Shown: positions 1-57,521, counted from the whole stretch's first letter. The stretch is 57,521 nt of DNA, filler included, from Candidatus Hydrogenedentota bacterium (GCA_040752395.1; 3 parts of 3 records of this genome joined end to end with filler, not necessarily neighbours in it); one strand, 5' to 3'. Translations and numbers: made by a program. Notes: generated by a model not told the origin, from the letters alone.

Positions 1-28
1 GGAAACTTCAATGTTTACTACACATCAA

Positions 29-57
29 AGTATACAACCACCAAAGAATTTTGACAA
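29..57 (-). promoter_or_regulatory. sigma70-like promoter pointing out of the left end of the window
   Basis: Minus strand reads TTGTCA-N17-TATACT. Confidence 0.45.
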
Positions 58-281
58 GTATTCAAATCACTAATTAATTTTTGATAGTTTATATCACTTC
101 CCTGTGAACCATTATTTAATACCTTGAAAATGGCTGATTAAATGAAATCCATTGACTTATTTTCTGCTAAAGTATAGTGGTATAATCAGATTTGAGGTAT
201 TCCATTTGAGATTTGGGGTCGCGTTAATTTCAGTTTTATTGTGGTGTGGCATAATGTTTGTTTTCTGTTTCGGGTTCTAAT

Positions 282-2021
282 TTAGTATACTGGAATATAG
301 TACTGGTCGCAGGTTTTACAGATATCCGGATTATCAAAAATATTATTTCTATGATTTTTTATCCATATCTGGTATTTATCATTCAGGACGAAATCTTTTA
401 CAAGGTCAAACGTTGCATTAGCAAAACAATATTCTCCCTCCATATCCTGTTCGCATAGAGTGATTTTACCGTTTGTAAGAAGTACACAACCATTAATGAG
501 TCTTCTACAGGGGAAACGTTTTAGAGGGGTAAAATCAGCAACGGTTTTATCCACAAGTTTACCACAGAAAGGATTATAGACATAAACCACTGCGTGCTCG
601 AGCGGTAATTTTAATTCTCTGTAAAAGGTTTCAAATATTTTTTCTGTCTCAGGTCGAGAATATTCTTTTCCGGGCAAAAAATAATTTTTTAATTTGTCCC
701 ATTCATTTAGAAATGATTGAACAGAACCTTCTGTATCCCTGGATAAAATCATCGTAATACCTGTTTCAGGTTTCGGCTTGAAAAAAGTATTTTCTTTTTC
801 CATTTTACAATATTTTTTATAAAGAAAATTTAAAAAGTTAGATTTTGCAATCTCAAGAGATGGCAAACCAGTAAGTAATGTATAATTTTCCTGTGCCCCT
901 GTGAAAGTATTGAACAGAAGATTATCAATGCTGGTTTCTAATATTATCCCGGCAATATCATCAGTTAACCCAAGACCGTGAGTGTATATGGTTATTTCCA
1001 CTGGAAATGATTTAAAAATTGGCTGATTTTGTCGTTCTTTTCTAAAATCGTTTAATAATCTCAATATGGTCTTTATTTCTGGATGCAGCAACGGGTCTTT
1101 ACTACCAATCAGGTCAAAGTGAAGAATACCAGGAAACCTATTTAATGAATTCAGTAGAGATTTTATATCATCAATGGATATCCATTCCTTACGAGCATTA
1201 TTAACTTTAGGATAAAATATATTATTACCGTTACCGTCAAATCCAATTTCTATTGCAAATCTATCAGGAAAAGAAACCATACGTTCATAAGTTTGCAGAG
1301 AGATTGAATGTGGGTCCTGGCTCGTAGCGGACATAACATTGTCGAGATGTTCAAAAAGGACTGGATCGATTAGATAAAAGAGATAGCATCGTTTTGCGAA
1401 GTCATAAGTGATTCCGAGTAAGTCAAATTGGTATGAAATCTCAATATTGGTATGGTATTTATTTTTTAAATCATAGATGAAATAGTGGGTAGGATAATAA
1501 TATTTTGGAGTATTAACCAGTTCAATGTTCAGAAGCTCACGTAAAATATTTGTTGATATAATAAATGGAGCAAATTTCTGCTCAATGTTATTTAAGTTAA
1601 AGACAGCAAACTCGTAACCGTTTTTAATGACCTCATTCATAAGATACCTGGTTACATCAGCATCGAAAATTAAGTTGAAGGCTGAATAGAAATGCAGGTA
1701 TTCAATTTCAGGATAATCATTTATTATCTTTTGCAATGCTTCTCTGACAGTAAAAAAAACTTTCTCATTGAGTGATAAGCCATCTGCGAATGCTGGGGAG
1801 ACAATTATTTGAGGCGTATCTTTATAAGCGGAGACAGTATCTTTTACTTTTCTAATAGCATCTTCTCCAACCACGGTCAAATATACCTTTTTTCCGGCAA
1901 GAGCTGAGGTAAATAGATTATCTAAAAAAATCTTTAAAAAATTAGTATTACCCAATTTATGCAAGGTAAAATAATAACCATAATAATTTGAAACATCTAT
2001 AAGTGTTACATATTTCATCAA
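282..2021 (-). CDS. spiro-SPASM-like protein (degenerate radical SAM core lacking CxxxCxxC, C-terminal SPASM/Twitch)
   Basis: Expected CxxxCxxC position reads RFAIEIGFDGNGNNIFYP; GSKDPLLHP and THGLGL are rSAM-like; C-terminus VADFTPLKRFPC..CEQD..CKTCDQYY; GGAG RBS upstream. Confidence 0.7.
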   Translation of the reverse strand: MMKYVTLIDVSNYYGYYFTLHKLGNTNFLKIFLDNLFTSALAGKKVYLTVVGEDAIRKVKDTVSAYKDTPQIIVSPAFADGLSLNEKVFFTVREALQKIINDYPEIEYLHFYSAFNLIFDADVTRYLMNEVIKNGYEFAVFNLNNIEQKFAPFIISTNILRELLNIELVNTPKYYYPTHYFIYDLKNKYHTNIEISYQFDLLGITYDFAKRCYLFYLIDPVLFEHLDNVMSATSQDPHSISLQTYERMVSFPDRFAIEIGFDGNGNNIFYPKVNNARKEWISIDDIKSLLNSLNRFPGILHFDLIGSKDPLLHPEIKTILRLLNDFRKERQNQPIFKSFPVEITIYTHGLGLTDDIAGIILETSIDNLLFNTFTGAQENYTLLTGLPSLEIAKSNFLNFLYKKYCKMEKENTFFKPKPETGITMILSRDTEGSVQSFLNEWDKLKNYFLPGKEYSRPETEKIFETFYRELKLPLEHAVVYVYNPFCGKLVDKTVADFTPLKRFPCRRLINGCVLLTNGKITLCEQDMEGEYCFANATFDLVKDFVLNDKYQIWIKNHRNNIFDNPDICKTCDQYYIPVY

Positions 2022-2100
2022 CCAATCTCCATCCTGATAAAAATATTATAGGATAGTATCATTAAGGTCAATTTTAAAATATAACTACCTGTTAATAGAT

Positions 2101-2598
2101 TTACTCATCCACAAATACTTTAAATTTATCACGAACATCTCCTGTTTTAGTTCCGGGGATTCCGGTAACAATCGAATAAGGTTCAACATCCTTTGTTACA
2201 ACAGCATTAGCACCGATAATCGAAAATTTTCCAATAGTAACACCAGGTAAGACCACTACGCCAACTCCAATCCAGACGTCATTTCCAACGATAATTTTTT
2301 TAAATTTTGAAGTCGGATAATCTGCCAATCTTGAATTATTGGCATGTGAGGATGCGATCAGGGCTGCGTTTTTAGCAATCGCAGTTCTATCACCTATAAT
2401 GATAGTATTGCTTATATATTCATCTTCAAAGACTACATTCATATTTATAAAAGCATTTTTACCAATACTAATTCCAGATAAACGATATAAAAGCATACGA
2501 ACCCACGGTATTGGGCAGTGAGCGGCAATAAGACGAATGACTGCTTTTAATCCGGAAATTATATAACTATTCTTTGGAATAATTGTGTTCATATACAA
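2101..2598 (-). CDS. hexapeptide-repeat (LbH) O-acetyltransferase
   Basis: IVGNDVWIGVGVVVLPGVTIGKFSIIGANAVVTKDVEPYSIVTGIPG. Confidence 0.9.
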   Translation of the reverse strand: MYMNTIIPKNSYIISGLKAVIRLIAAHCPIPWVRMLLYRLSGISIGKNAFINMNVVFEDEYISNTIIIGDRTAIAKNAALIASSHANNSRLADYPTSKFKKIIVGNDVWIGVGVVVLPGVTIGKFSIIGANAVVTKDVEPYSIVTGIPGTKTGDVRDKFKVFVDE

Positions 2599-2774
2599 CT
2601 ATTTATACTTAATTTAGTTATAATCAGTCAAATAAAAAATCATCCAGTACAAATCCTTCTCTCTAAAAAATCTACGTAAGACAGAAAGGTTTAAAAATTC
2701 AACATTCAAAGATTGAAAGAATGATAGGGAACAAGTTGTATAGAGACAAAAAATGTATATAGTTAACCACAGGA

Positions 2775-2803
2775 TTGACAACAAAAAATAATATAATTAT
2801 AAT
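2775..2803 (+). promoter_or_regulatory. perfect-consensus sigma70 promoter at the head of the glycan-modification cluster
   Basis: TTGACA (2775-2780) N17 TATAAT (2798-2803); ATG at 2810. Confidence 0.8.
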
Positions 2804-2809
2804 AAAAAA

Positions 2810-4192
2810 ATGTGGTACATAAACGACCAAATGAGATTGAAATTTTTTCTGAATAATTATTTTTTGAATTATCTGTTGAATAACAATTATTCTGTACAGT
2901 ACTCGGCAGATAACAGAAGTTATGAGGTATCCTTTTGCTCTGATGGTGGGAAGAAGATAGTAGTTAAAATAATGAGAACAGGTTTCTCCAAGACACTACC
3001 TGAATTACAATCACCAATAAAAATATTTAATAAATATTTAAAAATGTATTCTCTACATCAACCAGCCGGGAATAAAATGTTTGAATACATAACCAAACAA
3101 AATATTTTTATTATAAAATTTAATATAAACATAATAGATGATACTTTTTGCTATTTTACCAGAATAAACAGAGACGGGAATAAATTTACACGTATATTGA
3201 AGACTGATTATCCGATAGTTGATGCAATATATTATTTATTTACCGAGACGGTTAACAAAGCAGCAGAAGAAAATAATATGCATCCTGTATTATCCCGGAA
3301 AAAGAATTGTCTACAAATATATCTCACTCATGATGTTGATATAATGAATAAAAATTTCGGGTCATTGTTAAGGCTTGCAGGAATAAATTTTTATAAATTT
3401 ATGACTATGGGATTTAAGGTAAAATATTTACTGGAAATATTTGAGTATATGATTCAAAAACTCAATTATGATGATTTTAGCGTACTTTATCAGATTGAAC
3501 AGGATTATAGCTCAACATTTTTTCTTCATCCTGGCTATAAAAATCTGACATTTTACCAGAAATTCATTAATTTTTTAATAAATCCACGTTATCAATTAAC
3601 CGAAAAAACCGTGGAGGAATTAAAAAAAAGAAAGAAAAATATAGGTTTACATTCTGGTTACCATTCAGCAAAAATCAAAAGTTTACTGGAGCAGGAGTGT
3701 ACGAGAATTAGCAGTATTGCTGGTCAGAGGGTAGATGTAACTCGGTTTCATTTTCTTGCATTTGACACCAGAATCACTCCTGGAATATTAGAAAAGAATG
3801 GCATAACAATTGATATGAGTTTGTATTACAATAGACATACAGGCTGGTATTATCATCAGACCACGCTGCCATATTTTCTTTTTGACACATCTGATTTTAT
3901 TCAGATACAGGTAGTAGAGATACCAACAGTTTTGATGGACGCAACTTTATATAATTATTATGATCTGGGATACGAAGAGGCGAGGAATAGAAGTATTGAG
4001 CTATTGGAGAATCTGAAGAATTTTTCATCGTTATGTTCAATCAATTTTCATACAGAGTCATTTGTTATGAGAAAAGAATATATTGTAGGGATATATAAAA
4101 ACATTATCGCTTGGATAAAGGGAAATGACGTCAGTGTTGGAGAGATAGAATATTTTTATGAAGAAATTAGACCAGAATTAAAATTTATATGA
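2810..4192 (+). CDS. polysaccharide deacetylase-like protein (CE4/NodB-like fold)
   Basis: LTHDVD, IGLHSGY, RFHFL, EIPTVLMD and NFH motifs. Confidence 0.75.
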   Translation: MWYINDQMRLKFFLNNYFLNYLLNNNYSVQYSADNRSYEVSFCSDGGKKIVVKIMRTGFSKTLPELQSPIKIFNKYLKMYSLHQPAGNKMFEYITKQNIFIIKFNINIIDDTFCYFTRINRDGNKFTRILKTDYPIVDAIYYLFTETVNKAAEENNMHPVLSRKKNCLQIYLTHDVDIMNKNFGSLLRLAGINFYKFMTMGFKVKYLLEIFEYMIQKLNYDDFSVLYQIEQDYSSTFFLHPGYKNLTFYQKFINFLINPRYQLTEKTVEELKKRKKNIGLHSGYHSAKIKSLLEQECTRISSIAGQRVDVTRFHFLAFDTRITPGILEKNGITIDMSLYYNRHTGWYYHQTTLPYFLFDTSDFIQIQVVEIPTVLMDATLYNYYDLGYEEARNRSIELLENLKNFSSLCSINFHTESFVMRKEYIVGIYKNIIAWIKGNDVSVGEIEYFYEEIRPELKFI

Positions 4193-5256
4193 GAATAGAA
4201 TTGTTTGATATCAATAAATATGAAAAAAAATGGGATGAGTTTTTATTGAATAATTCAGATTCCACTGTATTTCATACATCGATATGGCTTAAATTGATGT
4301 CTGAATTTTATAATTTTAAATTGTATCCATTATCTGCTATTGACCAGGGTAATATAATCGGGATATTACCATTTTTTCAGGTAAAAGCCCTGCAATTGAA
4401 TCATCTTGTCTCATTACCTTTACGGGATAAAGGTGGTTGTGTTGTAAGCAGAGATGATAACAATACAAGAGCTCGTTTAATAGAGTCAATGATACAGTTT
4501 GGTCGAACTCTGGATTGTAATTATATTCAAGTAAAAACAAGCGACTCAGAGGAGAAAAATGTGCTGGAACAGATGGGATTCTCTGTTCGTGAGGAATGGA
4601 TTCTATCCAGCATTAAACTTGAACCGGATTTTAATATTACAAGAAATAATTTTATAGATAAGCGGCTTAATTGGTCAATAAATAAGGCGATAACCAGTAA
4701 TTTGCAATTTGAGGACGCGGTCTCTGATATTGCAGTTTCAGAATTTTACAGGATATTTCTTAATAAAAGGAAATCACTGGGGGTTCCTCCCTATGCAAAA
4801 AAGTATTTTGATTTATTATATTCATTATTTGCGCCGAGTGGTATGGCTAAAATATTTATTGTAAGAAAGGGTTCTGAGTCATTATCATCTACATTTTTGC
4901 TTTTTCACAATAGGAAGGTTTATGATATTTTTTCCGCTTCATTAGAAAAAGGGTACGAATATCGTGCAAATGATTTTCTTATATGGCATATGATAAAGTG
5001 GCTTTGTGAACACGGATATGATGAGATTGACCTCGGTGCTGATTCACCATATCAGGAGACATTAATTAAGTATAAGAGGAAATGGGGAGTAAATGAGAAG
5101 AATCAATATTTTCTTTACTATTTTATAAAAAATAAAAAAATATTCATTAGAGACAGCGACCATCCCGGGTACCGGTGGATAAGAAAAATCTGGAGATGGA
5201 TGCCTGATTTTATGTTTGAAAACTTAGGCTCTATGCTGATTAAATATCTTGCTTAA
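4189..5256 (+). CDS. FemAB-like/GNAT family acyltransferase
   Basis: WDEFL..STVFHT..W; GILP; NDFLIWHMIKW..G...DLG; YKRKWG; ATGA overlap with upstream gene. Confidence 0.85.
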   Translation: MRIELFDINKYEKKWDEFLLNNSDSTVFHTSIWLKLMSEFYNFKLYPLSAIDQGNIIGILPFFQVKALQLNHLVSLPLRDKGGCVVSRDDNNTRARLIESMIQFGRTLDCNYIQVKTSDSEEKNVLEQMGFSVREEWILSSIKLEPDFNITRNNFIDKRLNWSINKAITSNLQFEDAVSDIAVSEFYRIFLNKRKSLGVPPYAKKYFDLLYSLFAPSGMAKIFIVRKGSESLSSTFLLFHNRKVYDIFSASLEKGYEYRANDFLIWHMIKWLCEHGYDEIDLGADSPYQETLIKYKRKWGVNEKNQYFLYYFIKNKKIFIRDSDHPGYRWIRKIWRWMPDFMFENLGSMLIKYLA

Positions 5257-5276
5257 GAAATTATGAAGGTTCAGGG

Positions 5277-6926
5277 ATGCAGAGCAATATTTATCTGGCT
5301 AAAAGTCTTTACGAGATAAACCGTATAATAAGTTTGATTGATAGAAGTATAGCTTCAACTACATACGGTTGTTTTGACCGACGATACTGGTCATGGCGGA
5401 TTGGTGATATCCCCAATGCAAGCTTGCAATATGGAATATTACCATTGACGTTGGTCCGGGCCACGAAATTTGAGGGAAATAATTACTATCAAAATAAAGT
5501 TATTAAAGAATGGATACTGGCTGGATTGAAGTACTGGATTAAAATACAAAATAGAAATGGTTCATTGAACCAGTTTTTTCCAAATGAACAGTCCGTTGGT
5601 ACAACTTATTATATACTATCAGCTGTTTTACAGGTATATGATTTGCTGGAAAACGAGATCGATGACGAGATTAAAGAAAAAATTGAAATCGCAGTTAAAA
5701 AGTCGGCTGAGTTTGTACTAAAATATGATGAAACGTATGCGATAATATCAAACCATATTGCATTGTTTGCTTTTGTTCTTTACAGGTTAGCTTTGAGGTA
5801 TAACGATACCCGTTATCGGGTTAAAGCTGATAGGTATTTAAACATCATTCTCAAACATCAATCTGCTGAAGGATGGTATCTGGAGTATAATGGTGCAGAC
5901 CCGGGTTATCAAACCCAGTGCATTTATTATCTTGCTGAATGCTATCGTTTAACGAAGAATGAAGAAATAGTTGATTCTGTAAAAAAGAGCATCGAAAAAT
6001 TTCTCGTATATTTTTTTCATCCTGATGGTTCATTCGGAGGAGAATACGGTAGCAGAAACACCGAACTCATTTATCCAGCTGGATTCGAGATTTTGAAAGA
6101 TAAACTGGAATCTTGTTCAATCATATCCTCGTTTATTAATCAATACCTGCGGAAGGGAACTTTGATTAGTTTGGATTCAATGGATGATGAAAATCTGCTT
6201 CGTTTGACAGCAAATTATATTATTACTTACAATTACAGTAAAAGTACGGATAACAGCTATGAACCAGAACTTAATTTACCGGCGTACAACGATTCTCTGC
6301 AGGTCTATTTTCCTGAAGCTGGTATTTTAGTGAAGGCAACTGATTGTTATTATATGATTATTGGAGCAAGTAAAGGAGGGGTTTGCAAAATATTCGATAA
6401 AAGAAACCAGAAGATTATTTTTGATGACCCCGGATACGCATTTGAGTGCACGGATAGTATAATGATTACAAATCAATTTATGCAGAAACCACGACTCAGG
6501 ATAGAAAATCAAAGTGTTACTCTTGAGGCAGATTTTTATACAGTACTGAATTCTATGCTGATGCCGTTTACTAACGTTATTTTGAGATTGTTATCTCTAA
6601 CATTTTTTAGAAGTATATTTTTTGTAGATATGTTTAAAAAATATCTTGTTAAAAAAGCTTTCACTGGTAGCCGAAAAGTCTATTTAAGTTTAAAACGAGA
6701 AATATACTTCAGGAACAAAGAGATTATTATTGAAGATACTTTAAACAAGGACAATACCTGCATAATAACAAAACAGATCAGTGGGAGAAAGTTATTTTCA
6801 GTTAAGATGGCTTCATCCAGTTATGTGTCAGTTAATGACATGGTTGACTGCTGCGGATTAACGATTAATATCGAGGTACTGAACAGAGATAATGCTATCC
6901 GGGTAAACAGGACTATCAGGATTTGA
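5277..6926 (+). CDS. hypothetical alpha/alpha-barrel protein (heparinase II/III- or prenyltransferase-repeat-like)
   Basis: Q-NGS and QSAEGWY repeats, EYNGADPGYQT, GGEYGSRNT, YFPEAG; 549 aa. Confidence 0.5.
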   Translation: MQSNIYLAKSLYEINRIISLIDRSIASTTYGCFDRRYWSWRIGDIPNASLQYGILPLTLVRATKFEGNNYYQNKVIKEWILAGLKYWIKIQNRNGSLNQFFPNEQSVGTTYYILSAVLQVYDLLENEIDDEIKEKIEIAVKKSAEFVLKYDETYAIISNHIALFAFVLYRLALRYNDTRYRVKADRYLNIILKHQSAEGWYLEYNGADPGYQTQCIYYLAECYRLTKNEEIVDSVKKSIEKFLVYFFHPDGSFGGEYGSRNTELIYPAGFEILKDKLESCSIISSFINQYLRKGTLISLDSMDDENLLRLTANYIITYNYSKSTDNSYEPELNLPAYNDSLQVYFPEAGILVKATDCYYMIIGASKGGVCKIFDKRNQKIIFDDPGYAFECTDSIMITNQFMQKPRLRIENQSVTLEADFYTVLNSMLMPFTNVILRLLSLTFFRSIFFVDMFKKYLVKKAFTGSRKVYLSLKREIYFRNKEIIIEDTLNKDNTCIITKQISGRKLFSVKMASSSYVSVNDMVDCCGLTINIEVLNRDNAIRVNRTIRI

Positions 6927-8122
6927 TTTTGCATTTATTTATGCCTATGAAACGATATTATTTACTGGCAAAAAGATTTTACAAACGGCTGTTTAAGATT
7001 CAGGCGCATCAGAGTGCGGGCCCGAATGCAACGCCATTGAGGCTTATATGGAACGCCTTGCCATATTTATTTTTAAAAAACGGATACAGTTTTTCACCAC
7101 TCTCTCTTTTTTTTATCATAAACAGCAGATGTAATTTTAAATGCAAAATGTGCGATGTTGGACAGAATAATTCAAAAAGCATGTTTTACAAAAACCTGGT
7201 TGGAAGTGATAAAGGAGATTACCCGGTTGAGGCTTTTAAAAGACTGATTGATGAGGTTAAAGGATTTAAACCATATATCAGTATCACTTCGACCGAACCT
7301 CTGCTCTACAAACCACTGCCAGAAATAATTAATTATGTAATTCAGTCAGGACTAATAATAAATGTTCTTACGAACGGTTATATTCTTGAAAAGAGAGCAG
7401 AAGAATTAGTGGATGCAGGGCTGTATAGTTTGAATGTTTCAATTGACGGACCACCTACTGTGCATAATCAATTACGCGGTGTATCTGATGCTTTTGAACG
7501 AGCAATAGCCGGCATTATGAAAATCGTTGAAAGAAAAGAGAAAAGAAAGAGTAAATTACCTTACCTTGGTATTAATGCTACCATAACAGACAGTACCGCC
7601 CCATATATGGTAGATTTAATAAAATCTTTACCTATGAAGCATCTGGCCAAGGTATCATTTATGACAATGGTATTTCTATATCAGGAATTAGCCGACCTGC
7701 ATAACAGAGAGTTTGGAGACAGGTATTTTGCTACAGAAGTCTGTCTTTCAGGAGGAGCTAATCCTAAAAAAGTGGATGTTGACAAACTTGTAGAACAATC
7801 AAATTTAGTAAAGAAAATGTATCCTGATAAAGTGTTTTTATACTACCAACCGGATAAAGAAGAGTTAACGAGATATTTTTATAAACCCGATGAGTTTATG
7901 GATAATACCAGATGCGTATTCCCGTGGTTTTCTGCACAGATATTATCTAACGGCGATCTGGTGGGATTAACCAGATGTTATCCAACGGTATTTGGCAATG
8001 TGGTGGAAAAATCCTTCAAAGAGGTATGGCTTGGGGAGAAGATCAGGGAATTCAGGAAGGATTTGCAGAAATATGGTAGGTTTCCTGCCTGTACAAGATG
8101 TGAGGGTGTGCTGTACGAGTAG
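6923..8122 (+). CDS. radical SAM protein with SPASM/Twitch domain
   Basis: CNFKCKMC; LTNG; SIDG; C-terminal CVFPW..RC..CTRC. The usual GGEP reads STEP. Confidence 0.9.
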   Translation: MILHLFMPMKRYYLLAKRFYKRLFKIQAHQSAGPNATPLRLIWNALPYLFLKNGYSFSPLSLFFIINSRCNFKCKMCDVGQNNSKSMFYKNLVGSDKGDYPVEAFKRLIDEVKGFKPYISITSTEPLLYKPLPEIINYVIQSGLIINVLTNGYILEKRAEELVDAGLYSLNVSIDGPPTVHNQLRGVSDAFERAIAGIMKIVERKEKRKSKLPYLGINATITDSTAPYMVDLIKSLPMKHLAKVSFMTMVFLYQELADLHNREFGDRYFATEVCLSGGANPKKVDVDKLVEQSNLVKKMYPDKVFLYYQPDKEELTRYFYKPDEFMDNTRCVFPWFSAQILSNGDLVGLTRCYPTVFGNVVEKSFKEVWLGEKIREFRKDLQKYGRFPACTRCEGVLYE

Positions 8123-8162
8123 ATAATGAAAAAAATTTGTTATCAACCAGTAACTATTATTT

Positions 8163-9638
8163 TTGATGATGGAATACTCTAATTTGATACCTAAAGAAGT
8201 AGCCAAACAGACAAGGATGTTATTTATCGCCCCTGGCAATCTGGCTGGAGATTTCTCAAATGTTCCCCTTGGTATAGCTACTCTTGCATCCATCCTCCTG
8301 CTAAACAATGTGTATGTAATAGTGAAAGATTATAGTGTTGAGCAACTTGATCTGGGTGAACTCAAAAGGATAATAAAAGATAACAATATTAACATTGTGG
8401 GAATAACTATGATGACCTGTCAGGCAACTGTGGGTTACCGTATCGCAGAATTTATCAAAAGTAATTTTACTGATGTCACTGTAGTTTCAGGTGGTATTCA
8501 TCCCACAGTTTTACCTGAGGAATCTTTAAAAAATTCAATTGATATTGTATATCGTGGAGAAGCAGAAATAAGTTTCCCTAAATCTATACCATATATTATT
8601 AACACAGATTACCGGGGATTGAAAGAGATAAGGGGGTTGACATTTAAATATAATGATGAGTTATATACAACACCTGAAGCGGAGAGAATTACGAAGTTAG
8701 ATAATATACCACTACCAGCATATCAATTGTTTAAGTTTCCTCATAAATATACAACCCAGTTTTTGTTTAAACGTGGATATTCAACCAATCTTATAACAAG
8801 TCGTGGTTGTACAGGACATTGTGTTTTTTGTAGTAAATATTATCAGGGTGTATATTATCAAAGTCCTGAAAGGATAGTTAACGATATTATATTTTTAAAA
8901 GATAAATATGGGGTAACTCAATTTTTTCTTCAGGATGACCTATTCACATATGATATAGATCGTGTTATAAAGTTCTGTGATATCTTAATCAAAGAAAAGA
9001 TTGACATCCACTGGGTATGTTCGAATACGAGGGCAGATACGGTCACAGAAGAGTTGTTTAAAAAAATGAAGAAGAGCGGGTGTATAAGTGTTGGTTTTGG
9101 GGTAGAGTCAGGTAATGAAGAGGTAAGAAGAAAGATAGGAAAAAATTTAAAGACAGAAGATATTGTCAGAGCAGTGAAACTTGCGAAAAGTACAGGTTTG
9201 CTAACAAGTGCTTTTTATATTTTTGGACATCATTGTGAAACGTATCAGCAAGCTTTTGAAACAATAGATTTTTCTATAAAACTTAATACAGATACTGTGA
9301 CATATTCCGTAAACTGTCCATATCCGGGTACCACTTTGTTTAAAATGGATGGTAAAAAAATAAAAATACTTACCTATGACTGGGATAGGTATAGAACGTG
9401 GGGGAAACCTGTTATGGAAACAGAGTTTCTGGCAAAAGACCTAATTGTTAAATTACAGAAACTTGCGTATAGAAGGTATTACTTCAGGATGAATTACATA
9501 TATAATCAGATAAAAAATATGATAAAATATAAAAATATATATATGTATCAGCGAGGATTTAAATGGTTGATAGAACAGTATTTTGATTATAGAAGATTAT
9601 CTAAATATAAACCTGAACATTTAAGAATATACCAATGA
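8163..9638 (+). CDS. B12-binding radical SAM protein
   Basis: PLGIATLA, GGIHPT, RGEAE, SRGCTGHCVFC, GVESG, PYPGT. Confidence 0.92.
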   Translation: MMMEYSNLIPKEVAKQTRMLFIAPGNLAGDFSNVPLGIATLASILLLNNVYVIVKDYSVEQLDLGELKRIIKDNNINIVGITMMTCQATVGYRIAEFIKSNFTDVTVVSGGIHPTVLPEESLKNSIDIVYRGEAEISFPKSIPYIINTDYRGLKEIRGLTFKYNDELYTTPEAERITKLDNIPLPAYQLFKFPHKYTTQFLFKRGYSTNLITSRGCTGHCVFCSKYYQGVYYQSPERIVNDIIFLKDKYGVTQFFLQDDLFTYDIDRVIKFCDILIKEKIDIHWVCSNTRADTVTEELFKKMKKSGCISVGFGVESGNEEVRRKIGKNLKTEDIVRAVKLAKSTGLLTSAFYIFGHHCETYQQAFETIDFSIKLNTDTVTYSVNCPYPGTTLFKMDGKKIKILTYDWDRYRTWGKPVMETEFLAKDLIVKLQKLAYRRYYFRMNYIYNQIKNMIKYKNIYMYQRGFKWLIEQYFDYRRLSKYKPEHLRIYQ

Positions 9639-11062
9639 AAATATTATTTTTAATACCGTTTATTAATAGAAAAGAGCAATGGGGTCCCTGGCGCTGGGGT
9701 GCTGGCAACAATCAGTTTAATTATGGTATTGCTTCTCTCGCCGGATATCTGGAAAGTAAAGAGATTGATGTTGGACTTATTGATATGCAGTTTTTAAAAG
9801 ATAAAGACTTAGGAATTATGCTTAATAAAGAGATGCCTGATTTAATAGGTATTAGTTGTTATACACCGACTTATAAAGCATCTATTGAACTTGCCAGATT
9901 GTGTAAAAATATAAATTCAGATGTAAAAATTATATTTGGTGGCGCACATCCCTCATTATATCCACGTGATACATTAGAAGAAAATTCTTTCATAGATTTT
10001 GTTGTGGTAGGTGAAGGTGAGATTACTTTATATGAGCTTATAAAAGCATTGCAAGATATGAGATACGATTTTTCAGATATAAAAGGTCTTGCTTATAGAA
10101 AAGATGGAAAAGTTTTAATAAATCCTAAACGAGAATTCATAGATTTAAGTAAAGATAGTACCTTACCAGCATATAAAATTTTTCCACTCGATAAATATAT
10201 AATTCAGGCAACATCTTATAAAAAGTTGCCTACATATACACTTGTTGCTTCTCGCGGTTGCCCATATAATTGTACCTTCTGTCAGGTAAAACAATTCCTT
10301 GGAAGCAGGATGAGATATAAATCCCCTGAAATTTTAATCAAAGAGATTAGATACCTTAAAGATAATTTTAATGCTCGAGGAATAATGTTCCAGGATTCAA
10401 CTTTTACTACTGATTGGAACTGGTTAAAAAAATTTTGCAAATTAATGACAGATGAACGGTTGAATGATTTAACGTGGATGTGTTTTACAAGGGCAGACAG
10501 GGTAAATAAAGAGATTCTTTCTATGATGAAAAGAACAGGTTGTTATGGTATGAGTTATGGTGTCGAGTCAGCAAACCAGAAATCGCTTGATTTACTTAAA
10601 AAAGGTATAAAAATAGAGCAGATAATTGATACTGTTAAACTCTCGCTCGAGATGGGATTTTATGTGACAACCACATATATGCTTGGCATCCCGGGTGAGG
10701 ATGAATCCGATGTGATGAGAACAATAAAACTTGCTAATACTCTTGCAACCCATATTGCTCACTTCTATCTACCTATCCCATATCCAGAATCTGAATTGTA
10801 TTATCAATGTAAAGAGACTGGCGGATTAAGGGAGGACATTATATGGGAGGATTATAATATGTTTGATGATGAAAGACCTGTATATATTAATCCAAAGATT
10901 GGTTTAAAAAAGATGGTAGCTCTAAAAAATTATGCGGTTAAAAAATATTATATAAACCCCAGGGTTATCTGGAGAAATATCAAGGAGATCAACTCTAAAG
11001 ATGACATAATAAAATACTGGGATGCAGTAAAATCTTTAGCAGGATTTTTTATTAACAGATGA
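9635..11062 (+). CDS. B12-binding radical SAM protein
   Basis: GIASLA, GGAHPS, GEGE, SRGCPYNCTFC, GVESA. Confidence 0.92.
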   Translation: MKILFLIPFINRKEQWGPWRWGAGNNQFNYGIASLAGYLESKEIDVGLIDMQFLKDKDLGIMLNKEMPDLIGISCYTPTYKASIELARLCKNINSDVKIIFGGAHPSLYPRDTLEENSFIDFVVVGEGEITLYELIKALQDMRYDFSDIKGLAYRKDGKVLINPKREFIDLSKDSTLPAYKIFPLDKYIIQATSYKKLPTYTLVASRGCPYNCTFCQVKQFLGSRMRYKSPEILIKEIRYLKDNFNARGIMFQDSTFTTDWNWLKKFCKLMTDERLNDLTWMCFTRADRVNKEILSMMKRTGCYGMSYGVESANQKSLDLLKKGIKIEQIIDTVKLSLEMGFYVTTTYMLGIPGEDESDVMRTIKLANTLATHIAHFYLPIPYPESELYYQCKETGGLREDIIWEDYNMFDDERPVYINPKIGLKKMVALKNYAVKKYYINPRVIWRNIKEINSKDDIIKYWDAVKSLAGFFINR

Positions 11063-11748
11063 AAGATGAAGAATTATTTGAATTATGGGAAAACAAAATA
11101 AAAATTGAACTTACACAGGAGATTGTTAATAAGAGATTTAATATCTGGTCTATTTTTCATAAATGGGGACATAACTCTGTAGTAACATACTTAAAAAGCA
11201 TCAATTTTACAAAAAATGATACTATCCTTGAAGTAGGTTCAGGTGACTGTTATTTCAGTTCTTTGTTAGATGAAAATTTATCTAAGAGATATATAGGTCT
11301 TGATATCTCTAATAAAATACTCTCTTTATCTAAAAGAAAGGTTAAAAAAATTCAGGCAGATTTATATAGCCTGCCTTTTAGAGATGATTCCATTAAGGTT
11401 ATAATATCTATATATAATCTTGAGCATCTGCATTTATTAGAAAAAGGTATCGATGAGATAAATAGAGTATTACAGATGAGTGGGAGCTTTATTTTTGCCA
11501 TCCCTATGGAAAATGGTCTTTTATATGATTTAGCAAGATGGTTTACTACGAAAAGGATTGTTGAGAAACGATATAAAGTTGATTATATGAAGATCATAAG
11601 AGAGTATGAGCATCCTAATACTGCAAAAAATGTATTAAAAAGAATAAAACAGAAATTCAAAATAGTAAAATCGGGATATTATCCATTTTTGGTACCATTT
11701 ATTAATTTAAACTTATTTTCTGTTTTCAAGGCTGTTAAATATGAATAA
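11059..11748 (+). CDS. class I SAM-dependent methyltransferase
   Basis: ILEVGSGD, GLDIS, LPFRD, LEHL, RVL. Confidence 0.88.
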   Translation: MKDEELFELWENKIKIELTQEIVNKRFNIWSIFHKWGHNSVVTYLKSINFTKNDTILEVGSGDCYFSSLLDENLSKRYIGLDISNKILSLSKRKVKKIQADLYSLPFRDDSIKVIISIYNLEHLHLLEKGIDEINRVLQMSGSFIFAIPMENGLLYDLARWFTTKRIVEKRYKVDYMKIIREYEHPNTAKNVLKRIKQKFKIVKSGYYPFLVPFINLNLFSVFKAVKYE

Positions 11749-13264
11749 TAAGAGTGTATTATTGATATATCCACCACTTGGTTCTGATGATATTTTTATC
11801 AGGGATATTCCGCTCAGTCTCCTTTATGCAGCCACACTCTCAGTAAAAAATGGGTATCATATTGAGATACTTGATTTAAGAATTTGTAAAGATTTTCGTG
11901 GCACATTGATAAAAAGAATAGCAAAAGGGGATATTTTATTAGTGGGAATATCAGTTCTAACTGGGAACCCTATAAAGTATGCTATTGAGATTACTGATAT
12001 TATAAAAAGTTTTAGAAGAGAGATAAAGATTGTCTGGGGTGGACATCATTCTACAATGGAACCTGAATCTACTATGGGATTTAAGAAAATAGATTTTCTT
12101 ATAAGAGGATTTGGTTCAAAACCTTTAAAGAAACTTATTGAACAACTATTTAATGACACGAATAATTTTTCAGAAATACAGGGTTTGACATATAGAGATG
12201 GAGATAAAATAATAAGTAACGATATTGAAACAGAATGGGAGATAATTAATTATAAAGATATTCCATATCATCTTATAGAAAACAACCTGGTAAATTATAG
12301 CAGGTTTAAAGGTCGAGATAGAACATTCCCCATATTTACAAGTATGGGGTGCCCATACAAATGTAGTTTCTGTATGGCACCACTTTTATACAAAAATTTT
12401 AAAAGAAAGATTATATATTTTGATATAGATGAAGTTATAGAGCATATTAAATTTTTAATAGAAAGATACAATGCAACAGAGATATCTATATATGATGATG
12501 ATTCATTTGTTGATATAAAAAGAATGGAATATTTTTTTAAGAGAATAATTGGGGAAGATATACGGATAAAGATAGACTTTCGTGGTATCCGTATAGATGA
12601 ATTGTATCGTCTGGATAATAATTTTCTTGAACTGATGAGAAAAGCAGGGGTCAGGCATTTTCAAGTAGGGCTTGAATCAGGTTCACAGAAGGTTCTTGAT
12701 ATACTGAACAAAAATATAAAAATTGAGCAAATAATAGAAGTAAACAGAAGATTGATAGATTACAAGGAACTTGTACCTTTATATAATCTTATGACAGGTA
12801 TACCAGGAGAAACAATTGCTGAATTAAAAGCCACTCGTGATTTAGTATTAAAATTGTATAATGAGAATCCGAATTGTATAATAGGGTTTCCTGCAAAATT
12901 TAAACCTTTACCAGGAACTGAACTGTATAAGATAGCAGTAAAGGATTATAATTTAAGAAAAATCGATACTCTTTCTGAATGGGCAAAGATAGATACTGCA
13001 GAAACAGATTTATATTTTCCCTGGTATACTCGAGAATGTAATAATTATATAAAAATGTTCCAGGTAGTATCATTTTTTATAGATAAAAAAATTTTGAGAG
13101 AGATTGAGTGTACATCTGTAATTAATAAAATTCTGAGAATTATAGCAATACTATATAGACCTGTAGCTTTATTCAGACTCAAACATAATATTACTCTTTT
13201 AAATATCGAATATTTTTTATATACATTAATTAGAAGAGCCATACAGAAAATAAGATATTTATAG
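11741..13264 (+). CDS. B12-binding radical SAM protein
   Basis: PLSLLY, VWGGHH, SMGCPYKCSFC, GLESGS, PLPGTEL. Confidence 0.92.
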   Translation: MNNKSVLLIYPPLGSDDIFIRDIPLSLLYAATLSVKNGYHIEILDLRICKDFRGTLIKRIAKGDILLVGISVLTGNPIKYAIEITDIIKSFRREIKIVWGGHHSTMEPESTMGFKKIDFLIRGFGSKPLKKLIEQLFNDTNNFSEIQGLTYRDGDKIISNDIETEWEIINYKDIPYHLIENNLVNYSRFKGRDRTFPIFTSMGCPYKCSFCMAPLLYKNFKRKIIYFDIDEVIEHIKFLIERYNATEISIYDDDSFVDIKRMEYFFKRIIGEDIRIKIDFRGIRIDELYRLDNNFLELMRKAGVRHFQVGLESGSQKVLDILNKNIKIEQIIEVNRRLIDYKELVPLYNLMTGIPGETIAELKATRDLVLKLYNENPNCIIGFPAKFKPLPGTELYKIAVKDYNLRKIDTLSEWAKIDTAETDLYFPWYTRECNNYIKMFQVVSFFIDKKILREIECTSVINKILRIIAILYRPVALFRLKHNITLLNIEYFLYTLIRRAIQKIRYL

Positions 13265-13386
13265 ATATTACTTTCTCTATGAGATTTAAGTCAATTTAAA
13301 ATCGGAATAACAAGTGGTGTTATTTATAGAAAATGATTTATGATTTTCTTGAAAAAGTTTAATGTATCTTGGAAAATGGAACTGAT

Positions 13387-14502
13387 ATGAGCATATTTTC
13401 GAGTAGGAAGACATTTTATAAATTATTATTTATTATATTGTCATTATCGCTTAGCTTTGTTTTTCTTGAGGCAGGTATCCGTTTAATATTGCCTTCTCAA
13501 AGGCATCCAGTCTTATACCAAAAGAGTGAGAGTGGCAGCCATCTTCTAAAGCCTAATGTGAAATTAAAATATAGCCAGAAAGAATTTTCACATGATATTT
13601 TTACTAATTCGGCCGGCTTCAGAAATAAAAAAGAACTATTTAATGAAAATATTATTCTTTTTATCGGAGATTCGTTTACATTTGGTGCCGGTGTTGATGA
13701 GGAAAATCACTACTCTTACATCTTTGACAGATTGCTAAACTGGAATAAAGAAAGATTCAATGTATACAATGCAGGTGTACCAGGCTATTGCACAATAGAT
13801 GAATATCTTTACATAAAAGACCTGATAAACCGTAGGTTAGATATCAAAGTTATTATTTTAGGAGTAGATATAAGCGATTTTAACGAGAATTTGCTTGTGC
13901 CTATATACGATATTATGGATGGTCGTCTTGTATTTTCGACAAAAGAGAAAAAAGGCATTATTGTAAGAGTCATAAATTTTCTTGCCACTAATTCTGAATT
14001 GGTAAACTTTATTTATTATAGAATCGTGCATTCGAGCGTATTAAAGAACTATTTTGACTCTATTCTTAATTATGAATATTTTAGTATCAACCTTCCTGAT
14101 AAGAATCTTGGGCTTTTCGCAAGACAAAAGGATCAGACCAGCAGTAGAAAATTGAAGGTATTCGAGGAGTATCTTATTAAGATTATAGAATTATGCAGGG
14201 AACACGATATAGAATTATACGTCTATTATATCCCTATGATTCTGGAAATTTATGACGAAAGTTATCAAAGCACATTGAAGACTTATGACCTGAAGCCTGG
14301 AGATTTTGATCTGTCATTTTTGAATGAGTATATAAAGTCTATTGCCATAGAAAATAATGTTCAATTTCTTGATTTAAAGAGCGACCTTTTAAGATTTAAT
14401 GACTACCCACTATATTTTTTGATAGACCAGCACTTTAATAAATACGGGAATTTTATTGCAGGTATAAGCCTCTATAAGAACTACCTTAATAAGCAAAAAT
14501 AA
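13387..14502 (+). CDS. membrane-anchored SGNH/GDSL hydrolase-family protein (possible glycan O-acyl transfer/removal)
   Basis: N-terminal TM; TNSAGFR; GDSFTFG; NAGVPGY; C-terminal DQHFN. ATG 13387 preferred over TTG 13369. Confidence 0.85.
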   Translation: MSIFSSRKTFYKLLFIILSLSLSFVFLEAGIRLILPSQRHPVLYQKSESGSHLLKPNVKLKYSQKEFSHDIFTNSAGFRNKKELFNENIILFIGDSFTFGAGVDEENHYSYIFDRLLNWNKERFNVYNAGVPGYCTIDEYLYIKDLINRRLDIKVIILGVDISDFNENLLVPIYDIMDGRLVFSTKEKKGIIVRVINFLATNSELVNFIYYRIVHSSVLKNYFDSILNYEYFSINLPDKNLGLFARQKDQTSSRKLKVFEEYLIKIIELCREHDIELYVYYIPMILEIYDESYQSTLKTYDLKPGDFDLSFLNEYIKSIAIENNVQFLDLKSDLLRFNDYPLYFLIDQHFNKYGNFIAGISLYKNYLNKQK

Positions 14503-14586
14503 AATAGCCATAGTCATATCAAATTATTATGGAAAGGATTTTACATTTCGGAATCTGCATTTAATCTTTGTGCCCGGTAACTGATG

Positions 14587-14607
14587 TTCTAACTTCTAAC
14601 TTCTGAG
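14587..14607. repeat. short heptamer tandem repeat
   Basis: TTCTAAC TTCTAAC TTCTGAG in an intergenic space. Confidence 0.5.
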
Positions 14608-14770
14608 CAAACCACAAAGAATCTAATAATGTAAAAGAAAAGTTTTGCCGATATATATATTCAGGAGAGGGTCTCTTGATGTTACAGGTTATGGCTTCCA
14701 CAATTAATCATCTCTTATTTAAAAAACTTGTAATAAATAAAGAAATAAAATATATTTATCAGATGATATT

Positions 14771-15565
14771 ATGAATAAAAACAGTAAAATTGCGGTCATT
14801 ATTCCAATCTACAATGAGGAAGATACACTACCTCATCTTTTTTATCGGATTGATGGTGTATACAAGATATTGAAGGATGATTATCAGATAAAATTCATCA
14901 TAGTAAATGATGGCAGCAAAGATAATTCGCAACAACTGCTGGTAAATAAATACGGTGATTCTTCTTTTGTTGATATTATCCATTATCCTGAGAACAGTGG
15001 ATTTGGAGGTGCTTTAAAAACCGGATTCAAAAAAACTCTTGAAGAAGGATACCAATTTATTATCACGATTGATGCAGATACTAATTATGACCATTTTTTG
15101 ATCCCATATTTTATATATGAATTCAAACCAGATGAGGAGGATATACTTGCTGGCTCGCCATGGCATCCCGAAATCGTTCGGAATAATTTCCCCTTTATTA
15201 GATATATTTTAAGTTATTCTATGTCTCTTATATATCAGTTTGTTCTTCGAAATAAATGCAAACCATTAACCTGTTATTCTGCCTGTCTGAGGTTATATAA
15301 ACGTGAAGTCATTGCCAATCTTCAAATTGAGAGCAATGATTTCTTAACAAATACTGAGATTATGACCAAAGCTTTGCTACGGGGGTACAGGGTGAGGGAA
15401 CTGCCTGTTAGTGTGAATTATCGTCTGTTTGGGATATCGAAAATGAAATTTACGCAAACAATTCTGCGTCACATAAAATATTTATGGTATCTCTATAAGT
15501 TGTATAAATTAAAAGATAATGAGCATCTGAAATATGTGCGGTATTTGTGGAATATATTATTTTGA
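14771..15565 (+). CDS. GT2 glycosyltransferase (DPM1-like, polyprenol-phosphate glycosyltransferase type)
   Basis: IIPIYNEE, VNDGSKD, GFGGALKTG, IDAD, R..GISK. Confidence 0.9.
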   Translation: MNKNSKIAVIIPIYNEEDTLPHLFYRIDGVYKILKDDYQIKFIIVNDGSKDNSQQLLVNKYGDSSFVDIIHYPENSGFGGALKTGFKKTLEEGYQFIITIDADTNYDHFLIPYFIYEFKPDEEDILAGSPWHPEIVRNNFPFIRYILSYSMSLIYQFVLRNKCKPLTCYSACLRLYKREVIANLQIESNDFLTNTEIMTKALLRGYRVRELPVSVNYRLFGISKMKFTQTILRHIKYLWYLYKLYKLKDNEHLKYVRYLWNILF

Positions 15566-17411
15566 CAAACATAATAACGTAAAACCAGAACAGATTATCA
15601 CTATGCGTGATACAATGATTCATCGTGGGCCTGATGACTGCGGTTTGTATCTGAAGGGTAACATCGGGCTGGGACACAGAAGACTGAGTGTCATTGATTT
15701 AGAGACAGGACATCAGCCTATATTTAATGAAGATAGGACCATTGTTATTATATTTAACGGAGAGATATATAATTATCTCGAATTAAAAGAGAGATATCTT
15801 AAACATCATACGTTTACTACTAAAACTGATACAGAAGTTATAATACATTTGTATGAAGAGTTCGGGACCGGTGCTTTTTGTCTGCTTGAGGGTATGTTTG
15901 CTTTTGCTTTATATGATGCCAGCCAGGATGTTATGCGTATTGTGCGTGATTATTTTGGTATTAAGCCACTTTATTATTATTATGATAAAGACCAGTTTAT
16001 TTTTGCTTCGGAAATAAAAGCACTTCTTAAGCTTGGTATAGAACCTGTATTAAATGATGAAATTATGCTTGAGTATCTGACCTTCCAATATTATCAAAGC
16101 GATTCAACATTGCTGGAAAATATAAACCGGTTAACCCCGGGATGTTATCTTTCTCTGTCATGGGGTCTGATAAAAAAAGATAGATACTGGCAATTAAAAG
16201 TTAATGAAGACCAATCAATCACTGAAACAGATGCCAGGGAACATATAAAAAAATTAATTCAAAATTCAGTCAAACTTCAATTAAGGAGCGATGTACCGCT
16301 TGGTTGTCATCTGAGCGGCGGGGTGGATACTGCAATAATCAGTGGCATAGTAAGTAAACAGAATATTAAAGACCGACTCAAAACATTTACCGCATATTTT
16401 AGCAATGAATCAGGTATTTATGACGACACCTTTTTTGCAGAGAAGACAGCTCGTCATATCGGTGCGGAAATGTTTAAGATAGATTTAAACGAGGATGATT
16501 TTTTTGAAACCCTGAGAGAATTATTTTATTATCTTGAAGAGCCTGGTGCAGGAGAAGGTGCTTTACCACACTATTTTGTGTCGAAACTGGCTTCAGAGAA
16601 TGTTAAAGTGGTATTAGGTGGTCAGGGGGCTGATGAAATGTTTGGTGGTTACGTTAGATACTACATTCTTTATCATTCCTTACTATCCGATTCATCAGTG
16701 AAACTTTCAGAAAATGATCTGCGGATGGAGGATTTAAAGGGTTCGGCTGAACAACTGAAGAATTATAACCAACTTTATATGGATATGCTCACATCTACGT
16801 GTGGTTGCCATCTTGCTCAAAAATATTTTTTCTTAATCAACAGATTAAAAGAACCAGGGAAAGTATTAAGTGAGCAACTCTATAATAAATACAAATCATA
16901 TGATACAAGATTTGCCATCAGACCTTTTTTAGAATGCAATGCGGAGAGTACCATATTAAACCGTGTTTTATTATATGAAATAAATACCTGGTTGCCTACT
17001 TTATTAAATGTTGAGGACAGGATGAGTATGAGATGGTCAGTAGAGTCACGGGTTCCTTTTCTGAGTCATCAGTTGGCAGAGTTTGCTATGCAGATACCGG
17101 CAAAAATTAAGTTAAATGGTGGCATTTTAAAATATATATTAAAACAGTCTATGAAGAATTACCTGCATCCTGAGATATTTAAAAGAAAAGATAAGATTGG
17201 ATTTCCTGTACCGCTCACTTGCTGGCATAAAAGAATCACTGAATACTTGAGAAATATGATTAAAAACTCGCCTGCTATAGAATATATATTCAGTCGACAA
17301 TATTTGAATACAGCGGCAACCGAAACAAAAGAATTTGATAGAGGGTTATGGGGCTTGATATCAGTATCAAACTGGTTGAATATATTTCAACCGAAACTCA
17401 GAGACCAATAG
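15534..17411 (+). CDS. asnB: asparagine synthase (glutamine-hydrolyzing) family amidotransferase
   Basis: MCGICG N-terminus, HRGPD, HRRLS, NGEIYN, LSGGVD, GQGADE, ESRVPF. Confidence 0.95.
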   Translation: MCGICGIYYFDKHNNVKPEQIITMRDTMIHRGPDDCGLYLKGNIGLGHRRLSVIDLETGHQPIFNEDRTIVIIFNGEIYNYLELKERYLKHHTFTTKTDTEVIIHLYEEFGTGAFCLLEGMFAFALYDASQDVMRIVRDYFGIKPLYYYYDKDQFIFASEIKALLKLGIEPVLNDEIMLEYLTFQYYQSDSTLLENINRLTPGCYLSLSWGLIKKDRYWQLKVNEDQSITETDAREHIKKLIQNSVKLQLRSDVPLGCHLSGGVDTAIISGIVSKQNIKDRLKTFTAYFSNESGIYDDTFFAEKTARHIGAEMFKIDLNEDDFFETLRELFYYLEEPGAGEGALPHYFVSKLASENVKVVLGGQGADEMFGGYVRYYILYHSLLSDSSVKLSENDLRMEDLKGSAEQLKNYNQLYMDMLTSTCGCHLAQKYFFLINRLKEPGKVLSEQLYNKYKSYDTRFAIRPFLECNAESTILNRVLLYEINTWLPTLLNVEDRMSMRWSVESRVPFLSHQLAEFAMQIPAKIKLNGGILKYILKQSMKNYLHPEIFKRKDKIGFPVPLTCWHKRITEYLRNMIKNSPAIEYIFSRQYLNTAATETKEFDRGLWGLISVSNWLNIFQPKLRDQ

Positions 17412-17424
17412 CAGGGAGTGAATT

Positions 17425-18483
17425 ATGAAAATTGCGAGTATTATAGGGACGCGACCGAATTTTACCAAAGAATTTGCAATAAATGAAATATGTCGACAGA
17501 AAGACATTAAGGAAATACTGATTCATACCGGCCAGCATTACGATTATGAGATGTCCCAACTATTTTTTCAGGAACTTAATATACCACGGCCGGATTTTAT
17601 TAATTCGATAATTAAGGGCCCGCAGGGATATGAGACAGCCACTATGCTTGCTTTCATCGAACAGGTACTTATGCAAGAAAGAGTAGATGTCACAATTGTG
17701 TATGGTGACGTCAACTCATCTCTTGCCGGTGCTCTTGCCTCGGTAAAACTTAGGATTCCAGTGGTACATATTGAAGCTGGCCTACGTACCAACGACTTTT
17801 ACAACTCTGAGGAAATTAATCGCAGGGTTACGGATGCCTGTTCAGAATTGCTTTTCCCACATATCCAATCTGCTTATAATTCACTAATCAGGGAAGGTTA
17901 TGACAGGGATAGAGTATTTTTATTTGGTGATATTGTAAAGGATAGCCTGCTAAAAATAATTGAGCAGAAGAAGATAGTTGTTACCAGAGATAACTATATT
18001 TTATGTACCATCCATCGTGCTGAAAACACCGATTCGCCAGAGAGAATGACGAAAATAATCAATGCTTTGCTAAAGAGCGATAAAACTATAATATTTCCAG
18101 TTCATCCACGCACAATGGATAGTCTTAAAAGATATGGTCTCTATGAGCAGATAAGCAAAAACAGCAATATCGTATTACTGCCACCGCAGGGATTTCTTGA
18201 TTTTATCAGGTTGCTTGCTGGGTGTAACAAGATTATAACTGATTCAGGTAGCGCAAGGCGAGAAGCATATATTCTTGGCAAGCCAATTATTGTTCCAATT
18301 AATCTGATATGGGTTCCGGAGATGGTAGAATGTGGCTGGAGTAGAATAACCGATGCTGAGGAACAAGCCATATTGGAAGCAATATATAAACATAATCCTT
18401 CAAATGCAAACAGGCCGGAGATTTTCGGTGATGGTCACGCCGCAGAAAAAATCATAACAAAAATTATGGAAAGATTCGGATGA
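17425..18483 (+). CDS. wecB: UDP-N-acetylglucosamine 2-epimerase (non-hydrolysing)
   Basis: GTRP, HTGQHYD, YGDVNS, HIEAGLR, EEINR, HRAEN, TDSG, FGDG. Confidence 0.93.
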   Translation: MKIASIIGTRPNFTKEFAINEICRQKDIKEILIHTGQHYDYEMSQLFFQELNIPRPDFINSIIKGPQGYETATMLAFIEQVLMQERVDVTIVYGDVNSSLAGALASVKLRIPVVHIEAGLRTNDFYNSEEINRRVTDACSELLFPHIQSAYNSLIREGYDRDRVFLFGDIVKDSLLKIIEQKKIVVTRDNYILCTIHRAENTDSPERMTKIINALLKSDKTIIFPVHPRTMDSLKRYGLYEQISKNSNIVLLPPQGFLDFIRLLAGCNKIITDSGSARREAYILGKPIIVPINLIWVPEMVECGWSRITDAEEQAILEAIYKHNPSNANRPEIFGDGHAAEKIITKIMERFG

Positions 18484-20483
18484 ATGTTATAAATATTTTA
18501 TTTTATCTTACAATTATTTATTTCGTTAATTATTTATGTAAAAGAAAATATTTTTATCAAATACTGACAAATGATTCCTACCAGATACTTTACGCAGTAT
18601 ATTTTTATCCGGATTATACAACCCGTAATACAGATATTCAATGTTACAATAGCGGCGAACTTTTTTTGTTATTACTATATCGTAAATTACTGGGCTGGTT
18701 AAAGATAAAATATTCCCCTCAAGTTTTTCTAAGAAGTTTTTTATATCTGTATTCCAATATTATTCTCACAGCTGTTTTCTTTATAATACTGGTATGCACT
18801 AATAATGTAACGATAAGTGTGCTGGGCTGCATTCTGCTTGCTATATTAATATCAGCACAGGAACTCACATGGTATAACTATTTTTATGAGACGTTCCTTA
18901 CAGGGACAGAATTATTAGCATATCTTTTTTTAATGATTGGCATTAAAAATAACTCACTAATTGCTATCGGGATATGCGGCTTTTTTCTGACAATTAACTT
19001 CTTATTTAAACCAATAGTCCCGATTGTCCATCTATTTTTTATATCTTTATACTTGGCTATATTCTTTAACCTACAATTTATTATAACTCTTGTTATATCC
19101 ATCATATTAAGTTCTATATCTCTTCTGCCAATTGTAAAGTTGTTTTGTGATATCGGATTCTGGTATAGAAAAATAATCAGGATTTATAATGTCACTGATT
19201 TCAAGAAAGTAGTAAGTAAGATACATAAGAAATATTTGCAAAATATAATCAAGAAGTTCTTTACTAACTACTGGCTATATATCATTTTTGCAGCAGCTAA
19301 TATGTTAAATCTTTTGTTCTTCCATTGCGACCGGACATTATTATTACCAATGCTATTGGGATTAATATCTGCTTTAATAATAATATATCTCCAGGAAGTT
19401 ACTGTTTTATATTATACTTTTTTTCTACTATGTATGACAATTATCAATTCGTTTATTTTTTTATACGAATTTTTTTCCATAAATTTTATTATGATTGTTT
19501 TTATAAGTTATTTAATAATTGAGAATTATACTAGAATCAGGTCACAGGACAAACATTATTTTAAAGATTATCGTATGTTTAATAATGATTTATTACCACT
19601 CAGACTATTATATAATTATATAAAAAGGAATACAACTAATGATGCAAGAATATTGATGCTGGGGTTTGATATAAGCATTCATATTGAAATTAATAGAAAA
19701 TCTGTTACCGGTTATCTTAGTTATGAAAATTACAGAATATTGAAAGAATCACGAAGGGATTTTTTTATAACACTAATAAGAAATTTAAAAAATGGTGAGA
19801 CTGAATATATAATAAAATCCTTGAGAAGCTTTAATATTGATGAAATATCAAAAACTTGTGGATATCGGTATTTGCTGGAGAAAAAGATTGGTATCTACGA
19901 GATTTACAAAAAAGCTGAAAAAATGTCTGTAATACAGGAACTTATATTTGACAGAGAAGGTAAACCCAATATAATAGAATACGATTCACTGTGTAACTAT
20001 GAGCCATATTTTGCTATCGTACCTCGCCAGTTTGAGAATTATTATTCGGTGGCACTTACAGACATAGAGAAGTTAAGGTTTATATTAAAAGAGTTTTTTT
20101 TAATTATGAAATATCTTTCAGTCAAGGATGCATATATTCTTGGGTTCTCAGAACTTGCCAAATTATTTTTAAAAGAAAATGATGAAATGAATATCATAAG
20201 CATCTTTGATAAATACAAAGCTGGTTTGCAATATCATAGTTTTATAGTTAGACCATTAAAGGATATTAGAAATATTGAAATAAATTCCGTAGTGATTGTA
20301 TGTACCTCGGTTAATAAAGATTCGGTCAAAAAAGAGATAGAACCACTGAACCAATCCTGTAATCTAATTTTTCTCTATGAATTTCTTGAAGTCATGACCG
20401 ACTATATTTATTCCCGATACCATGAACGACGCCTGGCATATGCATATAAAGAGATGGCTCATATTTTAGATTATATAAGATAA
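18480..20483 (+). CDS. multi-TM membrane protein (GT-C/ArnT-like topology) with C-terminal Rossmann-like domain
   Basis: Roughly 10 hydrophobic segments in aa 1-350; C-terminal AYILGFSELAKLF..IISIFDKYKAG..VIVCTS. Confidence 0.5.
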   Translation: MNVINILFYLTIIYFVNYLCKRKYFYQILTNDSYQILYAVYFYPDYTTRNTDIQCYNSGELFLLLLYRKLLGWLKIKYSPQVFLRSFLYLYSNIILTAVFFIILVCTNNVTISVLGCILLAILISAQELTWYNYFYETFLTGTELLAYLFLMIGIKNNSLIAIGICGFFLTINFLFKPIVPIVHLFFISLYLAIFFNLQFIITLVISIILSSISLLPIVKLFCDIGFWYRKIIRIYNVTDFKKVVSKIHKKYLQNIIKKFFTNYWLYIIFAAANMLNLLFFHCDRTLLLPMLLGLISALIIIYLQEVTVLYYTFFLLCMTIINSFIFLYEFFSINFIMIVFISYLIIENYTRIRSQDKHYFKDYRMFNNDLLPLRLLYNYIKRNTTNDARILMLGFDISIHIEINRKSVTGYLSYENYRILKESRRDFFITLIRNLKNGETEYIIKSLRSFNIDEISKTCGYRYLLEKKIGIYEIYKKAEKMSVIQELIFDREGKPNIIEYDSLCNYEPYFAIVPRQFENYYSVALTDIEKLRFILKEFFLIMKYLSVKDAYILGFSELAKLFLKENDEMNIISIFDKYKAGLQYHSFIVRPLKDIRNIEINSVVIVCTSVNKDSVKKEIEPLNQSCNLIFLYEFLEVMTDYIYSRYHERRLAYAYKEMAHILDYIR

Positions 20484-20491
20484 TTTATTTA

Positions 20492-21592
20492 TTGTTAGAT
20501 GATTTCTCAAAAGATAGTATTCATAATGGGAGTTTGGATATTATGGATTTAAGTATAGATATTTTATCTGAAAACAGATGGAAACTTTATAATGAATTTA
20601 TTTTAACGAAAACTCATATCTATTCCCCACATCAATCCGAAAAATGGCTAAAAATGCTGAAGAATGTTTTAAACGATGAACTAAAAGTTATCACCGCTTA
20701 TAACGGGAATGAGATTGTTGCTGTATTCCCGCTAATGATAAGAAAAAGAGAGCGTGGCAGTGTGATCAATTCACTTCCTTTAAGTGGTAGTCCCGGTGGA
20801 ATAATATTAAAAATGGGTATCTCGGATGATATGAAACTAAAAATAATAAATAGGGTGAAAGACTATTTTGATAATTACATATTAAAAGATAATATTTTAA
20901 GTTATACTATTATTCAGACCCCGATGAGTGAAATAACAAGAGATGATTATATAAAGTTAATTGACCCTGATTATGTCTATGACCGTATAACGCAGTACAC
21001 TGATCTTGAAACAGATGAACTGAATTACAGACCAGAAGTAAGGAACCGAATAAGAAGAGCAATTAGAAAGAATGTTATTATTGATGATAGTATTGCTGAT
21101 TCAAAACTTGAGGAATTCTGGTTGGTGTATAAAGATAATATGGAAAGAAAAAATCTTGCCGTCAAATCAATCTCTCAATTTAAAAATTATATTGAATTAT
21201 TTGGTGATTCGGTGAAATATAAACTTGCTTTGTTTGATAACAAAGTTATCGGTGGCATAGTATATTTTATTTTCGGCAAACATGTTTTCCTGATAGAGGT
21301 TGTCTATAAAAAAGAATATGGTAGCCTTCAACCTTGCACTCTGGCTATTGATTCAGCTTTAAAAGAATGCAAACAGAACGGATTTAAATACTGGAATTTT
21401 GGAGCCTCGGATAAAAAAGACAATGGAGTGTATATATTTAAAAGTAAGTTCGGACCCTTCGAGGTATATTATTCATATTTTACAAAAATACTACAAAAAG
21501 AAAAATTAAAAATATTGGGTCTGGATTATATAAAGAGTGAGTTTGCGTGGTATTATACAGCGCCATATGATTTTTTTAAGCAGATTTCATGA
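20492..21592 (+). CDS. GNAT/FemAB-like acyltransferase
   Basis: INSLPLSGSPGG, RNRIRRA, YWNFG, GVYIFKSKFG; start may be ATG 20543. Confidence 0.82.
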   Translation: MLDDFSKDSIHNGSLDIMDLSIDILSENRWKLYNEFILTKTHIYSPHQSEKWLKMLKNVLNDELKVITAYNGNEIVAVFPLMIRKRERGSVINSLPLSGSPGGIILKMGISDDMKLKIINRVKDYFDNYILKDNILSYTIIQTPMSEITRDDYIKLIDPDYVYDRITQYTDLETDELNYRPEVRNRIRRAIRKNVIIDDSIADSKLEEFWLVYKDNMERKNLAVKSISQFKNYIELFGDSVKYKLALFDNKVIGGIVYFIFGKHVFLIEVVYKKEYGSLQPCTLAIDSALKECKQNGFKYWNFGASDKKDNGVYIFKSKFGPFEVYYSYFTKILQKEKLKILGLDYIKSEFAWYYTAPYDFFKQIS

Positions 21593-21730
21593 GCGCGGTT
21601 TGCGTTCTACATCCCGTTAGAGAAAGATATTCTGTTAACACTCCGGGATTAAATTTTGTTCTGTAACGTGGTAAATAAAGCATGAGAAACCGGATTGAGA
21701 CGTTCTCTTGCGTCTTGCATCTGGCTTCGT
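21589..21730. repeat. intergenic repeat-family patch
   Basis: ATGAGCGCGGTTTGCGTTCTACA resembles ATGAGCGCGTTTGTGCTCTACA at 44793; ATCCCG..CGGGAT inverted pair; TCTTGCG/TCTTGCA heptamers. Confidence 0.55.
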
Positions 21731-21768
21731 GTTTCTATTGAGATTATTTTAGTTACATAGTTTTTCGA

Positions 21769-22752
21769 ATGAGCAGGATTATGTCAGGCAGGATGATTAA
21801 AAATGAAAATATTTTTATTTCTGGTGGCTGCGGATTTATCGGCTGCAAATTTGCCGAAATGCTCGCTGATAATAATAAGATTATCCTGTATGATATCAAT
21901 ACTAAAAAAAATAGCTATAATTATTCATCAATATCCAAACATAAAAATGTTACGGTAATTGAGGGTGACATTACAGAACCAGAGATGGTCAGGAATGCAA
22001 TAAAAGATGCTACGATTATAGTTCATACTGCGGCAATCGTTGGTGTTAAAAAAGTAATCGAGCAGCCGCGTCTTACATTGGAAGTCAATTTTATTGGTAC
22101 TCAAAATATTTTAAAATCTATACAAAATTATAAAAAGATAAAAAGATTTGTTTATTTCTCAACAAGTGAGATTTTTGGTGGTTATGTTTTCAGAGCCGAA
22201 GAAGAAGATAATACGATTATAGGTACCTGTAACGATGCACGCTGGAGCTATGCAATATCAAAAATAGCCGGAGAACATTTAGTACAGGCGTATAACCGTG
22301 AGTTTGGTTTAAAAACTGTTATTATTCGGCCGTTTAATATTTTTGGACCAGGAAGATTTGGCGAACATGCTTTAAAAATATTTATTGAACAAGCATTAAG
22401 AGGAGATGATATAACTATTTTACAAGATGGTTCCCAGGTACGTTCTTGGTGCTACATCGATGATTTTACACAGGGTGTTTATAATTCTATAATTTATGAA
22501 GATGCAATCGGAAAATCATTTAATCTTGGTAATCCTATAAATACTATTACTATTTATGAGCTTGCTAAAATGATAAAGAGACTCCTTGGATCAAAAAGCA
22601 AGATAATTTTTATTGATGCAACATACAGCGATATCGATCTTCGTATACCTTCAATTACTTATGCAAAAAAAGTAATCAGATTTAATCCCTGCGTGGAATT
22701 GGAAGAAGGTATACTTAAGACCTCACAATGGTATAAACAATTTGTTAAATGA
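21769..22752 (+). CDS. NAD-dependent nucleotide-sugar epimerase/dehydratase (extended SDR)
   Basis: GGCGFIG, HTAA, STSE, YAISK, RPFNIFGP. Confidence 0.93.
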   Translation: MSRIMSGRMIKNENIFISGGCGFIGCKFAEMLADNNKIILYDINTKKNSYNYSSISKHKNVTVIEGDITEPEMVRNAIKDATIIVHTAAIVGVKKVIEQPRLTLEVNFIGTQNILKSIQNYKKIKRFVYFSTSEIFGGYVFRAEEEDNTIIGTCNDARWSYAISKIAGEHLVQAYNREFGLKTVIIRPFNIFGPGRFGEHALKIFIEQALRGDDITILQDGSQVRSWCYIDDFTQGVYNSIIYEDAIGKSFNLGNPINTITIYELAKMIKRLLGSKSKIIFIDATYSDIDLRIPSITYAKKVIRFNPCVELEEGILKTSQWYKQFVK

Positions 22753-22761
22753 TGAAAGATT

Positions 22762-23721
22762 ATGAGATACAATTATATATCAATAAAAGATAGCAGGTTC
22801 CCTAAAATGGTGGTCGTTGAAGTATGCAATATCTGTAATTTTCGGTGTTTACACTGCGGTTACAGGAAGATTATTAATGATAGAAGATATAAACCATGTT
22901 TCCTTGATTTTAAAATATATAAAAAAGTAGTTAATGAGGTTCTAAAATATAAGAATTCATTTTTAAGGTTTACAAGTGATGGCGAACCACTGATGCATCC
23001 TGAGTTTATTAATATGGTAAGATACGCAAAAAATAGTGGTTGCTATCCTCTAACAGTAAATACTAATGGTATGCTGCTTACCGGTGAAAAAAGTAAAGAG
23101 TTGTTAGATGCAGGAATAGACATAGTAGAAGTGAGTTTGAATGCATTTAGAAAGGAGACTTATAATAAATTAAGAATCGGTGGAGATTATGATACGGTGA
23201 TAGAAAATATAAATAAACTGATAAGATACAGGAATAAAAATAAATACAAAACAAAAATTATGGTGAGTATGATTGATTCACTTGATATACCAGGGTATAA
23301 TGAAGAAATTCTGGAGTTTAAAAGATATTGGGCTAAAAGAGTTGACAAAATAATTATGCGAAAATTTTTCGATCAACAAGGGCTTGTAGACATAAATAGA
23401 TCGAGGAAACATAAAATAATGAAAGATAGATACCCCTGTCCTCAATTATGGAAAAGAATCACAGTCTCATCAAATGGATGGTTAAAATACTGTGTCAATG
23501 ACTGGTTTAATTTAACGGCTATTGCTGATTTGAGGAATAAGGAGGTCTTTATCTACCGCGTATGGAATTCCGAAGAATATAAAGAAATGAGGAAGAACCA
23601 GATTGCTGGTAAATATGACCGGATGAATATGTGTGGTAGCTGCACTGACTGGAAGGCTATGGACTGGGAGTACGATTATAATTATGCTGTGGAAAGACTG
23701 ATAAATGAAAAAAAGAATTAA
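22762..23721 (+). CDS. radical SAM/SPASM domain protein
   Basis: CNFRCLHC, DGEPLMHP, NTNG, RYPCPQLW..CVND..CGSC. Confidence 0.92.
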   Translation: MRYNYISIKDSRFPKMVVVEVCNICNFRCLHCGYRKIINDRRYKPCFLDFKIYKKVVNEVLKYKNSFLRFTSDGEPLMHPEFINMVRYAKNSGCYPLTVNTNGMLLTGEKSKELLDAGIDIVEVSLNAFRKETYNKLRIGGDYDTVIENINKLIRYRNKNKYKTKIMVSMIDSLDIPGYNEEILEFKRYWAKRVDKIIMRKFFDQQGLVDINRSRKHKIMKDRYPCPQLWKRITVSSNGWLKYCVNDWFNLTAIADLRNKEVFIYRVWNSEEYKEMRKNQIAGKYDRMNMCGSCTDWKAMDWEYDYNYAVERLINEKKN

Positions 23722-24691
23722 TGTATTAATATTATGTCTTTACGATGCAGCGGGAATCCCATCAAAATTAAACTTCTTTTTGAATTATTATCCACAATAT
23801 TTTAAATCTGATATTTTATATTATTCAAGTCACGGATATCAATACAATCTTTATAACTCCATTGATGATATTAATATTGATATCATAAAAAAGAAGATTG
23901 AATGGGCTGACGCTTTTCTTTTTGAATTAGTAGGACTGGACCATCCTGCTTACAGACTTTATGATTTGGATTTTAAAAGAGAATTACACGGTAAAAAAGT
24001 TTTCTTTTATTCTTTATGCTCACCATATATCTGGGATATTGATGCCACGCTTGATTTTATAGTAAAGCACAATGTTTATGTTATACCGGCGTTTTACGAG
24101 GAAACTCGGCATTATAATAACGCTGTAAAACAGGTTTATCTTCCGTATCCTATATTGAACAAAGAGTTACTGTACTACAAAAATAGAGATGGTAAAGAGA
24201 GCAGGTCTATCAAACTATTTCATTCACCCACCAATGAGATGTTAAAAAATTCGCATATATTTCTTAAAACAGCGATTGAGTTAAGAAAGAGACACCCAAA
24301 TATCGAATTAATCTATAACCGCGGGTTAACATACCGGGAAAATATGAGAAGCCTTAGTTCAGCTGATATCGTTTATGATGAGATGTGGGTGATGAGTTTA
24401 TGGGGACAAAGCGGTATTGAAGCAACAGCTCTCGGGAAACCGGTACTTGTATATCTTTCCGAAGAAAGTCAGATTTACTGGCAGAAAGTATGCGGTACAA
24501 ATGTACTGCCGTTTGTACTCTGTGAACCACAGAACCTGAAAAGAAAATTAATTGAACTGATAGAATCAGAAGAATTAAGAAAATATTACGGTGAGAGATC
24601 GAAACATTGGTTCTGGGAACACTGGTCTGGAGAGAAGACAGCCAGGCGGTACTATAATGCAATTTGCGAGATGGAGCCATTTAAAAAATGA
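23705..24691 (+). CDS. GT-B fold glycosyltransferase (GT4-like)
   Basis: FHSPTN..K, ADIVYD, GIEATALGKPVL. Confidence 0.8.
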   Translation: MKKRINVLILCLYDAAGIPSKLNFFLNYYPQYFKSDILYYSSHGYQYNLYNSIDDINIDIIKKKIEWADAFLFELVGLDHPAYRLYDLDFKRELHGKKVFFYSLCSPYIWDIDATLDFIVKHNVYVIPAFYEETRHYNNAVKQVYLPYPILNKELLYYKNRDGKESRSIKLFHSPTNEMLKNSHIFLKTAIELRKRHPNIELIYNRGLTYRENMRSLSSADIVYDEMWVMSLWGQSGIEATALGKPVLVYLSEESQIYWQKVCGTNVLPFVLCEPQNLKRKLIELIESEELRKYYGERSKHWFWEHWSGEKTARRYYNAICEMEPFKK

Positions 24692-25824
24692 TACTGTTAA
24701 GCGTGATTATTCAAGACGATAAAAATTGTCCGACTAAAGTAAAAAAGATTCGCAGTTATTACCACTCTTTCGCAAAGAACGAGATTGAGTTTATAATCGC
24801 ACGTAATCAGATAACAAGAACTAAAATAAAAGGAATATATTATCAAAAAGTTAACATCGATGACGTGATACTAAAAGAGGGTTCGAATATTATTCGCAAT
24901 ATGCTGATTAAAAATAAATACGATATTGTATATTGTGATTTTTATTTGTGTGAGGGGGACAGAGTTATAACCTCCTCGCAACAATTAAAATTAAATGGGG
25001 CACCAGGTTCGGTCGTATTTACTAGAAAAGACAGTATGTTTAAGAATAATATACTTTATATAAAACAGCCGTTAATGAAAATCAGTATTTCTAACTGTAG
25101 AGAATATATCTCCTTATATCTTGAAAGATTATATAATAAAATTAATAAAAAAATAAAGAACGCAAAGAAATATCTGTATCTGAAAAAGTATACAAGGGCG
25201 TTATCTCTATATTGTCAGGCAACTAGAGTATTTAATTATACATTGTGGTGGTTCTATCATTTAAAGCAGGCAAGAAAATTACTCGAATTATATTACGAGA
25301 GAGCAAAAATAGAATTTATCTTAAAAAATTATGAGTATGCTGCATACCTTGTATTACCTTTGATCCATATCACAGGATTTTGTAATAAAAAATATTTCGG
25401 TTTCCTTAAGCGTTGTTATAAAAAGATGGGATGGGACAATATAGTAGAAGAATGCGACTATCAATACCTAAAAATTAAATTTCTTAAGAACAATATAAAG
25501 TATCTTAAAGAGATGGATAGAATTATGCGTTATTTTGTTTATGATAGTGATCTTCTTTTCAGGATGGGGGTTGCTTATGCACTGACAGGTAATTATAAAC
25601 GTGCTCTGGATTATTTTGATAAATTACCGGATACTATGGTTGAAAAATTTAATAATATCTCAGTGTGCAAATATAGATTAAAATATCGTAAAAAAGATAT
25701 TTATCGAGACTTAAAACATGCATTAACTATTAAAAATGATTATAGAGATGCGTTACACAATTGGGAGTGTTTAAATAAGGATACAGAGGTTACCAGGATC
25801 ACCGTTAATAAAATTACGACTTGA
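24688..25824 (+). CDS. TPR-containing protein with degenerate GT2-like N-terminus
   Basis: LLFRMGVAYALTGNYKRALDYF TPR; N-terminal LSVII..YDIVYCD. Confidence 0.6.
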   Translation: MILLSVIIQDDKNCPTKVKKIRSYYHSFAKNEIEFIIARNQITRTKIKGIYYQKVNIDDVILKEGSNIIRNMLIKNKYDIVYCDFYLCEGDRVITSSQQLKLNGAPGSVVFTRKDSMFKNNILYIKQPLMKISISNCREYISLYLERLYNKINKKIKNAKKYLYLKKYTRALSLYCQATRVFNYTLWWFYHLKQARKLLELYYERAKIEFILKNYEYAAYLVLPLIHITGFCNKKYFGFLKRCYKKMGWDNIVEECDYQYLKIKFLKNNIKYLKEMDRIMRYFVYDSDLLFRMGVAYALTGNYKRALDYFDKLPDTMVEKFNNISVCKYRLKYRKKDIYRDLKHALTIKNDYRDALHNWECLNKDTEVTRITVNKITT

Positions 25825-25830
25825 TTTATT

Positions 25831-27558
25831 ATGAAAATACTGCTTGTTAATCCGTTAAACTATGGTTTCAGCTCGAGTCCGCCACTTGGTATTGGCTACA
25901 TAGCATCGAATCTGTTGAAAAATGCTCAGGATGTAGAGGTGTTTGATGCGGTACCGTTTTTGGGGAAAAGATGTAGTGAGACACAGATTTATTATTCACT
26001 TGTTGAAAAAATTGAGAGGTTTCGGCCTGATGTAATCGGGTTATCCATAATGAGCTGCCAGCTGAAAAGTGCCCGGCAGATCGTATCACTGATTCGCCAG
26101 AAGTTTGGAAATAATGTGGTTATTGTAGCCGGCGGCGTACACCCAACAGTCGAACCACTTCATACGTTCAATTATTTAAAAGAGATTGACTTTATCCTTG
26201 AAGACGAGGCTGAGACTTCTTTTCTGGAAATGGTAAGAAACATTGATTTTAAGAATGTGAAGGGTCTTTATTATAGAGATGGTGACGGTATAAAGTTTAC
26301 TGGTAAAAAAGAGAAATTGATTAATATTGATTCTCTCCCCAATCCTGCAAGAGAACTGTTTGATATGGAATTTTACTGTCAGGAAAGAAACGCCACAGTT
26401 CAGCACGTTGAATCAAAAGCAACAACCATACTTACTTCACGCGGTTGTCCCGGAAGATGTGAATTCTGTGCATCAAATAGAATCGGTTTGCCTGTAAGAT
26501 GGCATTCTCCAGAATATGTTTTAAATGAAGTGGAATCAGTGCTTTCAAGGTATGATGTAGAATGTATAAGTTTTGTTGATACTATGTTTACGTCAAATAA
26601 AGACAGACTTTACAGTATTTGCGATTTAATGATTGAAAACCGGCTCCATAAAAAGATTAGATGGACATGTTCATTACGCACAGATTACGTTGATGAGGAT
26701 AGTTTGAAAAAGATGAAGGATGCAGGCTGCTTTCATCTAACATTTGGCATAGAATCCGGGTCACAGAAAATCCTGGATAAAATGAATAAACAACTATCTC
26801 TGGAAACAAACCGTGGTATTATGATGAAAGCAAAAGAGATGGGGTTTTTGGTCAACGCAAGTTGCATATACGATTTTCCGGGTGAGACATATAACGATAT
26901 AAAATTAACCTTTGATTTAATCAGTGAGACAAAACCATACTATGCAGGCTTAAATAAATTCACGCCTCTTTTTGGAAGCCCAGTGTATTATAAGATAATA
27001 AACAGAAATGATATAGATAATCTTATCGATGAATGCGGCTATATAAGTAGTAAATACTATAATGAGTTTTCAAAAAAAGATATTGATAATATAATTAATG
27101 AGATAAGAAAAATTATTTTCTCCAATACAATAAATTATTATTTCTACCAGATTTATAATTACAGCGTCCCCTCGACCATACTTGACGATATTGAGCTGTT
27201 CAAGCTGTTTATAAATGAATATTATGATAAATCACTGTATGCAGAATTTATTGACAAATTATTTACATTAAAGACAAAAGAGACTTATATCTCAGATTTT
27301 TATATTGGTAACAGCTATTATTTAATAAATGATTATATAAGAGCAAGGATATATTACGAAAATGCTTTGAAAAAGAGAGAACGTCCTGAAATAAAAAACA
27401 ATTATGCTTGTGTTTTGTACAAACTGGGAGAATGTGATCGAAGCCAGAAAATCTGGAATGAATTATTTTTGCAAAAAGATGATTATAATGACGTAAGATA
27501 TAATCTTCAGAACAACCCCAATATAAAGATTACGAAAAAATTATTTCCGGTTTATTGA
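25831..27558 (+). CDS. B12-binding radical SAM protein with C-terminal TPRs
   Basis: PPLGIGYIA, GGVHPT, SRGCPGRCEFC, GIESGS; FYIGNSYYLINDYIRARIYYENAL TPR. Confidence 0.92.
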   Translation: MKILLVNPLNYGFSSSPPLGIGYIASNLLKNAQDVEVFDAVPFLGKRCSETQIYYSLVEKIERFRPDVIGLSIMSCQLKSARQIVSLIRQKFGNNVVIVAGGVHPTVEPLHTFNYLKEIDFILEDEAETSFLEMVRNIDFKNVKGLYYRDGDGIKFTGKKEKLINIDSLPNPARELFDMEFYCQERNATVQHVESKATTILTSRGCPGRCEFCASNRIGLPVRWHSPEYVLNEVESVLSRYDVECISFVDTMFTSNKDRLYSICDLMIENRLHKKIRWTCSLRTDYVDEDSLKKMKDAGCFHLTFGIESGSQKILDKMNKQLSLETNRGIMMKAKEMGFLVNASCIYDFPGETYNDIKLTFDLISETKPYYAGLNKFTPLFGSPVYYKIINRNDIDNLIDECGYISSKYYNEFSKKDIDNIINEIRKIIFSNTINYYFYQIYNYSVPSTILDDIELFKLFINEYYDKSLYAEFIDKLFTLKTKETYISDFYIGNSYYLINDYIRARIYYENALKKRERPEIKNNYACVLYKLGECDRSQKIWNELFLQKDDYNDVRYNLQNNPNIKITKKLFPVY

Positions 27559-27570
27559 AAGGGGGAGTTT

Positions 27571-28428
27571 ATGGACGAATTTTTTGCCCAAATGAAGGAT
27601 TATTGGGAAAATAATTTGCCTGGTCCACAGGTCACCACTGCTCCCGAAGGAACCAGAGAGTTTTTTGACCAGATCGCGGAACACAGATATTCGGTTTACA
27701 AAGATTTGTTTGATGAAGTAGATTTTAACTCTTTTAAAGGGAAAAAACTTCTTGAGATAGGATGCGGTACTGGGACAGATGCTGTCTCCTTTGCTAAAGC
27801 CGGTGCGAGAGTTACTGCTATTGATCTGACTGAAAGAGCCATAAGATTGACAAAGAAAAGGTTTGAGGTTTATGGTTTAAAATACGACGAAATAAAAATA
27901 GTTAATGCACTACATCTCGATTTCCCGGACAATATTTTCGATGCTGTATATTCACACGGTGTGCTGCTTTGTCTTCCCAATATTCAGGATGCTATAAAAG
28001 AAATATATCGTGTTTTGAAACCAGGCGGGATAACAAAAGTTATGGTGTATAACAAGGATTCTATGTTTTATCATTATTGGATAATTTATCAAAAATGTAT
28101 AAGACTGAAAATGGATGAAAAGTATGACTTAAACTGGATTATTGCCGAGAGTACGGAATCTACCCATCCTGAAGGTAAACACTGTCCCTATATCGGGGTT
28201 TATACCGCAAAACAATGTTATGAACTGTTCAGGAATTTTAAAAATGTTAAAGTACAAAATTTTGTACCTTTGTACACTACAACTTTACCCGAATACAAGA
28301 TTAAAGAAACGGATTTCAGTAAATATCCTGATACCTATGACTTTTTTATAAAATGTCTTAAATGGGAAGCAGAAGGTACTTTAACCAAAAACATAGGTTG
28401 GTTTAACCTGATTACTGCTTATAGATGA
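27571..28428 (+). CDS. class I SAM-dependent methyltransferase
   Basis: LLEIGCGTG, AIDLT, FPDNIFD, RVLKPGG; GGGGAG RBS. Confidence 0.92.
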   Translation: MDEFFAQMKDYWENNLPGPQVTTAPEGTREFFDQIAEHRYSVYKDLFDEVDFNSFKGKKLLEIGCGTGTDAVSFAKAGARVTAIDLTERAIRLTKKRFEVYGLKYDEIKIVNALHLDFPDNIFDAVYSHGVLLCLPNIQDAIKEIYRVLKPGGITKVMVYNKDSMFYHYWIIYQKCIRLKMDEKYDLNWIIAESTESTHPEGKHCPYIGVYTAKQCYELFRNFKNVKVQNFVPLYTTTLPEYKIKETDFSKYPDTYDFFIKCLKWEAEGTLTKNIGWFNLITAYR

Positions 28429-28596
28429 CTTTTTTCTTTATATTATTGTAATTATACTATTATTCCAAGGCTGTTTTACCAACTTTTTTACGAATGAACC
28501 ATCTTTTAATCTTCTCCATTGATTATAATACCATTATTCTAATATAATTAACAATACAACCGATTTTATATAAAGTCAAGGTATCTAATTTAAGTT

Positions 28597-30789
28597 TCAC
28601 TTTATAAAAAATATTCTCGCCTGATAAGGTTTAAGTTTTAATTTTATTCTTGTATCCGTAATAGTAAAATTATTATCGTCTGATATAAGACTTCTCAATA
28701 AATTTATCTTATAACCGAGATCAATAGTTACGATTTTATCAAGAACACCAAGATTCAATACAACAACAATCTTCTGGTTACGATATTCTCGTGCATAGGA
28801 ATAAACCCTTGTCCCTTCAACTATCTTAAGTTTCCTGATACTTCCTCGTCTTAAAGCGATATAATCTTTTCTTAGATTAATTAATCTCTTATAATATTCA
28901 TACAAATCACAATTCCCAAAATCCCAATCCATAAACTGTCTATTTGTATCACCTCTCATCTTACCAGTCATCCCGAATTCTTCACCGTAATATATTAAAG
29001 GTACTCCGGGAACTGTCATCAATACTGAGAAACAAAGTTTATTAAGTCTTATATCACCATTAACTACGGTCTGGAATCTATCAAGATCATGATACGATAG
29101 AAATCTCATAGGTATTTTCTTTTCTTTATCTTTCTCAATTAAAAGTAGATCAAGCAAGTTTACATCCTCTCCTTTTACCACATCAAGAACCTTTAACACG
29201 CTATCATCATAATACATATCAAAATATGGTTCATTAAATTCAGGGAGTAGTAAAATATTTTTGTTTTGGGTTTTAAGTGCCAGAGCCCACTCATACCAGA
29301 AATCATCTGGCACACTATGAGCCACATCGCATCTATATCCGTCAACCCCGAGGTTCTGCCAGTAGAGTGCTACATCAATCGCATATTGTCTAACCAGAGA
29401 ATTATTAAAATTCCATGCAGGCATATTAGTATTTTTACCACCAAAACCTTCCCAGGTACAATTATCAATCCATTTATACCAGCTTCTGAAGATTGAAATA
29501 TCATCTTTGCAGGCTAAAATAAATAACGGATGGTCAGCTGAAGAATGGTTGAAAACATAATCAAGCATAACTTTTATACCATTCTTATGACATTCTGAAA
29601 TATATCGTTTAAAATCCTCGATACAGCCAAATTTATCATCTATAGTATAATAATCTGTTGTATGGTATCCGTGTTGAGTTGGTGATTTAAAAATCGGCAG
29701 AGTATAGACCCAGTTTATGCCGAGTTCTTTTAAATACCCTATTTTTTCTATAATACCTTGTAAATCACCAACGCCATCTTCATCAGAATCATAAAACCTC
29801 GAAACCATAATCTGATAAATAATTGCGTCTTTATAAGAATAATTATTGTCAATTTTGTCTTTTTTAACAGGTGTATAACGTTTTTCATAAATCCTGTCTG
29901 ATTCTTTATATATCAAATAAAAAAATGCAGGTATTGTTTTATAAAATTTATGTTTTGCATAAATTGATACTGTATTTAACCCGCAAGCAAGGGTTCTAAC
30001 CTCAATATCGATTCTGCCATTCTGTCTATCAAACCCTGCTGGTATTAATTCATTATTCAGATAACTCTCAATAGAGAACTCATCATAATTTATGCTTTTA
30101 GTTTTTTCGTGTTTAATAAGTTTAGCAGAGATACTAATAGCATCTTTATCGACAATTATATAATTCTGTGGGGATTCAATTTCAATGTGGCATTTATCTT
30201 TATCGTATGGATATATGAAACATTTTGTCGGGTCTCTTTTTATATCTATTTTATCACAGCCGACTAAAAATATATCAGAGGCAATGGGTTGTATTGCATA
30301 AGTAGCAGTCCATATTTTAGATGTTTTATCAAGTTTAAGTCTATAACCATCTGAATCCCATCTGGAAAATTCACCTAAAACAGAAATTTTAGAATAATTT
30401 TTATCCTGTATCTGGAAAGTAAATGGTTGTATCTTTACTGAAAAGTTCTTTTTAACATCTTCTTTAGAATTTAATATTAATTTAGAGTTTCCACTCACTG
30501 TAATCCGTGGGTTCTGTGGGTCGCTAATCCTGATATTTTTATCAAGTACAAATTTATACTCATATTTCCCGGGGTTAAGAGCGATTGTACAAACCCACGT
30601 AAAATTATCAATTTTTCTGAATAGGGTTTCAGTATGCGACCACTCATTAAAATTTCCTGCAAGATGAACAGATTTAGAATAAGAATCATAATACAAGAAA
30701 TCTACCTTTATCGGTTCAGCACAAAGTAATCTGGATGTAATTATAAATAATCCAGCGGTATTCACTAATGAGATAATTAATTTTCTCAT
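28597..30789 (-). CDS. secreted GH13 alpha-amylase family protein with N-terminal CBM48-like domains
   Basis: Signal peptide from MRKLII (ATG 30789); LAGNFNEW..GKYEYKF CBM48; VFNH, GYRCDVAH, PE and YHD catalytic regions; YYGEE. Confidence 0.9.
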   Translation of the reverse strand: MRKLIISLVNTAGLFIITSRLLCAEPIKVDFLYYDSYSKSVHLAGNFNEWSHTETLFRKIDNFTWVCTIALNPGKYEYKFVLDKNIRISDPQNPRITVSGNSKLILNSKEDVKKNFSVKIQPFTFQIQDKNYSKISVLGEFSRWDSDGYRLKLDKTSKIWTATYAIQPIASDIFLVGCDKIDIKRDPTKCFIYPYDKDKCHIEIESPQNYIIVDKDAISISAKLIKHEKTKSINYDEFSIESYLNNELIPAGFDRQNGRIDIEVRTLACGLNTVSIYAKHKFYKTIPAFFYLIYKESDRIYEKRYTPVKKDKIDNNYSYKDAIIYQIMVSRFYDSDEDGVGDLQGIIEKIGYLKELGINWVYTLPIFKSPTQHGYHTTDYYTIDDKFGCIEDFKRYISECHKNGIKVMLDYVFNHSSADHPLFILACKDDISIFRSWYKWIDNCTWEGFGGKNTNMPAWNFNNSLVRQYAIDVALYWQNLGVDGYRCDVAHSVPDDFWYEWALALKTQNKNILLLPEFNEPYFDMYYDDSVLKVLDVVKGEDVNLLDLLLIEKDKEKKIPMRFLSYHDLDRFQTVVNGDIRLNKLCFSVLMTVPGVPLIYYGEEFGMTGKMRGDTNRQFMDWDFGNCDLYEYYKRLINLRKDYIALRRGSIRKLKIVEGTRVYSYAREYRNQKIVVVLNLGVLDKIVTIDLGYKINLLRSLISDDNNFTITDTRIKLKLKPYQARIFFIK

Positions 30790-30844
30790 CGTATTAAAAA
30801 TTGGGTTTATAGTAGTAGGGATATCTATGGGATATTGAACGGTG

Positions 30845-30901
30845 CATAATGTCAAATATTTAGTGCAAAAACGCCATAATGTCAAATATTTAGTGCAAAA
30901 A
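30845..30901. repeat. 27-bp perfect direct repeat with 30-bp period, upstream of the amylase
   Basis: CATAATGTCAAATATTTAGTGCAAAAA at 30845-30871 and 30875-30901; each copy contains TTGACA on the minus strand. Confidence 0.9.
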
Positions 30902-31001
30902 GTTTATCTGGGCACTTCTTCCATTTAACATTATAATAGTTAAAAATAGCAAAAAGAATACGTTCACAACTTGCCTTATTCTTAAATGAGGGTATTGCCT
31001 T

Positions 31002-31101
31002 NNNNNNNNNNNNNNNNNNNNNNNNNNNNNNNNNNNNNNNNNNNNTTAATTAATTAANNNNNNNNNNNNNNNNNNNNNNNNNNNNNNNNNNNNNNNNNNN
31101 N
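31002..31101. other. assembly gap with artificial all-frame-stop linker
   Basis: N44-TTAATTAATTAA-N44. Confidence 0.98.
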
Positions 31102-31230
31102 GATACAGGATAACAGGCTGACCACAATCTGTCAAGTTGTTTTTCTTGACCAATTGGAGATGTTTTATAGTTTTTCAAAAATTGCGAATTTTTGATTTTT
31201 TTATTTGACATCTATTATTACATCTCCTTA

Positions 31231-31344
31231 AGAAGTTAAAAGTTAAAAGTAAAGAAAGCAAAAATATACACTTCCTTGCCGTATCTTTCAATCTTTCAAT
31301 CTTTGTGCCTTTGTGCCTCTATGCTTCTTGCCTCTTGCTTCTAA
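31231..31344. repeat. modular 7/8-mer repeat patch
   Basis: AAGTTAA units; ATCTTTCA x2; CTTTGTGC x2; TCTTGCCTCTTGCTTCTAA is the exact reverse complement of 37740-37758. Confidence 0.85.
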
Positions 31345-31427
31345 TATATCATCTCTTTTAATATTCTAAGGTGGCAGTGCCACAAACCAAACTTCTATAT
31401 GATGGTTTTTGACGCAATGTAGTTAAG

Positions 31428-31940
31428 TTAAAATTCTGCACGAATTGCACAGATCTCACGATATAAGAACCTAATCGCTTCTTTTACTGCGCTATATCTG
31501 ATATACTCTCTATCTCCCTGGAATCGGAATCTTAGAGTTTTTACATTATCTGGTCCTGATACAGCTATCCATACTGTTCCGACAGGTTTAGTTTTAGTTC
31601 CACCCTTGGGTCCTGCGATACCTGTTATAGCAATACCCCAATCAGTATCAAGTATCTTTCTTACGTTACAAACCATCTGTTTTACAATTTCACAGGATAC
31701 CGCACCATAGGTTTTTAAATCTCTTTCTCTAACCTTAAGTATTTTTACCTTGATATCATCTGCATAAGAAATTATAGAGCCTTTAAAAACTTTAGAGGCA
31801 CCTGGTATATCAGTAATGAGTTTACTTACATAACCACCTGTGCAGGATTCTGCTATACTTAAAGTCTGTTTTCTTCTTTTTAATAAAGATAATATCTTTC
31901 TACAAAATATTTCTATCTCTTTTTTCTTTGATCTTCTCAT
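31428..31940 (-). CDS. cinA: CinA C-terminal domain / nicotinamide mononucleotide deamidase (PncC)
   Basis: AESCTGG, PGAS, GAVS, ITGIAGP.GG...KPVGTV. Confidence 0.92.
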   Translation of the reverse strand: MRRSKKKEIEIFCRKILSLLKRRKQTLSIAESCTGGYVSKLITDIPGASKVFKGSIISYADDIKVKILKVRERDLKTYGAVSCEIVKQMVCNVRKILDTDWGIAITGIAGPKGGTKTKPVGTVWIAVSGPDNVKTLRFRFQGDREYIRYSAVKEAIRFLYREICAIRAEF

Positions 31941-31956
31941 TTTTTATCCAGATTTT

Positions 31957-32130
31957 TTAGTAAACGCTGGCCATCATAAAGGCTGTCATCCCTGTATGAA
32001 CGGCTTCGCCATATTTACAAATAACGCATTTCATTTTTTCCTCTCACTCTGAATCCCTTGTCTAATTTTATAAAATCAGGTTTATAGACCGTAATAATTA
32101 TAGTTTGCCGTTCTTCCTTGTTTAACGCGG
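31957..32130 (-). pseudogene. remnant of DUF4258 toxin C-terminus plus truncated YgiT/MqsA-type zinc-finger antitoxin
   Basis: Minus strand ..NKEERQTIIITVYKPD..DKGFRVR overlaps MKCVICKYGE (ATG 32034), which stops after 25 aa. Confidence 0.65.
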
Positions 32131-32376
32131 TAGTTTTATATTATATCTCACTCATCGATTTTATGCAATATTATCCTACACCCCAATCTGGAAAGTATCC
32201 CGGACATCGTATACCCCTTAAAAAAGATAAAATGTATAAGTAAAAGTAACTTTAAGTTACTAAAGATATCTATAAGTAGAAAAGACATAGAAATAAAAGA
32301 AGAGGTTAAAAAGAGAGATGGGATCGGGCTCTTTGCTATTGCTTTCTTTATCCCTCTTTTTATTTACACAATTTTT

Positions 32377-32514
32377 CTATTGATATCCGCCGTGTGGCCG
32401 TGGATCAGATGATAATCACTCTATCTTTGAAATAGCAATATTTACTATGACGTTATCTATTCTCTCAATCTCTTTTCTTGCAGACCGGGCATAGGTGATT
32501 CTATACTTACCCAC
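32377..32514 (-). pseudogene. truncated RelE/ParE-family toxin
   Basis: GTG 32514: MGKYRITYARSARKEIERIDNVIVNIAISKIE*LSSDPRPHG; in-frame TGA at 32416-32418; C-terminal half missing; overlaps the antitoxin stop. Confidence 0.8.
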
Positions 32515-32698
32515 TCAATTTCCCCATTTTTCTCAATCTCTCTTTGACTGATTCATGAGATTCTCGAGGCTCGTGTTTTCTCATTAATGATATCATTCCA
32601 TCGTAAAAGTCTTCCCATAAATCCCCGTATCTCTTCAAATCTATTATTACTGCTCTTTTTTTGCCTTTTTCATCTACTACAAACTCTATCCCTTTCAT
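32507..32698 (-). CDS. small putative antitoxin paired with the relE remnant
   Basis: 63 aa, AAGGAG RBS, FVVDEKGKKRAVIIDL..ES...VKERL; coupled to the relE fragment. Confidence 0.75.
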   Translation of the reverse strand: MKGIEFVVDEKGKKRAVIIDLKRYGDLWEDFYDGMISLMRKHEPRESHESVKERLRKMGKLSG

Positions 32699-32854
32699 TT
32701 GTTATACTCCTTTCTTCTGTTTGTTAATAGTATACTCTATCTATTTAAAAAATCAATATCTTTTAATAATTTATTTTTGTAACCGTTCAGCCCAAAAGAG
32801 AGTTCTGAAAAACTCTTTTTATCGCATCTAAGCGTAAGCCTCTTAATCCACTCG

Positions 32855-32995
32855 TTGGTATTATCAAAATCAGTGTTGTCTCTGCACTTATACCTTGTAT
32901 ATCTGTAAATCTCAAATCAACCCCGTGTATCTCTATCTTATACAAAATTATTAGACATCAACTTTTTTGTGTGATTTCTGGTCATTTTCTTTCTT
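32855..32995 (-). mobile_element. possible highly degraded IS110-family transposase fragment
   Basis: Minus strand ..LYKIEIHGVDLRFTDIQGISAETTLILI resembles the IS110 linker/helix-hairpin segment (LYxIxGVDLTxIxGISxxT); stops and frameshifts present. Confidence 0.4.
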
Positions 32996-33020
32996 TAAGT
33001 CTGATGTCTGATATCTATGG

Positions 33021-34259
33021 TTATGGTCTACTGTCTGAATTGCAGAAGAGTGAACATAGAATTTCAAATTCATTTAATCTGATCTCCTCAGCTCCTTGAA
33101 GATATATTTTTGATGGATTGATACGATATACTTTATTCTTTGTTCTGCTTATTAAATTTTCAAGAGATTTTTTAAAAGAAAGATATTTATAATCCGTATC
33201 AGTCTTTTTAAAATTTAAAAAAGAAAATTTACTACTTGCTCTTAATATCTCTTCATAATGATATGTTCCCTTAGAATGACTTAAAATATCTTCCTCAAAA
33301 TCAACACCTGCTAAAAATATATCGCCTGATGATATATATGAGGCTAACGAAAAACAAAAGTGTATAACAGACCCGAAACTTTTAAGTGCTCCTTTTAAAT
33401 TTACTAACTCATTATTTTTCTGAGTATATAAATCGTCCTCAATAAAAGCAATAAACTTATCTCCTTTATGCATTCTTAGTATATTATGATTTACTCCTGG
33501 AGAAAATACCAGAGGTATACTGATATCTACCCCCTCAATCTGTTTTATCGTTTCTTTTTTAGGGTCAATGATACAGAAAAAATCAGGAATTATGCCCATT
33601 GAAATACAGGATTTTAAGGCAGTACCTGAGGAAATGATGATTAGTTTGTTATTATATTTTTTTAATATAGGTAATGATTCTATTAATGAGGGGCCAGCCC
33701 CGAGAACAGCAACTGGTTTATCTCTTCCTATTGTTTTTAATTTAACAACACCCGGGCTGCCATTAATAAATTTTGAATTTAAATCCAGATTATTCACAAA
33801 TATATCTTTATAGCTAATCCATGCTTTTATCTGTTCATTAATGTTATTTATAATTTCAAAATATGCGGGTCTATATTTCCTGATAATTTTTAAATAATTT
33901 GGTAAAATTACTGGTGTAACACGTACATCTGAAATAAGAGATTTATCAATATCATTTAACGGTATTATACCCCTTAAGATAGCATCTTTATATTCTTTTC
34001 GGTTTTTTACTAATTCCCGTATCTCTGCTATAAGCTCTAAAACATAAACAGGAGTCTTCATTCGATTTAATATTTCCTGTGGCACGTACATTAATCCTGA
34101 ACCGATAACAAGAAATGCCGAAGTATCAGTTAGTAGTTTATCCACAATCCTTTTCGCTTCTTTCATTGGGTCATAAAGACTGTGCAGTGGGATCCTCTCA
34201 TCTCCAACAACAATCGAATATAATTCAGTTTTGGTTTTAACTATCTCGGTATATATCAT
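33021..34259 (-). CDS. motility-associated factor (Maf/DUF115, MptE-like) flagellin glycosyltransferase-like protein
   Basis: LHSLYDPMKEA, VLGAGPSL, PDF...IDP, GSV, LAGVDF..HSKG; ATG 34259 preferred. Confidence 0.82.
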   Translation of the reverse strand: MIYTEIVKTKTELYSIVVGDERIPLHSLYDPMKEAKRIVDKLLTDTSAFLVIGSGLMYVPQEILNRMKTPVYVLELIAEIRELVKNRKEYKDAILRGIIPLNDIDKSLISDVRVTPVILPNYLKIIRKYRPAYFEIINNINEQIKAWISYKDIFVNNLDLNSKFINGSPGVVKLKTIGRDKPVAVLGAGPSLIESLPILKKYNNKLIIISSGTALKSCISMGIIPDFFCIIDPKKETIKQIEGVDISIPLVFSPGVNHNILRMHKGDKFIAFIEDDLYTQKNNELVNLKGALKSFGSVIHFCFSLASYISSGDIFLAGVDFEEDILSHSKGTYHYEEILRASSKFSFLNFKKTDTDYKYLSFKKSLENLISRTKNKVYRINPSKIYLQGAEEIRLNEFEILCSLFCNSDSRP

Positions 34260-34270
34260 AGCTGATAAGT

Positions 34271-34414
34271 ATTGCAAATTGCAAATTTATTTGCCTGCTA
34301 CGGGTCTTTTGACCCTCACTACTTAATTTTTGAATTTTTCAATTTTTTAAATCTTTCAATCTTTGTGCCTCTGCCTGCCTTCCGCGGCGGAGTGCGGTGC
34401 AGGCAGGTGCCTCT
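34271..34414. repeat. repeat patch with nested CCTGCCT..AGGCAGG hairpin
   Basis: ATTGCAA x2; GGGTC-TTTT-GACCC; AATCTTTCAATCTTTGTGCCTCT (also at 37713); CCTGCCT (34374)..AGGCAGG (34401) flanked by TGCCTCT. Confidence 0.8.
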
Positions 34415-34514
34415 TATTTATACAGCAATCAATAAATAGAAAGTCTAAAAGATATTATAAAAATTTTTTCTTTACAAATTAAATTTTTAATTAATAATCC
34501 TGGTATGAGTTGAT

Positions 34515-35114
34515 ATGAGTGTAATAAAATTACCAGAGATAAAAGAATTTACTATAGATTTTATTCGGCTTTTAAAAAACAGAGAATCAAGAAGGGAATA
34601 TCCAAAAGAACACCTGAGCCTGGATGAGGTATCATATCTACTTTTTTCTTGTTATGGTAAAAGTAATAAGTATTATGTTGTTCCGAGTGCGGGTGCGCTC
34701 TTCCCATTAAATATTTATCTATTATCTTCAGAGGTAAAAGATTTAGATCCCTGTCTTTATTTATATGATAATAATAAACATAGTTTAATACTCAAAATAG
34801 ACAGAGATTTGAAAAATGACATCTATAATGCAGCCCTGGCTCAGGATTGTATCAAAGCATCAAAAGCAATTATCTTCATAACAGCTGTATGGCATAGAAT
34901 AACCTCGCGATATGGTCAGCGAGGTGTACGTTATACCTATATGGAAGCGGGTCACTCAGGCCAGAATATTTATTTAATGGCTGAAGCACTTGGGCTTGGC
35001 ACTGTTGCTATTGGTGCTTTTGCTGATGAAGAGATAGATAAAATATTGAATCTCGATAAAACCAGAGAAAATTGTATCTATTTCTTTCCTGTTGGCCGTA
35101 CAAAAAAAAATTAA
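34515..35114 (+). CDS. SagB/ThcOx-family nitroreductase-fold dehydrogenase
   Basis: RESRREY, PSAGALFPL, RYGQRG.RY...EAGH.GQN, GLG...IGAF.D. Confidence 0.9.
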   Translation: MSVIKLPEIKEFTIDFIRLLKNRESRREYPKEHLSLDEVSYLLFSCYGKSNKYYVVPSAGALFPLNIYLLSSEVKDLDPCLYLYDNNKHSLILKIDRDLKNDIYNAALAQDCIKASKAIIFITAVWHRITSRYGQRGVRYTYMEAGHSGQNIYLMAEALGLGTVAIGAFADEEIDKILNLDKTRENCIYFFPVGRTKKN

Positions 35115-35166
35115 AATTTTTCTTGCCAAAAATAGGCAAATTTATTCAATTATAGACCGATTTAAA

Positions 35167-35186
35167 TTGCCACTCTTGTGGCAATC
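35167..35186 (+). promoter_or_regulatory. hairpin/palindrome in the HU leader
   Basis: ATTGCCAC-TCTT-GTGGCAAT just before the GGAGG RBS. Confidence 0.45.
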
Positions 35187-35210
35187 ACAAAATAGGAGGA
35201 TATAAACACT

Positions 35211-35501
35211 ATGGCTAAAATGACAAAAGCAGAACTTGTGGGACTTATTCAGAAAAACCTTAAGTCAGAAACCAAGAAAGCAGCAAGAGACGCTCTTTGT
35301 GCCGTGGTCGACGCAATCACCCAGGGTGTAAAGAAAACAAAAAAAGTTTCTATCCCTGAACTTGGTATCTTTGAAATCAAAGAGAGAAAAGCAAGGGTTG
35401 GCCGTAATCCTGCAACCGGTGAACAAATCCAGATCCCGGCTAAAACAGTTGTCAAGATTCGTGCATCAAAGGCTTTCAAACTCGCTGTACTGGGTAAGTA
35501 A
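35211..35501 (+). CDS. hup: histone-like DNA-binding protein HU
   Basis: MTKAEL, LGIF...ERKARVGRNPATGE.I.IPA. Confidence 0.95.
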   Translation: MAKMTKAELVGLIQKNLKSETKKAARDALCAVVDAITQGVKKTKKVSIPELGIFEIKERKARVGRNPATGEQIQIPAKTVVKIRASKAFKLAVLGK

Positions 35502-35723
35502 TTACTGATAGGTAAATTATCGGGGGGTTCTAAAAAATATCCCATCAGAACCTGTGAAAAAATTGTAGTAAGCGCGTTTAGGTGCGTCTTTAAGAAAAGG
35601 TATTTATATTATTTTTAACAGATTATTGAAATGGCTCTTTTGACCATTACTACTTTAATCGTTCTCAGTTATAGATAGAGTTAAGAAACGAGATAATAGA
35701 AGAGTGGTAAAAAAAGGTATGCG

Positions 35724-36185
35724 ATGTGTGGGTGTAGATTAAATAGGCTACAAAAAAAGATTCTTCAATTACTTAATGATGAATTGGAATTAACACCCAG
35801 GCCATTTGATAGATATGCGTCTATTTTAAAGATAAAACCCGCAATATTTATAAAAAATATTAGAGAATTAGTAAAAAAGGGATATATTAGAAGAATTGGT
35901 TTTGTTATTCAACATCAAAAGTCAGGTTATAAATATAATGCTATGCTTGTTTTTAGAATATCGCAAAAAAATATTGATAAAACAGGTAAAATACTATCAA
36001 AATATCATTTCGTAACACACTGTTACCAAAGAAGGACTACAAAAGATTGGCCGTATAACCTCTATGCGATGTTACATAGCAGGACAAAAAAAGGGTTTAG
36101 AGAAATGGTTGATATGATATTAAAAAAAATTAGCTATGAAGAATACAAACTTCTTGTCACAAAAAAGGATCTAAAAATTTTATGA
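35724..36185 (+). CDS. ahbB: siroheme decarboxylase subunit (AhbB/NirH-like, Lrp/AsnC fold)
   Basis: RPF, GYIRRIG, NAMLVF, VTHCYQR, WPYNLYAMLH. Confidence 0.75.
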   Translation: MCGCRLNRLQKKILQLLNDELELTPRPFDRYASILKIKPAIFIKNIRELVKKGYIRRIGFVIQHQKSGYKYNAMLVFRISQKNIDKTGKILSKYHFVTHCYQRRTTKDWPYNLYAMLHSRTKKGFREMVDMILKKISYEEYKLLVTKKDLKIL

Positions 36186-36279
36186 AGCCATCCAGACAAA
36201 AATATGATGTAAAACAGATATTTAAAATTTCAAGAGTATTATGAGCTCAAGTTTAACTAAGATCAAGAGTTGTAAAATG

Positions 36280-36364
36280 AAATTCCAAGCACTGAATCCT
36301 GAATTCTAAACAAATTCAAAATTCGAATGATATAAATCAAAAACGAGTTGTTTTGAATTTGGGG
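36280..36364. repeat. degenerate heptamer element between ahbB and hemL
   Basis: AATTCCA/AGCACTG/AATCCTG/AATTCTA..AATTCAA/AATTCGA then complementary TTTTGAATTTG. Confidence 0.6.
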
Positions 36365-36378
36365 TAAAATCCAGTATT

Positions 36379-37689
36379 ATGAGAGAGTTAAAGAAATCTG
36401 AACGTATTTTTGTTCAATCTACTGAATCCTTCCCTGGTGGTGTAAATTCGCCTGTTCGGTCGTTTAATGCTGTAAAATCCATGCCACCGGTTATCTATAA
36501 AGCTAAAGGACCCTATGTTTATGATGTAGATGGAAATAAATATATTGATTATGTCTGTTCATTTGGACCAATGATACTTGGGCATCTTGATAAATCAGTT
36601 GTTAAAAGTATTAATAAAATACTATTAAAAGGAATGAGTTTTGGAGCTATAACACCTTATGAACTTGAGCTTGCTAAATTAGTAAGAGAGGCTTTCCCTT
36701 CAATGGAAAGAATGAGATTCGTAAATTCAGGTACAGAAGCCACTATGTCAGCTATCAGACTTGCACGTGGTTATACAGGTAAAGACTATATAATTAAATT
36801 TGAAGGGTGTTATCATGGTCACAGTGACAGCCTTCTTGTTAAAGCAGGTTCAGGCTCGATGACTTTTAGTATACCATCGAGTCATGGTGTGCCATTTGAT
36901 CTTGCCAGATACACACTCACAGCTCAGTTTAATGATATCTCAAGTGTCGAAAGATTGTTTCATCAATTTAAAAATAAAATTGCATGTATTATCGTTGAGC
37001 CGATCCCTGCTAATATGGGTGTTATTAAACCTGATATAAATTTTCTGGTATTTCTTAGACAGATTACAAAAGAGAACAAATCTTTATTAATCTTTGATGA
37101 GGTCATTACAGGTTTCAGACTCTGCTTTGGCGGCGCACAAAAATTCTATAAGATCGAGCCTGATATTACAACCCTCGGTAAAATACTTGGAGGCGGTCTA
37201 CCGATAGGATGTTATGGTGGTAAAAAATATATTATGGAAAAAATCGCGCCAGAAGGACCAGTCTATCAGGCAGGAACATTATCAGGGAACCCGATAGTAA
37301 TGGCTTCTGGTATTGCTACGCTTACAAAACTTAAAGATAAAAAAATATATAAAATTCTTGAAAGCCGGGGAAGATTACTTGAAAAAAATATTATAAAAAC
37401 CTGTAAAAGATACAGGATACCTGTATCTTTTAACAGGGTTGGGTCTCTCTTTACACTATTTTTTAATGATAGACCTGTTATTGATTATAAGACAGCTTTA
37501 AAATCAGATACAAATCTTTATGCTGAATTTTTTAGAATGCTGCTTAAGAAAGGGGTTTATTTAGCTCCGAGTCAATTTGAAGCAGGGTTCATTTCCCTGG
37601 CACATACCGACTCTATTATTAACAAAACCTGTAAAATATTCAATGAAGTTATTTTGATTCTTAATTCTAAATTACAAGTTGCCAATTAA
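36379..37689 (+). CDS. hemL: glutamate-1-semialdehyde 2,1-aminomutase
   Basis: PGGVNSPVR, NSGTEATM, FEGCYHGH, FDEVITGFR, GKILGGGLP, YQAGTLSGNP, APSQFE. Confidence 0.97.
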   Translation: MRELKKSERIFVQSTESFPGGVNSPVRSFNAVKSMPPVIYKAKGPYVYDVDGNKYIDYVCSFGPMILGHLDKSVVKSINKILLKGMSFGAITPYELELAKLVREAFPSMERMRFVNSGTEATMSAIRLARGYTGKDYIIKFEGCYHGHSDSLLVKAGSGSMTFSIPSSHGVPFDLARYTLTAQFNDISSVERLFHQFKNKIACIIVEPIPANMGVIKPDINFLVFLRQITKENKSLLIFDEVITGFRLCFGGAQKFYKIEPDITTLGKILGGGLPIGCYGGKKYIMEKIAPEGPVYQAGTLSGNPIVMASGIATLTKLKDKKIYKILESRGRLLEKNIIKTCKRYRIPVSFNRVGSLFTLFFNDRPVIDYKTALKSDTNLYAEFFRMLLKKGVYLAPSQFEAGFISLAHTDSIINKTCKIFNEVILILNSKLQVAN

Positions 37690-37711
37690 TAATTCTTACT
37701 TTTTGCCTCCC

Positions 37712-37762
37712 CAATCTTTCAATCTTTGTGCCTCTTTATTTAGAAGCAAGAGGCAAGATAAC
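37712..37762. repeat. modular repeat patch upstream of the MNT gene
   Basis: CAATCTTTCAATCTTTGTGCCTCT plus TAGAAGCAAGAGGCAAGATAAC (one mismatch to 44295-44316). Confidence 0.85.
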
Positions 37763-37815
37763 GAAAAACTTCACCTCAACTGCCTGAAGGAACTTTCAGC
37801 AATAAGGAAGAAAAT

Positions 37816-38094
37816 ATGGATAGAAAAGATGAGTTAAAGGAATTGGCTTATAAGATTGCACGACTCCTTCGAGAAAAATACAAAGTTACTAAGGTTTTCC
37901 TTATTGGCTCACTGGTAACAGGACTTGTGCACGAAAGGTCAGATATAGATATTGTCGTAGAAGGGTTGGCACCTGAACTTTATATAAAGGCATTAACAGA
38001 GGCGTATGATATTCTCCCGGGCGAAGTTGAGCTAAATTTAGTCCCATTTGAAGATGCCTTCCCTTCATTGAAAGAAAAGACATTACGTGACTAA
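37816..38094 (+). CDS. minimal nucleotidyltransferase (MNT) antitoxin, possibly clipped at the C-terminus, no HEPN partner
   Basis: LIGSL...SDIDIVV motif; ends KTLRD; next gene is convergent. Confidence 0.85.
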   Translation: MDRKDELKELAYKIARLLREKYKVTKVFLIGSLVTGLVHERSDIDIVVEGLAPELYIKALTEAYDILPGEVELNLVPFEDAFPSLKEKTLRD

Positions 38095-38152
38095 ACTGAG
38101 ATTGTTATAAAATAGTGAATTTTACAATTCAAGATGCGTAGAATGTCGCCTA

Positions 38153-39565
38153 TCAGTATCCTTCAGCTAATACCTGCATAAAAACGTCTACTACTTTAGG
38201 GTCGAACTGGGTACCAGAATTCTTTTGTATCTCGTATACAGCTTCTTCACGTGTCATAATAGTTGTTCTATAAGGTCTTGTAGAAATTATTGCTTGAAAC
38301 GCATCACAGACCGAAAGTATCCTTGAGAGTAGCGGTATTTTCTCGCCTGCTACTTTGTTAGGATAACCGCTGCCATCAAAATGCTCATGGTGATGTTCTA
38401 CAACATCAAGAATTTTTTTACGTAACTCAGCTTTCTGAATTATCTCGATTGATAATAACGGATGTGTTTGAATGCTCTTTATTTCGATATCAGTCAATGG
38501 TGATTCTTTATGCAAAATACTATCCGGGATACCGAGTTCACCTATATCATGGAGATATGCGGCCAGTGTAAGAATATATTTATCTTCAACTGAGAGCCCG
38601 AGTCTATCAGCGATCTTTAATGCAAGTTTTTCAACACCTTCAGCATGACCACGCGTGTACGGGTGCCAGATCTCCCAGATGTCTGCCAGAGCTTTTACTG
38701 ATTTTTTATAGTGTTCCCGTAATATCTCATATTCCTGAAATAGTCTGTAACAGACCCCGATCTCTTTACCAAATGAGATAAGAAAATTTTTAATTGGAAG
38801 AGGTATCGAAGTTTCATCAACTATCAATAATGTTACAAATCCTATAAAACTTTTTTCAAAAACAACAGGTATCCAGATTGAAATATTATAATCCTTAAAA
38901 ACAGGTAAGAAATTGTGCTCTATTTTTTTTCTATAATTTATTATAATATCTTCTTTATTTGATAGCGCTTCTATGAAATCAGGTGGCGGGATAAAAGGTA
39001 ATGGTTTGTCTTTGTATGCCACCCACCATACAGGGTCTAATTTTTCTTTATCATACAGATAAATAATCAATTCATCAACCTTAAGAACAGATTCTAATTT
39101 GTGTTTAATAGTTTCGTAGAAAAGATTAATATTACAAAAGATAGCCGGGTTTTTTGATATCTCCTGGGAAAATGATAAAGTTGTTGCTTCTTTAATCTCA
39201 AAAAGAGCATCAACAAAAGTTTTGCGTTTTGTTACTATTTCTTCATCAAGACTGCGCAAATCCTTTAATCGCGAGAGAGCCTGTTTATAAGATTGCGTAA
39301 TATTATCTGTTTCAGTTGAACCTGTATTAGCAACAGCTTCAAACTCGCCTTTCTCAATATTTTTTATGTTTTCTTCAAGTGCCCTGACAGGTTTGACAAA
39401 ATGTTTTACAATATAAATAGCTATAAAACCTGATAAAGCAACACCCACAAATATTAATCCAAGTCTCACGTAGGAATTCTCTGAAAAAGTAAGGGATAAT
39501 AAAGAGAAAGAAACAGTAAAGATTGTAAATAGAAAGACTATGATAAAGATTATTTTTATCTTCAT
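38153..39565 (-). CDS. membrane HAMP/GAF-like/HD-GYP cyclic dinucleotide phosphodiesterase
   Basis: Two TMs, HAMP (KPVRAL..IEKGEF), YTRGH, HDIG, HHEHFDGSGYP, SGTQFDP; ATG 39565 with GGAGG RBS. Confidence 0.9.
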   Translation of the reverse strand: MKIKIIFIIVFLFTIFTVSFSLLSLTFSENSYVRLGLIFVGVALSGFIAIYIVKHFVKPVRALEENIKNIEKGEFEAVANTGSTETDNITQSYKQALSRLKDLRSLDEEIVTKRKTFVDALFEIKEATTLSFSQEISKNPAIFCNINLFYETIKHKLESVLKVDELIIYLYDKEKLDPVWWVAYKDKPLPFIPPPDFIEALSNKEDIIINYRKKIEHNFLPVFKDYNISIWIPVVFEKSFIGFVTLLIVDETSIPLPIKNFLISFGKEIGVCYRLFQEYEILREHYKKSVKALADIWEIWHPYTRGHAEGVEKLALKIADRLGLSVEDKYILTLAAYLHDIGELGIPDSILHKESPLTDIEIKSIQTHPLLSIEIIQKAELRKKILDVVEHHHEHFDGSGYPNKVAGEKIPLLSRILSVCDAFQAIISTRPYRTTIMTREEAVYEIQKNSGTQFDPKVVDVFMQVLAEGY

Positions 39566-39612
39566 ACAATGTAAACCTCCTTCCTCGAAAAACATTGTTA
39601 ACTTTAATAATT

Positions 39613-39707
39613 CGGGCTACAGGCTACGGACTACAGCCGGCTGGAGCCCGAAGCCTGAAGCCAACATATCATCTTTAGTTTTTCATCCTTTGTGCCTTTG
39701 TGCCTCT
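39613..39707 (-). repeat. composite palindromic heptamer element
   Basis: (CAGGCTA/CGGACTA) arm, CAGCCGGCTG centre, (AGCCCGA/AGCCTGA) arm; 22-nt core ATGAAAAACTAAAGATGATATG at 39665-39686 (minus); CTTTGTGC x2. Confidence 0.9.
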
Positions 39708-39822
39708 TTTCCTCCCCTTTAAAGTGTCTCACGTTTCAGGGGAGCAGTATATTTGGTATTCCAAAACTCTAATGCCATACGAAAGATGCTCATAAGTTTG
39801 TTCTTAAGTAATGAGTGTTTTT

Positions 39823-41322
39823 TCATCCATATGCTTTTAATATCTCTACTCTATCCCGACCATTAATCTTTGCTTTATACAAAGCTGCATCAGTATTATC
39901 AATCAGTCCAAGAAAACCCATTCCAGCATAATATTCTGCTATTCCCGCGCTTAGTGTCACATTAAACTCATTTGTCTTATAATTAAATTTTTCTCTTTTA
40001 ATTCTATCTCTTATAGATTCTGCTATATTTAAACTCTCTGAAATATCCTCATCCGTAATCACAGCTATCTCCTCACCGCCATATCTGCAAGGAATAGATC
40101 CTCTATCTCTGCAAACATCCTTTATCACGCAACCAACTCTTTTTAACACCTCATCACCTATGGTATGCCCCATTGTATCATTTATTTTTTTGAAATAATC
40201 TATGTCTATTAAAATCAGTGAAAGTTTATTAATATTTTCTTTATTATCAATTTTTTCTGTTTTCTCTCTAATAATTCTGTCAAAATAGCCTCTGTTATAT
40301 AATTCTGTCAGCTGATCTTTAATAGCCTGATTATAAAGTATAGCTTTAGATATCCTTGACTTAAAATATTCTTCAATCATCTCGATCCAACCCTCTGGTA
40401 TATCCCCTCGTTCCTCGCCCTTATTAATGCAAATTATGTTATATTCATTATCTACCTCCCAGTTATAAGCAGGGAAACGTTCTTTCATATAATCTATAAA
40501 ATATTGAATAATTGTAGCCGGCTCTTCTTCAAGTTCGCCTAATTTAATAAACAAATCTGATGATATAAGTAAACTTCTCATAGCATCTTTGTTTATACTC
40601 ATTCTTTTTAATACAGCAGGGCAACCAAACTGAATATTACATACTTCACACCATTCTGATTCATTTGTTTCGAACCTGTTCATACTAAAGCATTCATCGA
40701 GATTCTCAATTATTCTGTTTATAGTATCTGTATCGTATAAATCATCCTTTCTGATTGATATGATACTTCTGGTGTATAAATTGTAGCGGGTAAAACTTTG
40801 TATCTCTATACCGAGTAACAGATTAATAAGATATCTTATGAAACTCACCTCAAGTTTTAATAATTTTTCTACTTCTTTTGTTTTTCTTATTCTATGTTCA
40901 ATAACATCAAAAGTATCTGTTCGGTCCAATCTTTGAAGATAATAATACATTACATAATTATTTTTATTAATGCTCAGGTATCGGTTCTGTAAATACGCTT
41001 CTTTTTCTGTATCAATAGAATAATATAACCATTCAAGCATCTCCAGGGCTTTATTCCCAAATTCCTTCTCCATTTTAATATTATCGAAAACAGATTTATT
41101 CCAATTATTACGAAGCAATGATTTTAATCTATTAAGACTTCTATCTTCATTATCAACAGAGAAAAAATCACCGATGGTTTTAATTATGGATTTATATTGC
41201 GCCAGATAATATCCTGTTTCTTTATCTTTATCTTTAAAAAGCTTGTCCTTGCATACTATATTGAACCTGTATGGGCAGAGATAAAATATCGCCATATCGT
41301 GTGGATTAACATTTAATAACAT
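39823..41322 (-). CDS. GGDEF diguanylate cyclase with N-terminal degenerate Fe-S PD-(D/E)XK nuclease-like domain
   Basis: DQLTELYNR, IDIDYFK.IND..GH..GD, RYGGEE; N-terminal CPYRF and CEVCNIQFGCP four-Cys staple. Confidence 0.85.
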   Translation of the reverse strand: MLLNVNPHDMAIFYLCPYRFNIVCKDKLFKDKDKETGYYLAQYKSIIKTIGDFFSVDNEDRSLNRLKSLLRNNWNKSVFDNIKMEKEFGNKALEMLEWLYYSIDTEKEAYLQNRYLSINKNNYVMYYYLQRLDRTDTFDVIEHRIRKTKEVEKLLKLEVSFIRYLINLLLGIEIQSFTRYNLYTRSIISIRKDDLYDTDTINRIIENLDECFSMNRFETNESEWCEVCNIQFGCPAVLKRMSINKDAMRSLLISSDLFIKLGELEEEPATIIQYFIDYMKERFPAYNWEVDNEYNIICINKGEERGDIPEGWIEMIEEYFKSRISKAILYNQAIKDQLTELYNRGYFDRIIREKTEKIDNKENINKLSLILIDIDYFKKINDTMGHTIGDEVLKRVGCVIKDVCRDRGSIPCRYGGEEIAVITDEDISESLNIAESIRDRIKREKFNYKTNEFNVTLSAGIAEYYAGMGFLGLIDNTDAALYKAKINGRDRVEILKAYG

Positions 41323-41323
41323 A

Positions 41324-42508
41324 TTAAAAATTTACTTTCTTTTTATCCTGCGGTTTCATAAGCCTGTGATAAAAATATCTATAGACATCATCTTTTAGAC
41401 TAACAATCAGTCTTATCATTGGTTGATAACCCACGACTTTCAAAAGCGGGTTTATTTTATCCTCGTCAGACACATCATATATAATAGGTTTGTCAATACC
41501 CTGAGCTATAATATAGTAATTATCGCAATTTATTTCATTTAAGATACAATCAGAAATAAATATTCTATGCATCCCAAATTTATCTATCAATTTTCTCAAA
41601 CTGAAATCAGTTTTAACGAACAAACTCAATCCATTATCAAGACACTGTATATTCATCTCAAAATTATCTTTTATTATCAATTTCATATCAGATTCAATGT
41701 AATACAGATTGACGTCCATTTTCAAAATCGTCTCAATATATTCATTATCTAAAAGCGAGATAATATCTTTGTAACATAATATAATTTTTTTATTATCAAG
41801 CGATATCTTTTCAAGATAAGAAAGATAATATCTATAAAACTCTGGTACTGGATTAGTTATTAATATGCTATCCTGTACACCATTTAACATCCTTTTAATT
41901 AATATCTTATAATTATCTTCATCTATTATCTCCAGATTTTTATATTCTTTTATATCCCCAAAAATGCCATCAATTTTTTCTTTAATATTTTTTAATTCAG
42001 CAATGGTTTCGCTGTGACTTAATATTTTTTCTGTTTTTATTCTTTCTTTCTGTATCCTGTTCCATTCTTCTTCTATCAGTTCCCGTTGTTTTGATAGTTC
42101 ATACTTAAGTTTTTCTCTTGCATCTTTTTCAATGTTTAAGCGAAATTCATCGAATTTAACTCGCCATCTGTTTTCGGTCTCCTGCAGCTTATTTCTGTTT
42201 TCTTCCTGAAGATTTTTATTTTTAATCTCTAATCCCATATTTATCCCTTTCAATTTATTAACTTCTTCATATAACTCCATATTACTTTTTCGTAATCTTT
42301 TAAGGATATGTGAAAATATAATTATACCCGATAATAAGAAAACAAGTATAATAGCGAGAACAGGGATACCATACTTAACAGTAAATGTTTTAGGGTCAAG
42401 CAGCTCAAGATACAATAAAACCTCTATAACTATTACTGGGAAAGAAAGCAATATCCCAAGAATTATTATATTAAATATTCTATCAAAACTACTTAATTCC
42501 CTTTGCAT
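41324..42508 (-). CDS. 2-TM coiled-coil protein with degenerate PLD-like domain
   Basis: Two N-terminal TMs, long E/K/Q coiled coil, then DSILITNP..DMKLIIKD (HxKxxxxD with H to D); 1-nt gap to the GGDEF gene. Confidence 0.6.
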   Translation of the reverse strand: MQRELSSFDRIFNIIILGILLSFPVIVIEVLLYLELLDPKTFTVKYGIPVLAIILVFLLSGIIIFSHILKRLRKSNMELYEEVNKLKGINMGLEIKNKNLQEENRNKLQETENRWRVKFDEFRLNIEKDAREKLKYELSKQRELIEEEWNRIQKERIKTEKILSHSETIAELKNIKEKIDGIFGDIKEYKNLEIIDEDNYKILIKRMLNGVQDSILITNPVPEFYRYYLSYLEKISLDNKKIILCYKDIISLLDNEYIETILKMDVNLYYIESDMKLIIKDNFEMNIQCLDNGLSLFVKTDFSLRKLIDKFGMHRIFISDCILNEINCDNYYIIAQGIDKPIIYDVSDEDKINPLLKVVGYQPMIRLIVSLKDDVYRYFYHRLMKPQDKKKVNF

Positions 42509-42562
42509 AAAATACGCATTATCCGTTTTTATAAAGTAAAGTCAAGTTTCATGTCTTATAAA

Positions 42563-43999
42563 TCAACCTTCTTTTTCATCACTGCGCCGAAAAGATAGTA
42601 AATCTGAAAGAAAATAACAAAACAAACCAGAGATTAAAAATACGACCCAGATTATTATCCATCGCTCATTTTTAAAATTTGAAACATCAATAATCCTTGT
42701 AAACGGGAATTCATTCAAAAATGCTATATCCAGATAAAATATCCGAACAAGACCTGAGAGTATTATCCCGCTTATGAGATTTAAATATGGTATAAAAACT
42801 AAGAGTTCAAAGATTGTGCTTAAACATAATATAATACTAAAGAATGGTACTATAATTATATTTGATATAAAAGAGCCTAAATATGTGATACTGCCAAAGT
42901 GGTATGCTATGATCGGAGTTGAGGCAAGCTGTGCAGGAATAGTAACAGAAATTATTCCTGCTAACCAGTCGGATAAAACTTTCTTCAAAATATCATTAAA
43001 TAATCTAACATATAACAAAATAAATAACGTCACTGCAAATGTTAATTGAAACCCGACAGAAAATAATTCCAGTGGTGAGAATAAAAGGATTACAAGCCCT
43101 GAGAACGATAGAGCTTGAAATTCGTCTCTTCTTTTATAAAAAATCATTCCTATCAAATAAAATATTATCATCAATCCAGCTCTTTCTGCGCTTGTGCAAA
43201 ATCCTGATTGAAATAAAAACAGAATAACACCTATTATAGAAATCACTGCTCTTTTTCTTAAATCATATACAAATCCAGATATCCCAACAAAAAGAGCACA
43301 AATTATTATCGTAACATTCAATCCTGATAGGGCAAGAAGATGCGTCAGCCCGGTCTCTTTAAAAACAATCGTGTCATCATACACGAATTCCCTCATCCCG
43401 AAAAGTATAGCTGATACGAACCCACCTTCTTTTTCTCCAATACAGGTAATTATCTTCCCAGATAAAAATAATCTTAATCTATCATATAATAAAGGCTGTC
43501 CTATCTCTTCTGTCTTATACGTTCTTGCTTTTAAAAAACTATTGAATATCCTTTCTTTAGAAAAGACACAGTACAAATTATATTTTCTATAGGGTTTTAT
43601 ACTGTGCGTTACATCTTCAATTAAAATTTTGTGAGTAAATTTTTGAGTCTTAATAAATTTATTTTTGTTATCCAGTGGTTCTGCATAACCCTGAATCAAT
43701 AAATAACCTTTATCAAATAGATAATTTTTTTCATCAATCAGTCTTTGGTTATAAATATTATATAAACTATTCCCGGTAAAAAAGAGAATAATAAATAATA
43801 TAAACGAAATAATTCTCAATAAATATACTTTTTTATTTTTACTTATCAATTTTAAAAATATAAATATTAAGGTAAGAACGATAAAAGAGATGAAATAACC
43901 CCAGTATCTATTCAATAATATTCCACTGATCATTCCGATAAAAGCGAATAATAAAGGTCTGCACAAAAATTCATCAAAATGTTTAACAATTCTACTCAC
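42563..43999 (-). CDS. comEC: ComEC/Rec2 competence protein (no C-terminal beta-lactamase-like domain)
   Basis: AILFG, GLTHLLALSGLNV, SAERA.LM, SVGFQL.F, P.IAYHFG, SNIIIVP. Confidence 0.9.
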   Translation of the reverse strand: MSRIVKHFDEFLCRPLLFAFIGMISGILLNRYWGYFISFIVLTLIFIFLKLISKNKKVYLLRIISFILFIILFFTGNSLYNIYNQRLIDEKNYLFDKGYLLIQGYAEPLDNKNKFIKTQKFTHKILIEDVTHSIKPYRKYNLYCVFSKERIFNSFLKARTYKTEEIGQPLLYDRLRLFLSGKIITCIGEKEGGFVSAILFGMREFVYDDTIVFKETGLTHLLALSGLNVTIIICALFVGISGFVYDLRKRAVISIIGVILFLFQSGFCTSAERAGLMIIFYLIGMIFYKRRDEFQALSFSGLVILLFSPLELFSVGFQLTFAVTLFILLYVRLFNDILKKVLSDWLAGIISVTIPAQLASTPIIAYHFGSITYLGSFISNIIIVPFFSIILCLSTIFELLVFIPYLNLISGIILSGLVRIFYLDIAFLNEFPFTRIIDVSNFKNERWIIIWVVFLISGLFCYFLSDLLSFRRSDEKEG

Positions 44000-44012
44000 A
44001 TTTTAAAGTTAT

Positions 44013-44252
44013 TTATTCTCTTCTTTCTTTTTTTTCTTTAAGTAATTTTCTTAAGCGTCTATTAATCCCTCTTATTTCTTTTTTTATTTCTCTAACTTTC
44101 TTCTTATCAGTTTTTTTAATCTCGGTGAGAAGTGTTTTAAGGGTTCTGATTTTTCTCTTAAGTTTATCCTTATTAGTTATTTCTTTTATTTGCTTTTCTT
44201 GTTTTTGCTCAATAGTTTGCTCTTTATTTTCAATTTTAAGTTCATCGTTCAT
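44013..44252 (-). CDS. small Lys/Arg-rich hypothetical protein
   Basis: GAGGAG RBS before ATG 44252 (MNDELK); basic helical sequence; 13 nt upstream of comEC. Confidence 0.65.
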   Translation of the reverse strand: MNDELKIENKEQTIEQKQEKQIKEITNKDKLKRKIRTLKTLLTEIKKTDKKKVREIKKEIRGINRRLRKLLKEKKERRE

Positions 44253-44290
44253 AATAACTCCTCTGAAAAACATTGTAATTATAATAATAT

Positions 44291-44434
44291 CAAGTAGAAG
44301 CAAGAAGCAAGATAACAGAAGAAGTGAGAGGTATCAGGACAGGCTACAGGCTACGGACTACAGCCGGCTGGAGCCAAAAGCCAAAAGCCTGCTGAAAAGT
44401 CTTGAGTCTTGAGTCTCGAGTCCTGTTTTGACTC
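44291..44434 (-). repeat. composite repeat element at contig end (near copy of 47416-47545)
   Basis: Reverse complement reads GAGTCAAAACAGGACTCGAGACTCAAGACT..TTTCAGCAGGCT..GCTGTAGTCCGTAGCCTGT..GTCCTGATACCTCTCACTTCT. Confidence 0.92.
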
Positions 44435-44534
44435 NNNNNNNNNNNNNNNNNNNNNNNNNNNNNNNNNNNNNNNNNNNNTTAATTAATTAANNNNNNNNNN
44501 NNNNNNNNNNNNNNNNNNNNNNNNNNNNNNNNNN
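44435..44534. other. assembly gap with artificial linker
   Basis: N44-TTAATTAATTAA-N44. Confidence 0.98.
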
Positions 44535-44747
44535 TATATTACAGGCAAAGACCATGATAGCGAGATTATGTATAATCTTTCCAGAGACCCGGATGAAAAT
44601 ATTGAGATTTCTGATACAAGATTAAGTGTTAGATTTAAATCAAAAATAGATACAATTAAAAAAACGTTGCCGGTTCATCCCAATTTTAAAAAACAAACTC
44701 ACAGCGAAGAATTAATTAAAGCCTTAAAAGGTTTAGGATATTTATAA
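44535..44747 (+). CDS. 3' end of sulfatase/alkaline-phosphatase-superfamily protein (5' part lost in gap)
   Basis: YITGKD..MYNLSRDPDE..EELIKALKGLGYL*; not in the ORF track. Confidence 0.75.
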   Translation, partial: YITGKDHDSEIMYNLSRDPDENIEISDTRLSVRFKSKIDTIKKTLPVHPNFKKQTHSEELIKALKGLGYL

Positions 44748-44758
44748 GAAAGATAACG

Positions 44759-44877
44759 AATTCTTTACTTTTAACTTTTCATAGGAGTACTCATGAGCGC
44801 GTTTGTGCTCTACACAATATATGAAAAACTAAAGATGATATGTTGGCTTCAGGCTCCGGGCTTCGGCCTACAGCCGG
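44759..44877 (+). repeat. composite repeat element
   Basis: TTCTTTACTTTTAACTTTT (reverse complement of the 31238 region); AGGAGTACTCA; 41-nt block with 3 mismatches to 47343-47383; GGCT heptamers. Confidence 0.9.
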
Positions 44878-45022
44878 AATACTGCACTAACCCACCTCTG
44901 ATTGATCGATTGCAAAGAATTGAAATTTTTTGTTGACCAATTATCGCTTTTAATTATAACCTTCCGAGATTTTGTACCGAAAGTACTGAGAGTAGGTAGC
45001 TGGAGATGATAGGAGAACCATT

Positions 45023-46780
45023 ATGACAACCTCAGTTGAAAAATGGGTTGAAGAACAGGCTGCTCTTGCAAAACCTGAAAAAATTTACTGGTGTGATGGA
45101 TCAGAAGAAGGAGCCCATAAACTTATTGAGATAGGGATTAAAGAAGAAAAGATTGAGGGACAACCTGTTTTTACTCAACTTAATAATAATACTTATCCGA
45201 ACTGTTATTATCATCGAAGTCATCCCACAGACGTGGCACGAACCGAACACCTCACTTATGTCTGCCACCCTGACAGATTAACTACAGGACCTAACAATAA
45301 CTGGATGGACCCTAAACAAGCTAAAGAATTATTAACTAAACTATCTGACGGTTGTATGAAGGGAAAGACAATGTATGTTCTGCCTTACATAATGGGGCAC
45401 CCAGATTCGCCTTATGCTAAAACTTGTATCCAGCTAACAGATATCTCGTATGTTGCCAGCAGTATGGGAATAATGACTCGAATGGGGAAATTTGTTTTAG
45501 ATAAGATTGGTAACTCTTTTAATTTTGTAAAGGGGTTTCATTCGGTAGGCGATTTTGATCCGAATAAACGCTTTATTATGCATTTCCCGAATGAAGATTT
45601 AGTCTGGAGCATAGGTTCGGGTTATGGCGGCAATGCGCTACTTGGCAAAAAATGTTTCTCTTTAAGAATCGCTTCGTATCTCGGGTTAAAAGAAAATTGG
45701 CTTGCTGAACATATGGTAATACTCGGTATCCAGGATCCTGAGGGTAATATCACTTATGTCACCATCGCGATGCCATCAGCCTCTGGTAAAACTAATCTCG
45801 CTATGCTTGAATCTACACTGCCTGGTTATAAAGTCTGGACCCTCGGTGATGATATCGCCTGGCTTAATATTGGACCTGATGGTAGATTATATGCAATGAA
45901 TCCTGAAACAGGTTTTTTTGGCGTCGCACCAGGCACATCCAGAAAAACTAATCCTAATATGATGAAAACCTTGCTCGCTAATAAATTTTATCCCACTCTT
46001 TTTACTAATACCGCATTAAATGCTGATACTAATGAACCCTGGTGGGAGGGTATGGATGGTCCGATGCCCCTAAATCTTATTGATTGGAAAGGAAACAAAT
46101 GGGTTAAAGCCGTGGAACCAAAAGCTGCACATCCTAATTCCCGATTCACTGTCTCTATCCATAATTGTCCAACATTATCTAAAGAATTTGATAACCCACA
46201 AGGTGTTCCTATCTCTGCTATAATTTTTGGCAGTAAAAGAACTCAGATTATACCGCTTGTTGTTGAATCATTCAACTGGCAGAATGGTGTATTTATGGGT
46301 GCTCGGCTCGGCTCTGAAACAACAGCAGCTGCTGCTGGTAAGGTCGGTGTTTTAAGACGAGACCCTATGGCTATGATCCCGTTTTGCGGCTATAATATGG
46401 GTGATTACTTCAGACATTGGCTTAATTTCGCTAAAAAATTGAAACACCCACCAAAAATATTCTCGGTTAACTGGTTTAGAACAAATGAAAAAGGCGAATA
46501 TCTCTGGCCCGGTTTCGGCGAAAATATTCGCATACTGAAATGGATCATTGATAGAGTGAATAATAAAGTTGGAGCCAATGAGATACCGCTTGGTTTCATT
46601 CCAAGGTTTGAAGATTTAAATTTAGAAGGTCTAAAAATAAAAAAAGAAGATTTTGAAGAATTATTTAAGTTTAAGAAAAACAAGTGGGATGATGAAATCT
46701 CAGATATCCATAAATTTTTCTCACAGTTTGAAGATAGACTACCACACGAACTGTATGATGAACTGCAATTCAGACACTAA
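45023..46780 (+). CDS. pckG: phosphoenolpyruvate carboxykinase (GTP)
   Basis: DVARTE, GSGYGGNALLGKKC, WLAEHM, PSASGKTN, GDDIAW, AHPNSRF, DPMAM.PF.GY. Confidence 0.97.
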   Translation: MTTSVEKWVEEQAALAKPEKIYWCDGSEEGAHKLIEIGIKEEKIEGQPVFTQLNNNTYPNCYYHRSHPTDVARTEHLTYVCHPDRLTTGPNNNWMDPKQAKELLTKLSDGCMKGKTMYVLPYIMGHPDSPYAKTCIQLTDISYVASSMGIMTRMGKFVLDKIGNSFNFVKGFHSVGDFDPNKRFIMHFPNEDLVWSIGSGYGGNALLGKKCFSLRIASYLGLKENWLAEHMVILGIQDPEGNITYVTIAMPSASGKTNLAMLESTLPGYKVWTLGDDIAWLNIGPDGRLYAMNPETGFFGVAPGTSRKTNPNMMKTLLANKFYPTLFTNTALNADTNEPWWEGMDGPMPLNLIDWKGNKWVKAVEPKAAHPNSRFTVSIHNCPTLSKEFDNPQGVPISAIIFGSKRTQIIPLVVESFNWQNGVFMGARLGSETTAAAAGKVGVLRRDPMAMIPFCGYNMGDYFRHWLNFAKKLKHPPKIFSVNWFRTNEKGEYLWPGFGENIRILKWIIDRVNNKVGANEIPLGFIPRFEDLNLEGLKIKKEDFEELFKFKKNKWDDEISDIHKFFSQFEDRLPHELYDELQFRH

Positions 46781-46787
46781 CGTTCTA

Positions 46788-46851
46788 AGGTTATTGCGTT
46801 TTGGGGTTATTGTGTGACACACAACAAGACCATAGACATCAGACTTAAGAG
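46788..46851. repeat. repeat patch after pckG
   Basis: GGTTATTG-type octamers; ACCATAGACATCAGACTTAA equals the reverse complement of 32995-33021 minus one 7-mer unit. Confidence 0.75.
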
Positions 46852-47145
46852 GTTAAGTGCTTTAGTGTTGGGGTAAATTTTCCCCTCATATTAATCAATT
46901 ACACTTATTTTATAAATAAAAATCTTGATAATAAAGAAATTAGACTTTATAAAATATAATACACAGCCTATTTCTCATCCTTTTAAGAGATATTTTTTAA
47001 TTTTAATGTTTTCAATGTATTTAATAATTAGTTTTTTAGATAAAAGATTAATGGCACAATAATAACCTTAAAAATTTTTAGTGAAAAAATATTTTAAAAA
47101 TATTCGATAAAATAGCAAAAAAGTCCTATAAATAAAGAAATTAGA

Positions 47146-47161
47146 AGGCACAATTTTTGCA
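47146..47161 (+). promoter_or_regulatory. sigma54-like -24/-12 promoter
   Basis: AGGCACAATTTTTGCA: GG-N10-GC spacing, close to TGGCACG-N4-TTGCA, in a long AT-rich spacer. Confidence 0.5.
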
Positions 47162-47296
47162 CATAATTTAAGCTATTATTATTATAGAGAAAGACTATAT
47201 ATAAATGTATTTATTTATATATTATTATATCTAAAAATTAAAATTCGTCAAGTAAATTTTTCAGAATTTTTTTTAACACCTTATTTTATACAAACG

Positions 47297-47563
47297 AGGA
47301 GTACTCAACTATTGGGTTATTGGGTTTTTGGGTTTTTGGGTTTTTGCGCTCTACACAAAGTATGAAAAACTAAAGATGATATGAAAAGAGTCGTGAGTCG
47401 TGAGTCGCAAGTCGTGAGTCAAAACAGGACTCAGGACTCGAGACTCAAGACTCGAGACTCAAGACTTTTCAGCAGGCTCTGGGCTTCGGGCTCCAGCCAG
47501 CTGTAGTCCGTAGCCTGTACCCTGTCCTGATACCTCTCACTTCTCACTTTTTACTTCTTACTT
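47297..47563 (+). repeat. longest composite repeat element
   Basis: AGGAGTACTCA; TT(A/T)TTGGG-type octamers; 41-nt core; (GAGTCGT)n-AAAACA-(GACTCRA)n hairpin; GGCT/AGCC module; CTTCTCA/CTTCTTA heptamers. Confidence 0.92.
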
Positions 47564-47609
47564 CGTGAAATTATTGGAATTACAATGTTTTTCAGAGGAG
47601 GTTTTACAA

Positions 47610-47840
47610 ATGTTTGAAAGAATATCTATCGATTCATCTGTATGTCACGGTCAAGCATGTATCAAAGGAACTCGGATACCTGTGCATCAAATTGTCGCTA
47701 TGCTTGCCAATGGCGATAGCATTGAAGATTTGCTTAATGAGTATCCGAATATCAGCAGAGAAGATGTGTTGGATTGTCTTGCTTATGCAAGCAAATTAGC
47801 TGAAGAAGAAATTACACCGATAGAAGAATTAGCTCAATGA
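47610..47840 (+). CDS. DUF433-family antitoxin
   Basis: MFERISID..VCHG..CIKGTRIPV..LANG..IEDLL.EYP; GAGGAG RBS before ATG 47610. Confidence 0.92.
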   Translation: MFERISIDSSVCHGQACIKGTRIPVHQIVAMLANGDSIEDLLNEYPNISREDVLDCLAYASKLAEEEITPIEELAQ

Positions 47841-47926
47841 ACATTCTTGTCGATGAGAACATTCCTAAAATGACGGTTTTTGAATTACAAAAGATGAAAT
47901 TTGAAGTCATTGATATTCGCGTATAA
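47837..47926 (+). pseudogene. truncated DUF5615 PIN-like toxin
   Basis: ATGA overlap with DUF433; MNILVDENIPKMTVFELQKMKFEVIDIRV* stops at 29 aa. Confidence 0.8.
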
Positions 47927-47947
47927 AATCATAAAAAGGAGAAAAGA

Positions 47948-50900
47948 TTGTTTAACAAGTTTCGGTTACACTTTAGTCGCCGAAGTGGAAAACTGAATAA
48001 CGTAAAAACCAGAACCATCCCGGTTTTTTTATTTATTTTCTTTATGGTAATGGGGTCGGTAGGGATGATGTTTGCTGCTAATAATGCAACTTTGCCAGGT
48101 TCATGGAATGGTTGGAATAATGCTACAGGTCAGACACCATGGTCGTTTGTTGGTCAGGGTAGTGATAACTGGTTTACTCTTTATCATGTTCCTTCCTGGG
48201 GTTTGGTTGAAGATAATTCATATGAGTGGAAAATATATCATTATGACTGGGGATGGAAAGGTGAAGGCTGGGCTGTTGGTATTATAACCCAGGCGAGTGG
48301 GGTTTCCGAGTATCTTGATATGAATGGAAATACGGCTAATAATACAATAACGTTTGGAGACCCGGGTTGGTACTGGTTTTATTACAATGGTGATGGTGAG
48401 GATATATGGATTTGTCCTGGTAGAGTAAGAACTGATGGTTCCAACTGGAGTAATGCAACAGATGAACGTATAAAAGAATGGCCAACTGCATCTCTTATGG
48501 GGGATGATGTGAACACAAATGATACTTTTTATCTTAATTTTGATACTTATTTTATTTATCTCGGTCTTGGTGACCAGAATCTTGATAATTCTGACTGGTT
48601 TGTAGCGCTGGATGTTACTGGTGGCGGTTCTAATGTTTCAGATGCCTGGAATGGCACGTATACTTTTCCTGATGGTTTTTATGCAGATTATATGCTTGAA
48701 GTTGAGAATGCTAATCCTGCTGCTGTGGCAACTTATTCTGCTAGTTCATGGGATGACCCTGCGGATGGTACCAAAATTACTCGGGACTACTATACTATAG
48801 GCTCTAATGGGTTCAGTGAGGTTGTGATAAAATGGTCTGATATAGGAGGCAAACCTGATACGTTTTCTGTTATAGCCTGGGTCCAGTGGGAAGCTGAACA
48901 AAAGTTGAACTCAAGTTTTCCTACATCAAATTTATCAAACGGTGTTATTCCTGCAAGATTTGTATCATATTATTTTTTCTCTGGTCAGATAGACGACTCA
49001 GGTGTTGCATATTGCGACACATCAATAAGACAAACCGGGGATTTGATTATAGCAGAATTCAACCCTGATGACGATATGACCGCATATCCCCAAGCAGAAT
49101 GGTTTGAGATATATAACCCTACCAACAGGTCAATAGATTTAAAAAACTGGTGTATTATGGATGGTGATGGTGCTGAAGCATATATAGCAACAGTACCTAC
49201 AACTTTACCACCTGGTGGTCATGCTCTTGTTTATGCAGACGCAACTGCTGAATACCCGGGATATCAGCAGGAATCAGATACTACCGGTGATTTGAATAGG
49301 AACGGGTTTATAGATGTTTATGTTTTGGCTGATTTAATGACCACTACAGATGAAGATGTTTTTCTTTTAAATTATAATACAGTTCAAAGTGAAGATTCAA
49401 CTGTAGATTTTGTGGTATATACAAATAACGATGCTACTAATAGCATGGATGATATGGACGACGCGTTTGATTATGGACAATGGTGCACAGGGTTAAACGC
49501 GGAAGCAAATGCTGTTGGTGATATAGACAACATCGATGGTGCTGCAAACGGGTCGTTTTATCGTAAGTTTGATTCCTATGGTTATCTGGATGAAAACAGT
49601 AAATACGACTGGGTACAGAACACCTCAAGCGGGAACAGGACCGTAGGATATCATAACTCGTCACCTACTTCTATCACCAATGTTAAAATATACGACTCAA
49701 CTTTTAGTTCTGAAATAAGTACTACTAACGCTAATGAAAATGTGGGTATAGAGGTAAATGCTACAGACAGGTTTTCTTCATCAAGAGATTTCACTTCTGT
49801 TAACGTTTATGTTTATGACGGTAATGGTAGTGACACGGGTGATACCCTGGGAATACTCCAGATACAATTAAGAGAGACCGCAAACAACTCAGGTATTTTC
49901 CGTGGATATGTTTATCTTTCAAACTCGGCGAGCAATTATGAAGCAGGTGTTCTTTATGTAACAGCAAGTGATTCAGTAAAAATATTCGCGATTGCAGATA
50001 CAACAAAATGGGACGATGTAAAAATAACAGGCGCAGATGTTACTAAACCATCAATTACAGTGAACGACAGTTATTATGTGATGAAATCATCTGATTGCCC
50101 AATAGATGTAGATTTTGCTGATGACATTGATTTATCAAAATATGCCTATTATATAAGCGGTGTTTCTGGCTCGTTTGGCGAGAAGAGTATATCAGGTAGT
50201 TCTTATACTGGTTTTGTAAGTATACCCGAGGCCTTTAATGCTATGACAAATAACGAGGTTTATAATGTGACCATAGGGTGTACTGATGCTTCTGGTAACG
50301 ACACCTGGTGGTCTAATGCTGTGACTGTAAAAAAGGAGTTATGGTCAGCTGATGGGTCATGTACTGATTTTACAGCTCAGGGTGACGAGTTTATGGACTC
50401 GGATTATGGTGCGAGTCTATCACGTGGGTTCTATTTCACCTGGGATGATACGTATTTCTACGTGCTCTGGGAAGGAAACAATTTGAATAATGATGATGTA
50501 TTCATAGCGTTTGATACAGGTCCTGGCAGGAGTCAAGGTGCTACTAATGAATTTTATGAAGGTCAATGGTATTCCAATAGTAACTATAGACCAGATGTTG
50601 CTATTGTATTTTTTGATACCAATACTATTAACCGTTATTATAATTCTGGCTCAGCACTTACTTTAGATGCCAATTATGCGAGTTCATGGTTACACGACGA
50701 TGGAACCGCATCTGATTTGACTTCTGAACTTCGGGTTCCACGATATTATATTCAGGGGTATAATTATTCGAGGTCAGATTCTATTGGTATTTTTGCATGG
50801 ATTGGAGAAAACAATAATGCAAGCGGGCCTGGGGACGACGTTTATGCAACATGGCCACGTACAAACGAGGACCCAGGAATCGGGCCTTTTTATTTCCATA

Positions 50901-53900
50901 ACTGCATATTGTTTGAGAACACTTATGATACACAGGCACCAGACTCGTATCTACATACAAGGTTCAAAGTCTCGGCTGATACATCGGCACCTTATCAGAA
51001 CACACCGTTCAATTTAAGGATCACAGCGCTTGACAAGCGTGGTGATACAGATGCAGGTTACAACCAGGCACGAGGCGAAGTATTGATAGAAGTTTCAAGT
51101 GGCGGTATTTTTCCGACAACTACAACCGATACCTTTACAAACGGTTTTTTAATCCAGCAGGTGACTGTTGATGCGACTGGCAATGTTACTATCACGGTTC
51201 GTGACGCTAATGTAAATGTTACCCAGGGCGCTATTAATCCACAGATATATGGAACTATTAGTTTAACATTTACAGCAGTCAACAACGCACCGTACGCAAG
51301 CAATCTATATCCCGGGACAGGGGTCTATCAGAACACTCGAAACCCGTTATTATCATGGACATTTAGTGATTCAGACCCATATGATACAGTTGGTTATGGG
51401 TTTCATCTCCAGGTCTCGACTACTAATAATTTTTTAAGCCCATATTATGAAGCATATTATACTGATACAACTGCGAGTTCGCATCAGGTCTCGACCAATC
51501 TTAACTACATGACACCTTACTGGTGGCGGGTTCGATTAATTGATAACCAGCCAGAAACAGGTAGCTGGAGTAATGGTAATGACTCATTTGTGGTTCAGCG
51601 AATAGTTCTTGATGGTAATTCAGACGACTGGGATGCAGGTACACCAGGCAGCTCTAATAACTCTTCAGTAGTAGATGACCAGTTCTGGGTCTGGACAGAT
51701 GTTACCGGGGATGAAAGAACAGCTGGCCCTAATTCTGACGATAATTATGATATAAAGTACATGAAAATAGTTGGTGATACTAAATATTTATATTTTTATT
51801 TTGAATTTACAGATATTACAGAAAACGATTCTGTTGATATAAGCATAGTTGTTGATACCAATACATCAGGTAATATTTCATGGATAGGTGATGATGCAGG
51901 CGAAGATATTAATACTACAACAGCGTTTGATGCTGAGATGGTGTTAGATTTATCAGTTGACGGAGTTTACTATTTTCGGACAGGAGCATCAAACTGGACA
52001 TCGCCTGCGATCCCTGATGATGCAGGTGCTCCTACAAGCAATAATTGGATCTCCATTTCAAATAACATCGCTGAATTTAAACTACCCTGGAGTTTATTAG
52101 GTGTTAATATCTCATCATCACCAGAACTTGGGTTTGCGGTAATGACTTTTGCAAAAACAGTCAACACCGACCCATCAACAAATGATCATACAATATATAT
52201 TAGTGATGGTGATGGACTTGATATAGTTCATCCAGGACCAGCAGAGGTATCAGATAATGTCGAATATGATAATACCTGGAATGTTGATTTATATGACCAG
52301 CGGCTTGAGTTTTATTTCAGTGTTAAATTTATGAGTGATGGCAGCGTGGATTATAATTTAAACCCACCACAAACACCAGATGCTGTTGACCCAGAAGACC
52401 ACGGTAAAACCACAGATACTACACCACTTATCCAGTGGAGCTCTGTTTCTGACCCTGATAATGATACTGTTACTTTCTATCAATTTCAGCTTAGCGACAA
52501 CCCGGGATTCACTGATGGGCTTATCATAACTCATGTTATTGATACAACTGTTAAATCGAGCATAACGAGTTATCAGGTTGATTCCGGTTTAACATCTGGT
52601 AACACTTATTTCTGGCGTGTACGTGCTTATGATGTTCATGGTAGAGCCTCAAGCTGGGGGAGTTATCAGTTCCAGATCGGGAATCTTGGTAGAGCGATAG
52701 ATGGATTCTCATCTGATTGGAACGAGACCAAGCCTGCGGATGTTGACCAGTGGCGCATAGAAAACTATGAGTTTATCTTTATAGATGATTATGATGACTC
52801 ACGTGGTGCAGGCGGCATACCTAAGAACCCGAAAACAGCTGATTTAGTTGAAGTACGGGTATATAGCGATAGCGCAAACGACGGTATGCTCTATTTCTTA
52901 ATGAAGTTTAATAAACTAATTACCACTGACAGTTATAACATAATGATAGCAATAGATACAGACCAGGTGAGTGATCAGCAAGTATCATGGATAGGTGATG
53001 AGTCAAGGGGGGCTAATTCTGTATGGGTTGATTCAAATGCTTACTCAGAAGCGCAATATACTATTGGTAGTGTAGGGGATGATTTCTGGGAATACGAAAA
53101 GCCGCAGAATGTATGGGACCGACCTGATTATAATTCTGTATTTAAGAGCTATATAAATGCAGGAATTCAATCCGGTCAGGAGGTGGACTCGAACAACGTA
53201 GAGCTTGCTATCTGTATGAAAGATTTCGGGATTAGTTTACCTGTGGCTTCTAATTTTAAACTCCGCTTCACAATCGCTACATCATTTTTTGGTACTTCAG
53301 GCGACCCTGATGGAGTAGATAAAACAGATGATCATTCAAGTGGTATAGATTTGATTGATGGTATGATCCCTGGTACTGGTGACTGGACTACTGATGAAGC
53401 ACTTACTACTGACTATGCTATAAACTGGTATTTTACACTCTTATTCGATAAAACCACAGGGAAGATTTTAGGTGGAGATGCTGATAATGATGGTTCAATA
53501 TCAACTGGTGAGAACGTTCCTAAACTCAGGATTTCAGAGGTATATCTATCGCCTACCAATGATACTTTTATTGAGATAGTATGTATAGATGATGGCAACC
53601 CATCTGGTGGTGCGAACATCGGTGGTTATTATATCAGCAATTATGACGGGACTCCGTACACAATTGCGACTAATACAATAATCAATTCTGAAGAATTTTT
53701 TCTATTACATATCGGCCAGGCAGGCACAAACGAGACCACCTCAGGCACAGATGCGATCATAGACCAGTACACAGGTACTGGTTATGACCTTGATATTGAT
53801 TACGAGCAAGTTGCATTAATAAAGCCTGCGAGAGCCAGCTCACCAAAGCATCCCCAGACAATAGTTGATGCAGTGGTCTGGAAAAACGATTCCCAGACAA

Positions 53901-56900
53901 GTTTTCCATCAGGCGAGTCAGATGATATAGATACTATTGTCAGAGCTGGTGAGTGGCGTGATTCTGCGAATCTTTACAACGCTGTAATAATATTCTGGGA
54001 TGATACCAGTGTTATGTATCGGCCAGGCACGTATGAGGATGCGCATGTTGTATCAGATTGGCGTGTAATGCCACCAGCGACCCCTGGTTCAGGACCTGTC
54101 GCAACCATAGAGGTCGATGCTCCAGCATATGCAAACTGGGACGTAGCGTTTCCCATTACTGTAAGGTTCAAAGATGCGTTCGGAAACTATGTTGTATTTA
54201 CAGATACTTTTTACATATCAATCGATGCTTACTCTATCTCGCCAACCGCATCAAGAATAACAACTGCTGACAATGGTGAGACCACGTTTAATGCTACAGT
54301 AACCGGCGGTTCTGGTAACATCCTTCTTACTATAACTGTAACATATCAAGGTGTAAGCGGCAGTGACCAGGTAACGCTATCGGATCAGAACAACCCGCCT
54401 GAGGTAACAATCGATACTACGCCAGCCGATGGTGATACGTATTATGGTGCAATCAAAATTTATTTCACTTTAATAGATGGTTTATCTGATCAATGCACTG
54501 CAACCATACATTATTCTGATGACAATGGTTCAACATGGAAAACTCCTACATTAATCTATCAAACAGATACAACAGACTTACAGAGCAGTCCAAGTGGTGT
54601 TCAGCATTATGTAGTCTGGGATCTGCTTGCGGACTTTGCTTGGGGTACCACACAGAATGATATTAAACTCAGGATAACGCCAACTGATACAGCTGGGAAC
54701 ACTGGATCAGCTGATACCACGCAAGCATTTACAGTTGCTAACCTTTTATTGCGAAATATAAAAATAAACGAGGTTGCGATGGATGAACCAGTTACTGACT
54801 GGTTTGAGTTATACAACAAAGGCTCGGATTCTATCACAGTTGCTGGATTTACATTTGATGATGAGGATGCAGCTAATTTATTCTCGATCCCTGATACCTG
54901 GCCTGAAATAGGACCTGGTCATTATCTGTTAATCTATGTTGATGCAGATGGTGTAGGTGATACCAATACTAGTGATAGTGTGACCATATTTTATTCAGGT
55001 ACAAACACCACCATTGATCTTGCTGTGTCTGAAGATGAATTATACGTATTTTATGGCAGGTATGGTCAGTCATCCAGTGTAAGTACTAAAACCGTGATCG
55101 ATTTTGTGAACTGGTGCAGTGATGGTGCTTATGGTCCGAATACTGATAGTGATGTTGCAGTGAATGCAGGGATCTGGGATGGTGAGACTTATGTAATATT
55201 CGTAGATGACGGCTCTAATTATTCAATCGGTTTGCTGCCTGATGGTGATGATAATGATACGCCGCCGGATTGGGGATATTTTAGTCCGGTTGACACAACA
55301 CCAGGTGCAAGAAACCAAGCACCAATTACTGCTGATATCAGGATAAACGAGTTTCATCCCGGTGATGATGGTGTACCGAATGATAATTTCGAGGATGTAG
55401 GTACTGCAGGTGCACCGCTTGATGGCGAGTGGATCGAGCTTTATAATCCAGGCTCAACTGACGTTGATTTAAATGGCTGGCGATTTAAGTCAGGTGACGC
55501 TTATCTTAATATTACCACGAGTAACGTTGCTAACTCTGATACTACAACACCAGCAGGTAGCGCTGTTATATCAGCTGACGGTTTCCTTGTAGTGTTTCGT
55601 GATGGTGATGCTGATTTCAGTCTACTTTGTGAAGGCCCGGATAGCATAATCCTTCAGAATGGTGCAGGTGATAGTATCTATTCTATTTACTATGGTGCAG
55701 GTGAAGGAAACGGTGATGATTGGACAAAGAGTCTTGCTTGTTTACCTGATGGCTCTTGTACATGGTATGCTACAACATTAATTACACGGGGTTATACTAA
55801 CGAGAAATTATTGTATATAGAAGATGTGGCCGATCCAACTCCAGGAACCAATACTACAACTATTACAATAAAGATAGTTGATATCCTTGGGAACGTCGAT
55901 GTAAACAATAATTCTGATAGTTTCACGCTTCATGCAGATAACAGCGGTACGTTTCCTGCCTCGGTTCTATCAGGTTATTATATAAGTGGTGGTAATGCGA
56001 ACTGGATTCGTGTAAGGGTTACGGCAGGCACTGTTCAGATTATTCTTTATGATTATGCGCTCCCGGAAACCGTAACCCTATCGCTTTCTGACCCGGCTCC
56101 ATTAATGACATATTCTGATACAGAGGCTGTATATTTCGCATCGGTTGATGGTTCTGGTACTGCAACGATTACGCCATCGAGTATCTGCGTTGGTGATACC
56201 TCAACATTTACAATCACGTATTATGCGAACGGTAATTTAAATGGTGGTACTGTAACGGTCTATTTCCCGAATGATTTCTCCAACCCAAATATCACAAACC
56301 CTTCAGAGACAGGGTTTATTACAATTACTTCATCAGGTAGTATTTCAGATAGTGAGATAATAAATACTGATACACTTGTTATTTCAATCTCTACACTTGG
56401 TGTTGGTGGCTGGATACAGATAGTATATGGTGATAACACAAGAGGTGCGCAGGCTGATACTGAGTCAGGGATATATACTTTTACTATTTGTTCTCAGGGT
56501 AGTGGTGGTACGCTTTCAGGCATCGGTTCCAGCCCATGGGTCTCTGTAACAGAGCGGGTTGTAATAAACGAATATTTACCTGACCCGGTCCCTGGGTTTG
56601 ACCATGATGGTGGTGGTGAAGCAGAGCCTGGGGACGAGTTCATAGAAATCCATAATACGAGTGATGATACGATTAATTTAGGTGGCTGGCGGATCACAGA
56701 TGATGAGGCTTATACTGCCGGTTGTATCTTGGGGGGTGAGTTGCCACCAAGGGGTTTCTTTGTTCTTTATGGTGATAATGATACACGAGCATTTTATTCA
56801 GATGGCAGCATATATAAGAGTGGTGTAGGTAGCGGCGCACCAAGTTTAGCTAATACCGGTGATGTAATATTTCTTTTTGATAATAATAATGAGACAGTTG

Positions 56901-57521
56901 ATTATCAATCATACACCAGTGCAACTGATAACCGGAGTTATCAGCGGAAATATGATGGGTATACAACTTTTATCAGTGCTTTACCGAGGCCAGGAGATAC
57001 TGATTCTATTTGTATCTGGGATTCTGGTCCTGCGAATGCGCGTATCCGCATAACAACGCCTGCGAGTGTTAATAGTGGTGAAGCTTTTTCAAGTATCATC
57101 GCGGTCTGGGATGCGAATGATGATACTATCACAGAGATTGCTGCAGGCTCGGTTTCGCTTTCTACTGATAAAGGCACAATCAGTCCAACGAGTGTATCAT
57201 TAACGAATGGTGTCTGGTCAGGTAACCTCACGATAACGTATTCTTTAACAGATTCAGTAACAATCACTGGAGTTTACGAGGTCACGACTCGTGGTACATC
57301 TGCTCTTACTGTTATTGCACCAACCAATACTGCGCCGTATGATACTATCTTTATACCGATTGATGGCGAGACGTATGGTGCACAGGTTCGGATCACTGTC
57401 CAGATAATGGATAATGATGTTGAAGCCTGTACTCTTACGATCCAGTATTCTTGTTATGCTACAGGCACTAATACCTGGTATAACTGCACACTTGGTACAG
57501 GGTCAGATACTACTGATTCGC
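47948..57521 (+). CDS. giant secreted/surface protein (>3190 aa, 3'-partial) with five lamin-tail domains, FN3-like, DOMON-like and Ig-like modules
   Basis: AGGAG-N6-TTG start; signal peptide ..PVFLFIFFMVMGSVGMMFA; frame open wherever read and no stop-terminated ORF is listed in this frame; LTD motifs I(N/A/S)E..(E/D)(W/F)(F/I)E(I/L).N near 49040, 53525, 54757, 55336, 56558; YWWRVR and YFWRVRA FN3-like motifs. Confidence 0.93.
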   Translation, partial: MFNKFRLHFSRRSGKLNNVKTRTIPVFLFIFFMVMGSVGMMFAANNATLPGSWNGWNNATGQTPWSFVGQGSDNWFTLYHVPSWGLVEDNSYEWKIYHYDWGWKGEGWAVGIITQASGVSEYLDMNGNTANNTITFGDPGWYWFYYNGDGEDIWICPGRVRTDGSNWSNATDERIKEWPTASLMGDDVNTNDTFYLNFDTYFIYLGLGDQNLDNSDWFVALDVTGGGSNVSDAWNGTYTFPDGFYADYMLEVENANPAAVATYSASSWDDPADGTKITRDYYTIGSNGFSEVVIKWSDIGGKPDTFSVIAWVQWEAEQKLNSSFPTSNLSNGVIPARFVSYYFFSGQIDDSGVAYCDTSIRQTGDLIIAEFNPDDDMTAYPQAEWFEIYNPTNRSIDLKNWCIMDGDGAEAYIATVPTTLPPGGHALVYADATAEYPGYQQESDTTGDLNRNGFIDVYVLADLMTTTDEDVFLLNYNTVQSEDSTVDFVVYTNNDATNSMDDMDDAFDYGQWCTGLNAEANAVGDIDNIDGAANGSFYRKFDSYGYLDENSKYDWVQNTSSGNRTVGYHNSSPTSITNVKIYDSTFSSEISTTNANENVGIEVNATDRFSSSRDFTSVNVYVYDGNGSDTGDTLGILQIQLRETANNSGIFRGYVYLSNSASNYEAGVLYVTASDSVKIFAIADTTKWDDVKITGADVTKPSITVNDSYYVMKSSDCPIDVDFADDIDLSKYAYYISGVSGSFGEKSISGSSYTGFVSIPEAFNAMTNNEVYNVTIGCTDASGNDTWWSNAVTVKKELWSADGSCTDFTAQGDEFMDSDYGASLSRGFYFTWDDTYFYVLWEGNNLNNDDVFIAFDTGPGRSQGATNEFYEGQWYSNSNYRPDVAIVFFDTNTINRYYNSGSALTLDANYASSWLHDDGTASDLTSELRVPRYYIQGYNYSRSDSIGIFAWIGENNNASGPGDDVYATWPRTNEDPGIGPFYFHNCILFENTYDTQAPDSYLHTRFKVSADTSAPYQNTPFNLRITALDKRGDTDAGYNQARGEVLIEVSSGGIFPTTTTDTFTNGFLIQQVTVDATGNVTITVRDANVNVTQGAINPQIYGTISLTFTAVNNAPYASNLYPGTGVYQNTRNPLLSWTFSDSDPYDTVGYGFHLQVSTTNNFLSPYYEAYYTDTTASSHQVSTNLNYMTPYWWRVRLIDNQPETGSWSNGNDSFVVQRIVLDGNSDDWDAGTPGSSNNSSVVDDQFWVWTDVTGDERTAGPNSDDNYDIKYMKIVGDTKYLYFYFEFTDITENDSVDISIVVDTNTSGNISWIGDDAGEDINTTTAFDAEMVLDLSVDGVYYFRTGASNWTSPAIPDDAGAPTSNNWISISNNIAEFKLPWSLLGVNISSSPELGFAVMTFAKTVNTDPSTNDHTIYISDGDGLDIVHPGPAEVSDNVEYDNTWNVDLYDQRLEFYFSVKFMSDGSVDYNLNPPQTPDAVDPEDHGKTTDTTPLIQWSSVSDPDNDTVTFYQFQLSDNPGFTDGLIITHVIDTTVKSSITSYQVDSGLTSGNTYFWRVRAYDVHGRASSWGSYQFQIGNLGRAIDGFSSDWNETKPADVDQWRIENYEFIFIDDYDDSRGAGGIPKNPKTADLVEVRVYSDSANDGMLYFLMKFNKLITTDSYNIMIAIDTDQVSDQQVSWIGDESRGANSVWVDSNAYSEAQYTIGSVGDDFWEYEKPQNVWDRPDYNSVFKSYINAGIQSGQEVDSNNVELAICMKDFGISLPVASNFKLRFTIATSFFGTSGDPDGVDKTDDHSSGIDLIDGMIPGTGDWTTDEALTTDYAINWYFTLLFDKTTGKILGGDADNDGSISTGENVPKLRISEVYLSPTNDTFIEIVCIDDGNPSGGANIGGYYISNYDGTPYTIATNTIINSEEFFLLHIGQAGTNETTSGTDAIIDQYTGTGYDLDIDYEQVALIKPARASSPKHPQTIVDAVVWKNDSQTSFPSGESDDIDTIVRAGEWRDSANLYNAVIIFWDDTSVMYRPGTYEDAHVVSDWRVMPPATPGSGPVATIEVDAPAYANWDVAFPITVRFKDAFGNYVVFTDTFYISIDAYSISPTASRITTADNGETTFNATVTGGSGNILLTITVTYQGVSGSDQVTLSDQNNPPEVTIDTTPADGDTYYGAIKIYFTLIDGLSDQCTATIHYSDDNGSTWKTPTLIYQTDTTDLQSSPSGVQHYVVWDLLADFAWGTTQNDIKLRITPTDTAGNTGSADTTQAFTVANLLLRNIKINEVAMDEPVTDWFELYNKGSDSITVAGFTFDDEDAANLFSIPDTWPEIGPGHYLLIYVDADGVGDTNTSDSVTIFYSGTNTTIDLAVSEDELYVFYGRYGQSSSVSTKTVIDFVNWCSDGAYGPNTDSDVAVNAGIWDGETYVIFVDDGSNYSIGLLPDGDDNDTPPDWGYFSPVDTTPGARNQAPITADIRINEFHPGDDGVPNDNFEDVGTAGAPLDGEWIELYNPGSTDVDLNGWRFKSGDAYLNITTSNVANSDTTTPAGSAVISADGFLVVFRDGDADFSLLCEGPDSIILQNGAGDSIYSIYYGAGEGNGDDWTKSLACLPDGSCTWYATTLITRGYTNEKLLYIEDVADPTPGTNTTTITIKIVDILGNVDVNNNSDSFTLHADNSGTFPASVLSGYYISGGNANWIRVRVTAGTVQIILYDYALPETVTLSLSDPAPLMTYSDTEAVYFASVDGSGTATITPSSICVGDTSTFTITYYANGNLNGGTVTVYFPNDFSNPNITNPSETGFITITSSGSISDSEIINTDTLVISISTLGVGGWIQIVYGDNTRGAQADTESGIYTFTICSQGSGGTLSGIGSSPWVSVTERVVINEYLPDPVPGFDHDGGGEAEPGDEFIEIHNTSDDTINLGGWRITDDEAYTAGCILGGELPPRGFFVLYGDNDTRAFYSDGSIYKSGVGSGAPSLANTGDVIFLFDNNNETVDYQSYTSATDNRSYQRKYDGYTTFISALPRPGDTDSICIWDSGPANARIRITTPASVNSGEAFSSIIAVWDANDDTITEIAAGSVSLSTDKGTISPTSVSLTNGVWSGNLTITYSLTDSVTITGVYEVTTRGTSALTVIAPTNTAPYDTIFIPIDGETYGAQVRITVQIMDNDVEACTLTIQYSCYATGTNTWYNCTLGTGSDTTDS

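Follow-up and report, generated by a model that had tools for sequence, protein, structure and literature searches.

The locus described here holds a real c-di-GMP pair, consisting of a GGDEF cyclase (P4) and an HD-GYP phosphodiesterase, and the cyclase has a new kind of input domain, which, as judged from its sequence, is an inactivated nuclease domain. In the reading that we favor, with a probability of about 0.5, this domain is a non-cutting PD-(D/E)XK sensor on P4, the orphan protein P3 serves as a tether, and a link to the neighboring comEC gene is possible. P4 would then be a soluble diguanylate cyclase making c-di-GMP, while the membrane-anchored HD-GYP phosphodiesterase, encoded by the next gene downstream, would reset the signal. 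The nuclease domain, which would no longer cut, could sense by binding and thereby govern how two GGDEF domains pair, with a free nucleic-acid end as its most likely input and the redox or oxygen state of an Fe-S cluster as the alternative one. The data presented below show the domain identities, the loss of the catalytic residues with retention of the cysteines, the gene spacing, the non-random pairing of cyclase and HD-GYP genes in this genome, and the recurrence of the nuclease-GGDEF architecture elsewhere, while what P4 binds, what P3 does, how the genes are arranged into operons, and whether ComEC takes part are our inferences.

The gene cluster and its c-di-GMP pair

The window, which is the whole stretch of 57,521 nt that was analyzed, comes from a lone-lineage MAG of an uncultured bacterium (completeness 93.8%) and consists of three contigs joined by N44-TTAATTAATTAA-N44 spacers at positions 31002-31101 and 44435-44534. 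On a contig of 13.3 kb, five minus-strand ORFs follow one another in the order: small basic gene (44013..44252), comEC (42563..43999), the P3 gene (41324..42508), the P4 gene (39823..41322), and the HD-GYP gene (38153..39565). The initial annotation described five co-oriented genes on one contig, with gaps of 13, 54, 1, and about 257 nt. The ORF calls and the measured gaps (13, 54, 1, and 257 nt in 5′ to 3′ gene order) agree with this description, and no joining spacer is located within the cluster, which stops 182 nt short of the contig end.

The small basic gene encodes a Lys/Glu-rich protein of 79 aa, starting from the ATG at 44252, for which the searches gave sub-threshold matches only and no family. 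Directly 5′ of this gene, the repeat search located a mosaic intergenic repeat (44255..44434, minus strand), which reaches the contig end and terminates in a genome-wide gene-start cassette (core at 44258-44276) that supplies the ribosome-binding site of the basic gene; this element had 362 genome-wide matches at up to three mismatches. A copy of the genome-wide mosaic repeat is also present in the last gap of the cluster, which had indeed been described as filled by a repeat element. In this 257-nt spacer (39566..39822, minus strand; repeat search) the mosaic repeat at 39615-39714 is a G+C-rich hairpin (z = −2.8), and a cassette core at 39580-39598 places a GGAGG 10 nt ahead of the ATG of the HD-GYP gene. 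On the contig of the cluster, the cassette is found only before the basic gene and the HD-GYP gene.

The HD-GYP protein is 470 aa long when translated from the ATG after GGAGG; the start given in the ORF list is 39595. Its HD_5 domain (38192-38689) was matched full-length at 1e-38 (profile positions 3-170 of 170), and the HD (LHDIGE) and GYP (HHEHFDGSGYP) motifs are both visible in the translation, which makes the protein similar to HD-GYP c-di-GMP phosphodiesterases. The N-terminal part contains two hydrophobic helices, a sub-threshold HAMP match (0.08), and a middle segment of some 180 aa to which no domain was assigned. The HD_5 match and this TM-HAMP-like-HD-GYP layout are in agreement with the HD-GYP assignment made initially. 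The best NCBIfam match was NF053512, a NosR-family response-regulator PDE (2.8e-41, score of 142 versus the cut-off of 400), but the protein encoded here differs from this type of PDE in having no receiver domain. As both GGDEF and HD_5 domains were matched, the locus holds a maker and a breaker of c-di-GMP, as originally proposed. The genome contains nine GGDEF and six HD_5 genes, which form two pairs within 3 kb versus 0.11 expected, and adjacency of GGDEF and HD-GYP genes by chance is unlikely. The GGDEF cyclase domain of P4 and the HD-GYP phosphodiesterase both look functional, to the extent that their sequences can tell.

The input domain of the cyclase P4

Residues 1-240 of P4 (499 aa), encoded at 40603..41322 on the minus strand, form a very divergent Cas4/AddB-type PD-(D/E)XK (PDDEXK_1-like) domain, which was assigned using phmmer, alignment, AF2 modeling, and Foldseek. 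An exhaustive phmmer search with residues 1-330 gave 41 matches at E ≤ 1e-3, with the best non-self match at 2.8e-16, and all 25 matches that were scanned carry Pfam PDDEXK_1 (PF12705) at 1e-27 to 1e-39; the Pfam PDDEXK_1 model itself does not reach P4. A language-model search with this domain returned PDDEXK_1 clusters only (score 0.95). The AF2 model of P4, which was based on a 40-row alignment, has a pLDDT of 84.8, and the values above 90 over residues 40-220 suggest that the fold is preserved. Among the 50 matches listed in a Foldseek comparison with BFVD, 24 are named as PD-(D/E)XK, RecB, or Cas4 proteins and 5 as GGDEF proteins, with the rest being uninformative, and the best nuclease-type match among those listed has an E value of 2.2e-10 and a TM of 0.65.

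The catalytic residues were compared in 72 aligned domains, P4 included. The data showed that position 47 is His in 71 domains, position 130 Asp in 70, position 144 Lys in 71, position 158 Gln in 68, and position 162 Tyr or Phe in 68, while the corresponding residues of P4 are Ile, Gln, Arg, Glu, and Ile. P4 contains E142-H143-R144 where the family reads D-Y-K, and it alone among the 72 domains is without the catalytic His, Asp, Lys, and Gln. The cysteines C225, C228, and C234 are kept in 72/72 domains, and C16 in 65/65 domains having that column. In the Cas4/AddB family the four cysteines hold a [4Fe-4S] cluster. P4 has the same fold and the same four-cysteine pattern, C...CxxCx5C, as the Cas4/AddB/RecB nucleases (PF12705; Cas_Cas4, PF01930), but it differs from them in that every catalytic column (His, Asp, Lys, and Gln/Tyr) is replaced, and in the fusion of the domain to a cyclase, outside any repair or CRISPR system. 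The PD-(D/E)XK homology together with the replaced catalytic residues justifies the term pseudo-nuclease that was initially given to P4.

The linker that follows (residues 241-333; 40324..40602, minus strand), which was delimited by the alignment and modeled at low confidence (pLDDT 41-70), is 93 aa long versus about 180 aa in relatives. Only its flanks align, and no Pfam GAF match was obtained in this region, where relatives carry GAF; the linker is possibly a GAF remnant. The GGDEF domain (residues 334-491; 39850..40323, minus strand) matched Pfam at 1.3e-35 and TIGR00254 at 7e-42, with 142.9 bits versus the cut-off of 37.4, which supports the original view of P4 as a GGDEF cyclase. The DxDxFKxxND, GH, GD, and RxGGEE columns, involved in metal and substrate contacts, are invariant in the family alignment including P4. 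Because the fifth residue of the signature (GGEEI) is Ile, where Phe is usual, the cyclase activity is assumed. Many diguanylate cyclases, though not all, have an RxxD inhibitory site five residues before the signature. This I-site is absent from P4, which reads RDRGS, with one extra residue, where the aligned relatives have RxxD, for example RAVD or REID.

The PDDEXK_1-(GAF)-GGDEF architecture was present in at least 34 of the 120 database clusters listed, and all five organism-named clusters among them are from Elusimicrobiota. When 26 genomes belonging to one phylum were searched, 5 of them carried it too, and no description of it was found in the literature searched. P4 is similar to the Elusimicrobiota/Endomicrobiia proteins of this type (P0014, P0036) in having a four-Cys nuclease domain followed by GGDEF, with overall identity of 23%-26%. 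In contrast to P4, which lost the catalytic set, the GAF, and the I-site, and which adjoins P3, comEC, and HD-GYP, these relatives keep all nuclease catalytic residues and RxxD, and several of those scanned carry Pfam GAF. P4 could be either a descendant of these proteins or an independent fusion. In databases the relatives are annotated merely as “diguanylate cyclase.”

The orphan protein P3 and possible degeneration

Inspection of P3 (394 aa) indicated two N-terminal hydrophobic helices (about residues 11-68) and a charged, coiled-coil-like region (about residues 70-185), which are followed by a C-terminal domain of about 210 aa (41327-41953). The protein had no sequence match in Pfam, NCBIfam, or PDB, and no homologue either among 5.8 billion clusters, where a word-seeded search returned only P3 itself, or in 60 other genomes searched. 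The label “pseudo-PLD” of the initial annotation was not confirmed, because in addition to the missing family matches a home-built profile of 28 PLDc_2 domains gave 0.9 bits and hhalign a probability of 0.7%. The sequence contains no His-Lys-Asp (HxKxxxxD) motif, and its D-x-K-x4-D string is too near the only aligned segment for the spacing of the PLD family. Hence, the sequence profiles and motifs do not support membership of P3 in the Phospholipase D/Nuc superfamily. The AF2 model obtained without an alignment was unusable (pLDDT 40.5), and in the ESM Atlas P3 reached 0.77 in feature score with a PLDc_2 cluster and a TM of 0.31-0.37 with TrmB-type regulators, both below the tool's own bars. 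As P3 has neither a detectable relative nor a usable model, the role proposed for it is drawn from gene spacing and sequence inspection. In the favored reading, P3 would be translated from the message of P4, as the 1-nt gap suggests, would combine a two-helix membrane anchor and a coiled coil with an orphan domain in the cytoplasm, and could tether or dimerize P4 at the membrane.

The same features of P3 and P4 could be explained by degeneration in an accidental neighborhood, where P4 would be a relic of a nuclease-GAF-GGDEF protein, P3 a fast-evolving orphan of no particular function, and only the HD-GYP protein would work normally. The branch of P4 is the longest in the tree (3.2 changes per site), and P4 cannot be placed there; this long branch and the loss of GAF and of the I-site suggest that the N-terminal part could be a relic in decay or no more than a scaffold, and not a sensor. 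The unique degeneration of P4 at every catalytic column, its missing GAF match, when several relatives carry this domain, the isolation of P3 in the homology searches, and the low G+C content of both genes would also be consistent with decay. On the other hand, the frames of 394 and 499 codons are intact in DNA of 27%-31% G+C, where stops arise easily, neither the four cysteines nor the catalytic columns of GGDEF were lost from P4, the pLDDT above 90 points to a nuclease-like fold that may be preserved, and the 1-nt spacing of P3 and P4 is typical of coupled genes. Overall, we consider degeneration unlikely.

The short ComEC paralogue and the link to DNA uptake

The product of the comEC gene is a short paralogue of 478 aa, translated from a GTG located 13 nt past the stop of the basic gene, without a visible SD. 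Its Competence domain (PF03772; residues 200-458, 42626-43402) was matched at 1e-41, with 143.5 bits versus the cut-off of 23, and TIGR00360 at 76.2 bits (cut-off 36.5), while the full-length equivalog TIGR00361 scored 79 bits, below its cut-off of 190. There was no Pfam match to Lactamase_B, and the protein ends 20 residues past the Competence domain, in accord with the earlier statement that this ComEC lacks the beta-lactamase-like nuclease domain. No DUF4131 (PF13567) match was detected in Pfam at E ≤ 0.1; the position expected for this N-terminal OB-fold domain is taken up by a soluble segment of roughly 100 aa (residues ~96-195). It is common and nothing unusual for a ComEC to lack the lactamase domain. 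In our own sample, 17 of 65 matches were in open frames of ≤513 aa, and a published survey found Lactamase_B in just 52.3% of 4,935 proteins with a Competence domain, while 20 of 51 ComECs of known competent strains were without it (PMC6299819). The short ComEC is similar to the “Competence only” or “DUF4131+Competence” ComEC/Rec2 proteins of this survey, which have the Competence domain without Lactamase_B. It differs in being a second copy in its genome, as the survey found one copy per strain with a single exception (PMC6299819). The other, longer comEC of this genome is located elsewhere and is flanked by two comEA-like genes.

The basic gene and comEC may be co-transcribed with P3 and P4. 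Between comEC and P4, a scan of the coding strand found no gene-start cassette or terminator-like site, and the sole minus-strand terminator-like site is located inside comEC. The low G+C content is common to the four upstream genes (basic gene 25%, comEC 29%, P3 27.5%, P4 31%), as compared to 34% in the HD-GYP gene and 34.8% in the genome. The initial annotation pointed to a possible separate promoter, TTGACT-N16-GATAAT, in the 54-nt gap between comEC and P3. The promoter scan found this site (42518..42545, minus strand) with 10 of 12 matches, but such sites are common here (50 found versus 34.8 ± 5.7 in shuffles), so the candidate is no more than this AT-rich DNA gives. Only 9 nt separate the end of its −10 element from the P3 ATG, and thus any transcript from there would be nearly leaderless. 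Given the promoter-like site before P3 and the cassette before the HD-GYP gene, the five genes could be transcribed as three separate units.

A functional link of the c-di-GMP pair to DNA uptake is possible, while its coupling to ComEC is speculative. In the signal direction initially proposed, DNA passing through the short ComEC would be sensed at the membrane by P3, the pseudo-nuclease domain of P4, or both, and the resulting c-di-GMP pulse would be ended by the HD-GYP protein, with the five genes acting as one unit. The co-orientation of the genes, the short gaps between the first four of them, the uninterrupted stretch from comEC to P4, the shared low G+C content, and the origin of the P4 input domain from a DNA-end-processing family are all consistent with such sensing. 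Further agreement comes from 40 comEC loci of 40 diverse genomes, among which a GGDEF gene was found within 6 kb in 4 (1.47 expected, P = 0.06), and on the same strand within ~2.2 kb in 3 (0.36 expected, P = 0.006, with the threshold chosen post hoc). However, the sensor domains at these three loci (GAF, REC) are unrelated to that of P4, and a nuclease domain is missing from all three; one of them (L192) has the order comEA-comEC-mutase-GAF-GGDEF-HD-GYP. The neighborhood comparison for the cyclase itself used its only detectable relatives, five loci of one phylum, which have yceG upstream in 5/5 and pmbA downstream in 4/5, while comEC, HD-GYP, or P3-like genes adjoin none of them. Hence, the proximity of GGDEF genes to comEC recurs elsewhere, but the neighborhood proposed initially is not conserved around the related cyclases. 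Additionally, it is the longer ComEC, not the short one, that adjoins comEA-like genes, most of P3 and the whole of P4 are predicted to reside in the cytoplasm, and the promoter-like site lies between comEC and P3. These data make uptake-driven sensing by a five-gene unit improbable.

The signal could also flow in reverse, with the c-di-GMP level that the cyclase and phosphodiesterase set in response to an unrelated cue controlling the ComEC paralogue, or uptake and pili. ComEC itself is not known to be a c-di-GMP target, which speaks against this explanation. Cyclic dinucleotides are reported to control competence and pilus functions via ComFB-family receptors, and the locus resembles this type of control in joining cyclic dinucleotide signaling to DNA-uptake genes. 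The direction of such control is opposite to that of the initial annotation. The 3/40 frequency of comEC-GGDEF adjacency fits this explanation, as does the presence of DprA and comEA-like genes in the genome, which indicates that the organism is probably able to take up DNA. In the ComFB systems described, however, a receptor protein relays the messenger to competence, whereas the cluster yielded no c-di-GMP receptor, and a ComFB homologue was not found in the 93.8% complete genome. We therefore regard control of uptake by the c-di-GMP pair as doubtful.

The favored reading of P4 as a cyclase with a non-cutting sensor leads to a broader proposal, which we consider a long shot. The Cas4/AddB-type nuclease-GGDEF fusions could be undescribed nucleic-acid-sensing cyclases, among which the P3-tethered P4, binding but no longer cutting, would report incoming or broken DNA as a c-di-GMP signal beside the spare ComEC channel. 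A point against the favored reading itself is that the relatives with intact nuclease residues are in a housekeeping-like yceG/pmbA context, which gives no hint of a DNA-related role. If the proposal is true, this response of a bacterium to DNA would use a second messenger made by a GGDEF cyclase, and not by a cGAS-type enzyme.

A nuclease-type input domain on the P4 cyclase

The N-terminal region of the GGDEF diguanylate cyclase P4 (39823-41322, minus strand), which the initial annotation had termed a "pseudo-nuclease", was compared with known families at the level of sequence and predicted structure. A word-seeded search with residues 1-330 found only P4 itself. Exhaustive searching with HMMER yielded 41 proteins at E ≤ 1e-3, eight of them at E ≤ 1e-10, with the best non-self match at 2.8e-16. 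Pfam PDDEXK_1 was present in all 25 HMMER matches that were scanned, often together with Cas_Cas4, and the language-model atlas placed P4 with PDDEXK_1 clusters only (0.95). The Pfam PDDEXK_1 model itself misses P4, also when the genome is searched in all six frames. The AF2 model of P4, which was based on a 40-row alignment, had a pLDDT of 84.8, with values above 90 across residues 40-220. Among the 50 rows listed from a Foldseek comparison with viral models, 24 were PD-(D/E)XK, RecB-family or Cas4-like proteins by name, and five were GGDEF proteins. Foldseek against the PDB with the two-domain P4 model returned GGDEF structures only, as did a PDB profile search. A stand-alone PDDEXK_1 gene of the same genome (contig C65) was considered as a close relative of P4 and rejected, as it scored only 3.4 bits.

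The catalytic columns were then counted over 72 aligned PDDEXK_1 domains, including that of P4. The data showed that P4 has isoleucine at position 47, where histidine is found in 71 of the 72 domains, and glutamine at position 130, where 70 domains have aspartate. The next altered positions are glutamate 142 (aspartate in 68/72), histidine 143 (tyrosine in 71/72) and arginine 144 (lysine in 71/72), followed by glutamate 158 (glutamine in 68/72) and isoleucine 162 (tyrosine or phenylalanine in 68/72). These columns, which hold the metal-ligand and catalytic residues of the family, are all altered in P4 alone, or nearly alone, among the 72 aligned domains. The cysteines C16, C225, C228 and C234 of P4 are conserved throughout the aligned domains, and presumably correspond to the [4Fe-4S] cluster ligands of AddB and Cas4. 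Hence, the column counts bear out the earlier label and, together with the kept cysteines, sharpen it: as judged from its sequence, the domain is a dead nuclease in which the cluster ligands have been retained.

Relatives of P4 and their gene neighborhoods

Six phmmer matches of P4 were PDDEXK_1-(GAF)-GGDEF proteins of 567-617 aa, and a family profile recovered 34 clusters of this architecture among the 120 matches listed. The organism-named rows among the matches listed all (5/5) came from Elusimicrobiota or Endomicrobiia MAGs, where they were annotated as "diguanylate cyclase". These relatives have kept the nuclease residues as well as an RxxD I-site, and a Pfam GAF domain is present in several of the scanned proteins, while P4 is devoid of the I-site and has a 93-aa linker where GAF stands in the relatives. 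The alignment in this part holds at the flanks only, and the AF2 model of P4 is poor in the linker. In a metagenome scan with the family alignment all 80 loci retained matched only residues 243-589, which reflects a generic GGDEF pattern and is uninformative for the nuclease-GGDEF family. A quick version of the nuclease-domain tree, with 64 domains after eight near-identical rows had been dropped, gave P4 a branch of 3.2 changes per site, and its placement failed; the linker and GGDEF part of P4 resembled the fused family no more than it did ordinary unfused GAF-GGDEF proteins. P4 may therefore descend from the fused family or have arisen by an independent fusion.

A search of genome contigs found three full-length loci of the fused gene, which was present in five of the 26 searched genomes of one phylum. 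Neither comEC nor HD-GYP, nor a P3-like gene, was found beside it at any of the five loci. The gene yceG was located upstream at all five loci, and pmbA/tldD downstream at four of them, with the contig ending at the fifth. Since the five loci belong to one syntenic lineage, they amount to one observation rather than five. The order polysaccharide deacetylase, yceG, nuclease-GAF-GGDEF cyclase and pmbA/tldD was conserved at the loci L087:6240-13589, L088, L089 and L219. At two of the fused-gene loci, genes for a CHASE2 adenylate/guanylate cyclase and for a regulator of the Crp type lie further downstream. Three MAGs with the fused gene (G061:C41, G062:C19 and G063:C158) each contained a pair of ComEC-family genes on one contig, at a distance of about 8-11 kb, and several ComEC copies may be usual in such lineages.

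Organization of the five-gene cluster

The anatomy of the locus is mostly as it was initially described. The window consists of contigs C306, C309 and C310, joined by N44-TTAATTAATTAA-N44 spacers at 31002-31101 and 44435-44534, so that no feature is readable across either joint, and the cluster forms the right end of the middle contig C309 (31102-44434, 13,333 nt). The MAG comprises 2.84 Mb in 349 contigs and is 93.8% complete. All 60 genomes offered as "relatives" share only the domain rank with it, and the lack of close relatives among the genomes compared limits every synteny argument; two weak matches in these genomes (E 0.0075 with seven stops, and E 0.0014 in a coiled coil) were rejected as noise. 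The ORF positions agree with five minus-strand genes separated by gaps of 13, 54, 1 and 257 nt, and the starts proposed for the basic gene (44013-44252) at 44252 and for the HD-GYP gene (38153-39565) at 39565 are each preceded by a GGAG(G) ribosome-binding site. The Pfam and NCBIfam libraries identified Competence in ComEC (1e-41), GGDEF in residues 334-491 of P4 (1.3e-35) and HD_5 in the HD-GYP protein (1e-38), and no family for P3, the basic protein or the first 330 residues of P4.

The sequence TTGACT-N16-GATAAT, suggested as a possible separate promoter, is indeed present between comEC and P3, but it carries little weight as such, because 50 promoter-like sites were counted in 6.8 kb, compared with 34.8 ± 5.7 in shuffles. 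Its -10 element ends 9 nt upstream of the P3 ATG, and no SD is visible for P3, so that use of this site would leave the P3-P4 message with almost no leader. Copies of a mosaic intergenic repeat lie in the gap between P4 and HD-GYP and ahead of the basic gene; in the window they are located at 39566-39720, 44255-44434, 44802-44868 and 47343-47606, and they also occur genome-wide. The last repeat module, ACAATGTTTTTCAGAGGAG, and its variants constitute a gene-start cassette, which supplies the ribosome-binding site ahead of the start codon and has 362 matches with up to three mismatches in the 2.84-Mb genome. The mosaic repeat was also observed at the beginning or end of many contigs. On the contig of the cluster only two cassettes were found at up to four mismatches, ahead of the basic gene and of HD-GYP, and the repeat copy ahead of HD-GYP can form a G+C-rich hairpin (z = -2.8) with no T-run behind it. 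The cassettes could suggest a division into basic-comEC-P3-P4 and HD-GYP, with which the G+C content agrees (25% for the basic gene, 29% for comEC, 27.5% for P3, 31% for P4 and 34% for HD-GYP, with a genome value of 34.8%).

The genome contains nine GGDEF and six HD_5 matches, and the two kinds of gene come within 3 kb of each other twice, at the P4 locus and on contig C305, compared with 0.11 such pairs expected (P = 0.006). This enrichment suggests that the pairing of the cyclase with HD-GYP is probably functional. At C305:813-3757 some 2 kb separate the two genes, which share a strand and have a gene-start cassette in between.

The designation of P3 (41324-42508) as a "pseudo-PLD" was not upheld. 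The family libraries gave no match, a PLDc_2 profile, built in this work from 28 domains in the sample genomes, scored 0.9 bits, and hhalign gave a probability of 0.7% across 23 columns. Word-seeded searches and the own genome returned P3 only, 60 other genomes no match, and PDB sequences nothing under E 1.3. In the language-model atlas P3 reached 0.77 with a PLDc_2 cluster; its TM values to TrmB-type regulators were 0.31-0.37, and both results were below the bar. The AF2 model of P3, made without an alignment, was unusable (pLDDT 40.5). A PHROGs match to an Rz-like spanin (4e-4, residues 44-150) was read as coiled-coil composition and rejected. By inspection, two hydrophobic helices of P3, with a ten-residue loop between them, are followed by KRLRK and then by a charged helical region that reaches approximately residue 185; the C-terminal domain comprises some 210 aa. 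The KRLRK after the hydrophobic helices suggests that the remainder of P3 is probably cytoplasmic. Elsewhere in the genome (C212:9558-12382), adjacent frames of 507 and 596 aa each contain two PLDc_2 domains and an HHH_3 repeat, and may encode DNA-binding PLD-type nucleases.

The rest of the contig encodes a CinA-type gene (31428-31940), a siroheme-decarboxylase-like AsnC-type gene (35724-36185), a class-III aminotransferase gene (36379-37689; PF00202, hemL-like by inspection) and a small MNT-type nucleotidyltransferase (37816-38094) with no evident HEPN partner. A PADLOC scan of the five cluster proteins gave no match for P3 and only sub-threshold or weak matches for the others; the idea of a defense island was rejected on this result and because the 13.3-kb contig shows no mobile-element genes. 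On the third contig an open frame of more than 3,191 aa (47948-57520) runs past the window end.

ComEC, DNA uptake and c-di-GMP

The ComEC of the cluster (42563-43999) had been noted to be without the beta-lactamase-like domain, and Pfam confirmed this, with no match to Lactamase_B or DUF4131. Such a ComEC is ordinary. In PMC6299819, Lactamase_B is reported in 52.3% of 4,935 Competence-domain proteins, and 20 of 51 ComECs of known competent strains are without it; in our sample of 65 Competence matches from other genomes, 17 were in open frames of at most 513 aa. The same genome encodes a second ComEC of 1,025 aa (C298:882-6025, a locus partly covered by L006) with DUF4131 and Competence, the last 414 aa of which have no Pfam match. 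Directly behind this gene come two others, each of which has three HHH_3 (ComEA-type) repeats, and DprA is also present in the genome. Hence, C298 is probably the main DNA-uptake locus, judged by its gene content, and the ComEC of the cluster is an extra copy.

To compare comEC neighborhoods, the flanking 6 kb on either side of 40 of the 65 matches, one per genome (20 short or medium frames and 20 of the best-scoring long ones), were searched with profiles for GGDEF and HD-GYP made in this analysis; these profiles recovered the own contig as a positive control. A GGDEF gene was found at four of the 40 loci, at one of them with HD-GYP, while 1.47 were expected from the per-genome GGDEF count and size (P(≥4) = 0.06). 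The GGDEF gene was close and on the same strand at three of the 40, which belong to unrelated genomes. At L170:4052-6879 a GAF-GGDEF gene precedes a short comEC by 86 nt; comEC, REC and GGDEF follow in this order at L187:3661-7299; and L192:4554-12787 contains comEA, comEC, methylmalonyl-CoA mutase, GAF-GGDEF and dCache-HAMP-HD-GYP, in that order. The sensor domains differ across these loci, and none of them is a nuclease domain. Under the rule "same strand within 3 kb", which was set post hoc, three loci were observed and 0.36 expected (P = 0.006), so this recurrence is a weak post hoc lead. The proposal that DNA entering via ComEC is converted into a c-di-GMP signal is partly supported: the DGC/HD-GYP pair is present, and the related loci are without comEC. 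The link to DNA uptake is possible, with adjacency in one genome without relatives and the weak comEC-GGDEF recurrence as its basis. Control of competence by cyclic dinucleotides via ComFB receptors is reported in the literature, and a search of this genome returned no ComFB.

The open-access papers searched described neither a diguanylate cyclase whose input domain is of the PD-(D/E)XK or Cas4 type nor a comEC-linked cyclase module, and a nuclease-derived input domain with a putative Fe-S cluster is thus undescribed in them. The known inputs of diguanylate cyclases include light, oxygen, metals, small ligands and phosphorylation. The solid core of the present data, at the level of sequence, is a cyclase whose Cas4/AddB-type domain is dead but has kept its cysteines, along with a small family of predicted live-nuclease relatives; DNA-uptake biology so far gains no new demonstrated facts. 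Because the cutting residues lost from P4 are still present in the members from Elusimicrobiota, the comparison is testable with two purified proteins. If the P4-type domain senses DNA ends, it would tie c-di-GMP to DNA damage, foreign DNA or uptake, and if the sensing is via the cluster, it would be a new redox-sensing module for c-di-GMP signaling.
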